Assembly (NCBI GenBank): GCA_038064855.1
Contig: JBBTSE010000002.1
Span: 72,815 to 136,814, forward strand
Source: Patescibacteria group bacterium
GTDB taxonomy: Bacteria; Patescibacteriota; Minisyncoccia; Ryanbacterales; GWA2-47-10b
Length of the DNA stretch: 64,000 nucleotides
Direction: 5' to 3'
Part shown: positions 1 through 64,000 of the stretch, piece after piece
How the letters are laid out: every line of letters starts with the position of its first letter
Numbering within the stretch: position 1 is the first letter of the stretch
The notes under the pieces: model-generated
What the model saw: only the letters and a program-made list of their open reading frames with translations
What the model was told of the DNA's origin: nothing
Database searches by the model: none
Made by a program: the position numbers and the translations under genes

Positions 1-1
1 C

Positions 2-577
2 AAGTGCTACAAGATCGGCTTCAAGAAGGGTGAGCTGCAAGTCTCGAATCACGCCTTCGACCCGCTCGTCTTGATCCCGTTCCAGGTGCCCCCGTTCGCC
101 ACCGAGGATGGCTGCCGGCTCCTGCCTGCCAAAGCTCCGCGTCCCGCGATGTTCTGCGTTCCCGTCGACAAGAAGCCGAGGCAGGCTCCCGTCGGCACGG
201 ACATCAAGAACGATTTCTTCGTGTACAAGATGAAGTGCCCCGAGCAGCCCAACTTCGTGCAGGGCGCGTCCGACCAGTTCGTGCGCGGCAACATGCAGGT
301 CAACCGCAAGACGACCGTGCGCATGTTGCTCGTCCCGGCGTACAAGACCACGACGCCGCCCGATCCTTCATGTCAGCCCACCGCGCCTCACCAGTGCGGC
401 GGCACCTGCCCCGACGCGACCGACATCTGTCGGCCCGATGCCGCGGACATCTGCAGGTGCATCCCGCAGATCTCGATGTCGTGCGGGCTCATCCCCGGCA
501 CGAACCAGTGCGGCGGCGATTGCGCCTCCGGACTCTCGTGCAAGCCATCAGCCACGGCGCCCTGCGCCTGCGGCTGA
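2..577 (+). CDS. Partial (5' end outside window) cysteine-rich hypothetical protein, GC-rich gene
   Basis: The reading frame stays open to the window start. The C-terminal ~70 aa hold about 15 Cys in CxxxC/CGG patterns. GC is much higher than the neighbouring str operon. Confidence 0.5.
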   Translation, partial: KCYKIGFKKGELQVSNHAFDPLVLIPFQVPPFATEDGCRLLPAKAPRPAMFCVPVDKKPRQAPVGTDIKNDFFVYKMKCPEQPNFVQGASDQFVRGNMQVNRKTTVRMLLVPAYKTTTPPDPSCQPTAPHQCGGTCPDATDICRPDAADICRCIPQISMSCGLIPGTNQCGGDCASGLSCKPSATAPCACG

Positions 578-612
578 CCTAACCTCATCTGCGAGACGAG
601 ACCAAGGCCGTG

Positions 613-648
613 CCCCCAACCCGAATCGTCGGGAAGGGGGCCTTTTTC
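613..648 (+). terminator. Rho-independent terminator (nested CCCCC/CCCGA hairpin plus T-tract)
   Basis: CCCCCAACCCGA-atcg-TCGGGAAGGGGG followed by CCTTTTT, directly after the stop of the upstream ORF. Confidence 0.6.
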
Positions 649-677
649 TTGACACTGCTTCATCTTTTTGTTATTCT
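649..677 (+). promoter_or_regulatory. Sigma70-like promoter for the rpsL operon (TTGACA-17 nt-TATTCT)
   Basis: TTGACA at 649-654, a 17-nt spacer, TATTCT at 672-677, about 18 nt upstream of the rpsL ATG. Confidence 0.6.
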
Positions 678-694
678 CGAGGGTACATTTTTAT

Positions 695-1120
695 ATGCCA
701 ACTATTCAGCAATTGATTCGTCACGGTCGCAAGCGCATCGTCAAAAAAGCGAAGGCGCCCGCTTTGCGTTTTAGCTTTAATACCATCCACAACAAGCGCG
801 TATGGCACAGCTCGCCGTTCAAACGCGGTGTATGTATAAAGGTAACCACCCAGACTCCAAAGAAGCCAAACTCCGCTATCCGTAAAGTAGCGCGAGTTCG
901 TCTTTCGAATGGTATGGAAGTAACTGCGTATATCCCGGGTATCGGCCACAACTTGCAAGAGCACTCAGTGGTCATGGTGCGTGGCGGTCGCGTAAAAGAC
1001 TTGCCAGGTGTGCGCTATCACATCGTTCGTGGTGTACTCGATGCGTCAGGTGTTGAGACGCGTCGCCAGGCTCGTTCAAAGTACGGATCAAAGCGGCCAA
1101 AGGCGAAGGCAAAGGCATAA
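695..1120 (+). CDS. rpsL: 30S ribosomal protein S12
   Basis: [13 protein letters not shown]... with the typical S12 N-terminus and KKPNSA(I/L)RKV motif. The start is taken at the internal ATG of the ORF-track entry 668..1120. Confidence 0.95.
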
Positions 1121-1139
1121 TTACTACTGAATATTTTTT

Positions 1140-1610
1140 ATGCGTAGAAAACGAAATTACAAACGAGATATCATGCCAGATCCAAAATTTGGTGACGAGA
1201 CACTCGCAAAGTTTATCAACCACCTCATGATTGGTGGCAAAAAATCAACCGCGCGTACATGCATGTACGACGCGCTTGATGAGATCGCAAAAATCCAAAA
1301 GACCGAAGATCCTATGGCGGTATTCAACGCAGCGCTTACCAATGTGGGCCCGCAGGTTGAAGTAAAATCTCGCCGCGTTGGTGGCGCAAACTATCAGGTA
1401 CCCCGTGAAGTTCGCGGTGACCGCCGTATGACGCTCGCGATGCGTTGGATCATCGCCGCATCACGCGCCAAAAAAGGCAAGCCGATCTCAAAGCGTCTTG
1501 CTGATGAATTTATGCTTGCATCAAAAAACGAAGGTACCGCCATCAAGAAAAAACTCGACACCCATCGTATGGCAGAAGCCAACAAGGCCTTTGCACACTT
1601 CGCGTGGTAA
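1140..1610 (+). CDS. rpsG: 30S ribosomal protein S7
   Basis: MRRKRNYKRDIMPDPKFGDETLAKFINHLMIGGKKS... is an S7 signature, and the position after rpsL is conserved. Confidence 0.95.
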   Translation: MRRKRNYKRDIMPDPKFGDETLAKFINHLMIGGKKSTARTCMYDALDEIAKIQKTEDPMAVFNAALTNVGPQVEVKSRRVGGANYQVPREVRGDRRMTLAMRWIIAASRAKKGKPISKRLADEFMLASKNEGTAIKKKLDTHRMAEANKAFAHFAW

Positions 1611-1622
1611 GCTACTGATTGT

Positions 1623-3734
1623 ATGGCACGCGACTATCCTCTCGATCGTATCCGTGATATCGGCATCATTGCTCATATCGACGCCGGCAAGACTACGGTC
1701 TCCGAGCGTGTTTTGTTTTACACCGGTGTATCGCACAAGATTGGTGAAGTACACGAAGGTGAAGCGGTCATGGATTGGATGGAGCAAGAACGAGAGCGTG
1801 GTATCACAATCACCTCAGCTGCAACTACCTGTTTTTGGCGCCCGACCTATCTTCCGGAAGCGCATAAAAATAAAGATCACGAATATCGTATCAATATCAT
1901 CGATACTCCAGGCCATGTGGATTTTACCGTCGAGGTTGAGCGCTCACTACGCGTACTCGATGGCGGTGTGGTTGTCTTTGATGGTGTTGCCGGCGTAGAG
2001 CCGCAGTCAGAAACGGTGTGGCGTCAGGCAGACAAGTACAAAGTGCCGCGCATGTGTTTCATCAACAAGCTCGATCGCACGGGCGCGTCATTTGAGCGCA
2101 GTTTTAACTCGATCATTGAACGACTCACACCAAATGCAGTCGCCGTACAACTTCCTATTGGTTTGGAAGGGGACTTCGCGGGTGTCATCGATCTTTTGCG
2201 TATGAAGGCATTTCGTTTTGAGGGTGATCACGGTGACAAAATTGTCACCGAAGAAATCCCCGCGAATCTCAAAGCCGATGCTGATCGGTATCGCCATATC
2301 TTGCTCGAAAAGATCGTCGAGACGGATGATGTACTCACCGAACAATATCTCGAAGGCAAAGAAATTTCATTTGATAATTTACAAAAAGCTTTGCGCGCCG
2401 CAACCATCGGGTACAAAATCGTACCGGTATTTTGTGGCTCCGCACTCAAAAACAAAGGCGTACAGCTCATGCTTGACGGTGTGGTAGATTATTTGCCAAG
2501 CCCACTCGATCGGCCACCGGTAGTGGGCAAAGATCCCAACACCGATGCTGATATCATCCGCGAGACATCTGACGAAGCGCCCTTTTCAGCGCTTGCGTTT
2601 AAGTTGCAGACTGATCCCTTTGTAGGTCAGCTGACTTATTTTCGTATCTATTCGGGTGTTATCGAGGCGGGTTCGTATATTTACAACGCGACCAAAGATC
2701 AAAAAGAGCGCGTAGGCCGCATCTTGCGCATGCATGCAAACCACCGCGAAGAAGTAAAAGAAATGCACGCAGGCGAGATTGGCGCCATCGTAGGTCTCAA
2801 ATCAACTACTACCGGTGATACGCTCACCGATCCTGAGCATCCAATAATCTTGGAGCGCATCATATTCCCCGAACCTGTTGTAGACCTCAAGATCGAACCA
2901 AAGACCAAAGTAGACCAAGAGCGCATGGGCTTCGCACTCAAGCGCCTTTCCGAAGAAGATCCGACATTCCGCATCAGTAGCAATGGCGAGACCGGCGAGA
3001 CGATCATCTCGGGTATGGGTGAATTGCACCTCGAGATTCTTGTCGATCGTATGCGCCGCGAGTTTAAGGTTGAGGCCAATGTCGGCAAGCCGCAGGTAGC
3101 GTACAAAGAAACCATCCGCAAAAAGGCGGAGGCGGAGGGCAAGTACATCAAGCAATCAGGTGGTCGCGGTCAGTACGGCCATGTGCGCCTTCGCGTTGAA
3201 CCAAACGAAACCGGCAAAGGTTTTGAATTTATCAACGAGATCAAGGGTGGCGCGATCCCCCAAGAGTTTATCCCCGCTGTACAAAAAGGTATCCGCGAAT
3301 CACTCGATCGCGGTGTGGTTGCGGGCTTCCCGATTGTGGATGTCAAAGTGGCACTCTACGATGGCTCATACCACGATGTAGACTCAAACGAAGCGGCGTT
3401 TAAGATCGCGGGTTCTATGGGCTTCCAAGAGGCCGCCAAGCGCGCCGATCCCGTACTGCTCGAGCCAATCATGAAGGTAGAAGTTATCGTACCCGCAGAC
3501 TTCATGGGTGAGGTGACGGGCGATATCAACTCAAAGCGCGGACGCATCGAGCGCATGGAAGACCGCCTCAACCTCAAAGTTATCGACGCCAAAGTGCCGC
3601 TCTCTGAGATGTTTGGTTATGTGACCAATTTACGATCACGCACCGAAGGACGCGGGTCATATACTATGGAATTCTCTTCATACGAAGAGGTACCAAAAAA
3701 TGTGTCGGCAGATATTATTGCTGGTAAAAAGTAA
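1623..3734 (+). CDS. fusA: Elongation factor G
   Basis: 703 aa with [10 protein letters not shown]1 motif, DTPGHVDF and NKLDR motifs, and the EF-G C-terminal domains. It sits in the conserved str operon position. Confidence 0.97.
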
Positions 3735-3751
3735 ATATATATCTGAACAAA

Positions 3752-3782
3752 AAATGCCTTTCGGGGCATTTGTTTGTTTTGC
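3752..3782 (+). terminator. Rho-independent terminator after fusA
   Basis: AAATGCC-tttcgg-GGCATTT stem followed by GTTTGTTTT. Confidence 0.6.
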
Positions 3783-3835
3783 ACAGGAGTCTTGTCAAAA
3801 TGATTTGCTTTGAGTAGAGTAGAGGAGAAGCACCT

Positions 3836-3901
3836 CGTACATGGGGACTCACAAGAGTCCCAATGTCGTACGTGGAGACTCACAAAAGTCTCCCCAACAT
3901 G
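3836..3901 (+). repeat. Two tandem ~33-bp units, each a hairpin, with compensatory stem changes (possible structured RNA)
   Basis: cgtacatGGGGACTCacaagaGAGTCCCaatgt and cgtacgtGGAGACTcacaaaAGTCTCCccaacatg. The stems differ between the copies, but both arms change together. Confidence 0.45.
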
Positions 3902-4001
3902 AAGGAGGTTAGGATGAGGCAGAAGTTCGTCAACTGCCAGCGCAGAGCCGGCCCGATCTAGGCACGACCCCCTCCTCAACAGTCGCTACGGCGACACCCC
4001 C

Positions 4002-4040
4002 CGGCGGAGTCCCTCATGGACTCCGCCGATTTCTTTTTTA
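4002..4040 (+). terminator. Strong rho-independent terminator in the fusA-tuf spacer
   Basis: CGGCGGAGTCC-ctcat-GGACTCCGCCG perfect 11-bp stem followed by ATTTCTTTTTTATTT. Confidence 0.7.
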
Positions 4041-4067
4041 TTTGATTTTGAGGTATATACTACATAC

Positions 4068-4190
4068 ATGGCACACGAACCTGAAGATGCTGGCGCACGC
4101 GAGGTAGATGGCGATTTCTTCTTTGCCGAAGAGGTGTTGGCCGAAGATCTCGAGAGGGTAGAGGCCACAGCCGACGACCTTCCATTATAG
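4068..4190 (+). CDS. Possible 40-aa highly acidic small protein (MAHEPEDAGAREVDGDFFFAEEVLAEDLERVEATADDLPL)
   Basis: ATG-initiated ORF not in the supplied track because it is under 60 aa. It lies between a terminator and the tuf promoter and is GC-rich. Coding status is uncertain. Confidence 0.25.
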   Translation: MAHEPEDAGAREVDGDFFFAEEVLAEDLERVEATADDLPL

Positions 4191-4212
4191 GGAAAGCCCC
4201 AAAGCTCCCTAT

Positions 4213-4241
4213 TTGACAGGGGAGGATATTTTCACTATCAT
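4213..4241 (+). promoter_or_regulatory. Sigma70-like promoter for tuf (TTGACA-17 nt-TATCAT)
   Basis: TTGACA at 4213-4218, 17-nt spacer, TATCAT at 4236-4241, about 42 nt upstream of the tuf ATG. Confidence 0.55.
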
Positions 4242-4283
4242 GGGCGTTATCTAATAATTACTCGTTTTAAACGCTTTTTCACT

Positions 4284-5480
4284 ATGGCAACGGAAAAATT
4301 TGACCGTTCAAAGCCGCACCTCAATGTGGGAACCATTGGTCATGTCGACCACGGAAAGACCACACTGACGGCGGCAATCCTCCATTGCTTGGCACTCGCC
4401 GGAAACAAGGTGCGTGTTGAGGATGTGAGCCAGATTGACAACGCACCCGAGGAGCGGGCGCGTGGTATTACTATTGCACTCCACCACTCAGAGTATGAGT
4501 CGGCAAAGCGCCACTACGCGCACATTGATGCACCTGGTCACGCAGATTACATCAAAAACATGATCACCGGTGCCGCCCAGATGGACGGCGCAGTGCTTGT
4601 GGTAGCCGCCACTGACGGCCCTATGCCACAGACGCGTGAGCATATCTTGCTCGCAAAACAGGTTGGCGTACCTACGATCATCGTATTTCTCAACAAGTGC
4701 GATGCAGTAGACGATCCAGAGCTTATTGATCTCGTCGAACAAGAAATTCGCGAGCTTCTCACCAAGTATGATTACCCAGGTGAAACGACCCCGATCATTC
4801 GTGGGTCAGCGCTCAAGGCACTTGAGGGCAAGACTGTTGATGATCCTGCGGTCAAAGCAGTACTTGAGCTTGCAAACCAGCTTGATAACTATATTCCTGA
4901 GCCAGTTCGCGACCTCGAAAAGCCATTCTTGATGCCAGTAGAAGATGTGTTCTCTATTGAAGGACGCGGTACTGTCGTCACCGGTAAGATCGAGCGCGGT
5001 CAGGTAAAGGTGGGCGAGGAAATTGAAATCATCGGTATCCGCGACACCCAAAAGACGGTCGTCACTGGTATTGAAATGTTCAACAAATCTCTTGACGAAG
5101 GTCGGGCAGGCGACAACGCAGGTCTCCTCCTTCGTGGTCTCAAAAAAGAAGATGTTGAGCGCGGTCAGGTTTTGGCGAAGCCAGGATCAGTCACCCCTCA
5201 CACCGAGTTTGAGGCAGAGGTATATATCCTCACCAAAGAAGAAGGCGGACGCCACACGCCATTTTTCGCGGGCTACAAGCCACAGTTTTACATTCGCACC
5301 ACTGATGTGACCGGCGAGGTAACCCTTCCACAGGGCACCGAGATGGTTATGCCAGGTGATACGATGAAGTTCCAAGTAAAACTCGTACAGCCGGTAGCTT
5401 TAGAAGAAAAACAGCGCTTTGCTATCCGCGAGGGTGGTAAGACTGTCGGTGCTGGTGTTGTTACCAAAATCACCAAGTAA
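4284..5480 (+). CDS. tuf: Elongation factor Tu
   Basis: 398 aa with [18 protein letters not shown] and NKCD motifs, essentially canonical EF-Tu. Confidence 0.98.
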
Positions 5481-5503
5481 TATAATCCTTTACTAGATAT
5501 CAA

Positions 5504-5836
5504 ATGGCACGAGCAGCAGAAAAAACTCCAACCGCGACCAAGCTCCGCATTCGCATCCGCGCGTATGACAACAAGGTCATCGACGCGTCGGTCAAGCAGA
5601 TTGTAGAGACCGCGCGCAGGTATGGGGGCGAGATTGTAGGGCCGGTGCCGTTACCGACAGAAATCCGTAAGTACACGGTAAACCGCTCAACCTTCGTGCA
5701 TAAAAATGCCCGTGAGCAGTTTGAGATGCGAGTGCATAAGCGCATCATCGATATCAAGAACCCAACGCCCAAGATCATCGATGCGCTTACCAACCTCAAC
5801 CTTCCCGCCGGTGTTGATGTCGAAGTAAAGATGTAA
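5504..5836 (+). CDS. rpsJ: 30S ribosomal protein S10
   Basis: [40 protein letters not shown]... is a canonical S10. Confidence 0.95.
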
Positions 5837-5855
5837 AAAGGGTTCTGCCCTAAAC

Positions 5856-5882
5856 CAAAAACCGCCCTCGGGCGGTTTTTGG
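5856..5882 (+). terminator. Rho-independent terminator after rpsJ (copy 1 of a duplicated element)
   Basis: AAAACCGCCC-tcg-GGCGGTTTTTGG. The identical ~27-mer recurs at 6412-6440. Confidence 0.65.
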
Positions 5883-5894
5883 TATACTGTAAAC

Positions 5895-6143
5895 ATGAGA
5901 TATATTTTGTCGCCCCATGCAAAGTTGCGCATGAAGGAGCGATCGATACAGCAGAGTCTTCTTGAGGGAACTCTGGCGAATCCAACAAAAGTATTATATG
6001 ATGCAAGAGGTAGATTAATGTTTAAAAAACTCTATAAAAAGCGGCATACAACGAGACTATTGATAGTTGTTGGTGAAAAAGTAAAAGACACACTGCGCGT
6101 TATTACGGTTATAGAAACATCTAAAATTAAGAAATATTTATGA
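5895..6143 (+). CDS. DUF4258-family small protein (putative toxin-like partner of DUF2283)
   Basis: SPHAKLRMKERSI...LLIVVGEK...LRVITVIE matches the HAxxRMxERgI...lHvVv...viTvY pattern of DUF4258. It overlaps the next gene by 4 nt. Confidence 0.6.
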   Translation: MRYILSPHAKLRMKERSIQQSLLEGTLANPTKVLYDARGRLMFKKLYKKRHTTRLLIVVGEKVKDTLRVITVIETSKIKKYL

Positions 6144-6379
6144 ATAAACAACAAGGAAAAATTTCGTACGATCGAGGAAGTAGAGTGCTTTCTCTCGCCG
6201 TAGGTAAAGGCAAAAGCGTTGATTCTGATATCAGGGGCAATGTGGTCATTGATGTTGATAAAAAAGGCAATCCGGTACGCGTAGATATCCATAGTTTTAG
6301 TTTTGATGCTTTTCGTGCAGGCAAGGGCAAACTAGAACATTTCCTCGGTTCCAAGGCCAGGGTTGTCCAGTTGAGGTAA
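6140..6379 (+). CDS. DUF2283-family small protein (putative antitoxin-like partner)
   Basis: GKISYDRGSRVLSL...VVIDVDKKGNPVRVDI matches the kIsYDkeaDvLyI...iDld.eGrlvGiEI pattern of DUF2283. Confidence 0.6.
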   Translation: MNKQQGKISYDRGSRVLSLAVGKGKSVDSDIRGNVVIDVDKKGNPVRVDIHSFSFDAFRAGKGKLEHFLGSKARVVQLR

Positions 6380-6411
6380 TCTAACTATATTGGCAAGGAT
6401 TCTGTTCTATC

Positions 6412-6440
6412 AAAAACCGCCCTCGGGCGGTTTTTGGTTT
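6412..6440 (+). terminator. Rho-independent terminator (copy 2 of the duplicated rpsJ terminator)
   Basis: CAAAAACCGCCCTCGGGCGGTTTTTGG identical to 5856-5882. A downstream ...GGTATACTG... segment is also shared. Confidence 0.6.
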
Positions 6441-6798
6441 GAGGTGGTATACTGACAAAAGCATGAATATCTATATAAGGATTATTTTGTGGGGGCTACT
6501 TGTTTTTTGGCTGGTCGGTTCTGCTGTCCTATTGCCTAAATTTTATTGCGGAGTTGGGAACGCAGGCAAAGCTGGGTCAGCTGTTTTTAATCAGAGTGAT
6601 CCAAATTTTCGGCAACACAGTAAGGTGATTTTTGATGACTGCTCGTATCCAGCAGTTTTCAAAATCCTTCTTAAGAGGCGCTTGATTCTAGACTATATGC
6701 TCGGTGTTATTGGGTTACCATTAATTCTCATCTCACTTTTTTATGGCGGTCAATTTCTTTATAAGAAAATCTTTCGAAAACAATATGACCACAAATGA
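6439..6798 (+). CDS. Hypothetical small membrane protein
   Basis: Hydrophobic helices in the translation (IILWGLLVFWLVGSAVLL; VIGLPLILISLFYGG) and no recognisable family. Confidence 0.45.
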   Translation: MRWYTDKSMNIYIRIILWGLLVFWLVGSAVLLPKFYCGVGNAGKAGSAVFNQSDPNFRQHSKVIFDDCSYPAVFKILLKRRLILDYMLGVIGLPLILISLFYGGQFLYKKIFRKQYDHK

Positions 6799-7237
6799 AT
6801 TTACAAAGCCGGAGAATTTGGAAAAGTATTCTTTTCTCTGGTCAGAGGCGCGGCTTTTGGTAGCTGCCGTAGCGTTGTTCGCGGGCGGTATTCCAGCAGT
6901 GTATTTATTGCCGATTCCCTACCTATTTGTAGGTTTAGTAAGTACTCTCCTCACGCTCTCGTGGCTTGTTTCGGGCGCGGCATCAGCGTATCTTGGCTGG
7001 CGCTGGTATACGGGTGGGCAAAAAGTATTTGGCAAAAAAGATACGCGTGATACTGTCGCTTTTTTTGTCAGCGTAGTGTCAGGTATCAATCTCGGGCTCG
7101 TTCCAATTTTAGGCAACAATATTGGTATGAGTATCGCGTGGGGCGGATTTGTCTTTACCGTGACCGCTATTTTATATGTCGTTGCCGCAGTACATCTCTG
7201 GATGCGCTGGAACGCGCATGGCAAAAAAGTTTTTTAG
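6785..7237 (+). CDS. Hypothetical membrane protein (4 predicted TM segments)
   Basis: Start taken at the MTTNEF ATG to minimise overlap with the previous gene. Multiple hydrophobic helices. Confidence 0.45.
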   Translation: MTTNEFTKPENLEKYSFLWSEARLLVAAVALFAGGIPAVYLLPIPYLFVGLVSTLLTLSWLVSGAASAYLGWRWYTGGQKVFGKKDTRDTVAFFVSVVSGINLGLVPILGNNIGMSIAWGGFVFTVTAILYVVAAVHLWMRWNAHGKKVF

Positions 7238-7262
7238 AAATAAATCGCATACAAAGAAAATT

Positions 7263-7301
7263 CCCCAGTCACCGTGATGGTGACTGGGGTTTGCCGTTTG
7301 G
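7263..7301. terminator. Bidirectional-looking terminator hairpin between convergent genes
   Basis: CCCCAGTCACC-gtgat-GGTGACTGGGG followed by TTTGCCGTTTGG. Confidence 0.55.
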
Positions 7302-7322
7302 CATGCTCCGTTATACGCAGAG

Positions 7323-7697
7323 CTAGTGGGGGAGAGCGTAGGCTCGCACGGTGTCGGTGAGCTCGTTGGGCACGCCCGATGACTTCGGTACGAACGCCAT
7401 AGCTCCCAGCTTCACCGCCGCCTCGGCGATGCCAGTCATCGTCTCGCGTGAGTAGATGATGATGGGCATCTGGGGGTGTGTCTCGCGCATGCCCGAGACG
7501 AGCTGCATGCCGGGCCGAAACCCTCTGCCCGCCACAATCTCGATGACCATGATGTCAGGACGCTCTTCGTTTGCGATGACTCGCGCCTCCGCAAAGCTGT
7601 CTGTCTCGAGCAGTACTGCGTCCGGTTCGGCGTCTTTGAGCTTCTTGCGTACGCGTGCCCGATCCTCGGCACTTTCGTCCACGAGTAGTATCTTCAT
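7323..7697 (-). CDS. Single-domain response regulator (REC/CheY-like), GC-rich orphan
   Basis: MKILLVDESAEDR...DIMVIEIVAGRGFRPGMQL...MPIIIYS is a receiver-domain pattern with D and K positions. GGAGG lies 12 nt upstream of the MKIL ATG. GC is clearly higher than the surroundings. Confidence 0.7.
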   Translation of the reverse strand: MKILLVDESAEDRARVRKKLKDAEPDAVLLETDSFAEARVIANEERPDIMVIEIVAGRGFRPGMQLVSGMRETHPQMPIIIYSRETMTGIAEAAVKLGAMAFVPKSSGVPNELTDTVRAYALPH

Positions 7698-7865
7698 GGG
7701 TTGGTACATTCCTCCTTCTAATAATAAAAAATACCCCAAAACCTTTAAAGAGTCAATGTTTTGATGGGTAGACTCGTCCCACTCTGGACAGCTCTTTTTC
7801 GTTGTGCTACAAAGGGGTCATGTTTCTCTGGTGATTTCCCCCCAGATAGTGACGGTAAGGCCTAG

Positions 7866-7888
7866 CCCCGCCGTGCGGGGTGTTTTAT
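7866..7888 (+). promoter_or_regulatory. Terminator-like hairpin in the 5' leader of the rplC operon (possible attenuator)
   Basis: CCCCGC-cgt-GCGGGG followed by TGTTTTATT, ~35 nt upstream of the rplC ATG. Confidence 0.35.
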
Positions 7889-7921
7889 TACCTGATGGGA
7901 ACAGCTCCATAAGCGGGGTAT

Positions 7922-8464
7922 ATGAAAAAATTCATCCTCGGTAAAAAGCTCGAAATGAGCCAAATATTCAAAGACGACGGCACAGTAATCCCTGTGACCG
8001 TCATTCAAGCTGGCCCCGTCGAGATCTCTCAAGTAAAGGGCAAGGAAAAAGACGGTTATGAGGCAGTACAAGTCCTTTTCGGCAAAACTCGCAAAGAATT
8101 TCGTACGGAAGATTCATACGAAAAAGGCGGCAAAATCGATGTTTCGGTTTTTGCGGAAGGGGATTTTGTAAAAGTATCAGGCACCATGAAGGGTCGTGGT
8201 TTTCAAGGCGTGGTCAAGCGCCACGGCTTCAAGGGTGCTCCTAAGTCCCACGGTACCAAGCACGCCCACCGCGAGCCGGGTTCAATCGGTGCAGTATGGC
8301 CTCAGCGCGTACTCAAGGGTACTCGTATGGGTGGTCGTATGGGTGGTACTCGTATTACCGTAGAAAATCTGATGGTCGCCAAAGTCGATGCTGAGAAAAA
8401 CTTACTGTATGTACGCGGCGCGGTTCCGGGCGCTCGTGGTACACTCTTGGAAATTTCTGCATAA
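7922..8464 (+). CDS. rplC: 50S ribosomal protein L3
   Basis: GTMKGRGFQGVVKRHGF...GGTRITVENLMVAKVD is an L3 signature. Confidence 0.95.
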   Translation: MKKFILGKKLEMSQIFKDDGTVIPVTVIQAGPVEISQVKGKEKDGYEAVQVLFGKTRKEFRTEDSYEKGGKIDVSVFAEGDFVKVSGTMKGRGFQGVVKRHGFKGAPKSHGTKHAHREPGSIGAVWPQRVLKGTRMGGRMGGTRITVENLMVAKVDAEKNLLYVRGAVPGARGTLLEISA

Positions 8465-8470
8465 CCTATC

Positions 8471-9115
8471 ATGGAAGCTCCACTCTACAACCAAAAAGGT
8501 GATACGGTCGGCAAGATTGCTCTTTCTGATGCTCTTTTCGCTGTTCGTTGGAGCCCAACACTCGTACACGAGACCGTTATCCAGATCCAGGCAAATCGCA
8601 GGAAGGCGATCGCTCATGTTAAAGATCGTGGTGAAGTGCGTGGTGGTGGCAAAAAGCCTTGGCGCCAAAAGGGTACGGGGCGAGCCCGACACGGTTCTAC
8701 TCGCTCACCGTTGTGGGTTGGTGGTGGTGTGACTCACGGTCCATCAAAGGACAAAAATTTTACGACAAAAATAAATAAAAAAGCACGCAGAAAAGCTCTT
8801 GCGGCTGCCCTCTCACACAAATTCAAAGACGGCGAGATTATTTTTGTAGACGCGCTCGCAACCGAAAAACCAAAGACCAAAGAGGCAGCAGTATTTCTCA
8901 AGGCTTTTGGCAAAGCAATCGGCAAAGAGACTTTCGGTGTAAAAGGTGGCCGTACACTCATCTTGACCGCAAAGTCACAGCCCGAGACTGTTCGCGCGTT
9001 TCGCAACTTGCCATTTGTTGAGATCATGGAGGCGCGCAACATAAATGTCGAAGAGGCGCTCTTGCCAAAGTATTTGGTATTTACCAAAGACGCGGTAGCA
9101 ACGATTGCTCGCTAA
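8471..9115 (+). CDS. rplD: 50S ribosomal protein L4
   Basis: [29 protein letters not shown] is an L4 signature. Confidence 0.95.
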
Positions 9116-9124
9116 TCAACTATT

Positions 9125-9505
9125 ATGGCACTCCTCCCCTTTTTAAAGAAAAAAGAAAAAATAGAAAAACATGATCACGAAGGTCATGACCATGATCACG
9201 CCGAGCAAAAACCTATGACGCGTTTTGAGGGTGTTGAGCGCGCGGTACTTATCGCTCCGCATGTTACCGAGCGCGCACGCCAGCTCTCTGAAGTCGGTCA
9301 GTATGTATTTCGTATTGCTACGACAGCCAACAAACAAGCAGTTCGTAAGGCAGTCGAGCGCGCGTACAAAGTGCATGTTACCGGTGTCCGTATTGTGACT
9401 GCGCATGAAAAACCACGCCGCCGTGGGTTGACGGTGGGTGTTAAAAGAGGGTATAAAAAGGCGGTGGTGGCACTCCGCAAAGGCGAGGCCATCGATATTT
9501 TTTAA
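9125..9505 (+). CDS. rplW: 50S ribosomal protein L23 (with a possible His/Asp-rich N-terminal extension; alternative start at 9215)
   Basis: The L23 core starts at MTRFEGVERAVLIAPHVTERA. The upstream in-frame ATG adds KKKEKIEKHDHEGHDHDHAEQKP. Confidence 0.85.
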   Translation: MALLPFLKKKEKIEKHDHEGHDHDHAEQKPMTRFEGVERAVLIAPHVTERARQLSEVGQYVFRIATTANKQAVRKAVERAYKVHVTGVRIVTAHEKPRRRGLTVGVKRGYKKAVVALRKGEAIDIF

Positions 9506-9511
9506 TTACTT

Positions 9512-10354
9512 ATGAAATCCTACGCACCTACAACTCCATCACGCAGGCACATGACTGGTATCAACTACCGGGAAGTTTTGACGCACGGTGCGAAGCCTGA
9601 AAAGAGTTTGACGCAGGGGCGTAAGCGCCATGTTGGCCGCAACAGCGCGGGCCGTATCACGGTGCGTCACAAGGGTGGTGGTCACAAGCGCGTCTATCGC
9701 ATTGTTTCTTTTGCGTATGACAAGCGCGACATTCCAGGCCGCGTCGCTTCTATTGAGTATGATCCAAACCGTACCGCATTTATCGCGCTCGTTATCTACC
9801 CTGACGGTGAGAAGCGCTATGTACTCGCTGGCCGCGAGATGAAGCAAGGGTCAACTATTTTGTATTCTGAAAAAGCTCCCGTAAAGCCGGGCAACGCGAC
9901 CGTGCTCTCACGCATGGTGCCGGGCACCTATGTGTACAATATCGAGTTCAAACCGGGTGGTGGCGGTCGCATGATTCGCTCAGCTGGATCGTCAGCCGAG
10001 GTTGTAGCGCAGGAAGGCCGTACCACGACTCTGAAAATGCCGTCAAAAGAAGTACGCAAGATATCTTCTGCGGTGTGGGGGACGGTTGGCGCGCTTTCAA
10101 ATGAAGAGCATATGTTTATCACAATCGGCAAGGCAGGCCGCTCGCGCTGGCTTGGTATTCGCCCGACTGTTCGTGGATCAGCTATGAATCCTGTCGATCA
10201 CCCGTACGGTGGTGGTGAAGGCGCACAACCGCAAGGTACGCGGCGTCCCAAGAACATGTGGGGTAAGGGTACGCGTGGTGTAAAAACTCGCAACAAGAAG
10301 AAGTACTCACAGCAGTTTATTATCAAGCGTCGTCCAACCAAGCAAAACGGTTAA
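9512..10354 (+). CDS. rplB: 50S ribosomal protein L2
   Basis: 280 aa. GRNSAGRITVRHKGGGHKR and MNPVDHPYGGGEG are L2 signatures. Confidence 0.97.
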   Translation: MKSYAPTTPSRRHMTGINYREVLTHGAKPEKSLTQGRKRHVGRNSAGRITVRHKGGGHKRVYRIVSFAYDKRDIPGRVASIEYDPNRTAFIALVIYPDGEKRYVLAGREMKQGSTILYSEKAPVKPGNATVLSRMVPGTYVYNIEFKPGGGGRMIRSAGSSAEVVAQEGRTTTLKMPSKEVRKISSAVWGTVGALSNEEHMFITIGKAGRSRWLGIRPTVRGSAMNPVDHPYGGGEGAQPQGTRRPKNMWGKGTRGVKTRNKKKYSQQFIIKRRPTKQNG

Positions 10355-10363
10355 TCTGAAATT

Positions 10364-10705
10364 ATGTCACGATCACTCAAAAAAGGACCCTATATCGACG
10401 CAAAACTTTTGGCCAAGGTCAAAAAACTTCCCGCGAACGCAAAGGCGACGGTTATTAAAACTTGGGCGCGTTCTTCTCAAATCTCTCCTGAGATGATTGG
10501 GAATACATTTGGCGTACATAACGGCAAAGATTTTATCAATGTCACGATTGCCGAAGAAATGGTCGGGCACCGCTTGGGTGAGTTTAGTCCTACACGCAAG
10601 TTTACCCGCCATGGCGGTAAGATGCAGAAAGAAATCGAAGCGGCAGCAAAGGTCAAAGAGCAAGATGCCGCAAAAGCTGTCAAAGCTGGTACCGCTACTA
10701 AATAA
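10364..10705 (+). CDS. rpsS: 30S ribosomal protein S19 (with a C-terminal Ala/Lys-rich tail)
   Basis: [16 protein letters not shown]...HNGKDFINV...[13 protein letters not shown] is an S19 signature. Confidence 0.93.
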
Positions 10706-10710
10706 TATAT

Positions 10711-11073
10711 ATGACCAAAGTTCACGCATATCTCAATTCGCTCCGCATCGCACCCCGCAAGGTGCGCTTGGTTACTGATATGGTCAAAGGTATGGATGTG
10801 CGTGTAGCCGAGGTACAACTCCGCTCGCTTCCAAAGCGCGGCGCCGAGCCGATTTTAAAATTGATCCGCAGTGCCGTTGCCAACGCTCGCCACAATGCCA
10901 AGGTTGCCGAGGCGATTCCGCTCGTCATCACTGATTTTCGTGTGGATGAAGGTCGTACGCTCAAGCGCTCGATGCCACGCGCGCGTGGACGAGCGTTTCC
11001 TATCCGCAAGCGCACGAGTCATATTTCATTAACTCTTGAAGCTCAAGAGCCAATGTCAGGAGGTAAAAAATAA
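10711..11073 (+). CDS. rplV: 50S ribosomal protein L22
   Basis: L22 position and pattern (LRIAPRKVRLVTDMVKGMDV...RAFPIRKRTSHI). Confidence 0.9.
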   Translation: MTKVHAYLNSLRIAPRKVRLVTDMVKGMDVRVAEVQLRSLPKRGAEPILKLIRSAVANARHNAKVAEAIPLVITDFRVDEGRTLKRSMPRARGRAFPIRKRTSHISLTLEAQEPMSGGKK

Positions 11074-11074
11074 T

Positions 11075-11734
11075 ATGGGACATTCAGTACATCCATACGC
11101 ACATAGAGTTGGGATCCTTCGTGACTGGCGCTCACGCTGGTTTAACACGAAACAATACACTACTTTTTTGAAAGAAGATGTCACACTTCGCGAATGGTTG
11201 ATGAAAAAACTTCGTGTGCAGATGATTTCTGGTATTGAGATCGAGCGCTCACGCAACGCCATGCAAGTGATTATCCGCACACCCCGCCCCGGTCTTTTGA
11301 TCGGTCGTGGCGGTGAGGGGATTGAGCGTCTCAAAAAAGATATTCACAAAAAGTTTGCCATTAAAGATTTTCGCATCACGATTGAGGAAGTTCGTAATCC
11401 ATTTGGTGACGCCGCATCGGTTGCGCGTCTGGTAGCACAAGACCTCGAAAAACGCCTACCGTTTCGTCGCACACTCAAGATAAACATCCAAAAGGTGATG
11501 ACCTCGGGCGCGGCCAAGGGTATTCGTATCCAAGTCTCGGGCCGTCTTGATGGCTCAGAGATGGGTCGCGTCGAATGGCTTCGTGACGGATCGATTCCGT
11601 TGCAGACCATGCGTGCCGATGTAGAATTTGCCAGAGAGCGTGCCATATTGCCATATGGTACCGTCGGCATCAAAGTTTGGCTGTATAAAGGCGAGGTATT
11701 TGCCGATGATAAGAAAGGACGCAAGGAGAAATAA
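11075..11734 (+). CDS. rpsC: 30S ribosomal protein S3
   Basis: MGHSVHPYAHRVGILRDW... is the S3 N-terminus. GGAGG lies upstream. The start is chosen at the internal ATG of the ORF 11036..11734. Confidence 0.93.
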   Translation: MGHSVHPYAHRVGILRDWRSRWFNTKQYTTFLKEDVTLREWLMKKLRVQMISGIEIERSRNAMQVIIRTPRPGLLIGRGGEGIERLKKDIHKKFAIKDFRITIEEVRNPFGDAASVARLVAQDLEKRLPFRRTLKINIQKVMTSGAAKGIRIQVSGRLDGSEMGRVEWLRDGSIPLQTMRADVEFARERAILPYGTVGIKVWLYKGEVFADDKKGRKEK

Positions 11735-11736
11735 TT

Positions 11737-12150
11737 ATGTTAGTCCCAAAAAAGGTCAAGCATCGCAAATGGCAAAAGGGGCGCTCTCGCAAGCGCATTG
11801 TTGAGACGCGTGGCGTTAAAGTGTCTTTTGGTCAATACGGTCTCAAGGCTGACAGCGCTGCGTGGGTTAACTCGCGCCAGATCGAAGCAGCTCGCAAGGT
11901 CCTTACGCGTTGTATGCAAAAGACTGGCAAGCTCTGGATCCGCATTTTCCCTGACAAGCCAATCACGCGTCGCCCTCCGGAAGTAACTATGGGTGGCGGT
12001 AAGGGTGCGCCTGACCACTATGTGTTTCCTGTGCGTCCCGGTCGCGTACTCTTTGAGGTAGACGGCATGACCCAAGAGGCGGCACGCGAGGCGATGCGCA
12101 AGGCAGGCGCCAAATTACCCGTCAAAACCAAGTTTGTAATCCGCGGGTAA
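11737..12150 (+). CDS. rplP: 50S ribosomal protein L16
   Basis: MLVPKKVKHRKWQKGR... is the L16 N-terminus. Confidence 0.95.
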   Translation: MLVPKKVKHRKWQKGRSRKRIVETRGVKVSFGQYGLKADSAAWVNSRQIEAARKVLTRCMQKTGKLWIRIFPDKPITRRPPEVTMGGGKGAPDHYVFPVRPGRVLFEVDGMTQEAAREAMRKAGAKLPVKTKFVIRG

Positions 12151-12160
12151 GGAGATATAT

Positions 12161-12349
12161 ATGAAAGCAAAAGAATTACGAACAAAGACTGATACTGAAC
12201 TCCTCGATATTTTGAAGACAACCAATCAAAAGATCGCCGAGTCCACTTTTCACCACCTCCGCGCGCGTTCCAAGAATGTCAAAGAGGTGCGTGAATTAAA
12301 GCGAGAACGCGCACGCATTCTCACACTTATGGGAGAGAAAAAATCATGA
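12161..12349 (+). CDS. rpmC: 50S ribosomal protein L29
   Basis: MKAKELRTKTDTELLDIL... is the L29 pattern, in the conserved position. Confidence 0.9.
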   Translation: MKAKELRTKTDTELLDILKTTNQKIAESTFHHLRARSKNVKEVRELKRERARILTLMGEKKS

Positions 12350-12591
12350 TTACCAAACACATCCAAAAATTAAAAGGTACGGTAGTCTCGGCCAAAATGC
12401 AAAAGACCGTGGTTGTTGAGGTTGCGCGTTTGAAAAAACACCCCAAATATCATAAGTTTATGCGTGTCTCAAAGCGCTATAAGGCGCATATTGAGGACAA
12501 CTCTTTGAAAGAAGGGGACAAGGTCATCTTAATGCCGATTCCTCGTATGTCGCGCGACAAGCGCTGGACAGCGGTAAAGCAAACCACATAA
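12346..12591 (+). CDS. rpsQ: 30S ribosomal protein S17
   Basis: GTVVSAKMQKTVVVEV...HPKYHKF..SKRYKAHIEDN is the S17 pattern. 4-nt overlap with rpmC. Confidence 0.92.
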   Translation: MITKHIQKLKGTVVSAKMQKTVVVEVARLKKHPKYHKFMRVSKRYKAHIEDNSLKEGDKVILMPIPRMSRDKRWTAVKQTT

Positions 12592-12600
12592 GGAGATTCT

Positions 12601-12969
12601 ATGGTACAACCACGATCACTATTGGTAGTAGCAGATAATACGGGTGCACGCATCATCCGTGTATTTAAGGTGCTCGGTGGTACTCGCAAGCGCTATGCGC
12701 GCATCGGCGACATTGTGGTTGCATCAGTACAGATAGCCGAACCCCGCAAACTTCTCAAGAAAAAAGAAATCGTTCGCGCGGTCATCGTGCGCCAACGCGC
12801 ACCATTACGCCGCAAAGACGGCTCGTACATCCGTTTTGATGACAACGCGGCGGTGGTGATTGACGCAAAGGGCGAGCCACGAGGCGGTCGTATTTTTGGT
12901 CCTATCGCGCGCGAGTTGCGTGACCTCGGATACACCAAGATTATTTCACTTGCGGAGGAGGTACTCTAA
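12601..12969 (+). CDS. rplN: 50S ribosomal protein L14
   Basis: [21 protein letters not shown]...GDIVVASV is the L14 signature. Confidence 0.95.
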
Positions 12970-12973
12970 ACAT

Positions 12974-13291
12974 ATGAACACGCTCAAACTCAAAAAAGGC
13001 GATACTGTCGTCGTCATGAAAGGGAAGGACCATGGTAAAAAAGGCAAGATCCTTCGTACCTTTCCCGATCTCGAAAAAGTAGTTGTCGAAGGTGTCAACG
13101 AAAAGATGCGTCATACACGCGCCAAGCGTGGCGGGCAGAAAGGTCAGCGCGTAAAAGTCATCCATCCTGTGTGGGCGGCCAATGTACAAGTACTTTGTCC
13201 CGCATGTAGCAAGGTAACGCGCGTAGGTTTTGAATTACACGAAGGCGTAAAGTCGCGTGTATGCAAGAAATGTAAGGCAAGTCTTTCATAG
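12974..13291 (+). CDS. rplX: 50S ribosomal protein L24 (KOW domain plus C-terminal CxxC...CxxC zinc-ribbon-like tail)
   Basis: MNTLKLKKGDTVVVMKGKDHGKKGKIL is L24. The C-terminal CPACSKV...CKKC looks like a zinc ribbon. Start taken at the internal ATG. Confidence 0.9.
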   Translation: MNTLKLKKGDTVVVMKGKDHGKKGKILRTFPDLEKVVVEGVNEKMRHTRAKRGGQKGQRVKVIHPVWAANVQVLCPACSKVTRVGFELHEGVKSRVCKKCKASLS

Positions 13292-13299
13292 GAGATTAT

Positions 13300-13839
13300 A
13301 TGAAACGAATTTCAGAAATATACAAAGAAAAAGCAATCGCGGCATTCCAAAAGGAACATGGCGTTAAGAGCGTATTTGCCGTTCCCCGTATTCTTAAAGT
13401 GATCGTAAATGCCGGTGTAGGGCGACTCAAAGATGACAAAGAGCGCGAAGACATGGCGCGTTTCTTGGAAATAGTGACCGGCCAGAAACCGCAAAAGCGT
13501 CCTGCACGCATTGCTATCGCATCATTCAAGACGCGCGTCGGCTCGCTGGTGGGCTATCGCGTGACACTGCGTGGCAAACGCATGAATGATTTTCTTGACC
13601 GTTTTGTAGGCTCAGCGATTCCTCGTATGCGCGACTTTCGCGGTATCCCGCTCTCATGTGTAGACGAGCATGGCAACTTGCATGTGGGTATTCGCGAGCA
13701 CATCATTTTCCCTGAGATGATCGGTGAGGATGTGCGCCGTATCTACAGCATTCAGGTATCAGTGGTGACCAATGCAGGGTCGAAGCAAAAAGCTGAAACT
13801 CTCTTTCGTTTACTCGGGTTCCCGCTTGCTAAAAAGTAA
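13300..13839 (+). CDS. rplE: 50S ribosomal protein L5
   Basis: L5 pattern (NVMEVPRILKV-like: [16 protein letters not shown]...) at the conserved position. Confidence 0.93.
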
Positions 13840-13867
13840 TTTTTTCAGTATACTAGAGCGACCTTAT

Positions 13868-14053
13868 ATGGCAAAAACATCAGTGCGCGTACGCGCAACA
13901 CGCAAACCAAAGTTCTCGACGCGACTCGTTCGCCGATGCTTTCGTTGCGGCCGCAAGCGCGGCTATATGCGTGATTTCGATCTTTGCCGTATTTGTTTCC
14001 GCGAACTTGCCAACGAAGGCATGCTACCCGGTATTAAAAAATCATCATGGTAA
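13868..14053 (+). CDS. rpsZ: 30S ribosomal protein S14 type Z (zinc-binding)
   Basis: MAKTSVRV...[26 protein letters not shown] is the 61-aa Zn-ribbon form of S14. Confidence 0.92.
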
Positions 14054-14442
14054 GAGATCCACTTTCAGACTTTTTGGTACGCGTGGCAAACGCGCAAGCC
14101 GTTGGCAAAGAATCAACGCTTGTTCCGTATTCAAAATTTTTGTGGGAGGTCTCAAAAATTCTCGAGCAATCTTTCTATATTAAAAAGATCGACCGAAGAG
14201 GCAAGCGCGCAAAGCGTTTTATCGAAGTAACTTTGGCATACAATCCAGAAGGTGAGGGTCGCATTGATGGCATGCGCCGTATCTCAAAGCTCTCACGCCG
14301 TGTGTATCGTGGTGCCGGCGAGATCCATTCGATTAAACACGGGTATGGTGCACAAATTATCTCAACCTCAAAAGGGTTGATGACTGACAAAGAGGCGCGT
14401 AAGGCTCGTGTCGGTGGCGAAGTATTATTTGAAGTTTGGTAA
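14047..14442 (+). CDS. rpsH: 30S ribosomal protein S8
   Basis: [21 protein letters not shown]... is the S8 N-terminus. Confidence 0.93.
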
Positions 14443-14447
14443 CTATT

Positions 14448-14990
14448 ATGAGTCGTATCGGCAAACAACCCGTAGTACTTCCTGAAGGTGTGACCATCGC
14501 GGTCAGCGCTGGTTTTGTGGAAGTCAAAGGACCCAAGGGTGCGCTCGGGCGCGCACTTCCTTTTGATATTGGTGTCACCGAAGAAAACAAAATCGTGACG
14601 GTCTCGCCATTGCACCAAACGCGCGACGCGCTCAAGCTCTGGGGTACGATGCGCGCGCATATCGCCAATATGGTAAAAGGTGTGACGGTCGGTTACGATA
14701 TCAAGCTTGAGATTGAAGGTGTAGGATATCGCGCGACGCAAAAAGGTAAAGATGTAGAATTAGCTCTCGGGTTTTCCCACCCCGTTCTTTTTCCGGCACC
14801 AGACGGCGTTGATCTCAAAGTTGAGAAAAACACCATTTTGGTGTCAGGTATTTCAAAGGACGCAGTAGGAAAGGCCGCAGCAGAGATTCGTGCGCTCAAG
14901 AAGCCGGAGCCTTATAAGGGCAAAGGCATTCGCTACGCGGGCGAAGTCGTGCGCAGAAAAGCGGGTAAGAAGGCATCGACAGGTGCATAA
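14448..14990 (+). CDS. rplF: 50S ribosomal protein L6
   Basis: MSRIGKQPVVLPEGVTIAV... is the L6 N-terminus. Confidence 0.93.
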   Translation: MSRIGKQPVVLPEGVTIAVSAGFVEVKGPKGALGRALPFDIGVTEENKIVTVSPLHQTRDALKLWGTMRAHIANMVKGVTVGYDIKLEIEGVGYRATQKGKDVELALGFSHPVLFPAPDGVDLKVEKNTILVSGISKDAVGKAAAEIRALKKPEPYKGKGIRYAGEVVRRKAGKKASTGA

Positions 14991-14993
14991 TCT

Positions 14994-15341
14994 ATGAAAC
15001 AGACACCCAAACAACGCATTGCCAATCGCCACCGCCGCGTACGCGCGAAGGTATCAGGAACTGACGCTCGTCCGCGCCTTGCTCTTTCTCGTTCTTCTCG
15101 CTATCTTCAGGTGCAGATCATCGACGACAAAAAAGGTCAGACGCTCGTCGGTCTTTCTGACATGGCGATGAAGATCAAAGGCACCAAGCAGGATCGCGCA
15201 AAAGCTCTCGGTAAACTTATGGCAGAGAAGGCCAAGGTCAAGGGTATTTCCAAAGTAGTATTTGATCGCGGAGGTTATCAGTATCATGGGCGTGTTCGCG
15301 CGTTTGCCGAAGCGGCTCGCGCGGGAGGATTAGAATTTTAA
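14994..15341 (+). CDS. rplR: 50S ribosomal protein L18
   Basis: RVRAKVSGTDARPRL...YHGRVRAFAEAARAGGLEF is the L18 pattern. Confidence 0.92.
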   Translation: MKQTPKQRIANRHRRVRAKVSGTDARPRLALSRSSRYLQVQIIDDKKGQTLVGLSDMAMKIKGTKQDRAKALGKLMAEKAKVKGISKVVFDRGGYQYHGRVRAFAEAARAGGLEF

Positions 15342-15345
15342 TTAT

Positions 15346-15873
15346 ATGTCACCACAACCACAACAACGGTCCGGAGGACGACCACCAAACCGACCACGCC
15401 GAGAGCGTCCCGTAGAAGAGGGGCATCATCGCCTTATCGATCTTCGTCGTGTAGCGCGTGTTATGAAAGGCGGTCGCCGCTTTAGTTTTCGCGCGACTGT
15501 TGTCTACGGTGATAAGCTCGGTCGCGTAGGCGTCGGTGTTGCCAAAGGCAACGATACGGCGAAATCAATCGAGAAGGCACTTCGCGTCGCTCGCGCATCG
15601 GTTATTGTCGTACCAATCACCAAATCAAAATCAATTCCATACGAGGTGGAGGCAAAGCTTGGTGCGACGCGGTTGCTTCTCAAACCTGCACGAGAGGGTC
15701 GCGGGTTGGTAGCAGGCGGCCCTATCCGGACGGTGCTTGATTTTGCCGGTATTGAGAATGCGAGCGCGAAACTGTTGTCGCGCACGACCAATAAGCTTAA
15801 CAATGCGCGAGCTGCCATTTTGGCACTCAAACAATTACGACCATATGCAATTACACAGCGTAAAAACGGCTAA
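15346..15873 (+). CDS. rpsE: 30S ribosomal protein S5
   Basis: RVARVMKGGRRFSFRATVVYGDKLGRVGVGVAKG is the S5 signature. Confidence 0.93.
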   Translation: MSPQPQQRSGGRPPNRPRRERPVEEGHHRLIDLRRVARVMKGGRRFSFRATVVYGDKLGRVGVGVAKGNDTAKSIEKALRVARASVIVVPITKSKSIPYEVEAKLGATRLLLKPAREGRGLVAGGPIRTVLDFAGIENASAKLLSRTTNKLNNARAAILALKQLRPYAITQRKNG

Positions 15874-16243
15874 CCCCCGTAAAAAAGCAGTACGCATCGG
15901 ACGCGGCGGTAAGCGCGGTAGTTTTTCCGGCCGTGGTATCAAGGGTCAGAAAGCGCGCGCTGGTCGCCGCATTCGCCCTGAGATGCGCGATGTCATCATG
16001 AAGATTCCAAAGCGCCGAGGTCACGCCGTGTACTTTATCCCGCGCATGCGGATCTCTATCAAACTTTCAGCTATCGCAAAGAAGTTTGGCAAGGGCGAGA
16101 CTATCACTCCCAAAGAGCTCTACAAAAGAGATCTTATCAAGCGCATAGGTGGCAAGATTCCCGCTATCAAAATCGTAGGCCCTGGTACTATTTCAGCGTT
16201 CACAATTAAAGGCTGCGAAATATCAGCTAATCTTCAAAAATAA
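15845..16243 (+). CDS. rplO: 50S ribosomal protein L15 (no L30 gene between rpsE and rplO)
   Basis: MQLHSVKTANPRKKAVRIGRGGKRGSFSGRGIKGQKARAG is the L15 N-terminus. It overlaps the rpsE end by ~29 nt. rpmD is absent. Confidence 0.88.
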   Translation: MQLHSVKTANPRKKAVRIGRGGKRGSFSGRGIKGQKARAGRRIRPEMRDVIMKIPKRRGHAVYFIPRMRISIKLSAIAKKFGKGETITPKELYKRDLIKRIGGKIPAIKIVGPGTISAFTIKGCEISANLQK

Positions 16244-16245
16244 CT

Positions 16246-17505
16246 ATGGCAAATATGTGGCAGGCACTCAAAGACAAGGATTTACGCAGACGCATCCTCG
16301 TCGTGCTCGGATTTTTGGCTTTCTTTCGCTTTCTCGCCATTATTCCTATACCAGCTTTTGATCCACGGATTCGACGCGACCTCTCTGATAGTAACTTTTT
16401 AGGTCTTCTCAATATTTTTTCCGGAGGCGCACTCGACAATGTCTCGATTGTGATGCTTGGCGTCGGGCCCTATATCACCGCGTCTATCATCATGCAGCTT
16501 TTCACTATGATCTTTCCTTCACTCAAAGAGATGTATCAAGAAGACGGGGAGGCAGGCCGCAAAAGGTTCAATCAGTATTCGCGCCTGCTTGCGGTTCCTC
16601 TCGCGTTTCTCCAAGGATACGCGCTTTTGGCGCTTTTGGTACAGCAAAATCAGATTGGTCAGCTGGGTGGTTTTGATTTGTTTACCAATTTGATAGTGGT
16701 TACCGGAGGCGCAATCTTTCTTATGTGGATTGGCGAGGTGGTATCCGAATATGGCATCGGCAACGGTATCTCACTTTTGATTTTTGCTGGTATCGTAGCA
16801 GGCGTCCCCTCGAGTATTGGGCAGACACTTTTTGCCTATGATGCTTCACAATTACCGACTATCCTCGCGTTTTTGATTGCAGCACCCCTCATCATCGCGG
16901 GCACTGTTATCATTACCGAGGCAGAACGACCGATCCCAATCTCGTATACCAAGCGTGTGCGCGGCATGAAGATGTATGGTGGTGTTTCGACCTATCTTCC
17001 ACTTCGTGTAAACCAAGCTGGCGTAATTCCAATCATTTTCGCGATCTCGATTTTACTTTTCCCGTCACTCATCGGTCAGATGTTTGCATCGTCAAAATAT
17101 CCGGCGATCGCGAGTGCGGGAGCCACAATCTTGAACATTGCAAGCAATCAATGGATTTATGGGGGCGTGTATTTCTTGCTGGTATTTTTGTTTACTTACT
17201 TCTATACATCGGTGACATTTGATCCTGACGCCATTTCTTCAAACTTGCAAAAACAAGGCGGGTTCATTCCCGGCATTCGTCCTGGTCCTTCAACCTCTGA
17301 CTACCTTCGCAAACTCATTACACGCATCACGCTTGTCGGCGCACTTTTCTTGGGCGCTATCGCGGTTTTGCCGCTCGCCATGCAAACGATCACCGGTACG
17401 CAAGCGCTCGCTCTTGGTGGTACCGCGCTCCTCATCGTAGTCTCGGTGGTTATTGAAACCATCAAGCAAGTGCGCGCGCAGATGACTCTTCGAGAATACG
17501 ACTAG
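16246..17505 (+). CDS. secY: Preprotein translocase subunit SecY
   Basis: 419 aa with 10 TM helices, LGVGPYITASIIMQL and other SecY motifs. Confidence 0.95.
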   Translation: MANMWQALKDKDLRRRILVVLGFLAFFRFLAIIPIPAFDPRIRRDLSDSNFLGLLNIFSGGALDNVSIVMLGVGPYITASIIMQLFTMIFPSLKEMYQEDGEAGRKRFNQYSRLLAVPLAFLQGYALLALLVQQNQIGQLGGFDLFTNLIVVTGGAIFLMWIGEVVSEYGIGNGISLLIFAGIVAGVPSSIGQTLFAYDASQLPTILAFLIAAPLIIAGTVIITEAERPIPISYTKRVRGMKMYGGVSTYLPLRVNQAGVIPIIFAISILLFPSLIGQMFASSKYPAIASAGATILNIASNQWIYGGVYFLLVFLFTYFYTSVTFDPDAISSNLQKQGGFIPGIRPGPSTSDYLRKLITRITLVGALFLGAIAVLPLAMQTITGTQALALGGTALLIVVSVVIETIKQVRAQMTLREYD

Positions 17506-17567
17506 ATGCCGTTAAAAACGAGTTCCCATCATTAGTAGAATTCGTTTTTTAAGGGTACTATTGTGAT

Positions 17568-17840
17568 ATGAGTAAAGGTGCGGAGCGGGCAATCTTGTTA
17601 AGTATAGGCATTCTTGCAACCCTCAGCGTTTCTTTTTGGATGGGGTTGTTCGCTAGTATCATCCCGATTGGCACTTCTTTCGGAATATACTTTGCAAGTA
17701 AGGCGTCTCAGTCAAAAGAAAATCCTCAACGAATAAAATATATCGTGCTATTTATTCTTTCCTTGTTATTCATGGTATTGGGCGTAGTGTTCATTGATAT
17801 GTATATTGATACTAATTTTTTAGGACGCAACTTCCCTTGA
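17568..17840 (+). CDS. Hypothetical small membrane protein
   Basis: Three hydrophobic helices and no family match. Confidence 0.4.
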   Translation: MSKGAERAILLSIGILATLSVSFWMGLFASIIPIGTSFGIYFASKASQSKENPQRIKYIVLFILSLLFMVLGVVFIDMYIDTNFLGRNFP

Positions 17841-17864
17841 CAAAAGATTATCTTAAGATAAACT

Positions 17865-18113
17865 TTGTGTATGAAAACAAATATTGTGGGGTTTAAGGAG
17901 TTACGAGAAGATGCTGATAAATACATCGCTCAAGTTCAAAAGGGGCGATCTTTTGTGGTAGTTCGCCGCTCAAAGCCTATTTTTAAAATGGTTCCTGTTG
18001 ATGAATGGGGCGATGAAGGTGTGTGGGAGACAGTCGCTGATTTCCGCACGCTTCATCCAAAAGGCGTTCCCGCAACCGATGTATTGAGAGTGTTGAAGAA
18101 GCTTCGTGGATAA
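17865..18113 (+). CDS. Putative type II antitoxin (Phd/YefM-like)
   Basis: ELREDADKYIAQVQKGRSFVVVRRSKPIFKMVPVDEW resembles the Phd/YefM pattern (EL...GEPVVITRRGKPVAVLVS). It overlaps the downstream RelE-like gene by 8 nt. Confidence 0.5.
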   Translation: MCMKTNIVGFKELREDADKYIAQVQKGRSFVVVRRSKPIFKMVPVDEWGDEGVWETVADFRTLHPKGVPATDVLRVLKKLRG

Positions 18114-18345
18114 GATTGAAAAGTTTCTACGAAAACTTTCCCAAAAAGAGCGGGAAGTTGTCAATCATATCATCGAAAAAGTGTTATCAAACGATACTCG
18201 TGATCTTGATGTAAAGAAACTGAAAGATGAATACAAGCTTTTTCGTGTACGAAAGGGAAATATCCGTATAGTATTTTTTCAAGACGATTCCGTCACGCGC
18301 ATCGTGTATATTAGGCGTCGTGGCGAGAAGACCTACAATTTGTGA
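18106..18345 (+). CDS. RelE/ParE-family toxin (GTG start)
   Basis: ...YKLFRVRKGNIRIVFFQDDSVTRIVYIRRRGEKTY matches the RelE core (yrlRvGdyRiiY...il.i.hRkd.Y). Confidence 0.6.
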   Translation: MDKIEKFLRKLSQKEREVVNHIIEKVLSNDTRDLDVKKLKDEYKLFRVRKGNIRIVFFQDDSVTRIVYIRRRGEKTYNL

Positions 18346-18373
18346 AAATACGAGAGCATGCAATACTAGAGGC

Positions 18374-19066
18374 ATGACCCCGCCCCGCCCTGCTGTTATC
18401 ATCTTCATCGGCCCGCCGGGAGCTGGCAAAGGCACACAGGCGACACTTTTTTCTGAATCAAAACCCGGATATCGTCATTTTGACACGGGTCGCGCGATTG
18501 AGCGCGCGCTCTATGATCCAAGGCGAAAAGATGAACCCGAGATACAGCTCGAGCGTGAACGCTTTGAAAAAGGGCTTCTGACAGGTTCGCATTTCAAGAT
18601 GCAGATCATTACTGACGGTATCCAAAAAATAGCACACGAAGGATTCGGTATCATTTTGTCAGGATCTCCGCGCACGAGAGACGAGGCGGAATTTATCATC
18701 CCATTTTTATCAAATCTCTACGGCGATGGGGCTCTGGTGATCGTGCATATCGATGTGCCGGCAGAAGTTTCCATCAATCGTAATTCACGCCGCCGTGTGT
18801 GCAAAAAATGTGGTCAGCCACTCATCTCAAATCCTGAAAATGACGCGATGGATTTTTGCCCCGTGTGCGGAGGCGAACTTATGAAGAGAGTGCTCGACAA
18901 AGAAGATATCATAGAAAAGCGTCTTATCGAGTATATGCGTCACACCAAGGAAATTATCCCCTATGCAGTAGCGCTTGGTGTACAGGTTCTTGATGTATCT
19001 GGCGAAGGGACGCCCGAAGAGATTTGCGAGCGTGTGCAGAAAAAGATTGCAAGTATCAATACATGA
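18374..19066 (+). CDS. adk: Adenylate kinase (zinc-lid type)
   Basis: IFIGPPGAGKGTQA P-loop and a CKKCGQ...CPVCGG zinc lid. Confidence 0.92.
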   Translation: MTPPRPAVIIFIGPPGAGKGTQATLFSESKPGYRHFDTGRAIERALYDPRRKDEPEIQLERERFEKGLLTGSHFKMQIITDGIQKIAHEGFGIILSGSPRTRDEAEFIIPFLSNLYGDGALVIVHIDVPAEVSINRNSRRRVCKKCGQPLISNPENDAMDFCPVCGGELMKRVLDKEDIIEKRLIEYMRHTKEIIPYAVALGVQVLDVSGEGTPEEICERVQKKIASINT

Positions 19067-19824
19067 AAATAAAAAATGATGCACAACTCGCGAGTCTTCG
19101 AGAAGGTGGTAAGCGCCTTGCCGCGGTTCTTTTAGCCGTGCGTGATCGGGTAGCGCCCGGTGTTACTACTGGTGCGCTTGATTGTCTTGCTGAAGAGTTA
19201 ATAAAAAAATCAGGAGGGACGCCATCGTTTAAAAACTATCAAACCGAAGGGACAAAGATGAAATACCCCGCGACGCTTTGCGTATCAGTAAACGATGAGG
19301 TGGTGCACGGGATTCCGGGCGAGCGGATTTTAGTAGAGGGTGATATTGTAGGTCTTGATATTGGTATGCAGTACGAGGGCATTTTTACTGACACGGCGAT
19401 TACGGTACCCGTTGGCAATATCTCTGACGACAAAAAGAAATTGATCGAGGTTACTCGCCGCGCCCTCGAGCTTGGTATCGGTGTCGTGCATGATGGCGCG
19501 CATATCGGTGACATTGGTGAAGCAGTACAAACCTATGTAGAAGGTGAGGGATTTGGCGTGGTACATGAACTTGTAGGACATGGTGTGGGTGATAAGGTAC
19601 ACGAAGACCCTGAAATCCCCAATTGGGGTGAGCGTGGCACACGCGAAGTTTTATCAGAAGGCATGGTCATCGCGCTCGAACCCATGGTGACTTTGGGTTC
19701 GCCAAAAATCAAAGTGAGCAAAGACGGTTGGGTGTGGTCAACACGCGACAAAAAGCCCGCCGCACATTTTGAACACACTATTTTAGTAACCAAAAACGGC
19801 GCCGAGATTATCACTATTATTTAG
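19063..19824 (+). CDS. map: Methionine aminopeptidase type I
   Basis: Pita-bread fold motifs (DIVGLDIG, HGVGD..HE, ALEPM) and a 4-nt overlap with adk. Confidence 0.93.
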   Translation: MKIKNDAQLASLREGGKRLAAVLLAVRDRVAPGVTTGALDCLAEELIKKSGGTPSFKNYQTEGTKMKYPATLCVSVNDEVVHGIPGERILVEGDIVGLDIGMQYEGIFTDTAITVPVGNISDDKKKLIEVTRRALELGIGVVHDGAHIGDIGEAVQTYVEGEGFGVVHELVGHGVGDKVHEDPEIPNWGERGTREVLSEGMVIALEPMVTLGSPKIKVSKDGWVWSTRDKKPAAHFEHTILVTKNGAEIITII

Positions 19825-19847
19825 GTGTTTGTGTTACGATTAGATCA

Positions 19848-20426
19848 ATGAAAAGTAGAGTGAGGGGGTCACTTCTTTTTGGGTGCTTCGGTCTTCTGTC
19901 CGGGCTGATCTCGTCGGTTGGGCTGGTAGTTTTGAATCTGGATATATTTAAAAGCTTGGATTGGGCAGATCTATATCCTATTTATGTTCCAGGGTTTATA
20001 TTCGGTATCGTAATGGCGATGCCATTTTTATTATATAAGAGACGATTCAATGCCCGCTCCATCATCCTTTGGATTATTGGTTCCGGGGGTGCATACATGA
20101 TCGCTTATTGTTCTGTCATTTTGCTTTATTTTGCGGAAATTCCTCTTTCGTTGATTATGTTTTTTATTGCAGGTTGTGTTGGGGCAATGTTCATGTTGAC
20201 CGCATTCTCATACTGTCTTGTAAAAATAAGACCGATCCCATTTTTATTACTCACTACTCTTGGCGGAGTTCTTGCGCTTTCTTTTTTGACTGATATTCAT
20301 ATTCTTTTCCTAAAAAGTGTCTTCTCCGAATACGGTGTACTTTACATTGTTTGGCAAACAGGGATGGCATCGGCAATTGGCTGGACTATTTGTCCTAGTG
20401 AAAATGCTCAAGTAAAAAATGGTTGA
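19848..20426 (+). CDS. Hypothetical membrane protein (about 6 TM segments)
   Basis: Hydrophobic throughout, with no family match. Confidence 0.4.
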   Translation: MKSRVRGSLLFGCFGLLSGLISSVGLVVLNLDIFKSLDWADLYPIYVPGFIFGIVMAMPFLLYKRRFNARSIILWIIGSGGAYMIAYCSVILLYFAEIPLSLIMFFIAGCVGAMFMLTAFSYCLVKIRPIPFLLLTTLGGVLALSFLTDIHILFLKSVFSEYGVLYIVWQTGMASAIGWTICPSENAQVKNG

Positions 20427-20824
20427 TCATGACTCGTTTTCTCGGTATTGATTATGGTGGGAAGCGCGTAGGACTCGCGCTTTCTGATGATGCGGGCACG
20501 ATGGCGTTTCCGCATAAAATCATTGAAAATACCAAGCGGCTCGTAGATGATATTGGTGATTTAGTAAAAAAAGAAGAGATTGCATGCATTGTAGTGGGCT
20601 TACCGCGTGCTCTCGGTGATATGCACGATACTGATATGACTGCCACGGTGCGCGCGTTTGCAAAAGATCTCGAATCGCTCGGTTTGCCTGTCGAGCTTGA
20701 AGATGAATTTTTGTCGTCGAGTGAGGTAACGCGGCAGGGGGGTACCAAGGGCGCGATTGACGCGTCAGCGGCCGCCATTATCCTCCAAAGCTACTTGGAG
20801 CGGCGAAAAAATATGCTACTATAA
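20423..20824 (+). CDS. ruvX: Putative pre-16S rRNA nuclease / Holliday junction resolvase-like YqgF (RuvX)
   Basis: FLGIDYGGKRVGLALSD...IVVGLP is the YqgF/RuvX RNase H-like pattern. Confidence 0.85.
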   Translation: MIMTRFLGIDYGGKRVGLALSDDAGTMAFPHKIIENTKRLVDDIGDLVKKEEIACIVVGLPRALGDMHDTDMTATVRAFAKDLESLGLPVELEDEFLSSSEVTRQGGTKGAIDASAAAIILQSYLERRKNMLL

Positions 20825-20829
20825 GGGAC

Positions 20830-21564
20830 ATGGAGCCCTATCTTTCAGTTATTATACCCGCATACAACGAAGAAAAACGCATTGGCATTACTCTTGCAGC
20901 TATAGAAAAGTGGCTCAAAGCGCAGTCATTTTCTTGGGAGGTTATTATTGCTATTGATGGCGCAAAAGACGGCACTGCTGGTGTGGCACAGACGTTCGCG
21001 TTGGGCAAAGACAATGTTCGCGTCATTGATCGTAAGCAAAATCGCGGCAAGGGGTATACGGTGCGCGAGGGGATGCTCGCCGCCCGCGGGCAAGTTCGTC
21101 TTTTTACCGACGCTGACAATTCGACCGACATCGGGCATTTTGCCAAGATGAAGCCACTCTTTGATGCCGGCAAAGATATCGTTATCTGCTCGCGTGATGC
21201 CAAAGACGCGCCAGGCGCGAGGCAAGCCGTACCCCAACCGTTTGCAAAACGCATGATGGGCGATTTGGGCAATCTCTTTATTCAGATTGTTGCTGTCTAT
21301 GGCATTTGGGACACCCAGTGCGGGTTTAAGGCATTTAATAAAAAAGCAGCAGAGAAAATTTTTACCGTTTCTAAAATTGACAGGTGGGGGTTTGATATTG
21401 AGGCGCTCGCACTTGCGCGGCATTTTAGTTTTTCGATCGCTATTGTTGATGCGTATTGGGTCAATGACACGGCGAGCCATGTAAAACTTTCAGGATACAT
21501 CGGCGTACTGTGGGAGACGGTCAAGATTCGGTGGGGGCTTATCACGAGACAGTACGACAAATAA
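20830..21564 (+). CDS. Family 2 glycosyltransferase (DPM1/GtrB-like)
   Basis: LSVIIPAYNEE... and a DAD motif (FTDADNSTD) typical of GT2. Confidence 0.85.
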   Translation: MEPYLSVIIPAYNEEKRIGITLAAIEKWLKAQSFSWEVIIAIDGAKDGTAGVAQTFALGKDNVRVIDRKQNRGKGYTVREGMLAARGQVRLFTDADNSTDIGHFAKMKPLFDAGKDIVICSRDAKDAPGARQAVPQPFAKRMMGDLGNLFIQIVAVYGIWDTQCGFKAFNKKAAEKIFTVSKIDRWGFDIEALALARHFSFSIAIVDAYWVNDTASHVKLSGYIGVLWETVKIRWGLITRQYDK

Positions 21565-21569
21565 TCTTT

Positions 21570-22586
21570 ATGAATCAGTCTTCAGAACTCCGGCAAAATC
21601 CTGTGAGCGGAGACTGGGTGCTCGTAGCTCCTGGTCGCGCGCATAGACCCAACCAATTCAATCTTGATATTGGCAAACCAACGCCAAAAAAAGATTGTCC
21701 CTTTGAAGATCCGCAAAAAGCAGACAATGGCGAACCACTTATATGGTATGGGCAGGACGGTGAGCGCGGGGAGGGATCAATAGCAAAAACATGGGCACTG
21801 CAGGTGATCCCCAATAAATATCCGTTGGTTACCAAACATCATGGTATCTGCCCTGTGCCGCCCGGTGAAGGACTTGTACGCAATATGTTAGCGGTCGGTT
21901 TTCATGAAGTAGTAATCCCACGCGATCACAATACTTTTTTGGCGGACATGAAACCAGAACAAGCAGAGCTCATGGTGCGCGCGTATCAAGATAGAATCTT
22001 GGCGCACAAAGATGAAGACTGTTTGAATTATGTTTTAGTGTTTCATAATCATGGGGCGGCATCGGGCGCATCCATTTGGCATCCGCATTCGCAGATTTTG
22101 GCGTTGCCGTTTGTACCACATGATGTGTTGCGGTCAATCGAAGGATCCCGCGCGTGGTTTGAGAAAAAAGCTACCTGCGTGCATTGCGAGATTATTGAAG
22201 CAGAAGAAGTTTCCGGCGAGCGCCTCGTGTATCGCAACAACGAGTTCGTGGTGATGACACCCTATGCGCCACACGCGTCTTTCGAGCTTCGCATTTTTCC
22301 TCGAGCGCACAATTCACATTTTGAAGAAATAACCGAAGAACAGCGGCTCTATCTTGCCGACGCGCTCACCGCGGCGCTTCGCCGTCTCAAAAAAGTCATC
22401 GGCGATGCGTCGTACAATTTTTTTATTCATACCGCTCCTGTCGACAGGCAAGATTATCGTTACTATCACTGGCATGTCGAAATATTTCCCAAGACATCTA
22501 CACTCGGTGGGGTAGAACATGGCGCTGGCATCCGTGTAGTCGAGGTTTCACCCGAGGCGGCGGCGGAATATTTACGGGCGGCATAA
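21570..22586 (+). CDS. Galactose-1-phosphate uridylyltransferase-like HIT-superfamily protein
   Basis: HPHSQIL (HxHxQ) motif, CxxC and HCEI motifs, and length and architecture of GalT. Confidence 0.75.
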   Translation: MNQSSELRQNPVSGDWVLVAPGRAHRPNQFNLDIGKPTPKKDCPFEDPQKADNGEPLIWYGQDGERGEGSIAKTWALQVIPNKYPLVTKHHGICPVPPGEGLVRNMLAVGFHEVVIPRDHNTFLADMKPEQAELMVRAYQDRILAHKDEDCLNYVLVFHNHGAASGASIWHPHSQILALPFVPHDVLRSIEGSRAWFEKKATCVHCEIIEAEEVSGERLVYRNNEFVVMTPYAPHASFELRIFPRAHNSHFEEITEEQRLYLADALTAALRRLKKVIGDASYNFFIHTAPVDRQDYRYYHWHVEIFPKTSTLGGVEHGAGIRVVEVSPEAAAEYLRAA

Positions 22587-22590
22587 TAAT

Positions 22591-23343
22591 ATGAAAAAAC
22601 TCATCGTAGCCAATTGGAAAATGAATCCCGTGGATAAGGGGAGTGTAGTAAGCTATTTTTCACAACTTGCGCGCGCTAAAGCAGCACTCAAGCATACTGA
22701 TGTAGTGATAGTGCCTCCATTTCCGTATCTTGCACTTACCCCGCGCTCAAATTCTTTTGCGCTTGGCGCGCAGGATATTTTTTGGGAAAAGGACGGTGCG
22801 TATACTGGTGAAGTATCAGGTCCGATGCTCAAAAGTCTCGGAGTACAATATGTCATCATCGGTCATTCGGAGCGACGGGCGTTGGGCGAGACTGATGACA
22901 TGATTGCCAAAAAAATACGCCGCGCGCTCGACACCAAACTTACTCCCATTCTATGTGTCGGTGAAGACGCACGCGATCCAGATGGCATTTTTTTCTCGGT
23001 TATTCGCGGGCAGCTTGAGCGAGCGCTCTTGCTTGTAAAGCAAGCGGAGGCGGGGCGTTTGGTGATTGCTTACGAACCTCTGTGGGCGGTGGGCGCGGGA
23101 CACAAAGCGGCGACTCCTAAAGATGCCGCAGAGGCAGCGCTTTTTATTAAAAAAACGGTAGCCGCACGATTTGGCTCGGCACGCGCCAAATCGCTCCGCG
23201 TTTTATACGGCGGGTCTACCTCACCGCAAAATGCCGCGAGTTTTCTTGTCGAGCGTGATATCGCGGGGCTGTTGGTGGGTCGCGAAAGCCTTAACCCCAA
23301 ATCATTTATAGCGATACTCCAATGCGCCAATACCAATTCGTAG
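22591..23343 (+). CDS. tpiA: Triosephosphate isomerase
   Basis: IVANWKMN, IIGHSERR and AYEPLWAVGAG motifs. Confidence 0.95.
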   Translation: MKKLIVANWKMNPVDKGSVVSYFSQLARAKAALKHTDVVIVPPFPYLALTPRSNSFALGAQDIFWEKDGAYTGEVSGPMLKSLGVQYVIIGHSERRALGETDDMIAKKIRRALDTKLTPILCVGEDARDPDGIFFSVIRGQLERALLLVKQAEAGRLVIAYEPLWAVGAGHKAATPKDAAEAALFIKKTVAARFGSARAKSLRVLYGGSTSPQNAASFLVERDIAGLLVGRESLNPKSFIAILQCANTNS

Positions 23344-24467
23344 ATATACCAAAAAATCTTCGGGGCAAGACGGCACTTGTGCGTGTTGATTTCAACGAGC
23401 CGCTCAAGGGTGGCCGTATCAAAGATAGTTTTCGCATCAAGCACACCGTGCCTACTATCAAACTATTGCGGGCACGCGGTGCGCGCATCGTGCTTCTCGC
23501 GCACATTGAAGATGAGAAAAAGCATCAGCTTTCATTTAAACCGCTCACGCGTGAGATCGGGCAAATGCTCGGCGCGCCCGTTACTTTTGACGCTTCGTAT
23601 GATGCAGAAAAGATCCGAATGCTCGCGGAAAAAAATATTGTACTGCTCGAAAATATCCGTTTTCATAAAGGTGAAGAAAAAAATGATCCACAGTTTGCCC
23701 GTCTGCTCGCATCATTTGGTGATCTCTATATAAACGAAGGATTCAGTGTCTCTCATCGTGATCATGCGTCAATCGTTGGTGTCCCAACATATCTCGCGTC
23801 GTATGCGGGCCCTCTTTTTCGGCGCGAGGTAGAAAAGCTCTCACATGTACTCAACCCCTCAAAACCTTTTTTGGTGATAGTGGGCGGGGCAAAATTTGAT
23901 ACCAAGTTTGCGCTTCTCAAAAAATTTGTACCGCGTGCAGACGCGGTATTTGTTGGCGGCGTGCTTGCCAATACTTTTTTGGCCGCACATGATTTGGAGG
24001 TAGGTAAATCTTTGTACGAGAAAAAAGCGTTGAGAGATATTCAAAAGCACTTTTTATTGTCTAAAAAAATCATATTGCCATTTGATGTGCGTTTGGGAGA
24101 CAAGGGTAGGGTAGAGAGCGCGTTCGAGATCGGTAAAAATGATTGTATCTATGATATTGGCCCCCAGACCATCGCAGTACTTGGGGATATTGTGCGTACC
24201 GCCAAAACTATTTTGTGGAACGGCCCGCTAGGTTATTTGGAAGGCGGGCACGATCAGGGAACACGCGACTTGTTACGATTACTTGCGCGCGCAAAGGGCA
24301 AAGTTATTATTGGCGGCGGTGATACGCTCGAAGTACTCGACCAGATGCGTATTGGTAAAAGTTTTTTCCATGTTTCTACTGGAGGTGGTGCCATGCTCGA
24401 CTTTTTGGCCGACGGCACCTTGCCAGGTATTGATGCGCTTCGCAAAAGCAAGGCGCGCGTGGGATAA
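23322..24467 (+). CDS. pgk: Phosphoglycerate kinase
   Basis: RVDFNEPL, IVGGAKFDTK and ILWNGPLG motifs. Confidence 0.95.
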   Translation: MRQYQFVDIPKNLRGKTALVRVDFNEPLKGGRIKDSFRIKHTVPTIKLLRARGARIVLLAHIEDEKKHQLSFKPLTREIGQMLGAPVTFDASYDAEKIRMLAEKNIVLLENIRFHKGEEKNDPQFARLLASFGDLYINEGFSVSHRDHASIVGVPTYLASYAGPLFRREVEKLSHVLNPSKPFLVIVGGAKFDTKFALLKKFVPRADAVFVGGVLANTFLAAHDLEVGKSLYEKKALRDIQKHFLLSKKIILPFDVRLGDKGRVESAFEIGKNDCIYDIGPQTIAVLGDIVRTAKTILWNGPLGYLEGGHDQGTRDLLRLLARAKGKVIIGGGDTLEVLDQMRIGKSFFHVSTGGGAMLDFLADGTLPGIDALRKSKARVG

Positions 24468-24474
24468 TACTAGT

Positions 24475-24954
24475 ATGTTTCAGACCATTCACCCCAACCG
24501 TTGGTTTTTCTGGGCCGTAGTGCTACCTATCATGGTAGCACTCGGTCTTTTGTGGGCGATTACGGATTTTTCTATCAGCCAAGAATATGAGTTTACTGGC
24601 GATGAGCTTTTTTATTCACTTCGCGCAAAGCGCAAACACCCAGCACCACAGCAACAAGTTGGCACTGCGCGGACCGAACTCGAATGTACGGATCAGGGTG
24701 GTGATTGGGGATTTTTTGGTGATACGATTGTACGCAGGTGCAATGTAAAGACCGCTGATGCGGGAAAAGCGTGCAGCGATTCGGCCGAGTGTCAGGGCGA
24801 TTGCGCGGCAAGTCTTTCGGTGCGTGACAAAGAGACACTCTCATCAGGGCAAGCTCTATTTATGGAGGGGCAATGCTCTACACAGACTTTAAGTTTGGGG
24901 TGCAATTATTTTGTGCGCCAAGGGCAGGTCAAAGGCCTTCTCTGCGTCGATTAA
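24475..24954 (+). CDS. Hypothetical secreted/anchored Cys-rich protein with an N-terminal HPNRWFFW motif
   Basis: MFQTIHPNRWFFWAVVLPIMVALGLLW anchor followed by a Cys-rich domain of about 10 Cys. Confidence 0.5.
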   Translation: MFQTIHPNRWFFWAVVLPIMVALGLLWAITDFSISQEYEFTGDELFYSLRAKRKHPAPQQQVGTARTELECTDQGGDWGFFGDTIVRRCNVKTADAGKACSDSAECQGDCAASLSVRDKETLSSGQALFMEGQCSTQTLSLGCNYFVRQGQVKGLLCVD

Positions 24955-24971
24955 TAGTGTAAAATGGATAT

Positions 24972-25613
24972 ATGATCTTGCTCAAAACCCTTCATCCCAA
25001 TCGCTGGTTTCTTTATTTTATTCTTGTCGCATTTGCGATTTTACTCGTTGTCTACTATGCGGCGCAGACATATCTTATAGAAGAAGACACAAGATATTTC
25101 GACCAGCCAGTAGGAGTCACCGGTACCACGCCCGCCCACAACGCGGACGATGTTGTCAATACTGCAGGCTGGAAGACTTATCGTAACGAAGAGTATGGGT
25201 TTATGTTTAAGTACCCAGAAGCATATGAATTCGAACAAGAAGCCATTGATGATACAAAAGAAGGACTTCCAGTAAAAGGAGTATCAATATTTCTCCAGAC
25301 TGATGAGAAAACAGTAGGGTATGATTTATCAATGGATATTATTCTTATAACAACGCCAGGGTTTAACCTATTTCAGAAAATAGTTGATGACGAGGTGAAT
25401 CAAGCCGGTTTTTGGGATCATTGCGATTCAAAAATATTATTAGGCAAAACGGCTTATGATTGTAAGCCGGATTCAGGCCCATTTATTGGAGAACGAGAAG
25501 TGCTTTTTCGTCTCGAACAAAATAAAGTTCTTTCTGTCACAATAGATCCAGGCAATGATAGAAGTTCGGAGGTCATTCTCTCCTCCCTCACCTTTTTCGA
25601 GCCCAAGAAATAG
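24972..25613 (+). CDS. Hypothetical anchored protein with an N-terminal HPNRWF motif (paralogous N-terminus to the previous gene)
   Basis: MILLKTLHPNRWFLYFILVAFAILLVVYY and no known domain. Confidence 0.5.
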   Translation: MILLKTLHPNRWFLYFILVAFAILLVVYYAAQTYLIEEDTRYFDQPVGVTGTTPAHNADDVVNTAGWKTYRNEEYGFMFKYPEAYEFEQEAIDDTKEGLPVKGVSIFLQTDEKTVGYDLSMDIILITTPGFNLFQKIVDDEVNQAGFWDHCDSKILLGKTAYDCKPDSGPFIGEREVLFRLEQNKVLSVTIDPGNDRSSEVILSSLTFFEPKK

Positions 25614-25628
25614 TGCTATACTGCCCAA

Positions 25629-26414
25629 ATGCGGCATATTGATGGCAACGATTTTAAAGAAAAAAACGGCTACGAGATAGGGGGGCGGTGGTATCCGCGC
25701 GTCACAAAAATCCTCGAAGTTAAGTCAAAGCCAGCACTCCAAAACTTTTTCCGCGAGATGGGTTCCTTTGAGGCCGCTGAAGCTGTCAAAGAAAAGTCAG
25801 CGCTTGAGGGAACACTCGTGCACGAGACAGTGCAAAAGTTGGCGGTAGGCGAGAAGGTGACTATCCCCAAATCAATAAAGCCAGCGGTCGATAAGTTTCA
25901 AGAGTTTTACGAAGAGCGGAAGATTTTTTTCCACCCCGCATATATTGAGCAGCAGGTTTGGTCAGGGCGTCAGCGCTACGCAGGGACTGTTGATGCTCTA
26001 GCAGAGATTGATGGCAAGTTTGGTGTACTCGATATCAAAACTTCTACAGGGTTTTATCCTGAATACAATTTGCAGACAGCAGCGTATGTGCAGGCGCTCC
26101 AAGAGTATGATGTAAAGCTTGCTCTCAAATTACCACGCCAAATTGAGACGCGATGGATCTTGCGTATCGATCAGCACAAAGTATGTACGCTGTGTGGGTC
26201 AAAACTGCGTGAGAAAGGTGGTCGGGCCAAGATTCGCCCCAATGGTAAAAAGACTTGTGAAGAAGATCGGCATGATTGGGGTAAGGTAGAGGGTGTTGTC
26301 GAGATGCGCGAGTTCCCATACTATTTCAATGATATGAAAGCGTTTAACGCCGCCAAAACTCTGTGGGAGTGGGAAAACAATTATTGGTTGCGCCAGGTAG
26401 GATATTTGTCATAA
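25629..26414 (+). CDS. PD-(D/E)xK nuclease, RecB/Cas4-like (QxxxY motif) with inserted Cys cluster
   Basis: GTVDALAEIDGKFGVLDIKTS (D...D-I-K) followed by QTAAYVQAL (QxxxY), plus CTLCGSK...C. Confidence 0.6.
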   Translation: MRHIDGNDFKEKNGYEIGGRWYPRVTKILEVKSKPALQNFFREMGSFEAAEAVKEKSALEGTLVHETVQKLAVGEKVTIPKSIKPAVDKFQEFYEERKIFFHPAYIEQQVWSGRQRYAGTVDALAEIDGKFGVLDIKTSTGFYPEYNLQTAAYVQALQEYDVKLALKLPRQIETRWILRIDQHKVCTLCGSKLREKGGRAKIRPNGKKTCEEDRHDWGKVEGVVEMREFPYYFNDMKAFNAAKTLWEWENNYWLRQVGYLS

Positions 26415-26421
26415 TACAACA

Positions 26422-27222
26422 ATGGAAAGAGTTGTCTATCTCTTACTAGAACTTGGCATTGTAGCGCTGGTGTTTTATTGGCCCCTTTTCTCTCGGCGTT
26501 TACGAGACAATATTAGAAGCTCTACAAAAGGTATTAAATCGTTTTATGTTTTTGCGTTGCTTCTTCCCATATTGTTTATTGGTGCCTTAGTATTTCTCCC
26601 GCCCGATGGTTACTCAGCCTGTTATCTAGCTCGATTGTCAGAGTGGCAAAAGTGGTCAAATATTTTACATCAGATTAAATATTATATTTACTTTTTACCA
26701 GTTATCACCCTTGTACTCGCAGTATTTTTGCTAATTTATACCACGCTGAGGGGTGGTAAAGATGGCAGGCGAGTAGTTGAACATATCATATATATAGTTG
26801 CTCTGCTAAGCATATTTTCTTTTTTGACATTTGTTGCCAATGCGAGTTGCGGCCATGATTGTCAGATAAAGAGAACTCTTTCTTCATTACGCACAACTAT
26901 GGAGCTTTATTACGATAGTCATGGAGCAAAATACCCTATCGTACATGGTAATACTCCAGCAGAAAGATGGGCTGGACTTGAAATTGCCTTAGGTCAAGAC
27001 TTGCCCGACCATATCTGTTATTCGCAGCATGGAGAACCGAAATTTCAGTATGATTACAAGGGGAGAGAAAATCCTTCACAGTGGGTTGCTTCGGGGTTTC
27101 TCAAGAATCCATTTGAAAGATCTAGTAGCGGTGAGCTACTTAACCAATGGTGTGTTGACTCCGAGGGTTTTTCGCGCCCTATTGTTGGCAAGGAGATAAA
27201 GGGTTTCAATTGTCCAAATTAG
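26422..27222 (+). CDS. Hypothetical membrane protein with a C-terminal extracellular Cys-containing domain
   Basis: Five or six hydrophobic helices, then a ~130-aa domain with 4 Cys. Confidence 0.4.
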   Translation: MERVVYLLLELGIVALVFYWPLFSRRLRDNIRSSTKGIKSFYVFALLLPILFIGALVFLPPDGYSACYLARLSEWQKWSNILHQIKYYIYFLPVITLVLAVFLLIYTTLRGGKDGRRVVEHIIYIVALLSIFSFLTFVANASCGHDCQIKRTLSSLRTTMELYYDSHGAKYPIVHGNTPAERWAGLEIALGQDLPDHICYSQHGEPKFQYDYKGRENPSQWVASGFLKNPFERSSSGELLNQWCVDSEGFSRPIVGKEIKGFNCPN

Positions 27223-27226
27223 ATAT

Positions 27227-27670
27227 ATGAGTAACAAAAAAATCGTTGTCTACACTGACGGGGGGTCGCGGGGCAATCCGGGGCCGGCGGCACTCGGGGT
27301 GGCGTTTGTCGACGAGCGGGGTCAGGTGACCAAGGCATACGGCGAGCCGCTCGGTGTACGGACCAATAACGAAGCTGAATACGAGGCGATTATTTTTGCC
27401 TTCAAAAAGGCAAAGCAACTTTTTGGTAAAGACAAAACAAAAACGATGCACATCGAGGTGCGCATGGACTCAGAGCTTGCGTGCCGCCAGCTCTGTCATG
27501 AATACAAAGTGGAAAATGAAAACATTATCCCACTCTTTCTCAAGGTATGGAATCTGATGATTGATTTTGGTGAGGTGACTTTCACACATGTGCCACGCGA
27601 GAAAAACAAGGACGCTGACCGCATGGTCAACGAAGCACTTGATAGCGGAGTACAAAAATCTTTACTCTAA
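27227..27670 (+). CDS. rnhA: Ribonuclease HI
   Basis: VVYTDGGSRGNPGPAALG...NNEAEYEA is the RNase H catalytic pattern. Confidence 0.88.
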   Translation: MSNKKIVVYTDGGSRGNPGPAALGVAFVDERGQVTKAYGEPLGVRTNNEAEYEAIIFAFKKAKQLFGKDKTKTMHIEVRMDSELACRQLCHEYKVENENIIPLFLKVWNLMIDFGEVTFTHVPREKNKDADRMVNEALDSGVQKSLL

Positions 27671-27735
27671 AATCCTCAAAAGAAAATTTATACTATTTGG
27701 TGCGCTTGGTTGGAGAACGGATTTGAAATATATTA

Positions 27736-28809
27736 ATGTACTCCAAAGATCGCTCAAATAGCACAAACATTTCTTTTGCACAATACCTCACATCTCGCGA
27801 TGTGGCGTTGTGGAGCGCACTCGCGTTTGTGGTAGGTATCGCGTGCGGTTTGCAGGCGTGGGCGCTGCATGCGTTATTTGTACTATTGTCAGTTTTACTT
27901 GGCGCCAGTATCACGGGCGCCTTTTTCTCGCGCAAAGTTTTTATCACAGCCGTCGTGTTGGGGTTTTTTCTGTGCGGCGTGGTGCGTGCTGGTGGCAATG
28001 CGTATACTTTTTCTTTTTTTACTAGTATCGCGCCGCCACTCGAATACGCGCGTAAGTTATTTGCGAATGGACTCGAAGTAGCCCTGCCCGAACCCGAGGC
28101 ATCGTACGCCAAAGGTATTTTGTTGGGTGATCGTAGCGACATGCCGTATGAGCTACGCCAAGTATTTCGTAGAACAGGCACTTCGCACCTGACCGCGCTC
28201 TCGGGTTATAATGTAACTGTTATCGCCCAGTACCTTGGTACACTTTCGCACGGCGTCGCCGTGCCCGTACTCGGCATTGTCTTTTTTGTTATCGCTACGG
28301 GAGCTGCAAGCTCACTCGTACGCGCCGCGATCATGGGTGTGTTGGTATTGATAGTACGCCGCGCGGGGTATCAATATATGGCAGGGCGAGCGCTTTTGTA
28401 TGCAGTAGTTTTAATGCTTTGGTGGGAGCCCGCGATTTTATTTGGTGATATTGGGTTTCAGCTTTCAGTTGCCGCTACCGCGGGTATTATATTTTTAGTG
28501 CCGTACTTTGATACATTGTTTTCGCTTGTGCCAAAAAGATTTGGCGCGCGCGAAGCACTCGCAACCACTATCGCGGCACAAATCACTACATTGCCGCTGA
28601 TCATTTTTTATTTTGGGTTGCCATCGATAGTCTCGATACCGGCAAATATACTCATCATTATCACGATGCCGCTCGCCATGGCGTTTGCGTTTGTCGGAGG
28701 ATTGGTCGGCAGTTTTGCTGGTAGTATATCGGCGTTTGTTGGCCTGCCGGCAACTTTTGTGTTGAGGTATCAGCTTTTTATTGTTGAGTGGTTTAGTCAG
28801 TTATACTAA
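27736..28809 (+). CDS. comEC: ComEC/Rec2 competence channel, membrane (competence) domain only
   Basis: TSHLTALSGYNVTVIAQ motif and multi-TM architecture. It lacks the MBL domain, which is encoded by the next gene. Confidence 0.8.
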   Translation: MYSKDRSNSTNISFAQYLTSRDVALWSALAFVVGIACGLQAWALHALFVLLSVLLGASITGAFFSRKVFITAVVLGFFLCGVVRAGGNAYTFSFFTSIAPPLEYARKLFANGLEVALPEPEASYAKGILLGDRSDMPYELRQVFRRTGTSHLTALSGYNVTVIAQYLGTLSHGVAVPVLGIVFFVIATGAASSLVRAAIMGVLVLIVRRAGYQYMAGRALLYAVVLMLWWEPAILFGDIGFQLSVAATAGIIFLVPYFDTLFSLVPKRFGAREALATTIAAQITTLPLIIFYFGLPSIVSIPANILIIITMPLAMAFAFVGGLVGSFAGSISAFVGLPATFVLRYQLFIVEWFSQLY

Positions 28810-28813
28810 TACT

Positions 28814-29665
28814 ATGATCAAGCGCTGGAAGATTGTTGTTCTGATAAGTCTTAGTTTTGTGGCGATAGCTATTTGGTATGTTGTTCTTACAAGATCAGAC
28901 GGTAAGCTCAAAATAGTATTTTTAAATATTGGGCAGGGCGATGCGATTTTTATTGAAACGCCAACAGGTGCGCAGATACTCATTGATGGAGGCGCCGGTT
29001 CGCGTGTGTTAGGAGAGCTTGCCGCGGTCATGCCCATCTATGATCGTTCGATCGATGTGGTGATTGCCACACATACTGATGCTGATCATATCGGCGGGCT
29101 TACTGAAGTATTGCGAAGATACGATGTCAGTATGGTAATAGAAAACGGCATGACTGCTGATACTAAGATATGGCGCGAGCTCGATGCGCTTATTAAAGAC
29201 GAGGGCAGCGTGAGGCATATCGCTGTAGCGGGCCAGCGTTTGGTGCTCGGAGGTGGTGCGCATCTTGATATTTTGGGACCCGCTTTCGGCGAACGCGACG
29301 AGCCAACATCAAAAGCAAATGATGTCATGATTGTCACACGGCTTGTATATGGCCAGAGTGAAGTATTGCTGACCGGAGATATCGAGCGTGATGATGAGAT
29401 TCGCCTACTTGCTTCGGGTGTTGATTTGCAAAGCGATGTTTTAAAAGTAGCGCACCACGGTTCAAAAAATTCTTCGACTGATTTATTTTTGCAACGCGTT
29501 GCCCCGGATGTTGCTGTCATATCAGTAGGGGAAAGTAATCGGTACGGGCATCCACATAAAGAAGCGCTCGACCGCCTCGCTAAGACAGGCGCTCGCCTAC
29601 TCCGTACTGATATTAATGGGCGACTCTGTTTTGTTGCGGGTAGCTCCGGGTGGCAAGGATGTTAA
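28814..29665 (+). CDS. Metallo-beta-lactamase domain protein (ComEC C-terminal domain as a separate membrane-anchored gene)
   Basis: N-terminal TM, HTDADHIGG and KVAHHGSKNSS motifs typical of the ComEC MBL domain. Separate ORF in another frame. Confidence 0.75.
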   Translation: MIKRWKIVVLISLSFVAIAIWYVVLTRSDGKLKIVFLNIGQGDAIFIETPTGAQILIDGGAGSRVLGELAAVMPIYDRSIDVVIATHTDADHIGGLTEVLRRYDVSMVIENGMTADTKIWRELDALIKDEGSVRHIAVAGQRLVLGGGAHLDILGPAFGERDEPTSKANDVMIVTRLVYGQSEVLLTGDIERDDEIRLLASGVDLQSDVLKVAHHGSKNSSTDLFLQRVAPDVAVISVGESNRYGHPHKEALDRLAKTGARLLRTDINGRLCFVAGSSGWQGC

Positions 29666-30996
29666 GATTTTTTAGCGAGAGGGAAGGAGACGATAAATGT
29701 CGATCCTACTCCTTTCATTGATTCAAGTGCGATGCGGCCATCCATAGTCTCTACAATTTGCTTGGTGATCCAAAGGCCAAGGCCGGTACCACCAACGCTT
29801 CGTGTCTCCGCCGATTTGACGCGATAAAATTTTTGAAAAAGATTTTGCTGCTCATCAGCTGAAATACCAATACCCGTATCGCGTACGCGTATGACTACTT
29901 TTGATCCTTCTTGGGCGACAGTGACGATCACCGATCCCGCAAGAGTATATTTGATAGAATTGCCGACGATGTTAGTGATGACTTGGCGAAAGCGGTCAGG
30001 GTCCACCATGGCGCGTATTTTTTCAGGTTTGTCGTAGGTGAGGGTAAGATTCTTTTGTTTGGCACTTGCGCCAAGAGAGGTAACTGTTTGCTCGATGAGT
30101 GTCGTAATTTCATTTTCATGGATTTCAAATTTTGTCCGCCCTTGCTCGATGCGGGAGACATCCAAAATATCTTCGATAAGTCGGTTGAGCTGATCAATCG
30201 ATGTTTGCAAACTTTCTTTGGTCACCGCTCCGTTGTTGTTGGGGTCAGTAAATAAATCAATTTGCCAGCGAAGCGCGGTGACAGGTGTGCGAAGCTCGTG
30301 AGAGGCGATTGAGATAAAGTCATCTTTCATCTGATCAAGTTCTTTAAGACGGCGATAGAGTACCGTGTAGTCGACGATGCGCGCGTGACGCGCGAGTAGC
30401 AATATGAGTGCAACGATGATGGCTACAAGGAGGAGATAGGCGCGTCTAATATTTTGCGCCGACAATATATCGATATGCTCCATCGAAGTGTTAGTCATAA
30501 GATGGCCGAGCACTTGTCCGTTGGTATCTACAATCGCTCGAAACGCGGGGCGGTGGCGAATGCTGTTTTGTAATTCTTCAAATACCAAAGTCTCACTCTG
30601 TGCTCCCGCAAGCTCATAGTAGCCCGTATATCGGTCATCAATAGATCCAACCTCACGGGCGTTGTTTGATGCGATGATAGTGTGATCGGGGTAGCGTGTC
30701 ACGCGAGTTTCTATAAATGATTCGTTTTGGCGGGAAAATTCCGTGATGCGCGTATTGAGAAATTCTGTATCATCCATATGATTGCGCACGAATCCTACAA
30801 AGACATCATGCATCGTGCCGATACGATCTTCTTCAAGGCGTTCTTGATTGCGCGCGCTGACCTGGAGAAATTTTTCCGCGGTCCATAAAAACGCGAGGGG
30901 GATGACGATAACTAAAAAGAGTGTATAGACAATCTGTGGGTTGTCACGCACAAACGCAGCTCCACGCCCTACAAATCGTGAGAACGGATTGATCAT
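29662..30996 (-). CDS. Sensor histidine kinase (HisKA + HATPase_c)
   Basis: SHELRTPVTALRWQIDL H-box, N/G1/G2 boxes (GTGLGLWITKQIVE), N-terminal TM and sensor region. Confidence 0.9.
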   Translation of the reverse strand: MINPFSRFVGRGAAFVRDNPQIVYTLFLVIVIPLAFLWTAEKFLQVSARNQERLEEDRIGTMHDVFVGFVRNHMDDTEFLNTRITEFSRQNESFIETRVTRYPDHTIIASNNAREVGSIDDRYTGYYELAGAQSETLVFEELQNSIRHRPAFRAIVDTNGQVLGHLMTNTSMEHIDILSAQNIRRAYLLLVAIIVALILLLARHARIVDYTVLYRRLKELDQMKDDFISIASHELRTPVTALRWQIDLFTDPNNNGAVTKESLQTSIDQLNRLIEDILDVSRIEQGRTKFEIHENEITTLIEQTVTSLGASAKQKNLTLTYDKPEKIRAMVDPDRFRQVITNIVGNSIKYTLAGSVIVTVAQEGSKVVIRVRDTGIGISADEQQNLFQKFYRVKSAETRSVGGTGLGLWITKQIVETMDGRIALESMKGVGSTFIVSFPLAKKS

Positions 30997-32618
30997 TGCG
31001 GTGGTAGTATTGCCTGGGCGCGTCGTCGTCGCACAACGAGTCCAACGACGATAAGTGCTACGCCGATGGTAGCGGCAACAAGCGCCACGATAAATGAAGT
31101 TGGATGTTTGCCATAAATACTTGGTTTAGCGCGCGTTGTCTGGGCGACGGCGGGTGTCTTGGTGATGGCGTTTGCTGTTTTAATAAACGGCACCGGATCA
31201 CTTTTTGCGAGCACTGATCCTTTGCTGTTGGTAATGGTGGCATAGACTTCGTGTTTGCCGTCGGCAAGTTCTTTATCAAAGGTATACGCCCACGCGCCCT
31301 CCGCGTTTGTTTTTACGGTAACGACAAAAGGCGTGCTGAAGATATAGAGGGTAACGAGACTATACGGGGGCGCCTGACCAGTTACTATTATTTTATCTAT
31401 GGTTTGGGCAGGGGTGAGTATGGGTATAATATCGGCGACGACAAGAATCTCCGGTCGCGGCGTACCAGCGTTTTTTGGGCTCTCGTAGGAGATTGAGTTT
31501 GCTGTCGCGTTGTTCGGATCGTTGCTCGAGAAAATTTCTACGGCGTCATTGATGCCATCTTTATCCGTGTCTTTGGTATTTGGATTTGTTTGATAGATAT
31601 TTTTCTCGTCATAGTCTGTAATGCCGTCGCCGTCCGAATCTGGTAGTCGCAAGGTCTCTTGAGGACGGTTATCAATCGCTTCTATGGTTTTTGTAAGTAC
31701 ACTGACATCATCGCGAATGCGGCGCTTGATGGCGTCTTTCTCGGTGTTGGTGAATGGTCGGATGTATTCTGCGGGCGGTTCTTGTTTAGTAGGTGGTACG
31801 GGTGTGTGTGTAGGTTGAGCGGGTATTGGTTGTGTTGTCGGAGGGGGTGGTGCTGTGTTTAATATCGTTATCTCGCCAATTTTTGCCCAAAAAGAACTTC
31901 CGGCTGATTGTATTTTTGCACCAACACCATACAGACCATTGTCATATTGTTTTGTATCAAGATGAAAACGCCACAGGCTTGGATTTGTAGGAGCTCGTTC
32001 TGCTCTTCCGATCATACGACCTTCTCCTTCTGATAGTTTGCCCATAAAAATTTCTACACTATCAATTTCTTCTATGGATAGTGAGATATAGAGTGCGTCG
32101 TGCACGACGCCAGTTTGAGAGAGCTCGACAAAAACAGGTCGCGAAGTCGTTGGAGGTGGTGGCAGTGCAATCGTTGGCGGAGGCGGTGTCGTATTGCCTG
32201 AAGTGGTTGTCGTTGGAGGTGGCGGTTGAGTGGTCGCATCAGATCCAGGGCCGCTTTGCGTAGCGTTATGTATGATAACGGGCCGTGACACCTCGGCGCC
32301 GGTTTGGGTTCGTGCGATGAGCTGGTAGGCGCCATCGGGAGTTTGGGTGGTATCCCATACATATTCCCACCGATTTGGATCGGTAGTAGAGCGAGTAAGC
32401 TCTCCGAGTAATATTTGCGGTGGAGCTAAAAAGAGTCTGACTGGTCCAGGTATTGTGGCGAGCGTGATGACGCGTACGGGAACCATGCCGGACAGTTCGC
32501 CACCAGATATTTCGAGCAAAGGCCCAGTTCCTGAAGTTTGGGCGAAGGCAAAAAACCATCCACCAAGTCCAATTCCGGTGACGGCAGTGACGATAAAAAA
32601 TCTTGAAAAAGTGCGCAT
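30993..32618 (-). CDS. Secreted Pro/Thr-rich surface protein with thrombospondin type-3 Ca-binding repeats and a C-terminal TM-RRRR anchor
   Basis: Signal peptide (MRTFSRFFIVTAVTGIGLGG), PPPPTTTT linkers, DSDGDGITDYDEKN...DTDKDGINDAVE repeats and a C-terminal hydrophobic helix plus RRRR. 4-nt overlap with the histidine kinase. Confidence 0.7.
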   Translation of the reverse strand: MRTFSRFFIVTAVTGIGLGGWFFAFAQTSGTGPLLEISGGELSGMVPVRVITLATIPGPVRLFLAPPQILLGELTRSTTDPNRWEYVWDTTQTPDGAYQLIARTQTGAEVSRPVIIHNATQSGPGSDATTQPPPPTTTTSGNTTPPPPTIALPPPPTTSRPVFVELSQTGVVHDALYISLSIEEIDSVEIFMGKLSEGEGRMIGRAERAPTNPSLWRFHLDTKQYDNGLYGVGAKIQSAGSSFWAKIGEITILNTAPPPPTTQPIPAQPTHTPVPPTKQEPPAEYIRPFTNTEKDAIKRRIRDDVSVLTKTIEAIDNRPQETLRLPDSDGDGITDYDEKNIYQTNPNTKDTDKDGINDAVEIFSSNDPNNATANSISYESPKNAGTPRPEILVVADIIPILTPAQTIDKIIVTGQAPPYSLVTLYIFSTPFVVTVKTNAEGAWAYTFDKELADGKHEVYATITNSKGSVLAKSDPVPFIKTANAITKTPAVAQTTRAKPSIYGKHPTSFIVALVAATIGVALIVVGLVVRRRRAQAILPPQ

Positions 32619-32660
32619 GTATGCTATGCTTGGACTTACTATATTATTATATACGAATCT

Positions 32661-33251
32661 ATGAAACATCCGAAAGAAGAACGCACCTTTCTCTTGGTAA
32701 AACCCGATGGCGTAAAGCGCGGGCTTACCGGTGAGATTATTCGCCGTCTCGAGCAACGCAATCTAAAGATTATCGCCATGCAGATGACTGCTCCCGGTCG
32801 CGACAAATTTGATAATCACTATCCGAAGGATCCGGCATGGGTGACGCGTATCGGCGAGAAGACGCTTAATACTTATAAAAAATACGGCTACGATCCCATT
32901 AAAGAGCTTGGCACCGAAAAGCCCGAAGAGATTGGCCCTATGGTGCGCGGCTGGCTTCTCGATTTTATGGCATCGGGCCCTGTGGTAAAGATGATTGTTG
33001 AGGGTGTACACGCCATCGATATGGTTCGCAAAATCGCTGGCAATACCATGCCATCGAGCGCAGAGATGGGTACGATCCGTGGCGATTTTTCGGTAGACTC
33101 TCCAGCGTCTGCAAACCGCGAGAAGCGATCAGTACATAACCTTGTCCATGCATCAGAAACGCCTGAGGAGGCGGCACACGAGATGGCTCTCTGGTTTACA
33201 CCCAAAGAAATCCACGGATATAAGCGCTCTGAAGAAGATCTTACTTTTTAA
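32661..33251 (+). CDS. ndk: Nucleoside diphosphate kinase (with a ~50-aa internal insertion)
   Basis: TFLLVKPDG, NxxHxSD-like (NLVHASE) motifs. 196 aa versus the usual ~140. Confidence 0.85.
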   Translation: MKHPKEERTFLLVKPDGVKRGLTGEIIRRLEQRNLKIIAMQMTAPGRDKFDNHYPKDPAWVTRIGEKTLNTYKKYGYDPIKELGTEKPEEIGPMVRGWLLDFMASGPVVKMIVEGVHAIDMVRKIAGNTMPSSAEMGTIRGDFSVDSPASANREKRSVHNLVHASETPEEAAHEMALWFTPKEIHGYKRSEEDLTF

Positions 33252-33254
33252 CGC

Positions 33255-33650
33255 ATGACGATGGCGTCTCGCCTCGGCGTACTCCTGCTATCACTCGTAG
33301 CGATTTTAGGATTGCACGCGGCGAGCATCATGCCTGAGTACGATTGGTACAATCAATTTTGGTGGCTTGATTGGATACTGCATTTTGCCGGTGGCGCATG
33401 GGTAGCGTCTCTATTTTTAGTAGTGAGGGCAAACACACAGTCACTCACTGTCATAGGTTTTGTTTTTTTTGTCGGCATCGGTTGGGAAGTACTTGAGTAT
33501 ATGTTTAGCGTGCCATTTTTTGGCGTAGGGGAGGCGAGTTTTTCTGATTCGCTCTGGATTCTCGATACACTCATGGATCTTTTCTTTGATGTGAGCGCCG
33601 CAGTGCTAGTCGTCATGCTTGCGAATCGGTATACTAAGAGTAATGTTTAA
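33255..33650 (+). CDS. Hypothetical membrane protein
   Basis: Four hydrophobic helices and no family match. Confidence 0.4.
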   Translation: MTMASRLGVLLLSLVAILGLHAASIMPEYDWYNQFWWLDWILHFAGGAWVASLFLVVRANTQSLTVIGFVFFVGIGWEVLEYMFSVPFFGVGEASFSDSLWILDTLMDLFFDVSAAVLVVMLANRYTKSNV

Positions 33651-34992
33651 AATTACTTTTTGCGGAGGAGCTCAAGAGGTTACCGGCGCGAACTATCTGA
33701 TCGAGACAGAAAAGACTCGCGTACTGGTTGATTGTGGTATGTTTCAATGCCCGCGCTTTTGCGCGGCACGCAATGCAAACGAATTTCCCTATGATCCGGC
33801 GACTATTGATGCGCTCTTTGTAACCCACGCGCATATCGATCATACCGGGCGCATCCCCAAACTTATTAAATACGGTTTCAAGGGAAAGATTTTTTCAACT
33901 CCACCTACAAAAGATTTTGCCAAGCTCATGCTCGAAGATAGTCTTGGCGTGCTTGAGAAAGAGGCGTCGCGCAACGGAGAGAAGACGATTTACGCCATGG
34001 AAGATGTTGAAGGCGCGCTCAAGCTCTGGGAGGCCGTGCCATACCACCAGCGTTTTATGGTGGGCGATATCGGCGTTACTTTTTATGAGGCGGGGCATAT
34101 CTTAGGGTCTCTCATGGTGCTCTTTGAGATTGGTGATAAAAAAATATTATTCACGGGAGACTTGGGTAATACGCCGATGCCGCTTCTCAACCCACCCGAA
34201 TCAATCGTAGGTGTGAACATGATGGTTATCGAATCTGCCTATGGTGACCGTGTGCACGAAGACAACAGCGAGCGCAAAGTAAAGCTTGAACGAGCGATTG
34301 AAGATATCGCAAAGCGCGGCGGCACGCTGATGATTCCTGCGTTCGCGCTTGAACGCACCCAAGAACTTCTCTATGAGTTCAATGATTTGATGGAGCACGG
34401 ACGCGTGCCGCGCATCCCCGTGTATCTCGACAGCCCACTTGCCATTCGCGCGACTGATGTCTATCGCAAGCACATAAGCTATTTTAGTCCCGACGCCAAA
34501 GCGCTCATTAAGGCGGGTGATGATCTTTTTCAATTTCCAGGGCTCCATCGCACGCTTACCACTGATGAATCGAAAGCTATCAATGATGTTCGCGGTCCCA
34601 AGGTGATTTTAGCGGGCGCGGGTATGATGACGGGCGGACGCATACTACATCATGCGAAGCGCCACCTCCACGACAAAAATAGTATTATTTTATTTATTGG
34701 TTATCAGGGCGCGGGATCTGTCGGGCGGCGCATTATGGACGGTGAGCGGCAGGTGACTATCATGGGTGAGAAGGTTTCGGTACACGCTGAGGTCCGTTCG
34801 ATCCATGGGTATTCGGCGCACGCTGATACTAATATGCTTTTGGATTTTGTTCAGCAAAATGTAGATACACTTGAGAAAGTATTTGTCGTACAAGGCGAGC
34901 CATCGGCCGCACTTTTTCTTTCACAGCGTATTCGTGACTATTTGGGTCTCCATTCGCATGCTCCACGCCTTGGAGAGGTCTTTGAGTTCTGA
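33643..34992 (+). CDS. MBL-fold beta-CASP RNA-metabolising hydrolase (RNase J / CPSF-like)
   Basis: HAHIDHTG motif and beta-CASP architecture of ~450 aa. Confidence 0.8.
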   Translation: MFKITFCGGAQEVTGANYLIETEKTRVLVDCGMFQCPRFCAARNANEFPYDPATIDALFVTHAHIDHTGRIPKLIKYGFKGKIFSTPPTKDFAKLMLEDSLGVLEKEASRNGEKTIYAMEDVEGALKLWEAVPYHQRFMVGDIGVTFYEAGHILGSLMVLFEIGDKKILFTGDLGNTPMPLLNPPESIVGVNMMVIESAYGDRVHEDNSERKVKLERAIEDIAKRGGTLMIPAFALERTQELLYEFNDLMEHGRVPRIPVYLDSPLAIRATDVYRKHISYFSPDAKALIKAGDDLFQFPGLHRTLTTDESKAINDVRGPKVILAGAGMMTGGRILHHAKRHLHDKNSIILFIGYQGAGSVGRRIMDGERQVTIMGEKVSVHAEVRSIHGYSAHADTNMLLDFVQQNVDTLEKVFVVQGEPSAALFLSQRIRDYLGLHSHAPRLGEVFEF

Positions 34993-35005
34993 TACCATTT
35001 GAGGC

Positions 35006-35587
35006 ATGGATACATCCACACACAATCATCTGAAACTCAAATTTTGTGTGTCAGGAGCGGCAGAAACAGGTCACTGTTCGGAAGACGCTCTCGACAAAGC
35101 AAAAGCAATCGGCCGTGAGATAGCACAGAGAGGAGGTATCTTGGTAAACGGTGCCACCACAGGTTTTCCGTACTGGGCAGCCATTGGCGCCAAAGAAGCG
35201 GGCGGGGCAACTATCGGTATCTCACCGGCGGCAACCGAAAAAGAGCATCGTGAGGTTTTTGACTTACCGCTCGATTATCTCGATATGATTATCTATACCG
35301 GAGCCGGCATGTCGGGGCGCAATTTGCTACTTACGCGCTCGACCGATGCCGTTATCATTGGTTGCGGTCGTATGGGCACACTCAACGAATTTACCATTGC
35401 TTTTGAAGACAAAAAACCCATTGGCATCTTGACGGGTACCGGCGGTACAACTGAATTGATTGACGAGGTCATCGCCGAGTCTCACAGAGCAAAAGACAAC
35501 CCGCTTATTGTGTATTCCGACGATCCTAAAGAACTTATAGACAAGCTTATAGCGCTTCTCAAGCGAGAAAAAGTAAGCACCGTATAG
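35006..35587 (+). CDS. TIGR00725 / LOG-family Rossmann-fold protein
   Basis: GGATTGFP...GGxGTxxE-like motifs (GTGGTTELIDEV) of the LOG/SLOG fold. Confidence 0.65.
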   Translation: MDTSTHNHLKLKFCVSGAAETGHCSEDALDKAKAIGREIAQRGGILVNGATTGFPYWAAIGAKEAGGATIGISPAATEKEHREVFDLPLDYLDMIIYTGAGMSGRNLLLTRSTDAVIIGCGRMGTLNEFTIAFEDKKPIGILTGTGGTTELIDEVIAESHRAKDNPLIVYSDDPKELIDKLIALLKREKVSTV

Positions 35588-35594
35588 GATTTCT

Positions 35595-36692
35595 ATGTTC
35601 CGTACGCTCAAAGCGATCGGACTGCTCGCGGGCATGATTATCGGTGCTGGTATGTTTGCCCTACCGTATACCATTGTGCGTGCGGGTATTGGTTGGTCGC
35701 TTGTTCATGCCAGTATTGTCCTGGTGCTGGTTACGCTCACGCACGCGCTGTACGCAGGTGTTATTTTAAAAGACCGCAGACACGCGCGTCTCCCTGGGTA
35801 CGCGCGCGAGTATCTGGGCGAGAGTGGTTTTTGGATAGCGCTCATTTCACGGTTAGGGGCGTATTGGGGGTTTTTACTCGCGTACGGTATTATCATTGGC
35901 GATTTTTTTGCGCACATCATTCCGTTGTCTGAGACAACGCTCGCTATCACTTTTTTTATTCTTGTTTCGCCACTTATTCTTTTTCGCCTCTCGCGCATCG
36001 GTACGATCAATTTTGTGCTTACGCTTCCCGAAGTGTTTTTGCCACTCATTTTCTTTTTCATATGGTGGCCGCAGTTTGATTTTTCAGCAGTTTCATTTGG
36101 AGGTCATGGCGATTGGTTCCTACCCTACGGCATTTTTCTTTTCGCACTTTCTGGTGCATCAGTGATACCAGAGGTTATTGACACGCTCGGCACCTCGGCG
36201 CATAAAAAAATATTTCCCGTGATCATCGCTGGTAGTGTGATTGCGATATTAATTTATGCCGCGTTTAGTTTGACGATTATCGGGCTTGCGGGTGGCGTGC
36301 CTTCGCATGATTCACTCTCAGTCCTTGCCGTGAGCATTGGTCACCGTGCGTACATCGTAGGGACATTGCTCGGGCTTCTTGCTGTCATCACTTCATACAT
36401 AGCACTCGGACTTGAGTTGAAGTATACCTTTGAATATGATCTCGGGCGTTCGTCGTATGTTGCGTGGGCGCTCACCGCATTTATGCCTCTCGCGATATAT
36501 CTTGCGGGTGTCAGAAGTTTCATTTTACTCATCGATATTATTGGTGCAGTCGGAGTTGGCGTTGAGGGAGTTATTATTGCGCTTCTCGCGCGTCGCGTGC
36601 TTGGTACCCAATGGATTATCGCAGGCGGTATTGCACTCGCACTTGCGGCCGGTGCCGCCTTTGAATTGATACGCACTACAGGAGTGCTATGA
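35595..36692 (+). CDS. Amino-acid permease-like transporter (about 11 TM, HAAAP-like)
   Basis: GAGMFALPY N-terminal motif and multi-TM architecture. Confidence 0.6.
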   Translation: MFRTLKAIGLLAGMIIGAGMFALPYTIVRAGIGWSLVHASIVLVLVTLTHALYAGVILKDRRHARLPGYAREYLGESGFWIALISRLGAYWGFLLAYGIIIGDFFAHIIPLSETTLAITFFILVSPLILFRLSRIGTINFVLTLPEVFLPLIFFFIWWPQFDFSAVSFGGHGDWFLPYGIFLFALSGASVIPEVIDTLGTSAHKKIFPVIIAGSVIAILIYAAFSLTIIGLAGGVPSHDSLSVLAVSIGHRAYIVGTLLGLLAVITSYIALGLELKYTFEYDLGRSSYVAWALTAFMPLAIYLAGVRSFILLIDIIGAVGVGVEGVIIALLARRVLGTQWIIAGGIALALAAGAAFELIRTTGVL

Positions 36693-37315
36693 CCAAAAAA
36701 GAATTGCTCGCGGACCTCGAGCAAGAAATGATAAAAGATACTACACTCCCGCTACAGGAAGCTCGCTTGGTTTTTGGTGAGGGCAACGAGGACGCCGAGG
36801 TTTTATTTATCGGCGAGGCACCCGGTTTTCACGAAGATCGGCTCGGCCGCCCGTTTGTTGGCAGGGGAGGCGAGCTTCTTACTGAATGTATCGGGAGCAT
36901 CGGTTGGTACCGAGAACAGGTATATATTACAAACATCGTAAAACGCAGACCACCAGAAAATAGAGATCCATTATCTGAAGAGATCGAGGCATACAAACCA
37001 TATCTCGCGCGTCAGATTGAAATTATAGGCCCGCGCATTATTGTACCGCTCGGCAGGTTTGCTATGAATTATTTTTTGCCTGACGCGAAAATTTCTCGTG
37101 ACCAAGGAAAAATATTTGTTGTCGGCAAGTACAAGGTGATGCCCATGTTTCATCCGGCGGCGGCGCTGCGCGGTACGACCGTGCTCAATCAATTTAAAGA
37201 AACATTTACAAAACTTCCTATGATCGTATCGGGCGAGGTTGAGGTAATAAAACCAGAAGTTACTCAAACAAAAAAATCTTCCGAAGAAGAATCGTCTCAA
37301 GTCTCTCTTTTCTAG
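36689..37315 (+). CDS. Uracil-DNA glycosylase family 4
   Basis: LFIGEAPG...GRPFVG...HPAAALR motifs of family 4 UDG. Confidence 0.85.
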   Translation: MTKKELLADLEQEMIKDTTLPLQEARLVFGEGNEDAEVLFIGEAPGFHEDRLGRPFVGRGGELLTECIGSIGWYREQVYITNIVKRRPPENRDPLSEEIEAYKPYLARQIEIIGPRIIVPLGRFAMNYFLPDAKISRDQGKIFVVGKYKVMPMFHPAAALRGTTVLNQFKETFTKLPMIVSGEVEVIKPEVTQTKKSSEEESSQVSLF

Positions 37316-37420
37316 CCAGCTCAAAAAAGCCTTAAAAATAGAGGGAAAGGGGGGACATTGACATATTAGTTTTTATATAGTATAATGCAGAAAGATCTTT
37401 AAATACTTACTTGCGAACTC

Positions 37421-37468
37421 TGCCACAGCAGAAAGCGCCTTATTCTTAGGACCTTTTCTGCTGTGGCA
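37421..37468 (+). promoter_or_regulatory. Long stem-loop (14-bp stem) upstream of the DGR target gene
   Basis: TGCCACAGCAGAAA...18-nt loop...TTTCTGCTGTGGCA. Confidence 0.4.
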
Positions 37469-37548
37469 AAGCCGACAGGCGGTAATGCCAGCCCGTGTTG
37501 GGCAACAGCGTTAATCTAACTGGCGAAAACCGAAAAGGAGAAAACGCC

Positions 37549-38169
37549 ATGGACCGTCAGACTGGAAAGCTTATCTCACGTATCGCGGAGAATCTCCCCG
37601 ACATGTCGTCGGACATCATGCAGGGCTGGATTGAGAACCCGCGGGCACTTCAGAAGTTCCTCGCGAGCCTCAGCCCACCTGAGACATCACCCGAGTTCCA
37701 AACCTGGAAGACCATCAAGCTCGGCACGGGCCTTAAGACCGCGGACGATTTCCGTCGAGTACTCCGTGACAGCTGCCGCATCGGCGACGGGGCTTCGGAC
37801 ATTCTCGGCAAGCCCGCCTTCACGGTGTGCGACACCGAGATGGAGCTCGATCTCGTTCGCCCCTCGGTGGCCGAGCTCGGCTTCAAGGATGGCGCCACCT
37901 TCAAGGACATCTGCGAGCGGGGTCTCGAGTACGGACTCAAGCTCTGTCCCGCAGAAGTCGGCCCCCAGCTCCGTCTCCAGTACAGGGACCAGCCGTTGGG
38001 TGAGTGGCTCATCATCGCCATGAAGGCCATCCGCTACTCGGCCGGCGACCTCAGCGTGTTCAGCGTGGAACGCTATGACAACGGGCTGTGGCTCAGCGGC
38101 TACGATGGCAGCCCTGATTACTTTTGGTTCAGCCTCGACCGTTTCGTGTTCGTTCGTCCTCGCAAGTAG
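37549..38169 (+). CDS. DGR target (variable) protein; the C-terminal ~44 codons are the variable repeat
   Basis: GC-rich ORF with AAGGAG 9 nt upstream of ATG 37549 and no signal peptide. The last 134 bp pair with the TR, and the VR ends 2 codons before the stop. Confidence 0.8.
   Translation: MDRQTGKLISRIAENLPDMSSDIMQGWIENPRALQKFLASLSPPETSPEFQTWKTIKLGTGLKTADDFRRVLRDSCRIGDGASDILGKPAFTVCDTEMELDLVRPSVAELGFKDGATFKDICERGLEYGLKLCPAEVGPQLRLQYRDQPLGEWLIIAMKAIRYSAGDLSVFSVERYDNGLWLSGYDGSPDYFWFSLDRFVFVRPRK
38031..38163 (+). repeat. DGR variable repeat (VR)
   Basis: Aligns over ~133 bp to 38532-38664. All but one of ~18 mismatches fall where the other copy has A, so this copy is the variable one. Confidence 0.85.
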
Positions 38170-38256
38170 TCCTCGGCGCTGGGAGCCTTGGTCTCTGACC
38201 TTGGAGCCTTGGTCCTTGGAGAAAATCATCAACGTTGGGAGATAACGCTAAGCTCC

Positions 38257-38296
38257 AGCCCCATATCTATCGTAGATATGGGGCTCTATTTTTATG
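38257..38296 (+). terminator. Rho-independent terminator / hairpin downstream of VR
   Basis: AGCCCCATATCTA-tcg-TAGATATGGGGCT followed by CTATTTTTAT. Confidence 0.65.
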
Positions 38297-38531
38297 CTAA
38301 AATAATTCTTGGCAGTAGGTGAATATGCGAGAGACCAAGGTTTCTTGCTACCGAACCCAGTATCCTTGCGCCGAGTGTATCCACGACCATGGTTTTGGGT
38401 AGGGTGGTGCATGAGAACTCTCAAAAAATGAAGATACTTGGTATTGCGTGCTAGGGCATTGAAGATGTCGAATACGATACAGCCCCGAGAGTATTCAAGG
38501 GGCAGTGGCACAGATGGCGCGCTTTACGTCT

Positions 38532-38664
38532 CCGCAACTCGGCCGGCAACCTCAACGTGTTCAGCGTGGAACACAATGACAACGGGCTGTGGCTCAACAG
38601 CAACAATGGCAACCCTGACAACTTTTGGAACAGCAACAACCGTTTCGTGTTCGTTCGTCCTCGC
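38532..38664 (+). repeat. DGR template repeat (TR)
   Basis: Non-coding copy with a stop upstream and no start. It carries AAC at every VR-variable codon position and a 24-nt adenine-free 3' segment identical to the VR. Confidence 0.85.
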
Positions 38665-38672
38665 AACTCTCT

Positions 38673-39059
38673 TCATTTCTCCCTCGCCTTTGGTAGGGAG
38701 TTTTGCTTGCCCTGAGGTTGCTCAAGAGATTTTGTAAGCTGCCCGTTCCATCCTCCGAGCATCTTGCCGATTTCATCTATTTTTACCGAAAGCGCGGTGT
38801 ATTTTTTGTTATCAAGAGATTTCGTTTCCCACAAAATCATAAGCAGTATCTTGAGCGTATCTGTTTTGCGTATCGCAAGACGAACATAGGGTCTTTTTTC
38901 CTCTCGTGCAAGGAAGCTTGCACTTGCAATCGCTTCGATACTTTCTACAAAGAGATTATCGATCCTTTGGCCAAGAGAATGTCGGTGAAGTTTTGGTAAC
39001 GCTTGGTAGTATTGATACCACAGCAAATATGTATTTTTTAGCTTCTGTAAAATTGGCAA
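38673..39059 (-). CDS. avd: Avd-like accessory variability determinant (four-helix-bundle / 23S rRNA IVS protein family)
   Basis: LPKLHRHSLGQRID...EAIA...EKRPYVRLAIRKTDTLKILLMILWE...KIDEIGKMLGGW matches the four-helix-bundle family and bAvd-like C-terminal (E)IG(K/R)xLGxW. TTG start. Opposite strand to TR and RT. Confidence 0.7.
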   Translation of the reverse strand: MPILQKLKNTYLLWYQYYQALPKLHRHSLGQRIDNLFVESIEAIASASFLAREEKRPYVRLAIRKTDTLKILLMILWETKSLDNKKYTALSVKIDEIGKMLGGWNGQLTKSLEQPQGKQNSLPKAREK

Positions 39060-39096
39060 AACCCGTTGGGGGGGGGCTTACCTGGTTAGTATTTTT

Positions 39097-40101
39097 ATGA
39101 AAAGGCAGTTCACTCATACCTATAATGATATCATCTCTCTCGAAAATCTTCTTGAGGCGTGGAGGGAGTTTATCAATGGAAAACGCGGGCGCATTGATGT
39201 CCAGTTGTTTGAGCGCGATTTAATGAAAAACATTATCGCGCTTCATATAGATCTTGTAGGTAAGACTTACAAACATTCATCTTACTACGCATTTAACATC
39301 TCAGATCCCAAACCAAGAAATATACACAAAGCGAGTGTCCGAGATAGATTACTGCATCATGCGTTATACAGAAAACTATACCCATTTTTCGATAGGACTT
39401 TTATAGACGATTCATATTCGTGCAGACTGGGTAAGGGAACGCACAAAGCGATGAATAGATTCCGCTCTTTTGCGCAAAAAACATCAAAAAATTATACCAA
39501 AACAGTTTGGGTTCTGAAGTGTGATATACGGAAGTTCTTTGCCTCAATAGATCAAGAGGCTCTCATTAAGGTTATCGAGAGTTATGTGCCAGACAAAGAT
39601 ATTATTTTGCTTATCTCCGAAGTTGTTGGTAGCTTTCACTCAACGCAAACTGGTGTCGGGCTGCCTCTTGGTAATCTCACAAGCCAGCTTCTCGTAAATA
39701 TTTATATGAACGAGTTTGACCAGTTTATGAAACATAAGCTTAAAGCAAAATATTATATTCGCTACGCCGATGATTTTGTTATTTTTTCTCAAGACAAAAA
39801 ATTGCTTGAAAGTATGATGTTACAAATTCAAAGTTTTCTTTGGGAGCGGCTACGATTGCAACTCCACCCCGATAAGGTATCGATACGCACGGTGGCCTCC
39901 GGCGTTGATTTTCTTGGGTGGGTGTATTTTCCAGATCATCGAGTGTTACGAACGGTTACAAAAAAGAGGATGTTTCGCAACATTGGTATAAGCCAAGGCA
40001 AAAAAGAAACGGTACAGTCGTATCTAGGAACGATACGTCATGGCAATAGCCAGAAGCTTAAAGGCAAAATTGAAGGTTTGATAAATAAAATTTCAGTATA
40101 A
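39097..40101 (+). CDS. DGR reverse transcriptase
   Basis: RT motifs: LLEAWREF N-terminus, GLPLGNLTSQLLVNIYMNEFD (LGxxxSQ, DGR hallmark) and YIRYADDFVIF (YxDD). Confidence 0.88.
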   Translation: MKRQFTHTYNDIISLENLLEAWREFINGKRGRIDVQLFERDLMKNIIALHIDLVGKTYKHSSYYAFNISDPKPRNIHKASVRDRLLHHALYRKLYPFFDRTFIDDSYSCRLGKGTHKAMNRFRSFAQKTSKNYTKTVWVLKCDIRKFFASIDQEALIKVIESYVPDKDIILLISEVVGSFHSTQTGVGLPLGNLTSQLLVNIYMNEFDQFMKHKLKAKYYIRYADDFVIFSQDKKLLESMMLQIQSFLWERLRLQLHPDKVSIRTVASGVDFLGWVYFPDHRVLRTVTKKRMFRNIGISQGKKETVQSYLGTIRHGNSQKLKGKIEGLINKISV

Positions 40102-40368
40102 AAAAGTTTGGGCCTGCACGCGTGATGCGGGCAGGCCATTGTGCGAGAGAGAATTGTGGAAGGTGCGGTGAGCAGGGGAACTGCAGGGAAGGGGGAGGTG
40201 TGTAGGTGACGCATGGGCGTCAGTGCCGGTGGTGGCCATTACGCTGACCTCGCTCTTCTCTGAATTTCGATGCTCTTAGGATCTGCCTTAAGTATAGAGT
40301 GTAAAAAGTTTTTATGATACCGTTCTCTGTGGAAAACTTTTTCCTGCGCTATACTATCCATATACGCT

Positions 40369-42096
40369 ATGAACAATAAGGATATTTCAGATACACTGTT
40401 TGCTATCGCCGAGTATTTTACGATATTTAATGAGCCGTTTAAGGCGCGCGCGTATGAAAAAGTGGCAGAGACGCTTTCAAGCTTCGAGAGTGATATTCGC
40501 GAACTTTATAAAAATGGCGGATGCAAAGCGCTCGAAGAAATCCCAGGTATCGGCAAGGGAATTGCACAAACAATTGAAGAATATATCAAGACTAGTCGTG
40601 TGCGCGAGCTCGACGCTATGCGCAAAAAAATGCCGGTCAATATGGAAGAGCTGCGCAGTATTGAAGGTATCGGCCCCAAGGCAATAAAAACACTTTATGA
40701 GAAATTAAAAGTAAAAGATGTAGCAAGCTTAAAGAAGGCAGCGCTCGCAGGCAAGATTAGTAAGCTTGAAAAGTTTGGCCTCAAGTCTGAACAAAAGATT
40801 TTAAAAGGCATCGAGTTTTTTGAATCATCACATGGGAGGTTTTTGTTGGGCGAGGCGTTGCCTATCGCACGACGTATCGCGGGTGACTTACGCAAAGTGA
40901 AGGGCGTATCGCGCGTGGAGATTGCGGGATCGATCAGGCGATGGCGCGAGACATCAGGTGATATTGATATCTTGGTAGAGGCGACAAATGCTGACGCGGT
41001 GATGAGCATGTTTGTATCGCGCGAAGATATTGCGCATGTCATCGCACACGGCGAGACAAAAAGTTCAGCGCGCATAAAGGACGGTATTGATGTCGATGTG
41101 CGTGTACTACCCAAAAAATCTTTTGGTGCGGCACTTATTTATTTTACGGGTTCGAAAGATCATAATGTTTTGCTTAGGTCCTTGGCGCTGAAGAAAAAAT
41201 TGAAACTCAACGAATACGGTTTATATCGTGGTACGAAAATAATCGCGGGAGCTACAGAAGAGGAAGTATACAAAGCGCTCGGTGTCTTTATGCCACCACC
41301 CGAACTACGCGAAGGAAAAGATGAGCTCGAAAAAAAATACGGCGGGGTTGTAGATTTTACAGATTTGTGCGGAGATTTTCAAACACAGACTGATTGGACC
41401 GATGGTGCCGATTCTTTAGAGGCGATGGTGCGAGAAGCAAAACGATTGGGTCATGAATACATCGCGATCACGGATCACACCAAGAGTCTCGCGATGACGG
41501 GCGGATCTGATGAAAAAAAATTGCGTAAACAAATACGAGAGATTGGCACGCTCAATAAAAAAATTTCCGGCATCACGATATTGAGTGGTGCAGAGGTAAA
41601 TATTATGCGCGATGGCACGCTTGATATTTCTGACGAAGTTTTATCAGAGCTTGATATCGTGGGTGCTGCTGTTCACTCGCATTTTAATTTGTCAGCAGAG
41701 GAGCAGACCGAGCGCATCATGCGTGCGATGTCCAGCCCGCATGTCGATATTCTTTTTCATCCGACGGGACGCGTTCTCAAAAAAAGAGATCCATATGCAA
41801 TTGATATTGATCGCATCATCGCGCATGCAGTCTCAACTGGCACGGTACTCGAGATTGATGCACATCCGTGGCGACTTGATTTGAAAGATGATCATATTAA
41901 ACGCGCGGTAGATGCGGGCGCGATGTTTAGTATTGATACGGACGCACACTCTCTTGCAGAACTCTCATATTTGGAGTATGGTATAGGACAAGCGCGACGC
42001 GCGGGTCTTCCCAAAAATCGTGTTCTCAATACGCTTGCATTGCCAGCGTTACAAAAATTTTTGGCGACCCCAAAACAAAAGCGTCATCTCTTATGA
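40369..42096 (+). CDS. DNA polymerase X family with C-terminal PHP domain
   Basis: N-terminal Pol-beta-like HhH/fingers (IPGIGKGIAQTIEE) and C-terminal PHP (ITDHT...). 575 aa. Confidence 0.88.
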   Translation: MNNKDISDTLFAIAEYFTIFNEPFKARAYEKVAETLSSFESDIRELYKNGGCKALEEIPGIGKGIAQTIEEYIKTSRVRELDAMRKKMPVNMEELRSIEGIGPKAIKTLYEKLKVKDVASLKKAALAGKISKLEKFGLKSEQKILKGIEFFESSHGRFLLGEALPIARRIAGDLRKVKGVSRVEIAGSIRRWRETSGDIDILVEATNADAVMSMFVSREDIAHVIAHGETKSSARIKDGIDVDVRVLPKKSFGAALIYFTGSKDHNVLLRSLALKKKLKLNEYGLYRGTKIIAGATEEEVYKALGVFMPPPELREGKDELEKKYGGVVDFTDLCGDFQTQTDWTDGADSLEAMVREAKRLGHEYIAITDHTKSLAMTGGSDEKKLRKQIREIGTLNKKISGITILSGAEVNIMRDGTLDISDEVLSELDIVGAAVHSHFNLSAEEQTERIMRAMSSPHVDILFHPTGRVLKKRDPYAIDIDRIIAHAVSTGTVLEIDAHPWRLDLKDDHIKRAVDAGAMFSIDTDAHSLAELSYLEYGIGQARRAGLPKNRVLNTLALPALQKFLATPKQKRHLL

Positions 42097-42569
42097 CTGA
42101 AAAAAAAATAATAGTAGAGCGATCTGCGGGAGCTATCATATTCCGGCGGCAGGGTGGGCGCGTTTGGTATGTGCTTCTTCAGTATGCGACGCGCAATCAT
42201 TGGACCTTTCCGCGCGGGCGACTCGAAGAAGGTGAGCGACCCATTGATGCGGCGCGCCGAGAGATCGAAGAGGAGACAGGCATCTCGCGTGTAAAATTTA
42301 TCCCCGGATACAAAGAAACGATTCACTTTCACTACCAGTGGCCACCCAAAACCGAAGGGGCCGAGCAACGGCTCAAGTTTATCACCTTCTATTTGGGTGA
42401 AGTATTTGGCCGCACTATCAAAATATCGGAAGAGCACAAGAGCTTTGTGTGGGCGCCGTTTGAAAAAGCTATGAAAATCATCAAACATAAGAATAGCAGG
42501 GAGCTGCTCAAGAAAGCTCATATGAAAATTATTCGCATGGACGTAAAAAAGCCACCTTTGGTATCATAA
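42093..42569 (+). CDS. NUDIX hydrolase
   Basis: Nudix box GRLEEGERPIDAARREIEEETGI. Confidence 0.85.
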   Translation: MTEKKIIVERSAGAIIFRRQGGRVWYVLLQYATRNHWTFPRGRLEEGERPIDAARREIEEETGISRVKFIPGYKETIHFHYQWPPKTEGAEQRLKFITFYLGEVFGRTIKISEEHKSFVWAPFEKAMKIIKHKNSRELLKKAHMKIIRMDVKKPPLVS

Positions 42570-42573
42570 AACT

Positions 42574-43308
42574 ATGCTTCTCTCTATCCTTGTAGCCAGT
42601 ATTCTTGAGTCTTTAGTGTCATTTCTGGCTGGCGTAGCCGTTATTTATAACGAAAAGCGCATGAAGAGTCTTGTGCATGGCGTCATCAGTCTTGCGGTTG
42701 GTGTGATGCTCGGTACGGTCTTTTTCGATATTTTACCCGAGACATTTGAGCTCATAGAGCCGAAAGCGGCGTTACCGTGGGTACTCGGGGGTTTTCTGGT
42801 CTTTTTTGTGCTCGAAAAAATTCTTTTTTGGTATCATCGCCATGAAAATGAAGAGAGTATTCATGCATCGGCTTATCTTGTACTGTGGGGCGATGCCTTG
42901 CATAACTTTATTGATGGCGTATTTATAGCTTTTGCGTTTGCAGCGGGGTTTCCTACGGGTGTTATCGCCTCGTTTGCGGTTATTTTGCACGAGATCCCAC
43001 AAGAAGCGAGTGATTTTACCGTTATGCTCCATGGGGGATTCACCAAGCAAAAGGCACTCTTTTGGAATACATTTGTCTCGATAACTACGGTTGTCGGTGC
43101 ACTCGTGGGCTACTATGTGGCTCTTTCTCACGAATGGATTGGTTTTTTGCTCGCTGTTGTTGCGGGCAACTTTCTATATATAGCGGCCGCCGACCTCATA
43201 CCCGAGCTTCATCATAAGCACGATTCGCGCTCGTCGGTCGCCCAAGTACTCTTGGTGTTTGTAGGGGTGTTCGTTATAGTCTTTGCTCTTACGGTAATTC
43301 CTGAATAA
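42574..43308 (+). CDS. ZIP-family divalent metal transporter (ZupT-like)
   Basis: HNFIDG and HEIPQEASDF motifs and 8 TM segments. Confidence 0.85.
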   Translation: MLLSILVASILESLVSFLAGVAVIYNEKRMKSLVHGVISLAVGVMLGTVFFDILPETFELIEPKAALPWVLGGFLVFFVLEKILFWYHRHENEESIHASAYLVLWGDALHNFIDGVFIAFAFAAGFPTGVIASFAVILHEIPQEASDFTVMLHGGFTKQKALFWNTFVSITTVVGALVGYYVALSHEWIGFLLAVVAGNFLYIAAADLIPELHHKHDSRSSVAQVLLVFVGVFVIVFALTVIPE

Positions 43309-43364
43309 TATATTTTAAACAAAAAATCCCCGTACGGGGATTTTTTGTTTGGTTTACCTTCAGT

Positions 43365-43709
43365 TTACTTTGCCTCCGCGAGGATTTTCTCAAATGCTTT
43401 GGGGTGATGCTCGGCGAGTGTCGAGAGGATCTTGCGATCGATCTTGATGTCAGCCTTTATGAGCGCTCCCATGAGTTTGCTATAAGAGGTGCCGGAAAGC
43501 TTCGCCGCAGCGCTAATCTTTACATTCCAACCTTTGCGCATGACGCGCTTTTTCTTGCGTCTGTCTTGGAATGAGTGGGTGTAGGCATGTAAGAGCGCCT
43601 CTTTGGCGGCGCGCTCTTTTTTACTCCGCTGCCAGCGGAATCCTTTGGTTTGTTTGAGGACGGATCGGCGTCGCTTGAGAGCGCCAACGCCTCGTTTTAC
43701 GCGTGTCAT
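43365..43709 (-). CDS. rplT: 50S ribosomal protein L20
   Basis: MTRVKRGVGALKRRRSVLKQTKGFRWQRSK is the L20 N-terminus. Confidence 0.93.
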   Translation of the reverse strand: MTRVKRGVGALKRRRSVLKQTKGFRWQRSKKERAAKEALLHAYTHSFQDRRKKKRVMRKGWNVKISAAAKLSGTSYSKLMGALIKADIKIDRKILSTLAEHHPKAFEKILAEAK

Positions 43710-43718
43710 GGTAGTGGT

Positions 43719-43907
43719 TTAGGTGTTTGGGAGATAACGATTTTTGATAATTTTACCAAAAGAAAACTCTTTTGTTTTTTTGTTTGCCATTTGCCGTGAA
43801 CGGCTCTTTTTAGCGCTAAAGTGGTTTTGATGCGGTCGGCGCTTGAGCACCTTCCCGTTTTTGGTCACTCGCACTCGCCGCAATACTGCTTTGTTTGTTT
43901 TTGCCAT
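43719..43907 (-). CDS. rpmI: 50S ribosomal protein L35 (with C-terminal extension)
   Basis: MAKTNKAVLRRVRVTKNGKVLKRRP is the L35 pattern. Confidence 0.85.
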   Translation of the reverse strand: MAKTNKAVLRRVRVTKNGKVLKRRPHQNHFSAKKSRSRQMANKKTKEFSFGKIIKNRYLPNT

Positions 43908-44418
43908 GATGTTCGGGTTCTATAGTCATAAGGAGTCCACGGGGACCTTTTTTGGGCTGTTCTGCAATCTTGTGGGGGACCGTAATCGCCTCAAGAAGCT
44001 TGGTGAGCCTGTCGTGGACAAAATTTTTATCAATATATTTTTCTCGGCCTCGTAAGGTGAGCTGTATTTGAAGGCGGTGACCCGCTTTCAAAAACTTTTC
44101 TGCTTGTTTGGCTTTCATGACGAGGTCATGCGAACCGGTGCCGAGGCGCACGCGGATGCCTTTTATCTCAACTTCGTGCGACTTCTTTTTTGTTTTACGA
44201 GCCTCTTTTTCCTGCTGGTACTGGTATTTGCCCCAATCCATAATGCGTGCCACCGGCGGCTTTGCCGTAGGTGAAATCTCGATAAGGTCGAGGCCTGCCT
44301 CATGTGCAAGTGCGAGTGCCTCGTCTCTCGATTTGATGCCGACATTATCACCTGTAGCGCCGATGACTCGGAGCTCAGGGGCGGAAATCGCTTGATTGAT
44401 GCGTATTCGTGGTACCAA
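43816..44418 (-). CDS. infC: Translation initiation factor IF-3 (ORF carries a ~30-aa C-terminal extension overlapping rpmI by ~92 nt)
   Basis: RVIGATGDNVGIKSRDEALALAHEAGLDLIEISPTAKPPVARIMD...IKGIRVRLGTGSHDL is the IF3 N and C domains. Confidence 0.88.
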   Translation of the reverse strand: MVPRIRINQAISAPELRVIGATGDNVGIKSRDEALALAHEAGLDLIEISPTAKPPVARIMDWGKYQYQQEKEARKTKKKSHEVEIKGIRVRLGTGSHDLVMKAKQAEKFLKAGHRLQIQLTLRGREKYIDKNFVHDRLTKLLEAITVPHKIAEQPKKGPRGLLMTIEPEHHGKNKQSSIAASASDQKREGAQAPTASKPL

Positions 44419-44492
44419 TGTTCCTATAGTGTAAGGATATTCAGCTCGAAAGTCAAGAGTAGAGACCGGCTATCAACAGGCCCAGTTGGCAT

Positions 44493-44681
44493 GTGATTGT
44501 TTGCCTATTACTATTAGAAGATATGGATAGTATGATTCGCGACAGGTGGTTTTTCTGGGCTGTCTCGCTCATCGTTATCGTCGGGTTTAGTTTGTGGGGG
44601 TACATTCAGTACACCATTCTCGAGATTGATAATGAAATGAGTGAGGTGGCATTTGCCGAGGTCTCGCGCCCAAACCGCTAA
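44493..44681 (+). CDS. Small anchored protein with RDRWFFWAVS N-terminal motif
   Basis: MIRDRWFFWAVSLIVIVGFSLW has the same RWFFWAV motif as the genes at 24475 and 24972. Confidence 0.4.
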   Translation: MIVCLLLLEDMDSMIRDRWFFWAVSLIVIVGFSLWGYIQYTILEIDNEMSEVAFAEVSRPNR

Positions 44682-44689
44682 CTGAATAT

Positions 44690-44727
44690 AAAGAAAAGAG
44701 CGCCGCCGAATGAGTTCGGCGGCGCTT
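44690..44727 (-). terminator. Rho-independent terminator for the minus-strand gene 44736..45032
   Basis: AGCGCCGCCGAA-tgag-TTCGGCGGCGCT with a T-tract on the minus strand (AAAGAAAAG on plus). Confidence 0.55.
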
Positions 44728-44735
44728 TACGGCGT

Positions 44736-45032
44736 CTAGGCCGCAAGTAGTCTCTCGACGGCAGGAGCCACATAGTCCCACGGGATGTCAGTGCGCTTGT
44801 AGACGATCACCATGAACTGGTGGACTTCGATGGCGCCTACGCCATCAATCTCGAGGATCGAGGCGAGGAACTTTGCCCAGCGCTCTCCCGTGAATCGTGC
44901 GACGAGCGTGGAGTCGACCTTGCCGTTGTCACTGGAAAAGAGCATGCAGGGGCTTGCGGTGACGGGGATCCGCGCGGTTGTTGGAAATTCCCGATGGTCA
45001 TAGTTGCATTCATGTTCGAGATCCATGAGCAC
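44736..45032 (-). CDS. Hypothetical protein (GC-rich)
   Basis: 98-aa ORF with a downstream terminator and no family match. Confidence 0.4.
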   Translation of the reverse strand: MLMDLEHECNYDHREFPTTARIPVTASPCMLFSSDNGKVDSTLVARFTGERWAKFLASILEIDGVGAIEVHQFMVIVYKRTDIPWDYVAPAVERLLAA

Positions 45033-45165
45033 CTCCGTAGCGTGTTTATATCTTTATAGCGCTCTAGGGGACAGTTTTCAAGACGATACTTGCGCTTTCT
45101 AGTCGTGGATGCTTTTGTAGTACATAGAGATTCAGCAACCACGCACGGTGCGTGTGGGAGGAATC

Positions 45166-45471
45166 ATGAACCTACCGGAAGGATATATCAGTATCAAGAC
45201 ATTGCTCGATGCGATCGCGCACCACGAGCAGAAAGCGTATGAAGCTCGTCCTATACCTGGTGACGGGGAGCCCCCGACTTTCGTATGTAGGAATTGCAAT
45301 GAGCCCGTGCGTCATGTGTCGTGATCGTTCCGCGTGCATGGCGATCGTCGCGTTGGATTTGTGTTGTTCAGGCGTCTCGAGCACTACGGTTACTACAAGG
45401 TGGTGCACATTCCGTACTGCCCTGCATGTGAAAGTGTGCCTACCGCCGCCGAGCTCGAGCTCCATGAGTAA
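45166..45471 (+). pseudogene. Zinc-ribbon-like small protein gene interrupted by an in-frame TGA (CxxC ... TGA ... CxxC)
   Basis: TFVCRNCNEPVRHVS-TGA-SFRVHGD...YKVVHIPYCPACESVP in one frame, and a strong terminator immediately after TAA at 45469. Confidence 0.35.
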
Positions 45472-45508
45472 AGCCGATCTACCATCAGATAGATCGGCTT
45501 TTTCTTTT
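45471..45508 (+). terminator. Rho-independent terminator
   Basis: AAGCCGATCTA-ccatcaga-TAGATCGGCTT followed by TTTTCTTTT. Confidence 0.65.
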
Positions 45509-45553
45509 CAAAAAGTTATCCAATGCTGACACGGAGGGTAGTTGTAGTGTAAG

Positions 45554-45916
45554 GTGGGCATTATGAAAAGTGCTCAAGAAATATTTAACCGCATCCAAGA
45601 CATCAAGCGTGAACAGCGCGATTTAAAAGGTTCGTACAAAGACGCACTCGAAAATGCTACAGGGTATCGCGAGATTGTGCAGGAATACAACAAGATCCGC
45701 GACAAAAAAGTATCGATCGAACAAAAGATAAAGCGTGAATCAGCCGCAGAGTTCGCCAAGCTCGAGAGTATGAAAAATAATCTCAAGGGTGATCAAGAAA
45801 TGCTGAGCGACATCACGCTCACTCATATGATGAAAGGGGAGCATGTCGAGATTACTGATGAGCACGCAAATCAATACGAGCCAGTATTTTCGGTGAAGTT
45901 TAAGAAGAAAGGGTAA
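45554..45916 (+). CDS. Hypothetical coiled-coil protein
   Basis: Charged, heptad-like sequence (IQDIKREQRDLKGSYKDALENA...) and a downstream hairpin at 45936-45975. Confidence 0.45.
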   Translation: MGIMKSAQEIFNRIQDIKREQRDLKGSYKDALENATGYREIVQEYNKIRDKKVSIEQKIKRESAAEFAKLESMKNNLKGDQEMLSDITLTHMMKGEHVEITDEHANQYEPVFSVKFKKKG

Positions 45917-45935
45917 GAGTTTATTGATAAAAAAT

Positions 45936-45975
45936 GCCCCGCTCGAGCATGTGCTCGAACGGGGCTTGGGTCTTA
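45936..45975 (+). terminator. Hairpin terminator (long palindromic stem)
   Basis: GCCCCGCTCGAGCA-tg-TGCTCGAACGGGGC followed by TTGGGTCTT. Confidence 0.5.
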
Positions 45976-46265
45976 TCCGGCGGCAGGCGCCTCCTTAGGG
46001 CTGCCCGTTCCAGGGATGGGCGCGCCGCGGACCGGAATGTCCGAGGTCTCGGCGCGCGGGGCGATGCCCCGCGCGCCAGGAAGGCTTTGCGCGCGCGGGC
46101 GCGGTCACCCGGCTTCGGAGGGCAGAAGCCCTGTTTGTGCTCCCTGCCGGATGCTCCGCATTTACTGCATCGTGCCATCATCACCTCATGGTTGGTGAGA
46201 GGGTGATCGAAAGCCACTCTCACATGTGAACTCTGGGAAATACTTTATACTAAATATAATATTTT

Positions 46266-46307
46266 GTCAAACAAAAAGCCTGATCTACATCAGGCTTTTT
46301 ATTTTTT
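46266..46307 (-). terminator. Rho-independent terminator downstream of ssrA (bidirectional hairpin)
   Basis: AAAAAGCCTGAT-ctac-ATCAGGCTTTTT flanked by A/T tracts on both sides. Confidence 0.65.
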
Positions 46308-46309
46308 TG

Positions 46310-46662
46310 TGGAAGTGGGCGGAATTGAACCGCCGTCCGAAAGTTCTTCTCAATAAAAATTTATACAGGCGTACTTAGGACGAACCCAAGAGTTTGCTCG
46401 ATTAGTTTCGCGCGCGTGTATCGAGCATGATGCGCACTAGCTGAGGATTATAACACCGGCATTCCACGCACTCAGCGGTTGCGGACCGATGCTCTGGCGC
46501 ATAGTGGCCAGAGAAACGCCTACGGCTTAGGCAAAAGCCATTGCCGGTTGGCGGTTAAATAAGTTTGCACTTATTGGCGTGTGGCATTTTTGGAAGAGGT
46601 GACCACACCTGCTCTTGCCTGATTTTCAAAGAGTCGAGACCCCGTCGAGGCCTGTCACTCCC
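46310..46662 (-). ncRNA. ssrA: tmRNA (ssrA), about 353 nt
   Basis: The 3' end is tRNA-like: T-stem-loop GGCGG-UUCAAUU-CCGCC plus acceptor CACUUCC-A. The 5' GGGAGUG pairs with it. An internal Ala-initiated tag-like reading frame ends ...AMAFA-TAA. It lies immediately downstream of smpB. Confidence 0.8.
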
Positions 46663-46725
46663 AAAACATGCTGGGAGCACGTTTTGAATCGCGCTCATGG
46701 CGTTTTTTGGAAGCACCAAACTGCT

Positions 46726-47166
46726 TTAGTATTTTTTCAATTCTCGAGAAATTGATCGTTTGACCTCGCGTTTTTTGATTGTTTCGCGCTTGTCAAAGTT
46801 TCGTTTTCCGCGTGCCACACCAAATTCTAGCTTGATGGTACGGGCTTTATTATACAACTTAATTGGTACCAATGTCAAGCCCTTCTCGTGTTCTTTGCCG
46901 GCAAGGTACGAAAGCTCTTTTTTGTGAAGCAATAGCTTGCGCGTACGGTCAGGATCATATGACGGCGGGGTATTGGGCTGTTGGTAGGGGGGGATGCTGG
47001 CACCCACCAAAAATGCCTCACCTCCGCGGATGATGACGCGCGCGCCCTCCAGATGAGCGTTGCCCGCGCGTATTGATTTAACCTCAAAGCCAAAAAGCTC
47101 GATGCCTGCCTCATAGGTTTCGAGTATCTCGTAGTCAAAGTGTACTTTTTTGTTTTGCGTAGTCAT
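46726..47166 (-). CDS. smpB: SsrA-binding protein SmpB
   Basis: KKVHFDYEILETYEAGIELFGFEVKS...LLLHKKE is the SmpB signature. Start taken at MTTQNK. Confidence 0.9.
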   Translation of the reverse strand: MTTQNKKVHFDYEILETYEAGIELFGFEVKSIRAGNAHLEGARVIIRGGEAFLVGASIPPYQQPNTPPSYDPDRTRKLLLHKKELSYLAGKEHEKGLTLVPIKLYNKARTIKLEFGVARGKRNFDKRETIKKREVKRSISRELKKY

Positions 47167-47209
47167 CGCTTCTTCAATATAGAACAAATACGGTTTTTGC
47201 GTTAGAGTA

Positions 47210-48841
47210 GTGCTTACTGACATGGAACGCAATCTCCGTACCTATATAGAAGACATTTTGCATCGCGAGATCGGCTCGGACGTGCCTTTTTCGGTTGAGC
47301 GCCAAGAAATGGAGGGTCGGGGAGACTATTCGTCAAACATCGCACTCGTACGCGCCAAAGTTGAGAAGCGTTTGCCTATGGCGGTTGCCGAAGATATTGC
47401 CTCACGCATCAAAGAAAAACATTTGCCTGTTTTCAGTAAGATTGAGGCAGCTGCTCCCGGCTTTTTAAATTTTTATTTTGACAAACAATACTTGATCGAG
47501 ATTTTGCGTGATTCTTTTGTGTCAGAACCAAAGCTCAAGCTCGGTACGGCATCGGTAGAATATATCTCTGCCAATCCTACGGGCCCCATGCATATTGGCA
47601 ACGCGCGGTCAGGGCCCATCGGCGATGTGGTCGCAAACTTGTTGGCAGATCGCGGATACAAAGTAGTGCGTGAATATTTTCACAATGACGCAGGCGCGCA
47701 GATTGGCCGCTTTGCTGATTCACTGTGGCATTGGTATATGATCGCGTGTGGAGAGCAGTCGGTGCTGGCAGAAGATGGCTACCAGGGCGAGTACATCCAA
47801 GAGATGGGCAAAGCCGTGCACAAAAAATACGGCGCCAAGATTTTAAAAAAACCCGATCTGTACAAAGAGCGCATCACCAAGGTTGCACTCGCAAGCATGC
47901 TCAAAGACAATCTGGCATTGGCAAAGCGTATGGGTATTGTCTTTGACAAGGTTGTCGCGGAAAGTGACCTTGAGGCGAAGACCAAACGCGCGCTCGCCCT
48001 GCTCGATAAAAAAGGATTGCTGACCAAAAAAGAGGGTGCAGTGTGGTTTACACCTAAAGATGACAATCTGGGCGAGCGCGAATCGGTCGTGATCAAGAGT
48101 GATGGCACCTATGTATATTTTGCGGGTGATATTGCGTATCACGCAGAAAAATTTAAGCGTGCTGACTTGGTGGTAGACGAGCTCGGTGAGAATCACGAAG
48201 GTCATGTACCCAAGCTTCGCGCAATCGCTGACGCGTTTGATTTCCTGCAAAAAGATTTCAAGGTAGTGGTGCACGGGCAGGTGACGCTCAAAAAAGACGG
48301 GCAGGTGGTATCAATGGCCAAGCGCAAGGGCAACTTTGTTACGGCCGAAGAACTGCTCGATACGGTGGGCAAGGATGCCTTCCGGTTTTTTATGCTGCAG
48401 TACGCGCCGCGATCCGCCATGACCTTTGATATGGATTTGGCGCGGGCAAAGTCAAAAGACAATCCTGTCTACTATATACAGTATGCGCATGCGCGCGCCT
48501 CGAGTATCCTCAAAAAGGCGGGATACCACCAAAAACGCAAGATAAATTATAAAAAAGTAGCATGGCCGCTTCTTGATACTGAGGCCGAATGGGCGATCAT
48601 TCGCATGATCTTGGCGTTACCTGATGTGATCAATCAAACTGCCGAAGATTTTCAATTGCAGCGCCTCTCGCGCTTTGCGCTCGATTTCGCGCGTGCCTTT
48701 ACGCATTTCTATGAAACGACGCATGTAATAGGCGAGCGCGCTGATCTTGAATATGCGCGCCTCGCGCTCGTATCACTCTTTCGCGAGACCATGCAACGGC
48801 AGTGTAAACTCATGGGGATTTCTACTCCTGATACGATGTAA
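47210..48841 (+). CDS. argS: Arginyl-tRNA synthetase
   Basis: SANPTGPMHIGNAR class I HIGH region plus the ArgRS anticodon-binding C-terminus. 543 aa. Confidence 0.92.
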   Translation: MLTDMERNLRTYIEDILHREIGSDVPFSVERQEMEGRGDYSSNIALVRAKVEKRLPMAVAEDIASRIKEKHLPVFSKIEAAAPGFLNFYFDKQYLIEILRDSFVSEPKLKLGTASVEYISANPTGPMHIGNARSGPIGDVVANLLADRGYKVVREYFHNDAGAQIGRFADSLWHWYMIACGEQSVLAEDGYQGEYIQEMGKAVHKKYGAKILKKPDLYKERITKVALASMLKDNLALAKRMGIVFDKVVAESDLEAKTKRALALLDKKGLLTKKEGAVWFTPKDDNLGERESVVIKSDGTYVYFAGDIAYHAEKFKRADLVVDELGENHEGHVPKLRAIADAFDFLQKDFKVVVHGQVTLKKDGQVVSMAKRKGNFVTAEELLDTVGKDAFRFFMLQYAPRSAMTFDMDLARAKSKDNPVYYIQYAHARASSILKKAGYHQKRKINYKKVAWPLLDTEAEWAIIRMILALPDVINQTAEDFQLQRLSRFALDFARAFTHFYETTHVIGERADLEYARLALVSLFRETMQRQCKLMGISTPDTM

Positions 48842-48880
48842 ACAGTTGCGTCTCTAAAAAAAATCGTTTAGTATTTCTCT

Positions 48881-49576
48881 ATGGATATGCAACAACCACG
48901 CAATGTTATTATCGGACTTCTCGCGCTCTTCGTTGTGTTCGGGGGAGTTGTTTGGCTTGGTACGAGCAAGCCTGCGACAAATGACGCAGGTACTGCCTCG
49001 CTGACTGATCAGGCCGCACCACCACCTCCAGAAGTATCAGTAGGGCCCGAGGTTATACAATTTCAAGGAAAAACTGTGAAAGCAACAATCAAAACACAAA
49101 AAGGTGATATCGAGCTCGAGCTTTACCCAGAGGTAGCACCGAAGACCGTATCAAATTTTGTCACTCTTTCAAAGAAAGGATTTTACAACGGTCTTATCTT
49201 TCACCGTGTAATCGCCGGCTTTATGGCACAGGGCGGTGATCCATCAGGCAATGGCACAGGCGGCCCTGGTTATGAGTTTGAAGATGAGATAAATCCCAAG
49301 ATACTCGGTGTACCCGCAGAGATGATCGTGGGATTAGAAGGCGCTGGCTACAAATATAACTATGATCTCAAATCAATGAAAAATGATGTCGGCGCTATCT
49401 CGATGGCAAACCGTGGTCCCAATACCAACGGCAGTCAATTTTTCATCATCACCGAGAGCGCGCAACCACATCTTGATGGTCGTCACACGGTATTTGGTCG
49501 CGTGACCAAGGGCATGGAGGTAGTCTTGAAGCTCGCCGAGGGCGACGCGATGACTGAGGTCACGATAGCTGAATAG
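48881..49576 (+). CDS. Cyclophilin-type peptidyl-prolyl isomerase with N-terminal membrane anchor
   Basis: [15 protein letters not shown]...[11 protein letters not shown] is a cyclophilin signature. Confidence 0.9.
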
Positions 49577-49595
49577 TCACAAAACAGAGTAAGTC

Positions 49596-49622
49596 AAAAA
49601 CCCCGCGTGCGCGGGGTTTTGA
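49596..49622 (+). terminator. Rho-independent terminator
   Basis: AAAACCCCGC-gtgc-GCGGGGTTTT. Confidence 0.65.
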
Positions 49623-49659
49623 TATTGAAAAAGGCGTTAACTTCGATTAGAATAAAAAA

Positions 49660-52600
49660 ATGCGAGATGAGCTTGGCGTCCTTGGATTCTGGACCCAGAA
49701 AAACATTTTTGAGAAAAGCATTAAGCAGCGCGCTCGGGCAAAGCGCTTTGTTTTTTTTGAGGGGCCACCCACGGCAAATGGCATGCCTGGCCTTCATCAC
49801 GTGGAAGCGCGCGCGTTCAAAGATGTCGTCGCGCGGTACAAGACTATGCAGGGTTTTTTGGTTGAGCGGCGCGCAGGGTGGGATACCCACGGTCTTCCCG
49901 TCGAGATTGGCGTTGAGAAGGCGCTTGGTTTTAAATTAAAACAAGAGATTGATGCGTACGGCATCGAGCCGTTTAATCGCAAATGTAAAGAATCAGTTTG
50001 GCTCTATACCAATCAATGGGAGAAGGTGACCGAGCGTATGGGGTATTGGATTGATACCAAACATCCCTATATCACCTATAAAAATTCATATATCGAATCA
50101 CTTTGGCATATCGTCAAAGAGTTTAACGCGGGTAAGCTCCTCTATCAGGATGACAAAGTGGTGCCGTGGTGCGCGCGTTGTGGCACGGCATTATCATCAC
50201 ATGAGCTCGCGCAAGGATATAAAAAAGTAAAAGATCAGTCAGTCTATGTACGCTTTCGTCTCAAGACGCGCAGAGCATCGCTCCTTGTATGGACCACCAC
50301 GCCATGGACGCTGCCTGCCAATGTGGCAGCGGCTGTGCATCCTGAGCTCGAATATGTAACTATCGATGACCGGGGCGAGCAGCTTATCATGCTCGGATCT
50401 TTGGCATCAAAACTTTTCCCGGGTCTCGAACCGTTGTGGCGCGAACCGGGCTCGAAGCTCTTGGGTCTTGAATACGATCCGCCCTATCCGGCGCCCGACA
50501 TTCCCTATCGTGTGGTTGGCGGTACTTTTATCACCGATCAAGAAGGTACGGGTATCGTGCATATCGCTCCTGCGTTTGGTGATGACGACCTCAAAGTAGG
50601 CAAACGTGAAGGATTGCCCACGTTTGTAACCGTTGATGATGCGGGCAAATTTACCAAGGCAGTACCGCAGTGGGAGGGGATGTTTGTCAAAGAAGCCGAT
50701 CCGCTTGTCGTAAAAGATTTGATACAAAAGGGGCTTTTATTCAAAGAGGCACTCTACGAACATGATTATCCGTTTTGCTGGCGATGTGATACGCCGCTTA
50801 TCTATCGTGTACGCAAGTCATGGTGGGTGAAGGTGAGCGCCGTGCGCCCCAAGATGGTAGAGGCAAATAAATCGATCAATTGGCATCCGGCACATTTGCG
50901 CGATGGGCGTTTTGGTCAATGGCTCAAAGAAGATAAAGATTGGGCATTTAGCCGCGAGCGCTATTGGGGCACGCCATTACCGGTATGGTCGTGCAAAGAG
51001 TGCGATCGCAAGGATGTGTTTGGCTCAATCGCGGAAATCTCTGAGCGCGCGCCCAAATCTACTAATACGTATTTCTTGATGCGCCATGGGTTTGCAAAAA
51101 ATAACTTACTTGGTATCGCAACCGCCAAGCTCAATAACTCATACGGTCTTATGCCGCGCGGCAAGACCGAGGTAAAAAAAGCGGCAGCGGGTTTAAAGAA
51201 GGCGGGCATTCAGCTTATTATTTCATCAGACCTTACGCGCACGCGCGAGACTGCGGCTATTTTGGCGCGCGAACTTCGGGTACCAGTTTTGTACGATGCT
51301 GACTTGCGTGAACACAACCATGGTGATTATGAGGGTGATGCTATCGAAGACATCTGGAAAAAGCATACGGCCGAAGAAATCCTCAAACATCCCTTTCCAG
51401 GAGGCGAGTCATGGGCAGATGTAAAAAAACGCAGTTATCGTTTTTTTCAAAGACTCGAGACATTACATAAGAAGAAAAAGATTTTGGTGGTGGGCCACGG
51501 CGATCCGCTATGGTTTTTAGAGGCGATTATGCGCGGCACGCAACAGCCTGATGAATTTTCACCAGCAAAATATCTCAAAAATGCCGATGTACATCGTATC
51601 GTACCCGTGGCGGTGCCGCGCAATGAGTTTGGTGAGACGGATCTTCACAAACCGTTTATCGATGAGTTTCCGGTAATGTGTTCGGGGTGCCTGACGCGCA
51701 TGGAACGTACACCTGAGGTTGCTGATGTGTGGTTTGATTCGGGTGCCATGCCATTTGCCGCACAGCACTATCCGTTTGAAAACAAAGCGCTTATCGATAA
51801 GGGCACGGCGTATCCTGCAGATTTTATCTCCGAGGCGATTGATCAGACGCGCGGGTGGTTTTATACGCTCCTTGCAGTCTCGACATTGCTTGGCAAAAAA
51901 GCTCCCTATAAAAATGTTATTTCACTCGGGCATTTGCTGGATAAAGAAGGAAAGAAGATGTCAAAGTCTCGCGGCAATGTGGTGGAGCCCATGGATCTTT
52001 TTGAAAAATATGGCGCTGATGCAGTGCGTTGGTATTTCTTTACTATCAATCAGCCTGGCGACTCAAAGCTCTTTGATGTTTCTGATCTTGAAAAATCAAA
52101 ACGAACATTCATCGATCTCTTTCTCAATACGCTCAATTTCTACGAGATGTATAAACCGGTCGCCAAAAAAACATCACGCAAGAATGCTCTTGATGCGTGG
52201 ATGGAGGCGAAGTCTGCCCAAGTAAGCGCCGAGGTCGCACGCCGCATGGATGCGTATGATGTGGTTGGCGCGGCGCGCCTCATCGAAGATTTTGTGGGCA
52301 ATGATATTTCACGTTGGTATGTACGCCGGTCGCGCGAACGCATGCGCTCAGGCGAGGGTGTTGAGATTTTGCGCAAAACGCTTTTGCAGACCGCAGTGCT
52401 CGCAGCTCCTTTTGTGCCGTTTACCGCGGAGATCGTATACCGAGCTGCCGGCGGCAAGCGCGAGAGCGTGCATCTTGAGGATTGGCCAAAGAAACGCGCG
52501 CATAACAAGGCGCTCGTGAGCGGTATGGACGAAGTGCGTGCGCTTGCCGCACGCGGCCTTGAACTCCGTGCGCGCGCCGGTATCAAAGTGCGCCAGCCGC

Positions 52601-52959
52601 TTGCGTCCCTTATGGTTAAAGGCATTACCGTGCGTGATGCATCTCTTCTCGATATTTTAAAAGAAGAACTCAATGTCAAAGATGTGGTGGTCAATAAAAA
52701 ATTAACAGAAGATGCGGCACTCGATACCGTAATATCACCCGAACTCAAAGAAGAAGGCGAGGTGCGTGAGCTTATCCGTTTTGCTCAAGACGCTCGTAAA
52801 AAGGCAGGTCTCCAGCCGCTCGATACGGTAACGCTCACTATTACGGGCAATTTTTCCGCAGCCGCACTCGCGGCCATCAAAAAGGGCACGCGCGCCAAGC
52901 GTCTGGAAGTTGCCGATACAAACAAAGGCCCCAGTGTTGTCTCGGTCGAAAAGGTGTAG
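49660..52959 (+). CDS. ileS: Isoleucyl-tRNA synthetase with an embedded histidine-phosphatase (PGAM-like) domain
   Basis: WAFSRERYWGTPLP (IleRS WCISRQRYWG-like) and KMSKS present. Between WSCKEC and CSGC...DVWFDSG sits a ~170-aa segment with LMRHGFAKNN, SSDLTRTRETAAI and VVGHGDPL (RHG / SSxLxRxxxTA / GHG motifs). Confidence 0.8.
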   Translation: MRDELGVLGFWTQKNIFEKSIKQRARAKRFVFFEGPPTANGMPGLHHVEARAFKDVVARYKTMQGFLVERRAGWDTHGLPVEIGVEKALGFKLKQEIDAYGIEPFNRKCKESVWLYTNQWEKVTERMGYWIDTKHPYITYKNSYIESLWHIVKEFNAGKLLYQDDKVVPWCARCGTALSSHELAQGYKKVKDQSVYVRFRLKTRRASLLVWTTTPWTLPANVAAAVHPELEYVTIDDRGEQLIMLGSLASKLFPGLEPLWREPGSKLLGLEYDPPYPAPDIPYRVVGGTFITDQEGTGIVHIAPAFGDDDLKVGKREGLPTFVTVDDAGKFTKAVPQWEGMFVKEADPLVVKDLIQKGLLFKEALYEHDYPFCWRCDTPLIYRVRKSWWVKVSAVRPKMVEANKSINWHPAHLRDGRFGQWLKEDKDWAFSRERYWGTPLPVWSCKECDRKDVFGSIAEISERAPKSTNTYFLMRHGFAKNNLLGIATAKLNNSYGLMPRGKTEVKKAAAGLKKAGIQLIISSDLTRTRETAAILARELRVPVLYDADLREHNHGDYEGDAIEDIWKKHTAEEILKHPFPGGESWADVKKRSYRFFQRLETLHKKKKILVVGHGDPLWFLEAIMRGTQQPDEFSPAKYLKNADVHRIVPVAVPRNEFGETDLHKPFIDEFPVMCSGCLTRMERTPEVADVWFDSGAMPFAAQHYPFENKALIDKGTAYPADFISEAIDQTRGWFYTLLAVSTLLGKKAPYKNVISLGHLLDKEGKKMSKSRGNVVEPMDLFEKYGADAVRWYFFTINQPGDSKLFDVSDLEKSKRTFIDLFLNTLNFYEMYKPVAKKTSRKNALDAWMEAKSAQVSAEVARRMDAYDVVGAARLIEDFVGNDISRWYVRRSRERMRSGEGVEILRKTLLQTAVLAAPFVPFTAEIVYRAAGGKRESVHLEDWPKKRAHNKALVSGMDEVRALAARGLELRARAGIKVRQPLASLMVKGITVRDASLLDILKEELNVKDVVVNKKLTEDAALDTVISPELKEEGEVRELIRFAQDARKKAGLQPLDTVTLTITGNFSAAALAAIKKGTRAKRLEVADTNKGPSVVSVEKV

Positions 52960-52961
52960 TC

Positions 52962-53531
52962 ATGACCGGGTACTACGGCACCGATGCCATTATACTTGCT
53001 TCGCGCGAGCGGGGGGAGGCTGACGCGTATCTTACTTTTTTTACTAAAGACTTGGGTCGCGTGAGCGCGATTGCTACGGGCGTGCGTCTTGCTAAGTCAA
53101 AGCTTCGTGGGCATTTGAGGCTCTTTATCCCGTTGCGCTTGATGCTCACGCGAGGCAGTACCGTATGGCGCGTGATAGACGCGGAAGCTTTAGGGTCAGG
53201 CGATGAGGGAGCGACCGCGTATCACAAGCGCTGCGCTGATTTTGTATTACGCATGACGGGCGATGAATCTCCCGATCTCGATTTGTGGGACGCGATACTC
53301 GATATAGCAGGCGTACGATATTTTTCCGGCGAGATGCGCTTTAAGTTGCGTGTACTCGAGATTAGCGGGTTTTTGCCGGACGCCCCCGAGCAGAGTAAAT
53401 TTTTTACGGCAAAAGCGAGAGCATTTATAGCACATCGGGCGGATGATGCGCTCTTTGCAGATCACGATGAATGCACCGCGTTTGAAGAGGGCATCGAGGG
53501 GATACTACGCGCCAATCACATGCTATACTAG
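52962..53531 (+). CDS. recO: DNA repair protein RecO
   Basis: AIILASRERGEADAYLTFFTKDLGRVSAIATG is the RecO N-terminal OB pattern. Confidence 0.8.
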   Translation: MTGYYGTDAIILASRERGEADAYLTFFTKDLGRVSAIATGVRLAKSKLRGHLRLFIPLRLMLTRGSTVWRVIDAEALGSGDEGATAYHKRCADFVLRMTGDESPDLDLWDAILDIAGVRYFSGEMRFKLRVLEISGFLPDAPEQSKFFTAKARAFIAHRADDALFADHDECTAFEEGIEGILRANHMLY

Positions 53532-53535
53532 TGAC

Positions 53536-55431
53536 ATGGCGCTCGACGATCTACGGCGACGGCTTTTCAAAAAAGGCGAGGGGTTCGAAGACCGCGAGCA
53601 TTCGTGGCGTCTTCGCAGGCACAATACACAAGCACCGGTGTCATGGAAAGCGGAGCCCGTAGTCGAGGAAGATTCTATGCAAAAATTTCTTCGTAAACTT
53701 TTATGGTGGGGTATCGGTGGGGGGATAGGGACCATTGCGGTTGTTATGTTTGGATATTTACTGATTTCAGGGAAATGGTCTGTTCTCGGCGTTGATACGC
53801 GTAAAAATATCAATCTTACTGTTGAAACTGCCGACGACCCTATCGCCGGCAAAAAACTCGTGTGGCGTGTTGTGTACGAAAACAAAAATGATATCGCGCT
53901 CGACAAAGCAGTACTTGTTTTCGCATATCCGCCCATGTCACAGCCGTTGGCAGGTGAGTACATGAAGGGCGGCTTGCGCCCCGAACGCAGAGAGCTCGGT
54001 ACTATAAATCCCGGCGATAAAAAAGAAGAGTTGTTTTCAGCAATCGTGTTTGGCGCGCAAGATGAGGTTTTAAAGGGGCAGGCAAAAATCGAGTACCGAC
54101 CACGCGATTCGTCGGTACTACTCGCCAAAGAAACGCCGTATTCATCTTCGGTCAAAGGATCACTCTTGGGTCTTGAGCTCCTACTACCTAAAGAGCTCAA
54201 AGCGGGTCAGCAGATCGAAGCACAACTGTCGCTCGTCTCGAGTGCTGAGACACCATTTCGTGGTATATCGATTGAGATGATGTATCCTGACGCATTTGAG
54301 TTTATCTCATCAAGCATCAAGCCAACAAAAGGTACTACGATTTGGACGATAGGAGATCTGGGTAAGGGGGATACCTTTAAGCTTTCTATTAAAGGACGCA
54401 TCAAAGATTCCATAGCGCCCAAATCAATGAAGGCAAAAGTAGGTGTCTACGATCGTACCAAAAACGAGTTTGATGTTTTTACCTCATCGGAAAAAACATT
54501 TACAGTGACGCCACCGCTTTTAGTGACAAAACTTACTATTAATTCTGACGGCGATATTGATACGGGGGTATTGCTTGCCGGTGCGACGGTCAACGGTGTT
54601 CTCGAATGGCGGAACAATCTTCCCGTGGCCATTTCCAACGCTACGGTCGAAGTCGTGTTTGAGGGTGAGGCGTTTGATATCAAAACGCTCATGAGCGATC
54701 GTGGCGAGTTTGATCAGGGTCGCAATTCTTTGCGATGGGTGCCGGGGCGCATTCCCGAGCTTTTGGTGGTAGATCCGAGTGAGAGCGGTACTTTTGCATT
54801 TAGTATTACAAGTAAAAAAACGATTAGCGTGCGCAATCCTACGCTTGTGTTTCGTTCGACCATGCAGACGCGCGAACTTCCATCAGGATATGAGGGGGTA
54901 GATATTTCAGGTGAAGAACGGGTGACCTATAAACTTGCTACGCGCGCTTCGTTTTCTCAAAAAGGGTATTACTATGACTCGCGCATTCAAAACTCGGGTC
55001 CCTTCCCACCTCGCGTTGGGCAAGAGTCGACATACCTTATTGTTTGGTCAGTAACCAATGCGACCAACGATCTTACCGACGCCGTTGTACATGCGACTCT
55101 ACCTTCCTTTGTGCGTTGGAAGGGTGTTGTCGATCCGCCGTCGGGTGCACTTATCACCTTTGATGAATCAACGCGCGAGATATCATGGTTGCCGGGAGCG
55201 ATATCTGCAGGTACGGGTACTGCGGATCGCGCGCGTGAAGTAGCGTTTCAAGTAGCATTTACCCCATCACTCCCGCAGGCAGGGCGGCCCGCAGAGCTTG
55301 TATCTGCGGCAAAATTTGAAGCGCGCGATTCGTTTGCTAATATTACTATTACACAAGTAACAGATCGCGCCACTACCGCCCTGCGTGATGATCCGCGCGC
55401 ATTTCGTGAGGGAGGAGAGGTAGAAGAATAG
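53536..55431 (+). CDS. Large membrane-anchored extracellular hypothetical protein (beta-rich repeats)
   Basis: N-terminal TM (LWWGIGGGIGTIAVVMFGYLLISG) and ~600 aa of Thr/Ser/Val-rich repetitive sequence with no known family. Confidence 0.5.
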   Translation: MALDDLRRRLFKKGEGFEDREHSWRLRRHNTQAPVSWKAEPVVEEDSMQKFLRKLLWWGIGGGIGTIAVVMFGYLLISGKWSVLGVDTRKNINLTVETADDPIAGKKLVWRVVYENKNDIALDKAVLVFAYPPMSQPLAGEYMKGGLRPERRELGTINPGDKKEELFSAIVFGAQDEVLKGQAKIEYRPRDSSVLLAKETPYSSSVKGSLLGLELLLPKELKAGQQIEAQLSLVSSAETPFRGISIEMMYPDAFEFISSSIKPTKGTTIWTIGDLGKGDTFKLSIKGRIKDSIAPKSMKAKVGVYDRTKNEFDVFTSSEKTFTVTPPLLVTKLTINSDGDIDTGVLLAGATVNGVLEWRNNLPVAISNATVEVVFEGEAFDIKTLMSDRGEFDQGRNSLRWVPGRIPELLVVDPSESGTFAFSITSKKTISVRNPTLVFRSTMQTRELPSGYEGVDISGEERVTYKLATRASFSQKGYYYDSRIQNSGPFPPRVGQESTYLIVWSVTNATNDLTDAVVHATLPSFVRWKGVVDPPSGALITFDESTREISWLPGAISAGTGTADRAREVAFQVAFTPSLPQAGRPAELVSAAKFEARDSFANITITQVTDRATTALRDDPRAFREGGEVEE

Positions 55432-55468
55432 CGTTGGCATAATGCCACGCTCGTGCTAGGTTTTTGCT

Positions 55469-56764
55469 ATGACTTCACTCGAAACTATTGTATCGCTCGC
55501 AAAACGCAGGGGCTTTGTCTTCCCCGGGTCTGATATCTATGGCGGTCTTGCAGGTACTTGGGACTACGGTCCGCTTGGCGTTCTTCTCAAAGAAAATATT
55601 AAACGTGCGTGGTGGCGCGCCATGCGCAAGCCCCATATTTTCCCCCTTGATTCAGCGATTATATCAAGCGCTAAAGTGTGGCAGTCGTCAGGGCACACTG
55701 ATCACTTTACCGATCCACTCGTTGAGTGTCGCGTATGCAAACGCCGTTTTCGTACTGATCATATAGATGGTAGTAAATGTCCCGAATGCGGAGGGGTACT
55801 GGGCGAATCTCGCCAATTCAATATGATGTTCAAGACGCACGCGGGCGCCATCGAGGATGAATCAGCCGTGGCATATTTGCGCCCTGAGACCGCGCAGGGC
55901 ATTTTTATCAATTTTAAGAATGTCGTTGACGCGTTTCATCCCAAGCTCGCGTTTGGTATCGCGCAGATTGGCAAAGCCTTTCGCAATGAGATCACGCCGC
56001 GCAACTTCGTGTTTCGTTCGCGAGAGTTCGAGCAGATGGAGCTTGAGTATTTCTGCGATCCTAAAGATGCTGATCAATACTTTGCAGACATTCGCGCGAT
56101 GCGTATGCAATGGTTTTTGGATTTGGGCATCAAGGAAGAAAATTTGCGATTTCATGATTACGCGGCCGATGAGCTTGCGCACTATTCAAAAGCAACGACC
56201 GATATCGAATATCGCTTCGGTCTTTCGCAAGACGGTTTCTCGGAGCTCGAGGGCGTCGCTAACCGCACCGATTTTGATCTCAAAAATCATTTCCCAGGGT
56301 ATCGCTGGGCGGGGGACGACTTTACCAAATCTGACGCAGGATTTGTGCCCAATGTCATTGAACCATCGGTTGGCGTGGATCGCGCGTTTCTCGCGTTCAT
56401 GATTGATGCATATGATGAGGATGAGTTGGCGGGTGACAAGCGCGTGGTATTACGCCTTCATCCCAAGCTCGCGCCTATCACAGCCGCGATTTTCCCATTG
56501 GTATCGAACAAAGAGCATATCACCGCGAAGGCAAAAGAAGTTTTTGACATGCTTGGCCGCGAGTTTATGGTGCGTTGGGATGATATCGGCAATATCGGCA
56601 AGCGCTACCGCAGGCAAGATGAAATCGGCACCCCATGGTGCGTGACTATTGACTACCAAACACTTGAAGACGGTACGGTGACCGTGCGTGATCGCGATAC
56701 CGCAAAACAAGAGCGTATGGCAATCACAGAGATAGCAGGCATGTTTCAAGAAAAGCTTTTATAA
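55469..56764 (+). CDS. glyQS: Glycyl-tRNA synthetase (class II, dimeric type)
   Basis: Class II motifs (FRNEITPRNFVFRSREFEQME) and GlyRS N-terminus VFPGSDIYGGLAGTWDYGP. Confidence 0.93.
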   Translation: MTSLETIVSLAKRRGFVFPGSDIYGGLAGTWDYGPLGVLLKENIKRAWWRAMRKPHIFPLDSAIISSAKVWQSSGHTDHFTDPLVECRVCKRRFRTDHIDGSKCPECGGVLGESRQFNMMFKTHAGAIEDESAVAYLRPETAQGIFINFKNVVDAFHPKLAFGIAQIGKAFRNEITPRNFVFRSREFEQMELEYFCDPKDADQYFADIRAMRMQWFLDLGIKEENLRFHDYAADELAHYSKATTDIEYRFGLSQDGFSELEGVANRTDFDLKNHFPGYRWAGDDFTKSDAGFVPNVIEPSVGVDRAFLAFMIDAYDEDELAGDKRVVLRLHPKLAPITAAIFPLVSNKEHITAKAKEVFDMLGREFMVRWDDIGNIGKRYRRQDEIGTPWCVTIDYQTLEDGTVTVRDRDTAKQERMAITEIAGMFQEKLL

Positions 56765-56825
56765 ACATCTTTCCTCATGCTTTCGCCCCGCTTTCTTTTC
56801 GGGGTTTTTGTGATATGATGATGCT

Positions 56826-58100
56826 ATGAAATTTACCGAAAAGAAGTTTAAAAATGGCTTGCGCGCGATCGTCGCCCCCATGGAATCGACCCAGACGATT
56901 ACGATTTTGGTATTGGTAGGCACCGGTTCAAACTACGAGGCTAGAGACATCAGCGGCCTTTCGCACTTTCTCGAACATATGTTTTTTAAAGGTACTACCA
57001 AATATCCTAAGCCCGGTGAGCTCGACCGGCTACTCGACTCAGTAGGTGCTATCCACAATGCGTTTACTACACGCGAGGAGACGGGGTACTGGATCAAGGT
57101 AGACACCAAACAGTTTGATCTTGCTCTTTTGTTTGTTTCTGATATTTTGCAAAACGCGCTTCTCAAAGAAGAAGAGATCAATCGCGAGCGTGGCGTGATT
57201 TTAGAAGAGATGAAAATGTATTGGGACGACCCTCGTCGGCATGTGTGGTCGCTTTTTGAAGAGCTCGTGTACGGTGATAATGCGTACGGATGGGATGTGA
57301 TCGGTACTGCCGAGAATATTCGCACCATCAAGCGTTCGGATTTTTTGAAGTACTGGAAAAGCCAATATGTCGCACACAACACGGTAGTGACGGTCGCGGG
57401 TAATATATCAGAAGGCGAGACGCTACGCAAAATTGAAAAAGCATTTGGCAAGCTGCGTGTTGGCACGCCCGTAAAGGCAGCTGCGTACAAAGATCCAAAG
57501 TCCGGTCCACGCATGCGTCTTTTTGAAAAAAATACTGATCAATCACATATCGTGGTAGGTACGCTGGGGTATCCGCTCGAGAGTAAAGATCGTGTGGTTG
57601 CTGATGTGCTCTCGACTATTTTGGGTGGCTATATGAGCTCGCGTTTGTGGGCGGATATTCGGGGCAGGCACGGTCTCGCCTATGCTATTCGCGCGGGGCA
57701 TGATGCCTATCTCAAGACGGGTTATTTTGGTGCGTACGCGGGTGTACCGCATGAGCGCAGTATTGAAGTTGTCGAACGCATCGTAGGACACTTAGGAAAG
57801 ATCAAGCAGGGAGGCGTGACTGCCGAAGAACTTAAGCGCGCGAAAGATAACATCAAAGGACATCTTGCTATCTCGCTTGAATCGACTGACGAGGTCGCAT
57901 CATTTTTGGGTACGCAGGAGATCATGCTCGGTAAGATCAAAAAACCCGATGAGTTAATCAAAAAAGTTGACGCGGTTACGCGCCAAGATATTGCGCGCGT
58001 AGCAAAATCTTTGTTTCGCAAAGACAAACTATATCTCTCTATCATCGGTCCCAAACTTGAAAAAGGCCCGTATGAACAAATCCTCAAAAAAGCCCTATGA
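56826..58100 (+). CDS. M16-family zinc peptidase (insulinase-like)
   Basis: HFLEHMFFKGT inverted zinc-binding HxxEH motif. Confidence 0.88.
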   Translation: MKFTEKKFKNGLRAIVAPMESTQTITILVLVGTGSNYEARDISGLSHFLEHMFFKGTTKYPKPGELDRLLDSVGAIHNAFTTREETGYWIKVDTKQFDLALLFVSDILQNALLKEEEINRERGVILEEMKMYWDDPRRHVWSLFEELVYGDNAYGWDVIGTAENIRTIKRSDFLKYWKSQYVAHNTVVTVAGNISEGETLRKIEKAFGKLRVGTPVKAAAYKDPKSGPRMRLFEKNTDQSHIVVGTLGYPLESKDRVVADVLSTILGGYMSSRLWADIRGRHGLAYAIRAGHDAYLKTGYFGAYAGVPHERSIEVVERIVGHLGKIKQGGVTAEELKRAKDNIKGHLAISLESTDEVASFLGTQEIMLGKIKKPDELIKKVDAVTRQDIARVAKSLFRKDKLYLSIIGPKLEKGPYEQILKKAL

Positions 58101-59131
58101 GCCGTCATCCCCACACATCGATTGATATCTCAACAAGTACTCTCATTCGCCTTGCCTTGGTGATACTCGGGGTTGTTTTTCTATGGGTCATTCGTGACAT
58201 TCTGATGATTATTTTAGTGTCAATCGTGATTGCATCAGCGGTAGAACCCCTCGTACAGTGGTTTATGAAATGGCGCATGCCACGCGTACTCGCTACCTTG
58301 CTCATTTATCTTTCAGGGATGGCCTTTGTGATTGGCATCTTCTATCTGTTGGTGCCGCCGCTCGCGGGCGACTTTCAGCTCTTTTTCTCACAGTTACCCT
58401 CGCTTATCGAGACAGCGCTTGTGGGCTTTCAGCAAAAAGTTCCATTTTTCTCGTTTGATTTTGTCATCGATGCGATTCGCACCTCGACACTCAACGCTGA
58501 CCAATATGTGCGTGACGCGGTAGGTGGTTTCTTTAGCTTTTCGTCTGCCTTCTTCTCAGGCGTATTTTCGTTTGGATTCATTGTCATCATTTCCTTTTAT
58601 CTGACGGCACAGGAAGATGGTATCGCCGATGTTCTCCGTATCGTCACGCCCAAAGAATATGAAGAATACGCACTCAATCTGTGGGCGCGCTCACAGCGCA
58701 AGATTGGCAGGTGGCTCCAAGGCCAGCTTTTGCTCGGCCTTTTGGTGGGTGTGCTCGTATTTATTATGCTCACGGTATTGCGTGTTGAGCACGCGTTTTT
58801 GTTTGCGGTACTCTCGGCAGTCTTTGAGATTATTCCATACTTCGGACCCGTCATGGCAGCAATTCCCGCCATAGCAGTGACTGCCATCAAAGACCCGCTT
58901 TTGGGTCTCTTGGTCGCCGGTATTTATTTTTTGGTGCAACAAATGGAAAATCACCTGATCTATCCACAAGTAGTACGCAAGACGGTCGGTGTTCACCCGC
59001 TTTTGGCTATTATCGCGCTTCTTATTGGTGGGACGGTTGCGGGTGTTGTCGGTATTATCATTGCTATTCCTCTTGCAGTGATTCTTGTCGAGTATTTTAA
59101 CGATGTCGTTGAGCATAAGCGGATGGTTTGA
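58097..59131 (+). CDS. AI-2E family transporter (PerM-like)
   Basis: Eight TM helices and an AI-2E pattern. Confidence 0.8.
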   Translation: MSRHPHTSIDISTSTLIRLALVILGVVFLWVIRDILMIILVSIVIASAVEPLVQWFMKWRMPRVLATLLIYLSGMAFVIGIFYLLVPPLAGDFQLFFSQLPSLIETALVGFQQKVPFFSFDFVIDAIRTSTLNADQYVRDAVGGFFSFSSAFFSGVFSFGFIVIISFYLTAQEDGIADVLRIVTPKEYEEYALNLWARSQRKIGRWLQGQLLLGLLVGVLVFIMLTVLRVEHAFLFAVLSAVFEIIPYFGPVMAAIPAIAVTAIKDPLLGLLVAGIYFLVQQMENHLIYPQVVRKTVGVHPLLAIIALLIGGTVAGVVGIIIAIPLAVILVEYFNDVVEHKRMV

Positions 59132-60729
59132 TTCGGACCGACTCTATGGATAAAAAATTTTATATCACGACGCCTATTTTTTATGTAAATGCGGCACCTC
59201 ATCTCGGTCACGCATATGCTGATGTGATCGCCGACACGCTTGCGCGCTGGCACAGAAATCAGGGCGAGCGAACCTTTTTTTTATCAGGTACTGACGAGCA
59301 TGGAGCAAAGATTGTGCGTGCGGCAGAAAAGGTGGGCCTTTCTACCAAAGAGTTTGTAGAGAAGCATCGCGATGAGTTCAAGAAATTGCTCACAGCACTC
59401 GGCGCCCAGCAAGATGATTTTATTTATACATCAGATAGTGAGCGGCATTGGCCGGGTGCACAGGCATTTTGGAAAAAACTTGTAGATGCAGGCGATTTGT
59501 ATAAGGCGACATATAAAGGGCTTTATTGTGTTGGACATGAGGCGTTTGTCACCGAGAAAGATTTAGTTGATGGCAAATGCGTTGATCATAATCAAGCGCC
59601 CGAAGAGATCGCAGAAGAAAATTATTTTTTTAGACTCTCCAAGTATAAAGATCGTATCCGCGAGGCAATTGCATCTGACCAAATGCAGATCCTGCCTGCG
59701 AGTCGTAAAAAAGAGATTCTCGCATTTTTGGGAGAGGGGGTAGAAGATATTAGTTTCTCACGGCCTTCAAAAGATATTTCATGGGGTATCCCCGTACCAG
59801 ATGATCACGAACATACGATGTATGTGTGGGCTGACGCGCTGACAAACTATATTAGTGCGCTTGGATACGGGCGCAGTGACGATGCAAATTTTAAAATTTT
59901 TTGGCCAGCCGACGCGCATATCATAGGCAAAGATATTCTACGATTTCATGCGGCCATTTGGCCGGGCATGTTGCTCTCAGCGGGCCTTCCATTGCCACGC
60001 CGGCTTTTGGTGACTGGCATGATTCGTTCGGCAGGACAGAAGATGAGTAAAACGCTCGGCAATGTGATCGATCCGCATGAGTTTATCAGTGCCTACGGCA
60101 AAGATGCGTTTCGTTATTTTCTCCTGCGTGAGATACCGCTCGGTGAAGACGGCGATTTTACACGCGAACGATTTGCCAATGTCTACGAGGGTAATCTCGC
60201 GCACGGCATGGGCAATCTTGTTTCGCGCACGGCTGCCATGATCAATAAATATTTTGAAGGCGAACTCCATCGACCGTCAGCGGAGGCACTTGCTACTGTG
60301 CCTACGCGCCGCGTACTCAAGCATGAGGTGCTTGCATCTCGAGTATCACTCGACGGATCCGCGCTCGATGTGTATTTTGAACGAGATATCGCCGAAGAGT
60401 TCGGGCGTGCGATGTTTGAGTATCGTCTCACTGATGCTATCACCATGCTCTCCGGTTTTTTCTCGCTCCTCGACGGATATATTCAGGATTATGAGCCGTA
60501 TCGTTTGGTAAAAACTGATCCTGATAAAACAAAGGCGGTTTTGTGGAATGTGGCAATACATATCATTCGCGCCGCGCGCCTCCTCGAAGCGTTCATGCCC
60601 GAGACCGCGGCAAAGATGACGCGTGCATTTGGCGTGACGATTGAGACGAAAGAAGATCCGGTCACTCTTCGTGTCGTGTCAGGCGAAGCACTCTTTCCTT
60701 CAAAAGTAGATGGACCGAAGGCTGATTGA
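59128..60729 (+). CDS. metG: Methionyl-tRNA synthetase
   Basis: YITTPIFYVNAAPHLGHAY (HLGH) and KMSKTLGNVIDP (KMSKS) motifs. Confidence 0.95.
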   Translation: MIRTDSMDKKFYITTPIFYVNAAPHLGHAYADVIADTLARWHRNQGERTFFLSGTDEHGAKIVRAAEKVGLSTKEFVEKHRDEFKKLLTALGAQQDDFIYTSDSERHWPGAQAFWKKLVDAGDLYKATYKGLYCVGHEAFVTEKDLVDGKCVDHNQAPEEIAEENYFFRLSKYKDRIREAIASDQMQILPASRKKEILAFLGEGVEDISFSRPSKDISWGIPVPDDHEHTMYVWADALTNYISALGYGRSDDANFKIFWPADAHIIGKDILRFHAAIWPGMLLSAGLPLPRRLLVTGMIRSAGQKMSKTLGNVIDPHEFISAYGKDAFRYFLLREIPLGEDGDFTRERFANVYEGNLAHGMGNLVSRTAAMINKYFEGELHRPSAEALATVPTRRVLKHEVLASRVSLDGSALDVYFERDIAEEFGRAMFEYRLTDAITMLSGFFSLLDGYIQDYEPYRLVKTDPDKTKAVLWNVAIHIIRAARLLEAFMPETAAKMTRAFGVTIETKEDPVTLRVVSGEALFPSKVDGPKAD

Positions 60730-61549
60730 TATCCACGCGCATGTAAACTTCAACGCCTTTCGTGATGACGGCGATGAGGTGATGCGCCGTACGCTTGCAG
60801 GCGGTGTCGGCATGATTTTAGTCGGATCTCAATACGATACATCGGCGCGCGCTATTGAATATGCTGAACGATATCCTGAAGGTGTGTGGGCGGCGGTTGG
60901 CTTACATCCTATCCATGTGGGGGATGAGATTTATGTCGACGCGCAAGAAATATCAGCATCAGGCGTGCCAGGATTTAGCTCGCGTCACGAAGAGTTTGAT
61001 TACACAAAATACAAAAAACTCGCCATACATCCAAAGACCGTGGCGATTGGCGAATGCGGCCTTGATTATTTTCGTTCAGGTGGCACAGAGGTAGGGCGCG
61101 AAAAACAGTTTGAAGTATTGCGCGCGCACATCAAACTTGCGCGCGAAGTTCGAAAACCGCTTATCATTCACTGTCGTAATGCGTACGATGATTTGGCGCG
61201 CATTTTAACCGAAGAGCATGCGGACGAGGTGGGTGGCACTATTCATTTTTTTGCGGGCACATGGGCTGACGCACAAAAGTTTTTAGATCTTGGCTTCGGT
61301 CTTTCGTTCACAGGCGTTATCACTTTTGCGCGCGATTATGATGAAACCGTAAAAAACATGCCACTCGATCGCATTATGGTTGAGACTGACGCACCCTATG
61401 TCTCTCCCGTACCCTATCGAGGACGACGTAATGAACCTTTGTATGTAGAGGAAATCGCTAAAAAAGTAGCCGAGCTCCGCGGCATCTCTTTTGATGAAGT
61501 AGCAAAAGCTACAACCGAAAACGCAAAAAGGATTTTTAAATTGATCTAA
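60710..61549 (+). CDS. tatD: TatD-family metal-dependent DNase/hydrolase
   Basis: LIDIHAHVN..., GECGLDY and ETDAPY motifs. Confidence 0.9.
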   Translation: MDRRLIDIHAHVNFNAFRDDGDEVMRRTLAGGVGMILVGSQYDTSARAIEYAERYPEGVWAAVGLHPIHVGDEIYVDAQEISASGVPGFSSRHEEFDYTKYKKLAIHPKTVAIGECGLDYFRSGGTEVGREKQFEVLRAHIKLAREVRKPLIIHCRNAYDDLARILTEEHADEVGGTIHFFAGTWADAQKFLDLGFGLSFTGVITFARDYDETVKNMPLDRIMVETDAPYVSPVPYRGRRNEPLYVEEIAKKVAELRGISFDEVAKATTENAKRIFKLI

Positions 61550-61577
61550 AAATAAAAAGAGCCCCAGAATCTGGGGC
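61542..61577 (-). terminator. Terminator hairpin shared by the convergent tatD and minus-strand gene
   Basis: GCCCCAG-aat-CTGGGGC with a T-tract on the minus strand (AAAAATAAAAAGA on plus). Confidence 0.5.
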
Positions 61578-62023
61578 TATGCGGCGATTGTGGTGACCGA
61601 ACGAATCTCGGTGAAGAGACGAGCCATTTTGAGCATTTGTGGCGTTGTCAGAGACCCTACAAAACGAAGCTTCCTCCTCGGTATGTTTGGTGCGAATATT
61701 CGCACTTGGGTATCGATGTAGAGCTGAAGTACGGATCGAGAGCGCACTGTGTGAGATCCGCTGCGAATTTTCTCCCATTCCTCCTTGCAGACAGCGCACA
61801 TGCGGTGGCCGTCAGAATCTTCGAGTGGGCCGTTCAGATGGTTACAGGCGGCGCATGGATTTTTCAAGCTGCCTCCTTCCGCAAATACTGTACGGTATTG
61901 CGAGAGTGTCGTCAAATATGCTACCAATAATGCGAAGTCCTTTGCGAAAGGAGGGTTCCTCATGCAGGGCTTGCAACTCTTTTTCTGGCGATTGCGAGTT
62001 CTCGTACGCGCGGTGGCACTCAC
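61577..62023 (-). CDS. Hypothetical CxxC-rich (zinc-finger-like) protein; start uncertain
   Basis: SCKPC, PCAACNH and MCAVC motifs plus a downstream terminator. Its 5' end overlaps the plsC start divergently. Confidence 0.3.
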   Translation of the reverse strand: MSATARTRTRNRQKKSCKPCMRNPPFAKDFALLVAYLTTLSQYRTVFAEGGSLKNPCAACNHLNGPLEDSDGHRMCAVCKEEWEKIRSGSHTVRSRSVLQLYIDTQVRIFAPNIPRRKLRFVGSLTTPQMLKMARLFTEIRSVTTIAA

Positions 62024-62747
62024 GACATATATTGCTTGGTTCCATCATCGGGGTAGAGGTGTGGTGCGCAATCTCACGCGTCATCCTCGGGGTTCCCGGT
62101 CATGGAGCGACAAGACCCGTGGTCGCTACATTTGGCGTGTAGCACGGCGTTTCTGGGCGCAACCCATCATTAATTTGGCTCGCGCGCGAATCGAGGTGAT
62201 TGGCCGCGGGTATCTCGATGATACGGGCATATGCGTAGTTGCCGCGAATCACGAAAGCGCTTTTGATATACCGCTCGCGGTCGGTATCATCGAGGGTGGG
62301 CGATTCATCGTGAAGAAGGAGATTGCTCGTCTTCCGGTGTTTGGCAAGGCCGCGCTCCACGGTGGGCAAATTATCGTCGATCGCAGTAACAACGCGCAGG
62401 CGGTTGTCGCAATCAAGGCGGGGCTTGTCGTGTGGCCCAACGCACGCCTCGTCATCTTCGTGGAGGGGACGCGCACGCGAACAGGTGAGATGGGCCCCTT
62501 CAAAAAGGGCGCGTTTCATATCGCACTCGATACCAAATTGCCGATTGTACCAATGGCGATCTCAAATGCATTCCGCGTACTTCCTCCAAACTCGATTATG
62601 CGCGTCACGCCCGACGTACACGTCACGGTCGAATTCGGTAAGCCCATCATCGTTCACGCATCGGACACCGTTTTGTCACTCATGACCGAAACGCGTGCTC
62701 AGATCGAGCGTATGCGAGCAAGACATGCTGCGCGCGCCTCACCTTGA
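61962..62747 (+). CDS. plsC: 1-acyl-sn-glycerol-3-phosphate acyltransferase
   Basis: VVAANHESAFDIP (NHxxxxD) and FVEGTRTRTGE (EGTR) motifs. AAAGGAGGG RBS 7 nt before ATG 61962. Confidence 0.85.
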   Translation: MQGLQLFFWRLRVLVRAVALTTYIAWFHHRGRGVVRNLTRHPRGSRSWSDKTRGRYIWRVARRFWAQPIINLARARIEVIGRGYLDDTGICVVAANHESAFDIPLAVGIIEGGRFIVKKEIARLPVFGKAALHGGQIIVDRSNNAQAVVAIKAGLVVWPNARLVIFVEGTRTRTGEMGPFKKGAFHIALDTKLPIVPMAISNAFRVLPPNSIMRVTPDVHVTVEFGKPIIVHASDTVLSLMTETRAQIERMRARHAARASP

Positions 62748-62805
62748 TGGTGAGGCGCCTTTTTCTTTGCAGAGAAACACTTTTTGGCGTACGATAAGAA
62801 AACTA

Positions 62806-64000
62806 ATGAAGAAATATAACCCGCAAGCGCTGGAGAAAAAATGGCAGTCCGTATGGCTCAAAGATCGTATCTACGAGCCTGATTTAGACGGTGCTAAAAA
62901 ACCTTTTTTCAGTCTTATGATGTTTCCGTATCCGTCAGCGGAAGGCTTACATATTGGTAGTGTACGGACATTTACCGGCGTTGATATTTATAGTCGTTTT
63001 AAAAGAATGCAGGGGTACGATGTGTTTCAGCCAATCGGACTTGATGGATTTGGCATCAATGCTGAGAATTACGCGCTGAAAATAAATAAAAATCCCAAAG
63101 AACATTCCAAGGTCACTGAAGAGAATTTTTACCGTCAACTCAATGTTATTGGTAATAGCTTTGCGTGGGAAGAAAAGCTCGAGACCTATGGTCCTGAGTA
63201 TTATCGTTGGACACAATGGCTTTTTATTCAGCTTTTTAAGGCGGGGCTTGCGTACCGCAAAAAAGCCGAGGTCAATTGGTGTCCCAAGTGCGCGACCGTA
63301 CTTGCAAACGAACAGGTTATCGCGGGAGAGTGTGAACGATGCCAGACAAAAGTTATCAAAAAAGATCTTGAGCAATGGTTTTTTAAGATCACTGATTACG
63401 CAGATAGATTGCTCGCAGGCCTCGAAAGCATAGACTGGACAGAAAAAATAAAAATCGCGCAACGCAACTGGATCGGTAAGTCTAAGGGCGCTGAGATTGA
63501 TTTTGCGCTCGCGGATATTCCCGAGCAGACAGATGGTAAACATAAACTCAAGATATTTACCACGCGGCCCGATACAATTTTTGGTGCGACTTTTTGCGTA
63601 GTTTCACCCGAGCTTGCACAAAGCTGGCTTGATGTCGGCTGGCAAGCATCTGACGATGTGCGTGCCTATATCAAAGACGCACTCGCACGGCGTGCCCTTA
63701 CCGGTAATCGCGCTGGAGAAAAAGAAAAGACTGGTATTTTCTCGGGCATCAATGCGATAAATCCAGCAACCAAAAAAGAAGTTCCCGTGTGGGTTTCCGA
63801 TTATGTACTCGCAGGATACGGTACGGGCGCGATTATGGCGGTGCCGGCGCATGACGAGCGTGATCGTGAGTTTGCAGGGAAATTTAAGCTTCCTATTAGT
63901 AATGCGCCACTTGTAACTTTTGAAGATGGTGTCCAGAGTGCAGGCGGTAACCGTAAGACAAATTTTCGTTTGCGTGATTGGCTTGTATCGCGCCAGCGGT
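62806..64000 (+). CDS. leuS: Leucyl-tRNA synthetase (3' end outside window)
   Basis: MKKYNPQALEKKWQSVW...FPYPSAEGLHIGSVRTF (HIGH-class) and CPKCATVL..CERC zinc motifs. The frame is open to the window end. Confidence 0.9.
   Translation, partial: MKKYNPQALEKKWQSVWLKDRIYEPDLDGAKKPFFSLMMFPYPSAEGLHIGSVRTFTGVDIYSRFKRMQGYDVFQPIGLDGFGINAENYALKINKNPKEHSKVTEENFYRQLNVIGNSFAWEEKLETYGPEYYRWTQWLFIQLFKAGLAYRKKAEVNWCPKCATVLANEQVIAGECERCQTKVIKKDLEQWFFKITDYADRLLAGLESIDWTEKIKIAQRNWIGKSKGAEIDFALADIPEQTDGKHKLKIFTTRPDTIFGATFCVVSPELAQSWLDVGWQASDDVRAYIKDALARRALTGNRAGEKEKTGIFSGINAINPATKKEVPVWVSDYVLAGYGTGAIMAVPAHDERDREFAGKFKLPISNAPLVTFEDGVQSAGGNRKTNFRLRDWLVSRQR

Follow-up and report, generated by a model that had tools for sequence, protein, structure and literature searches.

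Where a DGR carries its avd gene on the opposite strand, wedged between the template repeat (TR) and the reverse transcriptase (RT), must its template RNA run antisense through avd, or is that RNA made as a transcript of its own? The question arises from a first-pass annotation of a 64-kb stretch of Patescibacteria DNA (here called the window), which offered both possibilities: a single TR-RT transcript that crosses avd, or a TR with its own promoter and 3' structure. Comparison with 66 to 80 related loci does not support the first of these but does support the second, through an extended -10 element, a structured leader, and a terminator-like hairpin. Taken as a whole, our account, which we hold to be likely, is of a DGR with the published B3 architecture, a separately transcribed template RNA whose fold bridges the TR, and an avd gene switched by a simple-sequence repeat.

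RESULTS

The locus is an ordinary member of the CPR DGR clade

The features of the locus are collected in Table 1. The RT is recognized by RVT_1 (E = 1.7e-25), and its translation is of DGR type in containing LGNLTSQ, the DGR form of motif 4 ([LIV]GxxxSQ); NCBIfam is without a DGR-RT model, and the best match there is to a group II intron RT, below the cutoff. Searches of genome contigs returned 324 relatives of this RT, and among the best 80 of these 324, about 75 are labelled Patescibacteria/CPR or left unassigned, while 5 carry the bin labels Nitrospira, Gammaproteobacteria, or Bdellovibrionales.

The minus-strand ORF between TR and RT matches the Pfam family bAvd (PF22296) over its full length (positions 3 to 105 of a 107-position profile), with an E value of 2.4e-12 and a score that, at 47.7 bits, exceeds the gathering threshold of 40. 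It also matches the NCBIfam model DivGenRetAVD (NF033474; E = 2.3e-18, positions 1 to 102 of 104), at a score of 66.4 bits, which is under that model's cutoff of 80. All 2,242 Avd homologues that we recovered carry PF22296, and no solved chain was matched when Avd was searched against PDB sequences with phmmer at E values up to 1. The first-pass annotation had placed avd on the minus strand and proposed an HMM search of both strands; that search upholds the assignment, and the plus-strand ORFs at 38703-38999, 38906-39100, and 38438-38737, none of which has a Pfam match, were rejected as accessory genes.

The variable repeat (VR) and TR are direct repeats, 501 nt apart and 88% identical. Mismatches in 38030-38167 number 18; at 16 of them the TR copy has an A, and every one of these 16 affects the first or second codon position in the target ORF (37495-38169), the stop codon of which begins 2 nt past the VR. 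The same bias holds in related loci, where 1,122 of 1,190 VR/TR mismatches are at TR adenines (66 loci). The locus has, then, the two marks of a DGR in its repeats: a TR/VR pair that differs almost solely at TR adenines and a coding target gene whose 3' end holds the VR. The A-to-N differences would represent the historical footprint of mutagenic retrohoming, and the VR is identical in two other assemblies of the locus. The target gene itself has a G+C content of 60 to 64% and no match in Pfam or NCBIfam.

TABLE 1 Positions in the window of the features of the DGR locus
Feature	Position	Strand	Basis
Putative target-gene promoter, sigma-70-like consensus TTGACA-17-TATAAT	37358-37386	+	Promoter scan, 12/12 match
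DGR target gene, 224 aa, G+C-rich	37495-38169	+	ORF list
VR at target gene 3' end	38030-38165	+	Direct repeat D1, 88% identity with TR
Intrinsic-terminator-like hairpin and T-run, predicted to close target transcript	38257-38285	+	13-bp stem, then CTATTTTTAT
Predicted extended -10 element of template RNA, TGcTAAAAT	38295-38303	+	Positional conservation; consensus TTnTGnTAAAnTA
Structured 5' leader of template RNA	38311-38530	+	Conservation and covariation
Leader helices P1 and P2	P1, 38327-38348; P2, 38369-38409	+	
Leader bridge strand	38426-38452	+	
Leader helix P3	38441-38452 paired with 38516-38527	+	
Leader helices P4 and P5	P4, 38456-38468; P5, 38482-38503	+	
TR	38531-38666	+	Direct repeat and adenine-biased mismatches
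Clamp helix 3' strand (last 3 nt of TR and tail)	38664-38678	+	Inverted repeat I8
Template-RNA terminator-like hairpin, CTCCCT...AGGGAG and TTTTGCTTG	38679-38709	+	Hairpin and U-tract across loci
avd core ORF, 128 aa from TTG, bAvd-family four-helix-bundle protein	38673-39059	-	PF22296, NF033474
Predicted avd 5' extension, from ATG 39115-39117 through repeat tract	39060-39117	-	
Simple-sequence repeat, G9 (+) or C9 (avd sense), candidate phase-variation tract	39068-39076		
DGR RT, 334 aa	39097-40101	+	RVT_1 and LGNLTSQ motif

The geometry reported in the first-pass annotation, with TR and avd convergent and avd and RT divergent, is confirmed by the window coordinates, and only its distances need amendment. 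The plus-strand TR does not end at 38664, the homology being visible to 38666, so that the gap to the avd stop codon is 6 nt rather than 8 bp, and the TTG at 39059 lies 37 nt, not 38 bp, from the ATG of the RT. The start codon itself is questionable for reasons given below.

Among related Patescibacteria loci, surveyed for avd orientation as that annotation had suggested, avd is inverted directly upstream of the RT, at a distance of 26 to 105 nt, in all 78 with enough sequence; the order VR, TR, inverted avd, RT recurs in 66 of 66, the TR keeping its position and strand in each, with a median of 6 nt from the TR end to the avd stop codon (66 loci). The layout can be called atypical only in comparison with the Bordetella phage prototype. 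Architecture B3, so named by Wu et al. 2018 (NAR, PMC5758913), in which a reverse-strand avd lies between TR and RT [TR-(avd)-RT], accounts in their set for 90% of CPR DGRs, and this is the order of the locus. The B3 DGRs of CPR ("DGR clade 2" of Roux et al. 2021, PMC8144416) have an identical core order, with no difference in gene order from our locus, and share with it a target upstream on the TR strand, a target without recognizable domain, a chromosomal location, and a CPR/Patescibacteria host. The inverted avd is the published norm for CPR DGRs and nothing new; what matters is the anatomy behind the layout.

A structured leader precedes the TR

Between the target gene and the TR lies a region of about 215 nt that is conserved across loci at 65 to 82% nucleotide identity and that folds into a set of helices, P1 to P5. 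Compensatory changes are present in 39 of the 44 predicted pairs, and 95.0% of cells are paired, compared with 72.3% in shuffles (none of 500 of which reaches the observed pairing) and 39 to 54% in slid controls. The covariation score is 0.764 versus 0.307, with 706 double changes versus 192 after shuffling, and the dominant G-U pairs fix the strand of the leader as plus. A profile built without the window matches the window at 38310-38528 (+) with an E value of 7e-56, its sole match in 64 kb, and finds a single match in each of 72 of the 80 loci; the profile used was an HMM. No Rfam family, including the RT-motif families, matches the leader (4,227 families, E up to 10), and the same search over 37300-40500 returned only chance miRNA-like matches, on a hairpin in the target 5' untranslated region.

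The leader also pairs across the TR. Its positions 38426-38440 are complementary to 38664-38678, forming a clamp, the 3' strand of which includes, in antisense, the avd stop codon. Paired cells in the clamp amount to 77.7%, a level that none of 500 shuffles attains; the shuffles give 68.5% and slid controls 40 to 48%, and double-change cells number 65 against 24.9 (both comparisons over 55 loci); this support is weaker than that for P1 to P5, and two of the positions are mostly unpaired. Helix P3 ends 3 nt ahead of the TR. In the window the elements follow one another as clamp, P3, P4, and A-rich strand.

In the fold that we propose, a single leader strand (38426-38452) would pair with sequence just past the 3' end of the TR, in the clamp, and, directly adjacent, with sequence just before the 5' end of the TR, in P3, leaving the TR as a loop between two duplexes that lie side by side. 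Synthesis of cDNA would be primed in cis at the invariant TTGG junction (38438-38441), copy the TR, and stop at P3, this choice of priming site being made purely by analogy with the Bordetella phage DGR RNA.

The template RNA is predicted to end within avd

Upstream of the leader, the aligned loci show the 3' halves of hairpins equivalent to 38257-38285, along with T-runs, ahead of a -10 box. Among the 52 loci with sequence at this site, TAnnnT is present in 51 and the extended form TGnTAnnnT in 37. Past the TR, a strict rule detects a hairpin followed by a U-tract in 57 of 66 loci, and inspection by eye adds 8 of the other 9; the element is placed 25 to 57 nt after the TR in nearly all loci, with stems that covary and loops that vary. 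The window has such a G+C-rich hairpin at 38679-38700, followed by TTTTGCTT, and termination is predicted there; a terminator scan missed it because of its 10-nt loop, and it also escaped the strict rule. The whole element (38679-38709) is antisense to only the last ~10 codons of avd. Conserved Sp-like RNA downstream of the TR was considered and rejected, the terminator hairpin being all that is conserved there beyond the avd coding constraint.

These elements suggest that the template RNA is an independent plus-strand transcript of ~400 nt, which would start at the conserved extended -10 just past the target-gene terminator, proceed through the ~215-nt structured leader and the TR, and finish with the terminator-like hairpin, so that its overlap with the convergent avd would be confined to the final codons of that gene. 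With a putative promoter and terminator of its own, as well as a leader and clamp, such an RNA need not run antisense through avd, although read-through of the terminator into avd antisense may occur. Stem-loops just downstream of the TR have been described as Avd-binding elements by Handa et al. (bioRxiv 10.1101/2023.10.23.563531), a reading that differs from, yet is compatible with, that of a terminator.

Two other readings of this region have to be weighed. That a single plus-strand transcript extends from TR to RT, antisense through the whole of avd, with antisense avd taking the role of the Bordetella Sp, seems to us quite improbable. The arrangement of TR and RT on one strand does resemble that of the prototype, where Sp sits between TR and brt, stem-loops were reported when Handa et al. 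examined the 100 nt downstream of the TR in Avd-containing DGRs, including those of CPR, and terminators are rarely 100% efficient. Nearly every locus, however, has the hairpin and U-tract shortly after the TR, past which the downstream sequence is avd coding sequence alone; the conserved, covarying RNA lies upstream of the TR and not downstream, and both duplexes that hold the TR ends draw on it; and -10-like elements of its own precede the RT in many loci. It is hardly credible that the 215-nt region, rather than being template RNA, serves the target gene as a 3' untranslated or regulatory element or encodes a small protein. The region does follow the target gene directly, a stop-free stretch of at least 60 codons in some frame is present in it in about half of the loci, and the window contains an 87-aa minus-strand ORF at 38248-38511; but a terminator and the conserved -10 box split it from the target gene, and its strong covariation comes with G-U pairs that fix the plus strand. 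Moreover, it lacks 3-nt periodicity (0.97/1.02/0.97 over the codon positions, versus 1.51/0.69/0.49 in the RT), on which ground we rejected the small protein gene, and the position of P3 against the TR, together with a clamp reaching across it, is difficult to account for if leader and TR belong to separate molecules.

A slippery repeat lies at the probably overlapping starts of avd and RT

The first-pass annotation started avd at TTG 39059, a choice that the alignment makes doubtful: the aligned codon 1 is a start codon in 37 of 79 loci and a non-start codon in 42, and residues 1 to 12 of Avd are conserved even though codon 1 is often not a start. A longer ORF runs from the ATG at 39117 through the G9 tract (39068-39076) and overlaps the RT by 21 nt, its 5' extension being antisense to the first 7 codons of the RT and, with G9, out of frame. 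A tract of G8 or G11 in the window would give MSELPFHKNTNQVSPP(P)QRV-LPILQK, and for Avd homologues with 86% identity the annotated protein reads MSELPFHKNSTSTPPQRV running into LPILQK. Among the best 120 of the 2,242 Avd homologues, 61 have an N-terminal extension, in 53 of which it includes PP, and some of the extended forms have HTHT or RERE. TTG 39059 is thus probably not the true start, and the ORF would begin upstream of the G-tract, overlapping the RT.

Long G/C runs are concentrated at this site. In 610 kb of related loci, 62 of the 71 G/C runs of at least 7 nt are at the avd-RT junction, and the G9 tract is one of only two such runs in the 64-kb window; other loci have tetra- or dinucleotide repeats in the same place. 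The length of the repeat varies among close relatives, as in contingency loci with a repeat in the 5' coding or promoter region: two loci with 100% identical flanks (L017 and L018) have G11 and G9, respectively, and within clusters of Avd proteins at 90% identity the tract differs in length, occurs in three frames, and encodes PPP or PPPP. All three assemblies of our locus show G9, and no within-population variation was seen, G9 being present in every returned contig that encodes an identical RT. All 6 loci without a repeat (which make up only ~3 lineages) have an upstream ATG in frame, as do 18 of 72 loci with one; the latter share, 25%, is close to chance, and frame counts alone are no proof of an upstream start.

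We propose that avd and RT are transcribed divergently with overlapping 5' coding ends, and that the avd ORF starts at the ATG antisense to RT codon 7 and traverses the simple-sequence repeat. Because repeat length sets the reading frame, the repeat would act as an ON/OFF switch of avd, and a locus with G9 would be OFF or confined to weak initiation at TTG.

The main competitor to this switch, which we consider unlikely, is that avd does start at TTG 39059 and that the G-tract, being outside the ORF, is at most a variable spacer tuning the transcription of RT, avd, or both. TTG is a legitimate start codon and occupies this position in 36 of 79 loci; in the window it yields the 128-aa form that NCBI annotates and could initiate Avd whatever the tract. 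Among poly-G loci, TAnnnT occurs within 2 nt after the tract in 21 of 47, and in 13 of 47 the tract, TAnnnT, ~7 nt (5 to 9 allowed), and the ATG of the RT follow in succession, with a -35-like TGGCAA/TTGGCA upstream that would place the tract in the spacer of an RT promoter; the (TA)n promoter of Haemophilus hifA/hifB provides a model for a repeat as variable spacer in a divergent promoter. Against such a start, the aligned codon is TTA, CTN, ATH, or GTT in the 42 loci without a start codon, though residues 1 to 12 are conserved, many database homologues have a reading frame that is uninterrupted from an upstream ATG across the tract (with PP, HTHT, or RERE peptides), and the repeat units are all non-multiples of three and all stop-free in the avd sense. 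Nor does the window have the tract/-10/ATG geometry, and a leaderless RT promoter of this form, seen in the 13 relatives, was rejected for our locus. Frame switching and promoter spacing are, in any case, not mutually exclusive. It is very improbable that the junction repeat arose as an artefact of sequencing or assembly, or that it is a mutational hotspot of neutral character that regulates nothing. Sequencing of homopolymers is prone to error, one contig (L004) opens at the site with an artefact-like run of 52 C, and the in-frame fraction is near chance; yet the tract appears at one site in ~70 independent assemblies from many projects, with unique flanks, other lineages substitute tetra- or dinucleotide repeats, and most of the long G/C runs in the 610 kb are there. 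That some slippery repeat has been kept at a single site over deep divergence speaks for selection.

DISCUSSION

The DGR of Bordetella phage BPP-1 (mtd-avd-TR-Sp-brt; Handa 2018, PMC6182149) shares with the locus A-specific mutagenesis, a pair of Avd and RT, and a target whose 3' end contains the VR. Cryo-EM of the BPP-1 DGR RNA by Handa et al. places a template:primer duplex beside a cPRT Stop duplex, and the pairings given in their preprint (10.1101/2023.10.23.563531) are Sp47-56:TR117-129, then 2 nt, then Sp59-70:avd369-379, a stem-loop, and adenosines. In both RNAs, then, two adjacent duplexes on one bridging strand hold the ends of the TR, a feature that covariation supports at our locus, and next to the duplexes come a short stem-loop and A-rich nucleotides that are unpaired. 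The locus differs in that avd is inverted and downstream of the TR, filling the interval between TR and RT in which BPP-1 has its structured Sp (the Sp motif is Rfam RT-10), and in that the bridging strand is 5' of the TR, a circular permutation of BPP-1, the bridge of which (Sp) is 3' of the TR. Likewise, the strand of the Stop duplex is non-coding leader at the locus but the 3' end of avd in BPP-1, and the locus Avd has no sequence-level match to any solved chain. The locus RNA looks like one that works as the BPP-1 RNA does, by analogy, while belonging to neither its sequence family nor its topological family.

If borne out, a naturally permuted DGR RNA constitutes an independent test of the cis-priming/"cPRT Stop" model, which derives from a single phage element. 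For this clade, which spans hundreds of species, searches for RNA elements solely downstream of the TR, as carried out for CPR DGRs, are misplaced.

Phase variation by slipped-strand mispairing is a property of poly-G/C tracts in Campylobacter and Neisseria genes and of tetranucleotide repeats in Haemophilus. The avd gene resembles these contingency loci in having, toward the 5' end of the ORF, a repeat with units of one, two, or four nucleotides, unit lengths that are not multiples of three, repeat numbers that vary between near-identical sequences, and coexisting in-frame and out-of-frame alleles. It departs from them in that the gene predicted to be switched encodes a component of mutagenesis machinery rather than being a surface or restriction-modification gene, in its CPR host, and in the location of the tract inside a head-to-head overlap with the RT.

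The searched parts of PMC5758913 and PMC8144416 make no mention of the structured leader, the clamp, the overlap of the terminator with avd, or the junction repeat. No report of the leader or the junction repeat was found in the searchable literature, a scope that does not extend to Paul et al. 2017 (Nat Microbiol), the principal paper on CPR DGRs, which may describe some of these features, and nothing relevant turned up in the literature searched for DGRs in conjunction with phase variation, homopolymers, or slippage. We give about even chances to a reading in which CPR (B3) DGRs have two clade-wide properties that may be undescribed, namely, a circularly permuted template RNA and a phase-variable mutagenesis machinery. 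As to the former, a protein-binding and priming scaffold of ~215 nt, 5' of the TR, may clamp both TR ends in a transcript that ends inside the convergent avd. As to the latter, slippage may switch Avd, and hence DGR activity, in subpopulations, with the locus at hand caught OFF (G9).

Were the slippery repeat to gate Avd, targeted hypermutation would be under stochastic ON/OFF control, which would help to explain how CPR bacteria with their tiny genomes tolerate a mutator, and many metagenomic DGRs scored as "intact" or "broken" would simply be in one phase or the other.

Beyond the RT, the window continues with a GC-rich stretch (40102-40368), which we considered and rejected as a part of the DGR core, its conservation being limited to the closest relative (L001).

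A complete DGR of known architecture

A complete DGR is present in region 37495-40101 of the window. Its two 136-nt direct repeats lie 501 nt apart and are 88% identical, and of the 18 differences in 38030-38167, 16 are at adenines of the downstream copy, each of them in codon position 1 or 2 of the ORF at 37495-38169 (the target gene). The adenines and codon positions identify the upstream copy as the variable repeat (VR) and the downstream copy as the template repeat (TR). The first-pass annotation had placed avd on the minus strand, convergent with TR and divergent from RT, and this arrangement holds: the ORF matches the Pfam Avd profile above its curated cutoff, plus-strand ORFs within the avd interval gave no family match in a family profile search, and the gap from TR homology to the avd stop is 6 nt. 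The same ORF aligns over its full length to NCBIfam DivGenRetAVD (E 2.3e-18, 66.4 bits), under the model cutoff of 80. By every criterion that sequence can address, the element is a DGR family member of architecture B3, i.e., TR-(avd)-RT with an inverted avd, in the cassette classification of Wu et al. 2018 (PMC5758913), who found this architecture in 90% of CPR DGRs.

Features of the DGR locus (window coordinates)
Feature	Position	Strand	Basis or remark
VR	38030-38165	+	direct repeat, mismatch pattern
Terminator-like hairpin, strong, ending target gene	38257-38285	+	sequence scan
Extended -10 box TGcTAAAAT	38295-38303	+	directly after target-gene hairpin; position conserved
Helix P1	38327-38348	+	
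Helix P2	38369-38409	+	
Clamp	38426-38440 (leader) with 38664-38678 (last three TR nt and tail)	+	first seen as inverted repeat I8
Helix P3	38441-38452 with 38516-38527	+	
Helix P4	38456-38468	+	
Helix P5	38482-38503	+	
TR	38531-38666	+	direct repeat, adenines at mismatches
avd ORF	38673-39059	-	Pfam bAvd PF22296, E 2.4e-12, 47.7 bits (curated cutoff 40)
Post-TR hairpin	38679-38700, then TTTTGCTTG	+	antisense to last ~10 avd codons
Poly-G tract G9	39068-39076		between avd TTG and RT
RT ORF	39097-40101	+	RVT_1 E 1.7e-25; DGR-type LGNLTSQ motif

The layout had also been described as unusual, a view that related loci contradict. Searching the window RT against one genome per species found 324 relatives, and the best 80 of these, 63-72% identical to the window RT, were compared; they are mostly labelled Patescibacteria/CPR MAGs or SAGs, or unclassified bacteria, with bin labels of Nitrospira, Gammaproteobacteria, or Bdellovibrionales on five. 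An Avd homologue (window Avd as query) lies opposite the RT strand, 26-105 nt upstream of RT, in 78 of the 80 loci; a contig end truncates the other two. In all 66 loci with a callable pair, VR precedes TR and both share the strand of RT; among these, start-to-start spacing is 383-592 nt, the median distance from TR end to avd stop codon is 6 nt (the two overlap in some loci), and 1122 of 1190 pooled VR/TR mismatches occur at TR adenines. On this comparison, the window locus is typical of a large class that is uniform in layout and has been described before, and CPR DGRs form a separate clade 2 in Roux et al. 2021 (PMC8144416).

Proposed promoter, leader, and 3' end of the template RNA

Two possibilities had been raised for the template RNA: a TR-to-RT transcript running antisense through avd, or a TR with its own promoter and 3' structure. 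Comparative data speak against the former and for the latter. The -10 box upstream of TR has the consensus TTnTGnTAAAnTA in the alignment of related loci; of 52 loci, 51 have TAnnnT and 37 the longer TGnTAnnnT. At the other end, related loci carry a G+C-rich hairpin 10-15 nt past TR, with a covarying stem and a variable loop, followed by GTTTTGTTTT-like runs; a strict rule recovers hairpin and run in 57 of 66 loci, and inspection by eye recovers them in 8 of the remaining 9. Unlike in the window, avd ends short of this hairpin in other loci. The most economical reading of these sequences is that the template RNA is a separate transcript of ~400 nt whose overlap with avd is confined to its 3' tip.

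Between the -10 box and TR lies a leader of ~220 nt with 65-82% nucleotide identity, whereas the RT proteins of the same loci are only 63-72% identical. RNAalifold, applied to a plain MAFFT alignment, predicts 44 pairs, and compensatory changes occur at 39. Pairing holds in 95.0% of cells (72.3% in column shuffles, 39-54% with slid partners), with 706 double-change cells (192 shuffled) and a covariation score of 0.764 (0.307 shuffled), values reached by none of 500 shuffles. Pair positions dominated by G-U fix the leader strand as plus, and the leader has no codon periodicity (column entropy at positions modulo 3 of 0.97/1.02/0.97, versus 1.51/0.69/0.49 in the RT control). A profile built without the window has one match in it (38310-38528, plus strand, E 7e-56) and a single match per locus in 72 of the 80, without exception on the RT strand; no Rfam family matches the leader, nor do the RT-associated motifs that Weinberg et al. 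2017 described.

Helices P1 and P2 resemble each other, each having a ...G(A/G)YY tetraloop-like cap (often UACG, CACG, or CAAG) followed by GGYTT, as well as a conserved G-U pair and a bulge. They may be a duplicated pair of "grapples" for protein binding, comparable to the stem-loops with which the phage RNA contacts Avd and RT.

A long-range clamp and comparison with Bordetella phage RNA

The clamp, a helix between the leader and the TR 3' end plus the tail beyond it, is paired at 77.7% across 55 distinct loci (68.5% in shuffles, 40-48% in slid controls), with 65 double-change cells versus 24.9, a value that none of 500 shuffles attained; in one locus (L064), for example, AAATTGAATGCGTTG is paired with CACGCATACGATTT. 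Because the 5' strands of the clamp and P3 are contiguous, a single leader strand would juxtapose both TR flanks (the sequence just after TR and that 3 nt before it), with TR looped out. T38438, G38440, and G38441, at the clamp/P3 junction, are invariant in 66 sequences.

In the cryo-EM structure of the Bordetella phage RNP (Handa et al., 10.1101/2023.10.23.563531), Sp47-56:TR117-129 forms the template:primer duplex; 2 nt on, Sp59-70 pairs with an upstream avd segment as the "cPRT Stop," past which come a short stem-loop and unpaired adenosines. The window RNA follows the same bridge logic in the order clamp, P3, short P4 stem-loop, and conserved A-rich single strand. The difference is topological, in that the bridge is 5' of TR in the window and 3' of TR in the phage, in effect a circular permutation. 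The window RNA would function in the manner of the Bordetella DGR RNA without belonging to its family: Sp is absent from the interval between TR and RT, and Rfam gives no match. If the analogy holds, cDNA synthesis would be cis-primed at the clamp/P3 junction, run through TR, and halt at P3. The RNA-element search of Handa et al., which included CPR DGRs, covered the 40 nt before TR and the 100 nt after it; for the B3 clade, such a span would include the terminator hairpin and miss the leader.

Another assembly of the window locus (ERZ1292643, Hainich H51 sample) differs at only two positions in 6 kb, both in the leader RNA: 38511 (C to T) and 38517 (G to A), the second disrupting P3 pair 38451-38517. 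VR is identical in the two assemblies, so their comparison gives no sign of recent DGR activity.

A simple-sequence repeat at the avd-RT junction

The 38 bp originally assigned to the avd-RT interval contain the G9 tract, but the TTG start from which they were counted is probably not the true one. A simple-sequence repeat occupies the same junction site in nearly every related locus, as poly-G of 7-13 in ~62 loci and otherwise as (TTGA)n, (GGTT)n, (GGCT)n, (GTTC)n, or (CT)n. The related loci total 609,595 nt and contain 71 G/C runs of at least 7, of which 62 fall within the ~40-nt junction, as do all multi-nucleotide repeats of at least 6 units; the 64-kb window has one such G/C run besides the junction G9. 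Tract length evolves faster than all surrounding sequence: it differs in 5 of 6 pairs with at least 90% flank identity, including one (L017 and L018) with identical 200-nt flanks and tracts of G11 versus G9.

The avd ORF probably spans the tract. Residues 1-12 of Avd (LP[VIL]LxKxKxxYxLW) show conservation beginning with the first aligned codon, which is a start codon (TTG/ATG) in 37 of 79 loci and TTA, CTN, ATH, or GTT in 42. Upstream of the tract, every locus has a minus-strand ATG, the antisense of a conserved His codon near the RT N terminus, which is in the avd frame in all 6 repeat-less loci and in 18 of 72 repeat-bearing loci. Among the best 120 of 2242 database entries for Avd homologues, an N-terminal extension is called in 61, with PP(P) in 53 and HTHT or RERE in some, i.e., translated repeats; examples at 86% identity read MSELPFHKNSTSTPPQRV followed by LPILQK. 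Single 90%-identity clusters contain the upstream peptide in all three frames, PPP versus PPPP, and truncated calls. With G8 or G11, the window avd translates as MSELPFHKNTNQVSPP(P)QRV-LPILQK; G9, the length in the window and in two further assemblies, breaks the frame, and a stop closes the avd frame immediately ahead of the tract. Avd could instead initiate at TTG in the window locus, independently of the tract, and the in-frame fraction of the upstream ATG is near chance. Taken together, these sequences make it most likely that avd starts at 39117, overlapping RT head-to-head by 21 nt, with its frame set by repeat length, an arrangement characteristic of phase-variation switches. A transcriptional effect may come in addition, since some relatives have the tract between a -35-like and a -10-like element of RT.

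The junction tract appears to interrupt assemblies, as one contig begins with a C52 run (L004, 1-52) and another breaks near a G11 ~15 nt upstream of RT (L075, 97-107); such breaks could make B3 DGRs seem incomplete in surveys. Outside the DGR, there is a G7 at window 46987-46993, and one genome has G9-G10 tracts (L017, 3404-3413 and 5253-5262; L018, 5042-5050 and 6890-6899); these small genomes may contain other repeat-controlled genes.

The inverted-avd architecture as originally reported is already known and adds little; more is added by the anatomy common to the locus and its relatives, in which an independent structured leader, a permuted bridge, and a repeat-gated avd appear to be clade-wide. 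These three were not found in Wu 2018, Roux 2021, the Handa papers, or full-text literature searches, a set without the key CPR paper (Paul et al. 2017), so that their novelty is unproven.

Target gene and flanking sequence

The target gene is far richer in G+C than the DGR's own genes (60-64% at 37495-38169 versus ~39-42% at 38673-40101), a shift that spans the whole gene, beyond VR, and recurs in 62 of 62 related loci (medians: target, 58%; RT, 40%; avd, 42%). Its 5' UTR contains a long near-perfect hairpin (37410-37479, stem 37418-37434/37455-37471) between a 12/12 consensus promoter (37358-37386) and the start codon. About 9 related loci retain parts of this hairpin upstream of their target genes, and it may regulate the target gene; its miRNA matches in Rfam are spurious. 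Straight after the VR stop codon, at 38172-38213, a tandem 21-nt direct repeat (CTCGGCGCTGGGAGCCTTGGT/CTCTGACCTTGGAGCCTTGGT) occupies the position that a GC-rich hairpin promoting retrohoming has in Bordetella-type DGRs; the tandem repeat is conserved weakly and in one other locus only. Downstream of RT, 40102-40270 opens with a terminator-like hairpin, is G-rich (GC skew up to +0.42), and is predicted to fold strongly (MFE of -74 kcal/mol over 169 nt); its conservation is limited to L001, the closest relative (84% identity), so it is probably lineage-specific rather than part of the DGR core.

What the first reader, a model, noticed from the sequence alone, without database searches (positions are those of the whole stretch)
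49660..52959. Isoleucyl-tRNA synthetase with a complete histidine-phosphatase (PGAM-like) domain inserted in the catalytic core
The ~170 aa between the WSCKEC and CSGC cysteine pairs carry the histidine-phosphatase hallmarks in order: LMRHGFAKNN (RHG), SSDLTRTRETAAI, DLREHNHGDYEGD and VVGHGDPLW. These lie just before the DVWFDSG/KMSKS half of the Rossmann fold. Both catalytic His and the Arg residues appear intact, so the domain may be active. It is a continuous ORF with no frameshift, so this is a genuine nested domain and not a neighbouring gene. I am not aware of a described IleRS with an embedded phosphatase. Candidate roles are editing or hydrolysis of a phosphorylated or mis-acylated species, or moonlighting phosphatase activity.
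Basis: partly seen in the sequence, partly recalled or inferred. Interest (0 to 1): 0.7.

Follow-up and report, generated by a model that had tools for sequence, protein, structure and literature searches.

The report
Isoleucyl-tRNA synthetase with nested phosphatase
This groundwater Patescibacteria gene encodes a complete isoleucyl-tRNA synthetase with an intact histidine-phosphatase enzyme folded into one of its surface loops, and related bacteria keep the same phosphatase either inside ileS (one to four copies) or as a separate gene just in front of it, a pairing I could not find described in the literature.

Summary
ORF 49660-52959 (+) is one uninterrupted 1099-aa type-2 IleRS (TIGR00392 823 bits, cut-off 621). 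A complete His_Phos_1 domain (PF00300, E=1.6e-31) makes up a ~195-aa insert (aa 465-659) in the second CxxC...CxxC zinc knuckle, in the CP2 connective peptide. P. megaterium IleRS2 has ~7 residues there.

The main new result is that this phosphatase subfamily is tied to ileS. In 73 of 73 interpretable metagenome loci it is nested in IleRS (22) or is a separate gene upstream of an insert-less ileS (51, mostly -4 to +19 nt apart). This holds across three IleRS lineages. Other relatives carry 2-4 tandem nested copies.

The substrate is unknown, and the domain passes no curated phosphatase subfamily threshold. An editing role is unlikely because the CP1 editing site is intact. No paper describing this was found. 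I rate it a new variant of a known kind, of moderate to high interest.

The parts
49660..52959 (+). ileS: 1099-aa type-2 isoleucyl-tRNA synthetase with a nested histidine phosphatase
   Evidence: Continuous ORF. TIGR00392 822.8 bits against cut-off 621.4. Best PDB sequence matches are P. megaterium IleRS2 8c8w (E=4.7e-239) and T. thermophilus 1ile. The AlphaFold model has pLDDT 90.7 and pTM 0.84, and its body matches 1ile with TM 0.90 and 8c8v with TM 0.80.
49789..49800 (+). Class I signature motif in its non-canonical form GLHH (G44-L45-H46-H47)
   Evidence: Read directly from the sequence. 116 of 121 relatives have GxHH and 5 have HxGH. The G/AxHH variant is linked to mupirocin hyper-resistance in IleRS2 (PMC10485003).
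50215..50775 (+). CP1 editing domain (about aa 186-372), flanked by zinc site 1 (C171/C174 and C373/C376)
   Evidence: Matches isolated IleRS editing-domain structures 1wk8 and 1wny. WTTTPW 211-216, N221, H301 and D310 are invariant in 121/121. The four zinc-site-1 cysteines are invariant.
50992..51003 (+). First CxxC pair of zinc knuckle 2 (C445, C448) in CP2
   Evidence: Cysteine in 120/121 relatives. Aligns to the CxxC of PmIleRS2.
51052..51636 (+). Inserted branch-1 histidine phosphatase domain (aa 465-659)
51082..51090 (+). RHG motif: R475, nucleophile H476, G477
   Evidence: R and H are invariant in 121/121 and in 46/46 domain copies across all architectures.
51238..51240 (+). R527, the second phosphate-binding arginine
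   Evidence: Invariant in 121/121 and 46/46.
51310..51312 (+). E551, the predicted general acid/base
   Evidence: E in 76 and D in 45 of 121 relatives. E or D in 46/46 domain copies.
51496..51498 (+). H613, the second catalytic histidine
   Evidence: Invariant in 121/121 and 46/46.
51679..51690 (+). Second CxxC pair of zinc knuckle 2 (C674, C677)
   Evidence: Cysteine in 120/121 relatives.
51724..51969 (+). Second half of the catalytic core, from DVWFDSG (689-695) to KMSKS (766-770)
   Evidence: D689, W691, D693, S694, G695 and the KMSK residues are invariant or nearly so.
52192..52857 (+). Anticodon-binding domain (aa 845-981) and type-2 C-terminal domain (DUF5915, aa 1020-1066)
   Evidence: Pfam PF08264 E=5.2e-21 and PF19302 E=2e-09.
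47210..49576 (+). Upstream neighbours in the conserved block: argS (47210-48841) and a cyclophilin-type PPIase (48881-49576)
   Evidence: argS lies upstream of the phosphatase/ileS unit in 33 of 39 related loci.
52962..53531 (+). Downstream neighbour recO
   Evidence: recO lies downstream of ileS in 27 of 37 related loci.

Best explanation
This is a genuine bifunctional protein and a member of a Patescibacteria-wide IleRS-associated histidine phosphatase module that I could not find described.

The synthetase part is a normal type-2 IleRS. It has the GLHH signature, KMSKS, an intact CP1 editing site and a type-2 C-terminus, and it should charge and proofread tRNA-Ile in the usual way.

An independently folded branch-1 histidine phosphatase replaces about 7 loop residues at the tip of the CP2 zinc knuckle. 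It should hydrolyse a phosphomonoester by the family's covalent mechanism. H476 attacks the phosphate to form phospho-His. R475, R527, H613 and N482 hold the phosphate. E551 protonates the leaving group and then activates water.

Shown here: the domain is complete, well folded, under purifying selection and catalytically intact. The same subfamily is always found with ileS, either nested (1-4 copies) or as a tightly coupled upstream gene.

Inferred: the phosphatase is active, and selection keeps it co-produced and co-located with IleRS because its function is coupled to IleRS. My best guess is that its substrate is a small soluble phosphoester, of the nucleotide, sugar or amino-acid phosphate type handled by its nearest structural relatives, and not aminoacyl-adenylate or aminoacyl-tRNA. 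The substrate itself is unknown.
For: Integrity of the IleRS part: TIGR00392 above cut-off; signature, KMSKS, both zinc sites and editing residues invariant; TM 0.80-0.90 to solved IleRS2.

Insertion point: and the domain borders.

Clade-wide conservation: 120/120 best hits; the insert-bearing Parcubacteria IleRS form one clade with 219-238 aa between the CxxC pairs, against 31-45 aa in all other IleRS2.

Coupling to ileS:
- separate phosphatase genes directly upstream of insert-less ileS.
- 22 nested, 47 adjacent, 4 near, 0 without ileS, 7 undetermined.
- intergenic distance mostly -4 to +19 nt.
- the association holds with three IleRS lineages.
- 2, 3 and 4 tandem nested copies.
- first and second tandem copies form separate old clades, and both stay intact.
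Against: No biochemical data exist and the substrate is unknown.

The domain scores far below the cut-off of every named NCBIfam phosphatase family.

The wider block smpB-argS-(phosphatase)-ileS-recO is itself syntenic (argS 33/39, recO 27/37). Adjacency is therefore partly inherited gene order, not proof of a functional link.

Two free-standing homologues were not next to ileS (L089 beside recO, L090 after an AP endonuclease).

The phosphatase works as a separate protein beside unrelated IleRS lineages, so tethering at CP2 is not obligatory.

Histidine-phosphatase domains are known fusion partners of unrelated enzymes.

I had no model coordinates, so the position of H476 relative to the IleRS active site or the tRNA path was not measured.

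The 80 loci were picked by similarity to ileS-adjacent members from a capped scan, so the 73/73 figure applies to that subfamily only.
Confidence: 0.6

Rival explanations
1. Hitch-hiker. The phosphatase is an ordinary housekeeping small-molecule phosphatase with no biochemical connection to IleRS. It sits beside or inside ileS only because the smpB-argS-ileS-recO block is an old, rigid piece of gene order in compact Patescibacteria genomes. Fusion into a permissive surface loop simply guarantees constitutive expression.
For: argS and recO are almost as conserved as neighbours (33/39 and 27/37) although neither has a known functional link to IleRS. The free-standing form functions beside three different IleRS lineages. 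The nearest structural relatives are metabolic phosphatases. Two homologues lie away from ileS. By fold topology, the N- and C-termini of the phosphatase fold lie close together, which makes it easy to nest in a loop (strands 470-475 and 644-647). This last point is inference.
Against: The link to ileS (73/73) is tighter than to either neighbour. Nesting, which requires a precise in-frame insertion, is found in at least two IleRS lineages at the same loop. The copy number has been expanded to 2-4 with every copy kept catalytically intact. A mere passenger would not be expected to show this.
Confidence: 0.3
2. Direct coupling in cis. The phosphatase acts on IleRS's own ligands or on IleRS itself. 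Possible actions are removing a 2'- or 3'-phosphate from damaged tRNA ends before charging, hydrolysing a nucleotide by-product, or reversing an inactivating phosphorylation of the synthetase (as HipA-type kinases impose on other aaRS; that comparison rests on my own knowledge).
Against: The top structural and sequence neighbours are small-molecule phosphatases, not protein or nucleic-acid phosphatases. The free-standing form is not tethered. No IleRS-specific phosphorylated substrate is known. The geometry of the model could not be measured.
Confidence: 0.15
3. Non-catalytic module. The domain serves as a structural brace or as a sensor that binds a phosphorylated metabolite to regulate IleRS, without turnover.
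Against: All five catalytic residues are kept in 121/121 relatives and in 46/46 domain copies, including tandem and free-standing forms. Binding alone would not require the nucleophile together with the acid/base.
Confidence: 0.05
4. Assembly chimera or hidden frameshift joining ileS to a neighbouring phosphatase gene.
For: None was found. In related genomes the two genes are neighbours, which could in principle invite mis-joins.
Against: The phosphatase lies in the middle of ileS with both halves in frame. The same protein occurs in independent assemblies. 120/120 best homologues from many projects share the architecture. Composition is uniform. Selection acts on the insert. The model is confident.
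Confidence: 0.01

Closest known systems
Bacterial type-2 IleRS (IleRS2), e.g. Priestia megaterium IleRS2 (8C8U/8C8V/8C8W) and T. thermophilus IleRS (1ILE), including the G/AxHH signature variant described in PMC10485003
   Same: Same enzyme family and domain order: HUP core, CP1 with editing domain, CP2 with a zinc finger, anticodon-binding domains and a type-2 C-terminus. The sequence match is E=4.7e-239 and the fold match is TM 0.80-0.90. The GLHH signature is the described non-canonical variant.
   Different: About 195 extra residues forming a whole phosphatase replace about 7 residues in the CP2 zinc knuckle. Neither IleRS evolution paper that I checked (PMC10485003; bioRxiv 10.64898/2026.02.03.703510, which built a database of 96,219 IleRS sequences) mentions such an insert.
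NCBIfam NF040702 'isoleucine--tRNA ligase, N-acetyltransferase domain-containing' (ileS_w_GNAT)
   Same: A curated precedent for an IleRS that carries an additional enzymatic domain.
   Different: The extra domain is a different one (GNAT, not a histidine phosphatase). Our protein scores 294.9 bits against a cut-off of 1999, so it is not a member. I did not examine where the GNAT domain sits.
Stand-alone branch-1 histidine phosphatases: PspA phosphoserine phosphatase (4IJ5), PhoE (1H2E/1EBB), CobC alpha-ribazole phosphatase (6E4B/3HJG), glucosyl-3-phosphoglycerate phosphatase (6S2Q)
   Different: Only 23-27% identity. The domain is below every curated family cut-off: CobC 79 against 163, PspA 64 against 350, archaeal dPGM 71 against 225, GpmB 52 against 261. 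It is nested in, or coupled to, an aaRS.
Bifunctional RNase H / acid phosphatase of mycobacteria (NCBIfam NF005567; Rv2228c/RnhC type) and the MutT1 Nudix-histidine-phosphatase proteins (9CXX, 3FJY)
   Different: Those are end-to-end fusions, not a domain nested in a loop, and the partner enzymes differ. Scores are far below cut-off (68-79 against 326). What those fusions do rests on my own knowledge, not on a test here.
Rosetta-stone gene fusions and domain accretion in aminoacyl-tRNA synthetases (general principle; my own knowledge)
   Same: Two proteins that are separate, adjacent genes in some genomes are one polypeptide in others.
   Different: The fusion is an internal nesting and not a head-to-tail join. 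It occurs with 1-4 copies and involves a catalytic domain not previously linked to aaRS biology in the literature I could search.

Membership tests
Isoleucyl-tRNA synthetase (TIGR00392 ileS) | Whole-protein score above the curated equivalog cut-off | tested here: met
   822.8 bits against 621.4, in two stretches split by the insert.
Isoleucyl-tRNA synthetase (TIGR00392 ileS) | Class I signature (HxGH or its G/AxHH variant) and KMSKS motifs | tested here: met
   GLHH at aa 44-47 and KMSKS at aa 766-770. Both are conserved in relatives.
Isoleucyl-tRNA synthetase (TIGR00392 ileS) | CP1 editing domain with the Thr-rich motif and the conserved Asn/His/Asp | tested here: met
   WTTTPW 211-216, N221, H301 and D310 are invariant in 121/121. 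Matches editing-domain structures 1wk8 and 1wny.
Isoleucyl-tRNA synthetase (TIGR00392 ileS) | Isoleucine-specific aminoacylation of tRNA-Ile | not testable with these tools
   Needs an enzyme assay.
Type-2 IleRS (IleRS2) | [quoted passage not shown] | tested here: met
   PF19302 hit at aa 1020-1066. The best PDB matches are IleRS2 (8c8w, 1ile), far ahead of IleRS1 (1ffy, 8c9e).
MupA/MupB mupirocin-resistance IleRS (NF000257/NF000258) | Score above the curated 'exception' cut-off of 1900 bits | tested here: not met
   750 and 771 bits. It is a relative, not a member.
Histidine phosphatase superfamily, branch 1 (PF00300) | Pfam score above the gathering threshold | tested here: met
   109.9 bits against 21.7, E=1.6e-31, covering profile positions 2-176 of 194.
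Histidine phosphatase superfamily, branch 1 (PF00300) | Catalytic core: RHG nucleophile His, two Arg, a second His and an acidic proton donor | tested here: met
   R475, H476, R527, H613 and E551 are present. They are invariant (E/D at 551) in 121 relatives and in 46/46 domain copies.
Histidine phosphatase superfamily, branch 1 (PF00300) | The alpha/beta fold of the family | tested here: met
Histidine phosphatase superfamily, branch 1 (PF00300) | Phosphomonoesterase or mutase activity through a phospho-histidine intermediate | not testable with these tools
   Needs an enzyme assay with H476 mutants.
Cofactor-dependent phosphoglycerate mutase (dPGM; NF038349, NF002901, NF001295-type models) | Score above the equivalog cut-off | tested here: not met
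   71 against 225, 52.5 against 261 and 37 against 316 bits. 'PGAM-like' describes the fold only.
Alpha-ribazole phosphatase CobC (TIGR03162) | Score above the equivalog cut-off | tested here: not met
   79.3 against 162.9 bits. The free-standing relatives score 75-78.
Phosphoserine phosphatase PspA (NF045917) | Score above the equivalog cut-off | tested here: not met
   63.5 against 350 bits, although PspA is the best structural match.
IleRS with GNAT domain (NF040702) | Score above the cut-off | tested here: not met
   294.9 against 1999 bits.
Known anti-phage defence proteins (PADLOC-DB) | Any model hit for the phosphatase domain | tested here: not met
   No hit for the nested or the free-standing form.

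The most novel reading that the evidence does not exclude
The phosphatase is a new built-in accessory activity of an aminoacyl-tRNA synthetase. Docked at CP2 beside the catalytic core, or recruited there as a separate subunit, it would act on tRNA-Ile, on an IleRS-bound nucleotide or on phosphorylated IleRS itself. That would be a repair or quality-control step with no counterpart in described aaRS, and important enough in Patescibacteria to be kept with ileS through replacement of the synthetase lineage and amplified to as many as four copies.
Probability: 0.15. Interest if true: 0.85.

Novelty: new variant of a known kind. Interest (0 to 1): 0.62.

Why it matters
Aminoacyl-tRNA synthetases are among the best-studied enzymes, and extra catalytic domains nested inside their cores are rare, especially in bacteria. 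Here an unrelated and apparently active enzyme is locked to IleRS across a large part of the Patescibacteria (the candidate phyla radiation). It occurs as a neighbouring gene, as a nested domain, or as arrays of two to four domains.

This gives a concrete and testable lead to an unknown requirement of translation or metabolism in these ultra-small, largely uncultured and probably symbiotic bacteria.

It has a practical side too. Automatic annotation often fails to name these proteins as isoleucine--tRNA ligase. That can make genomes appear to lack IleRS and can distort completeness or metabolic inferences.

Finally, it identifies the tip of the CP2 zinc knuckle as a site in IleRS that tolerates insertion of whole domains, which is useful for engineering.

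Tried and rejected
1. Assembly chimera or frameshift: rejected.

2. Decaying or pseudo-enzymatic insert: rejected, because the catalytic residues are invariant and pN is far below pS. dS is saturated (pS 0.64-0.73), so the dN/dS values themselves are only indicative.

3. Assignment to dPGM, CobC, PspA, GpmB or the RNase H/acid phosphatase family: all are below the curated cut-offs.

4. Anti-phage defence role: no PADLOC hit. The only PHROG hit is a family of unknown function.

5. A second phosphatase or a second ileS in the window: none found.

6. Literature: seven full-text searches pairing IleRS or aaRS terms with histidine phosphatase, phosphoglycerate mutase, CPR, Patescibacteria or Parcubacteria found no description. 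Two IleRS evolution papers do not mention the insert. A paper on HIT hydrolases and peptide-nucleotide antibiotics that mentions Parcubacteria proved irrelevant.

It therefore gave contrasts but no census.

8. The first metagenome scan with a broad alignment failed for lack of a conserved stretch. A tighter alignment worked.

9. Foldseek against afdb50 was unavailable.

10. Tool output gives no model coordinates, so the distance and orientation of the phosphatase pocket relative to the IleRS sites could not be measured.

11. The trees are neighbour-joining on BLOSUM distances with midpoint rooting. They support grouping, but not a firm count of independent nesting events.


Full report
**1. 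The observation**

The ORF at 49660-52959 (+) is a single uninterrupted frame of 1099 codons, with no stop codons and no ambiguous bases.
- WSCKEC 443-448
- LMRHG 473-477
- SSDLTRTRETAAI 522-534
- DLREHNHGDYEGD 548-560
- VVGHGDPLW 610-618
- CSGC 674-677
- DVWFDSG 689-695
- KMSKS 766-770

Pfam places His_Phos_1 (PF00300) at residues 472-644 with E=1.6e-31 (109.9 bits, gathering score 21.7). It lies between two stretches of tRNA-synt_1 and is followed by Anticodon_1 and DUF5915. NCBIfam's ileS equivalog TIGR00392 scores 822.8 bits against a cut-off of 621.4.

One number needs correcting. 225 residues separate C448 from C674, not about 170. Of these, about 195 are extra relative to a solved IleRS2.

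**2. Where the insert sits**

The best solved relatives are Priestia megaterium IleRS2 (8C8W/8C8U, E about 1e-239) and Thermus thermophilus IleRS (1ILE). The alignment to PmIleRS2 stops at query 464 / chain 478 and resumes at query 660 / chain 486. About 195 residues therefore replace about 7.

Both CxxC pairs (C445/C448 and C674/C677) are conserved in 120 of 121 relatives. The PmIleRS2 catalytic HUP core is residues 40-168 and 513-632 (PMC10485003). The site therefore lies in the CP2 connective peptide, at the tip of its zinc finger, about 30 residues before the second half of the core.

Across a sample of IleRS2 from other phyla the two CxxC pairs are 31-45 residues apart. In the insert-bearing clade they are 219-238 apart.

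**3. Not an artefact**

- GC content is uniform across the insert.
- The identical protein is on independent ENA and Logan contigs from Hainich groundwater, with the same neighbours.
- Orthologues at 90% and 81% identity come from other assemblies.
- All 120 best full-length homologues (46-90% identity, 1100-1212 aa) carry PF00300 inside the IleRS. Their source names include Candidatus Ryan-, Nealson-, Wildermuth-, Taga-, Uhr- and Giovannonibacteria and Parcubacteria.
- NCBI places Ryanbacteria, the closest named relatives at 62-63% identity, in the Parcubacteria group of the Patescibacteria.

**4. Both enzymes look functional**

IleRS part:
- The editing-site residues WTTTPW, N221, H301 and D310, the DxWxDSG motif, KMSK and all eight zinc-binding cysteines are invariant or nearly so.
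- The full-length AlphaFold model has mean pLDDT 90.7 and pTM 0.84.
- Its body superposes on 1ILE with TM 0.90 and on 8C8V with TM 0.80, both normalised by target length.

Phosphatase part:
- R475, H476, R527 and H613 are invariant in 121/121 sequences. E551 is E in 76 and D in 45. N482 is N or Q in 114 of 121.
- pLDDT is 92-97 across the insert.
- Against the 90% and 81% orthologues, the insert has pN 0.06-0.16 and pS 0.64-0.73, like the rest of the gene. Synonymous sites are saturated, so the ratios are only indicative, but purifying selection is clear.
- Away from the catalytic residues the insert evolves faster than the core: 33% against 48-63% identity in distant relatives, similar to the C-terminal domain at 37%.

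**5. The phosphatase and ileS go together**

An HMM built from the nested domains scores free-standing proteins of 190-211 aa as highly as it scores real inserts: 207-227 bits against 172-202 bits.

The genomic contexts are informative:
- On a 239-kb contig (L083) the order is smpB, argS, a 197-aa phosphatase, a 983-aa ileS with no His_Phos_1 hit, recO, a large CLIPPER-like protein and a class II aaRS. This is the neighbourhood of our window. The phosphatase stop codon overlaps the ileS start by 4 nt.
- L085, L086 and L088 show the same arrangement.
- Two other free-standing homologues were not next to ileS. One (L089) is beside recO and one (L090) follows an AP endonuclease.

I then scanned metagenome contigs with a profile of the free-standing form and classified the 80 loci returned:

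| Arrangement | Loci |
|---|---|
| Nested in IleRS (single copy) | 22 |
| Separate gene, ileS starts within 400 nt downstream on the same strand | 47 |
| Separate gene, ileS 0.6-1.4 kb downstream | 4 |
| Undetermined (contig ends) | 7 |
| No ileS within the flank | 0 |

That is 73 of 73 interpretable loci. The distance between the phosphatase stop and the first possible ileS start is mostly -4 to +19 nt.

The figure therefore describes this subfamily and not all histidine phosphatases.

**6. Three IleRS lineages, and one to four copies**

On a core-column NJ tree the insert-bearing Parcubacteria IleRS (PPTANG, GxHH signature) form one clade. The insert-less IleRS beside separate phosphatase genes belong to two other lineages:
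- A very divergent PITANN...GVHH...NPWLDAG type (L083, L088). It is still a true IleRS, at 699 bits on TIGR00392.
- A PPFATG...HYGH type (L085, 949 bits).

The PPFATG type is sister to the IleRS of Peregrinibacteria (L014, L015). That enzyme has lost the zinc-knuckle cysteines and carries two tandem His_Phos_1 domains at the same position.

Among the 80 loci:
- The separate arrangement accompanies ITANN (25), PFA[TS]G (10) and PPTANG (2) types.
- The nested arrangement accompanies PPTANG (14) and PFATG (1).

Other database proteins carry two (P0244, P0273, P0283, P0363, P0257), three (P0362) or four (P0241) tandem copies.

All 46 domain copies examined keep R, H, R, E/D and H. First and second tandem copies form separate old clades. 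Free and nested forms are interleaved in the domain tree.

These are rough NJ trees. They show that the association spans IleRS lineages. They do not fix the number of nesting events. Recombination through the conserved flanks (WGTPLPxW and DVWFDSG) could also have moved the cassette between ileS alleles; that is inference.

**7. How much does adjacency mean?**

The whole block is syntenic. argS lies within 2.5 kb upstream in 33/39 loci, smpB in 22/39, and recO lies downstream in 27/37. Gene order here is conservative in general, so adjacency alone is weak evidence of a functional link.

Three things go beyond synteny:
- The complete association with ileS.
- The repeated physical fusion at one loop.
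- The amplification of intact copies.

**8. Mechanism**

The IleRS half should work as any IleRS2. The phosphatase half should use the family's covalent mechanism: phospho-H476, phosphate held by R475, R527, H613 and N482, and E551 as acid/base. This is established knowledge for the superfamily applied to conserved residues; activity was not tested here.

In this fold the first and last strands are neighbours (strands 470-475 and 644-647). That suits nesting in a loop. It also suggests that the active site, at the far end of strand 1, points away from the attachment point. This is inferred from topology and was not measured.

The domain passes no curated subfamily threshold: CobC 79 against 163, PspA 64 against 350, archaeal dPGM 71 against 225, GpmB 52 against 261. 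'PGAM-like' therefore describes the fold only, and the substrate is unknown.

An editing role is unlikely, for two reasons. CP1 is intact, and histidine phosphatases hydrolyse phosphomonoesters, not acyl esters.

My estimates are:
- Active phosphatase functionally coupled to IleRS, most likely acting on a small soluble phosphoester: 0.6.
- Pure hitch-hiker: 0.3.
- Direct action on tRNA, IleRS or an IleRS-bound nucleotide: 0.15. This is a subset of coupling and is the most novel reading.
- Non-catalytic module: 0.05.
- Artefact: 0.01.

**9. Comparison with what is known, and novelty**

I found no description of a histidine phosphatase nested in, or genomically coupled to, IleRS or any other aaRS. 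This rests on seven full-text searches and on two recent IleRS evolution papers, one of which annotated 96,219 IleRS sequences. Subscription-only literature was not searchable.

The proteins themselves are already in public databases, mostly under generic names such as 'class I tRNA ligase family protein', 'hypothetical protein' or 'histidine phosphatase family protein, partial'.

I therefore rate this a new variant of a known kind. It is real, widespread and apparently unremarked, with an unknown but testable function.

Noticed in passing
window 49789-49800 (aa 44-47): The class I signature motif reads GLHH instead of HxGH. This is the non-canonical G/AxHH variant shown to give IleRS2 mupirocin hyper-resistance (PMC10485003). 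116 of 121 relatives have GxHH and 5 have HxGH.
   Followed up: partly
L014:4001-4573 and L015:4001-4714 (Peregrinibacteria / Peribacteraceae genomes): An IleRS of about 1446 aa from a different lineage (PPFATG...HYGH) has lost the CP2 zinc-knuckle cysteines. It carries two tandem, catalytically intact His_Phos_1 domains at the same site.
   Followed up: partly
proteins P0241, P0362, P0244, P0273, P0283, P0363, P0257, P0281 (one search hits): These are IleRS proteins or fragments with two, three (P0362) or four (P0241) tandem His_Phos_1 domains. My own HMM resolved only three copies in P0241 and two in P0362. Several are partial proteins, so the full architectures are unknown.
   Followed up: partly
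L083:6591-9542 and L088:4779-7646: A very divergent IleRS lineage (PITANN...GVHH signature; NPWLDAG in place of DVWFDSG) branches outside all other IleRS2 sampled, yet passes TIGR00392 (699 bits). It is the commonest partner of the separate phosphatase gene, at 25 of the typed loci.
   Followed up: partly
L006 (Candidatus Yanofskybacteria, PLYL01000007.1): This insert-bearing IleRS has the signature HIGL, with the fourth His replaced by Leu. Its phosphatase reads RHS instead of RHG and has Ser at the N482 position. It may be a degenerate or specialised variant.
   Followed up: no
L089:288-920 and L090:1986-2606: Two free-standing members of the phosphatase subfamily are not next to ileS. One lies just upstream of recO with no ileS in between. 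The other follows an AP_endonuc_2 gene and precedes an unidentified ORF.
   Followed up: partly
window 47210-63999: Five aminoacyl-tRNA synthetase genes lie within 17 kb on the same strand: argS (47210-48841), ileS (49660-52959), glyS (55469-56764), metG (59128-60729) and leuS (from 62686, cut off by the window end). They are interspersed with recO, a large CLIPPER-like protein, an M16-type peptidase homologue and an AI-2E family transporter.
   Followed up: partly
window 48881-49576: The cyclophilin-type PPIase between argS and ileS has a hydrophobic N-terminal segment followed by a low-complexity Pro/Ala-rich linker, which suggests a membrane-anchored or exported isomerase. In genomes with a separate phosphatase gene, that gene occupies this position between argS and ileS.
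   Followed up: no
database annotations of P0121-P0240 and P0001-P0013: Source annotations mostly call these proteins 'class I tRNA ligase family protein', 'hypothetical protein' or 'histidine phosphatase family protein, partial' rather than isoleucine--tRNA ligase. The insert probably splits the model match. This could make such genomes appear to lack IleRS.
   Followed up: no
L003, L005, L008, L013 (GTDB representatives): Insert-bearing IleRS loci sit in records titled 'uncultured Gammaproteobacteria' or 'uncultured Candidatus Saccharibacteria'. One search also lists Sedimentisphaerales and Humimicrobiaceae labels. In the core-column tree L005 and L013 fall inside the Parcubacteria insert-bearing clade (L003 and L008 were not tested for this), so the labels may reflect coarse name mapping or mis-binning.
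   Followed up: no
window 51052-51636 against PHROGs: The phosphatase domain matches phrog_12933 (unknown function, E=4e-20), so branch-1 histidine phosphatases of this general type also occur in phage genomes.
   Followed up: no
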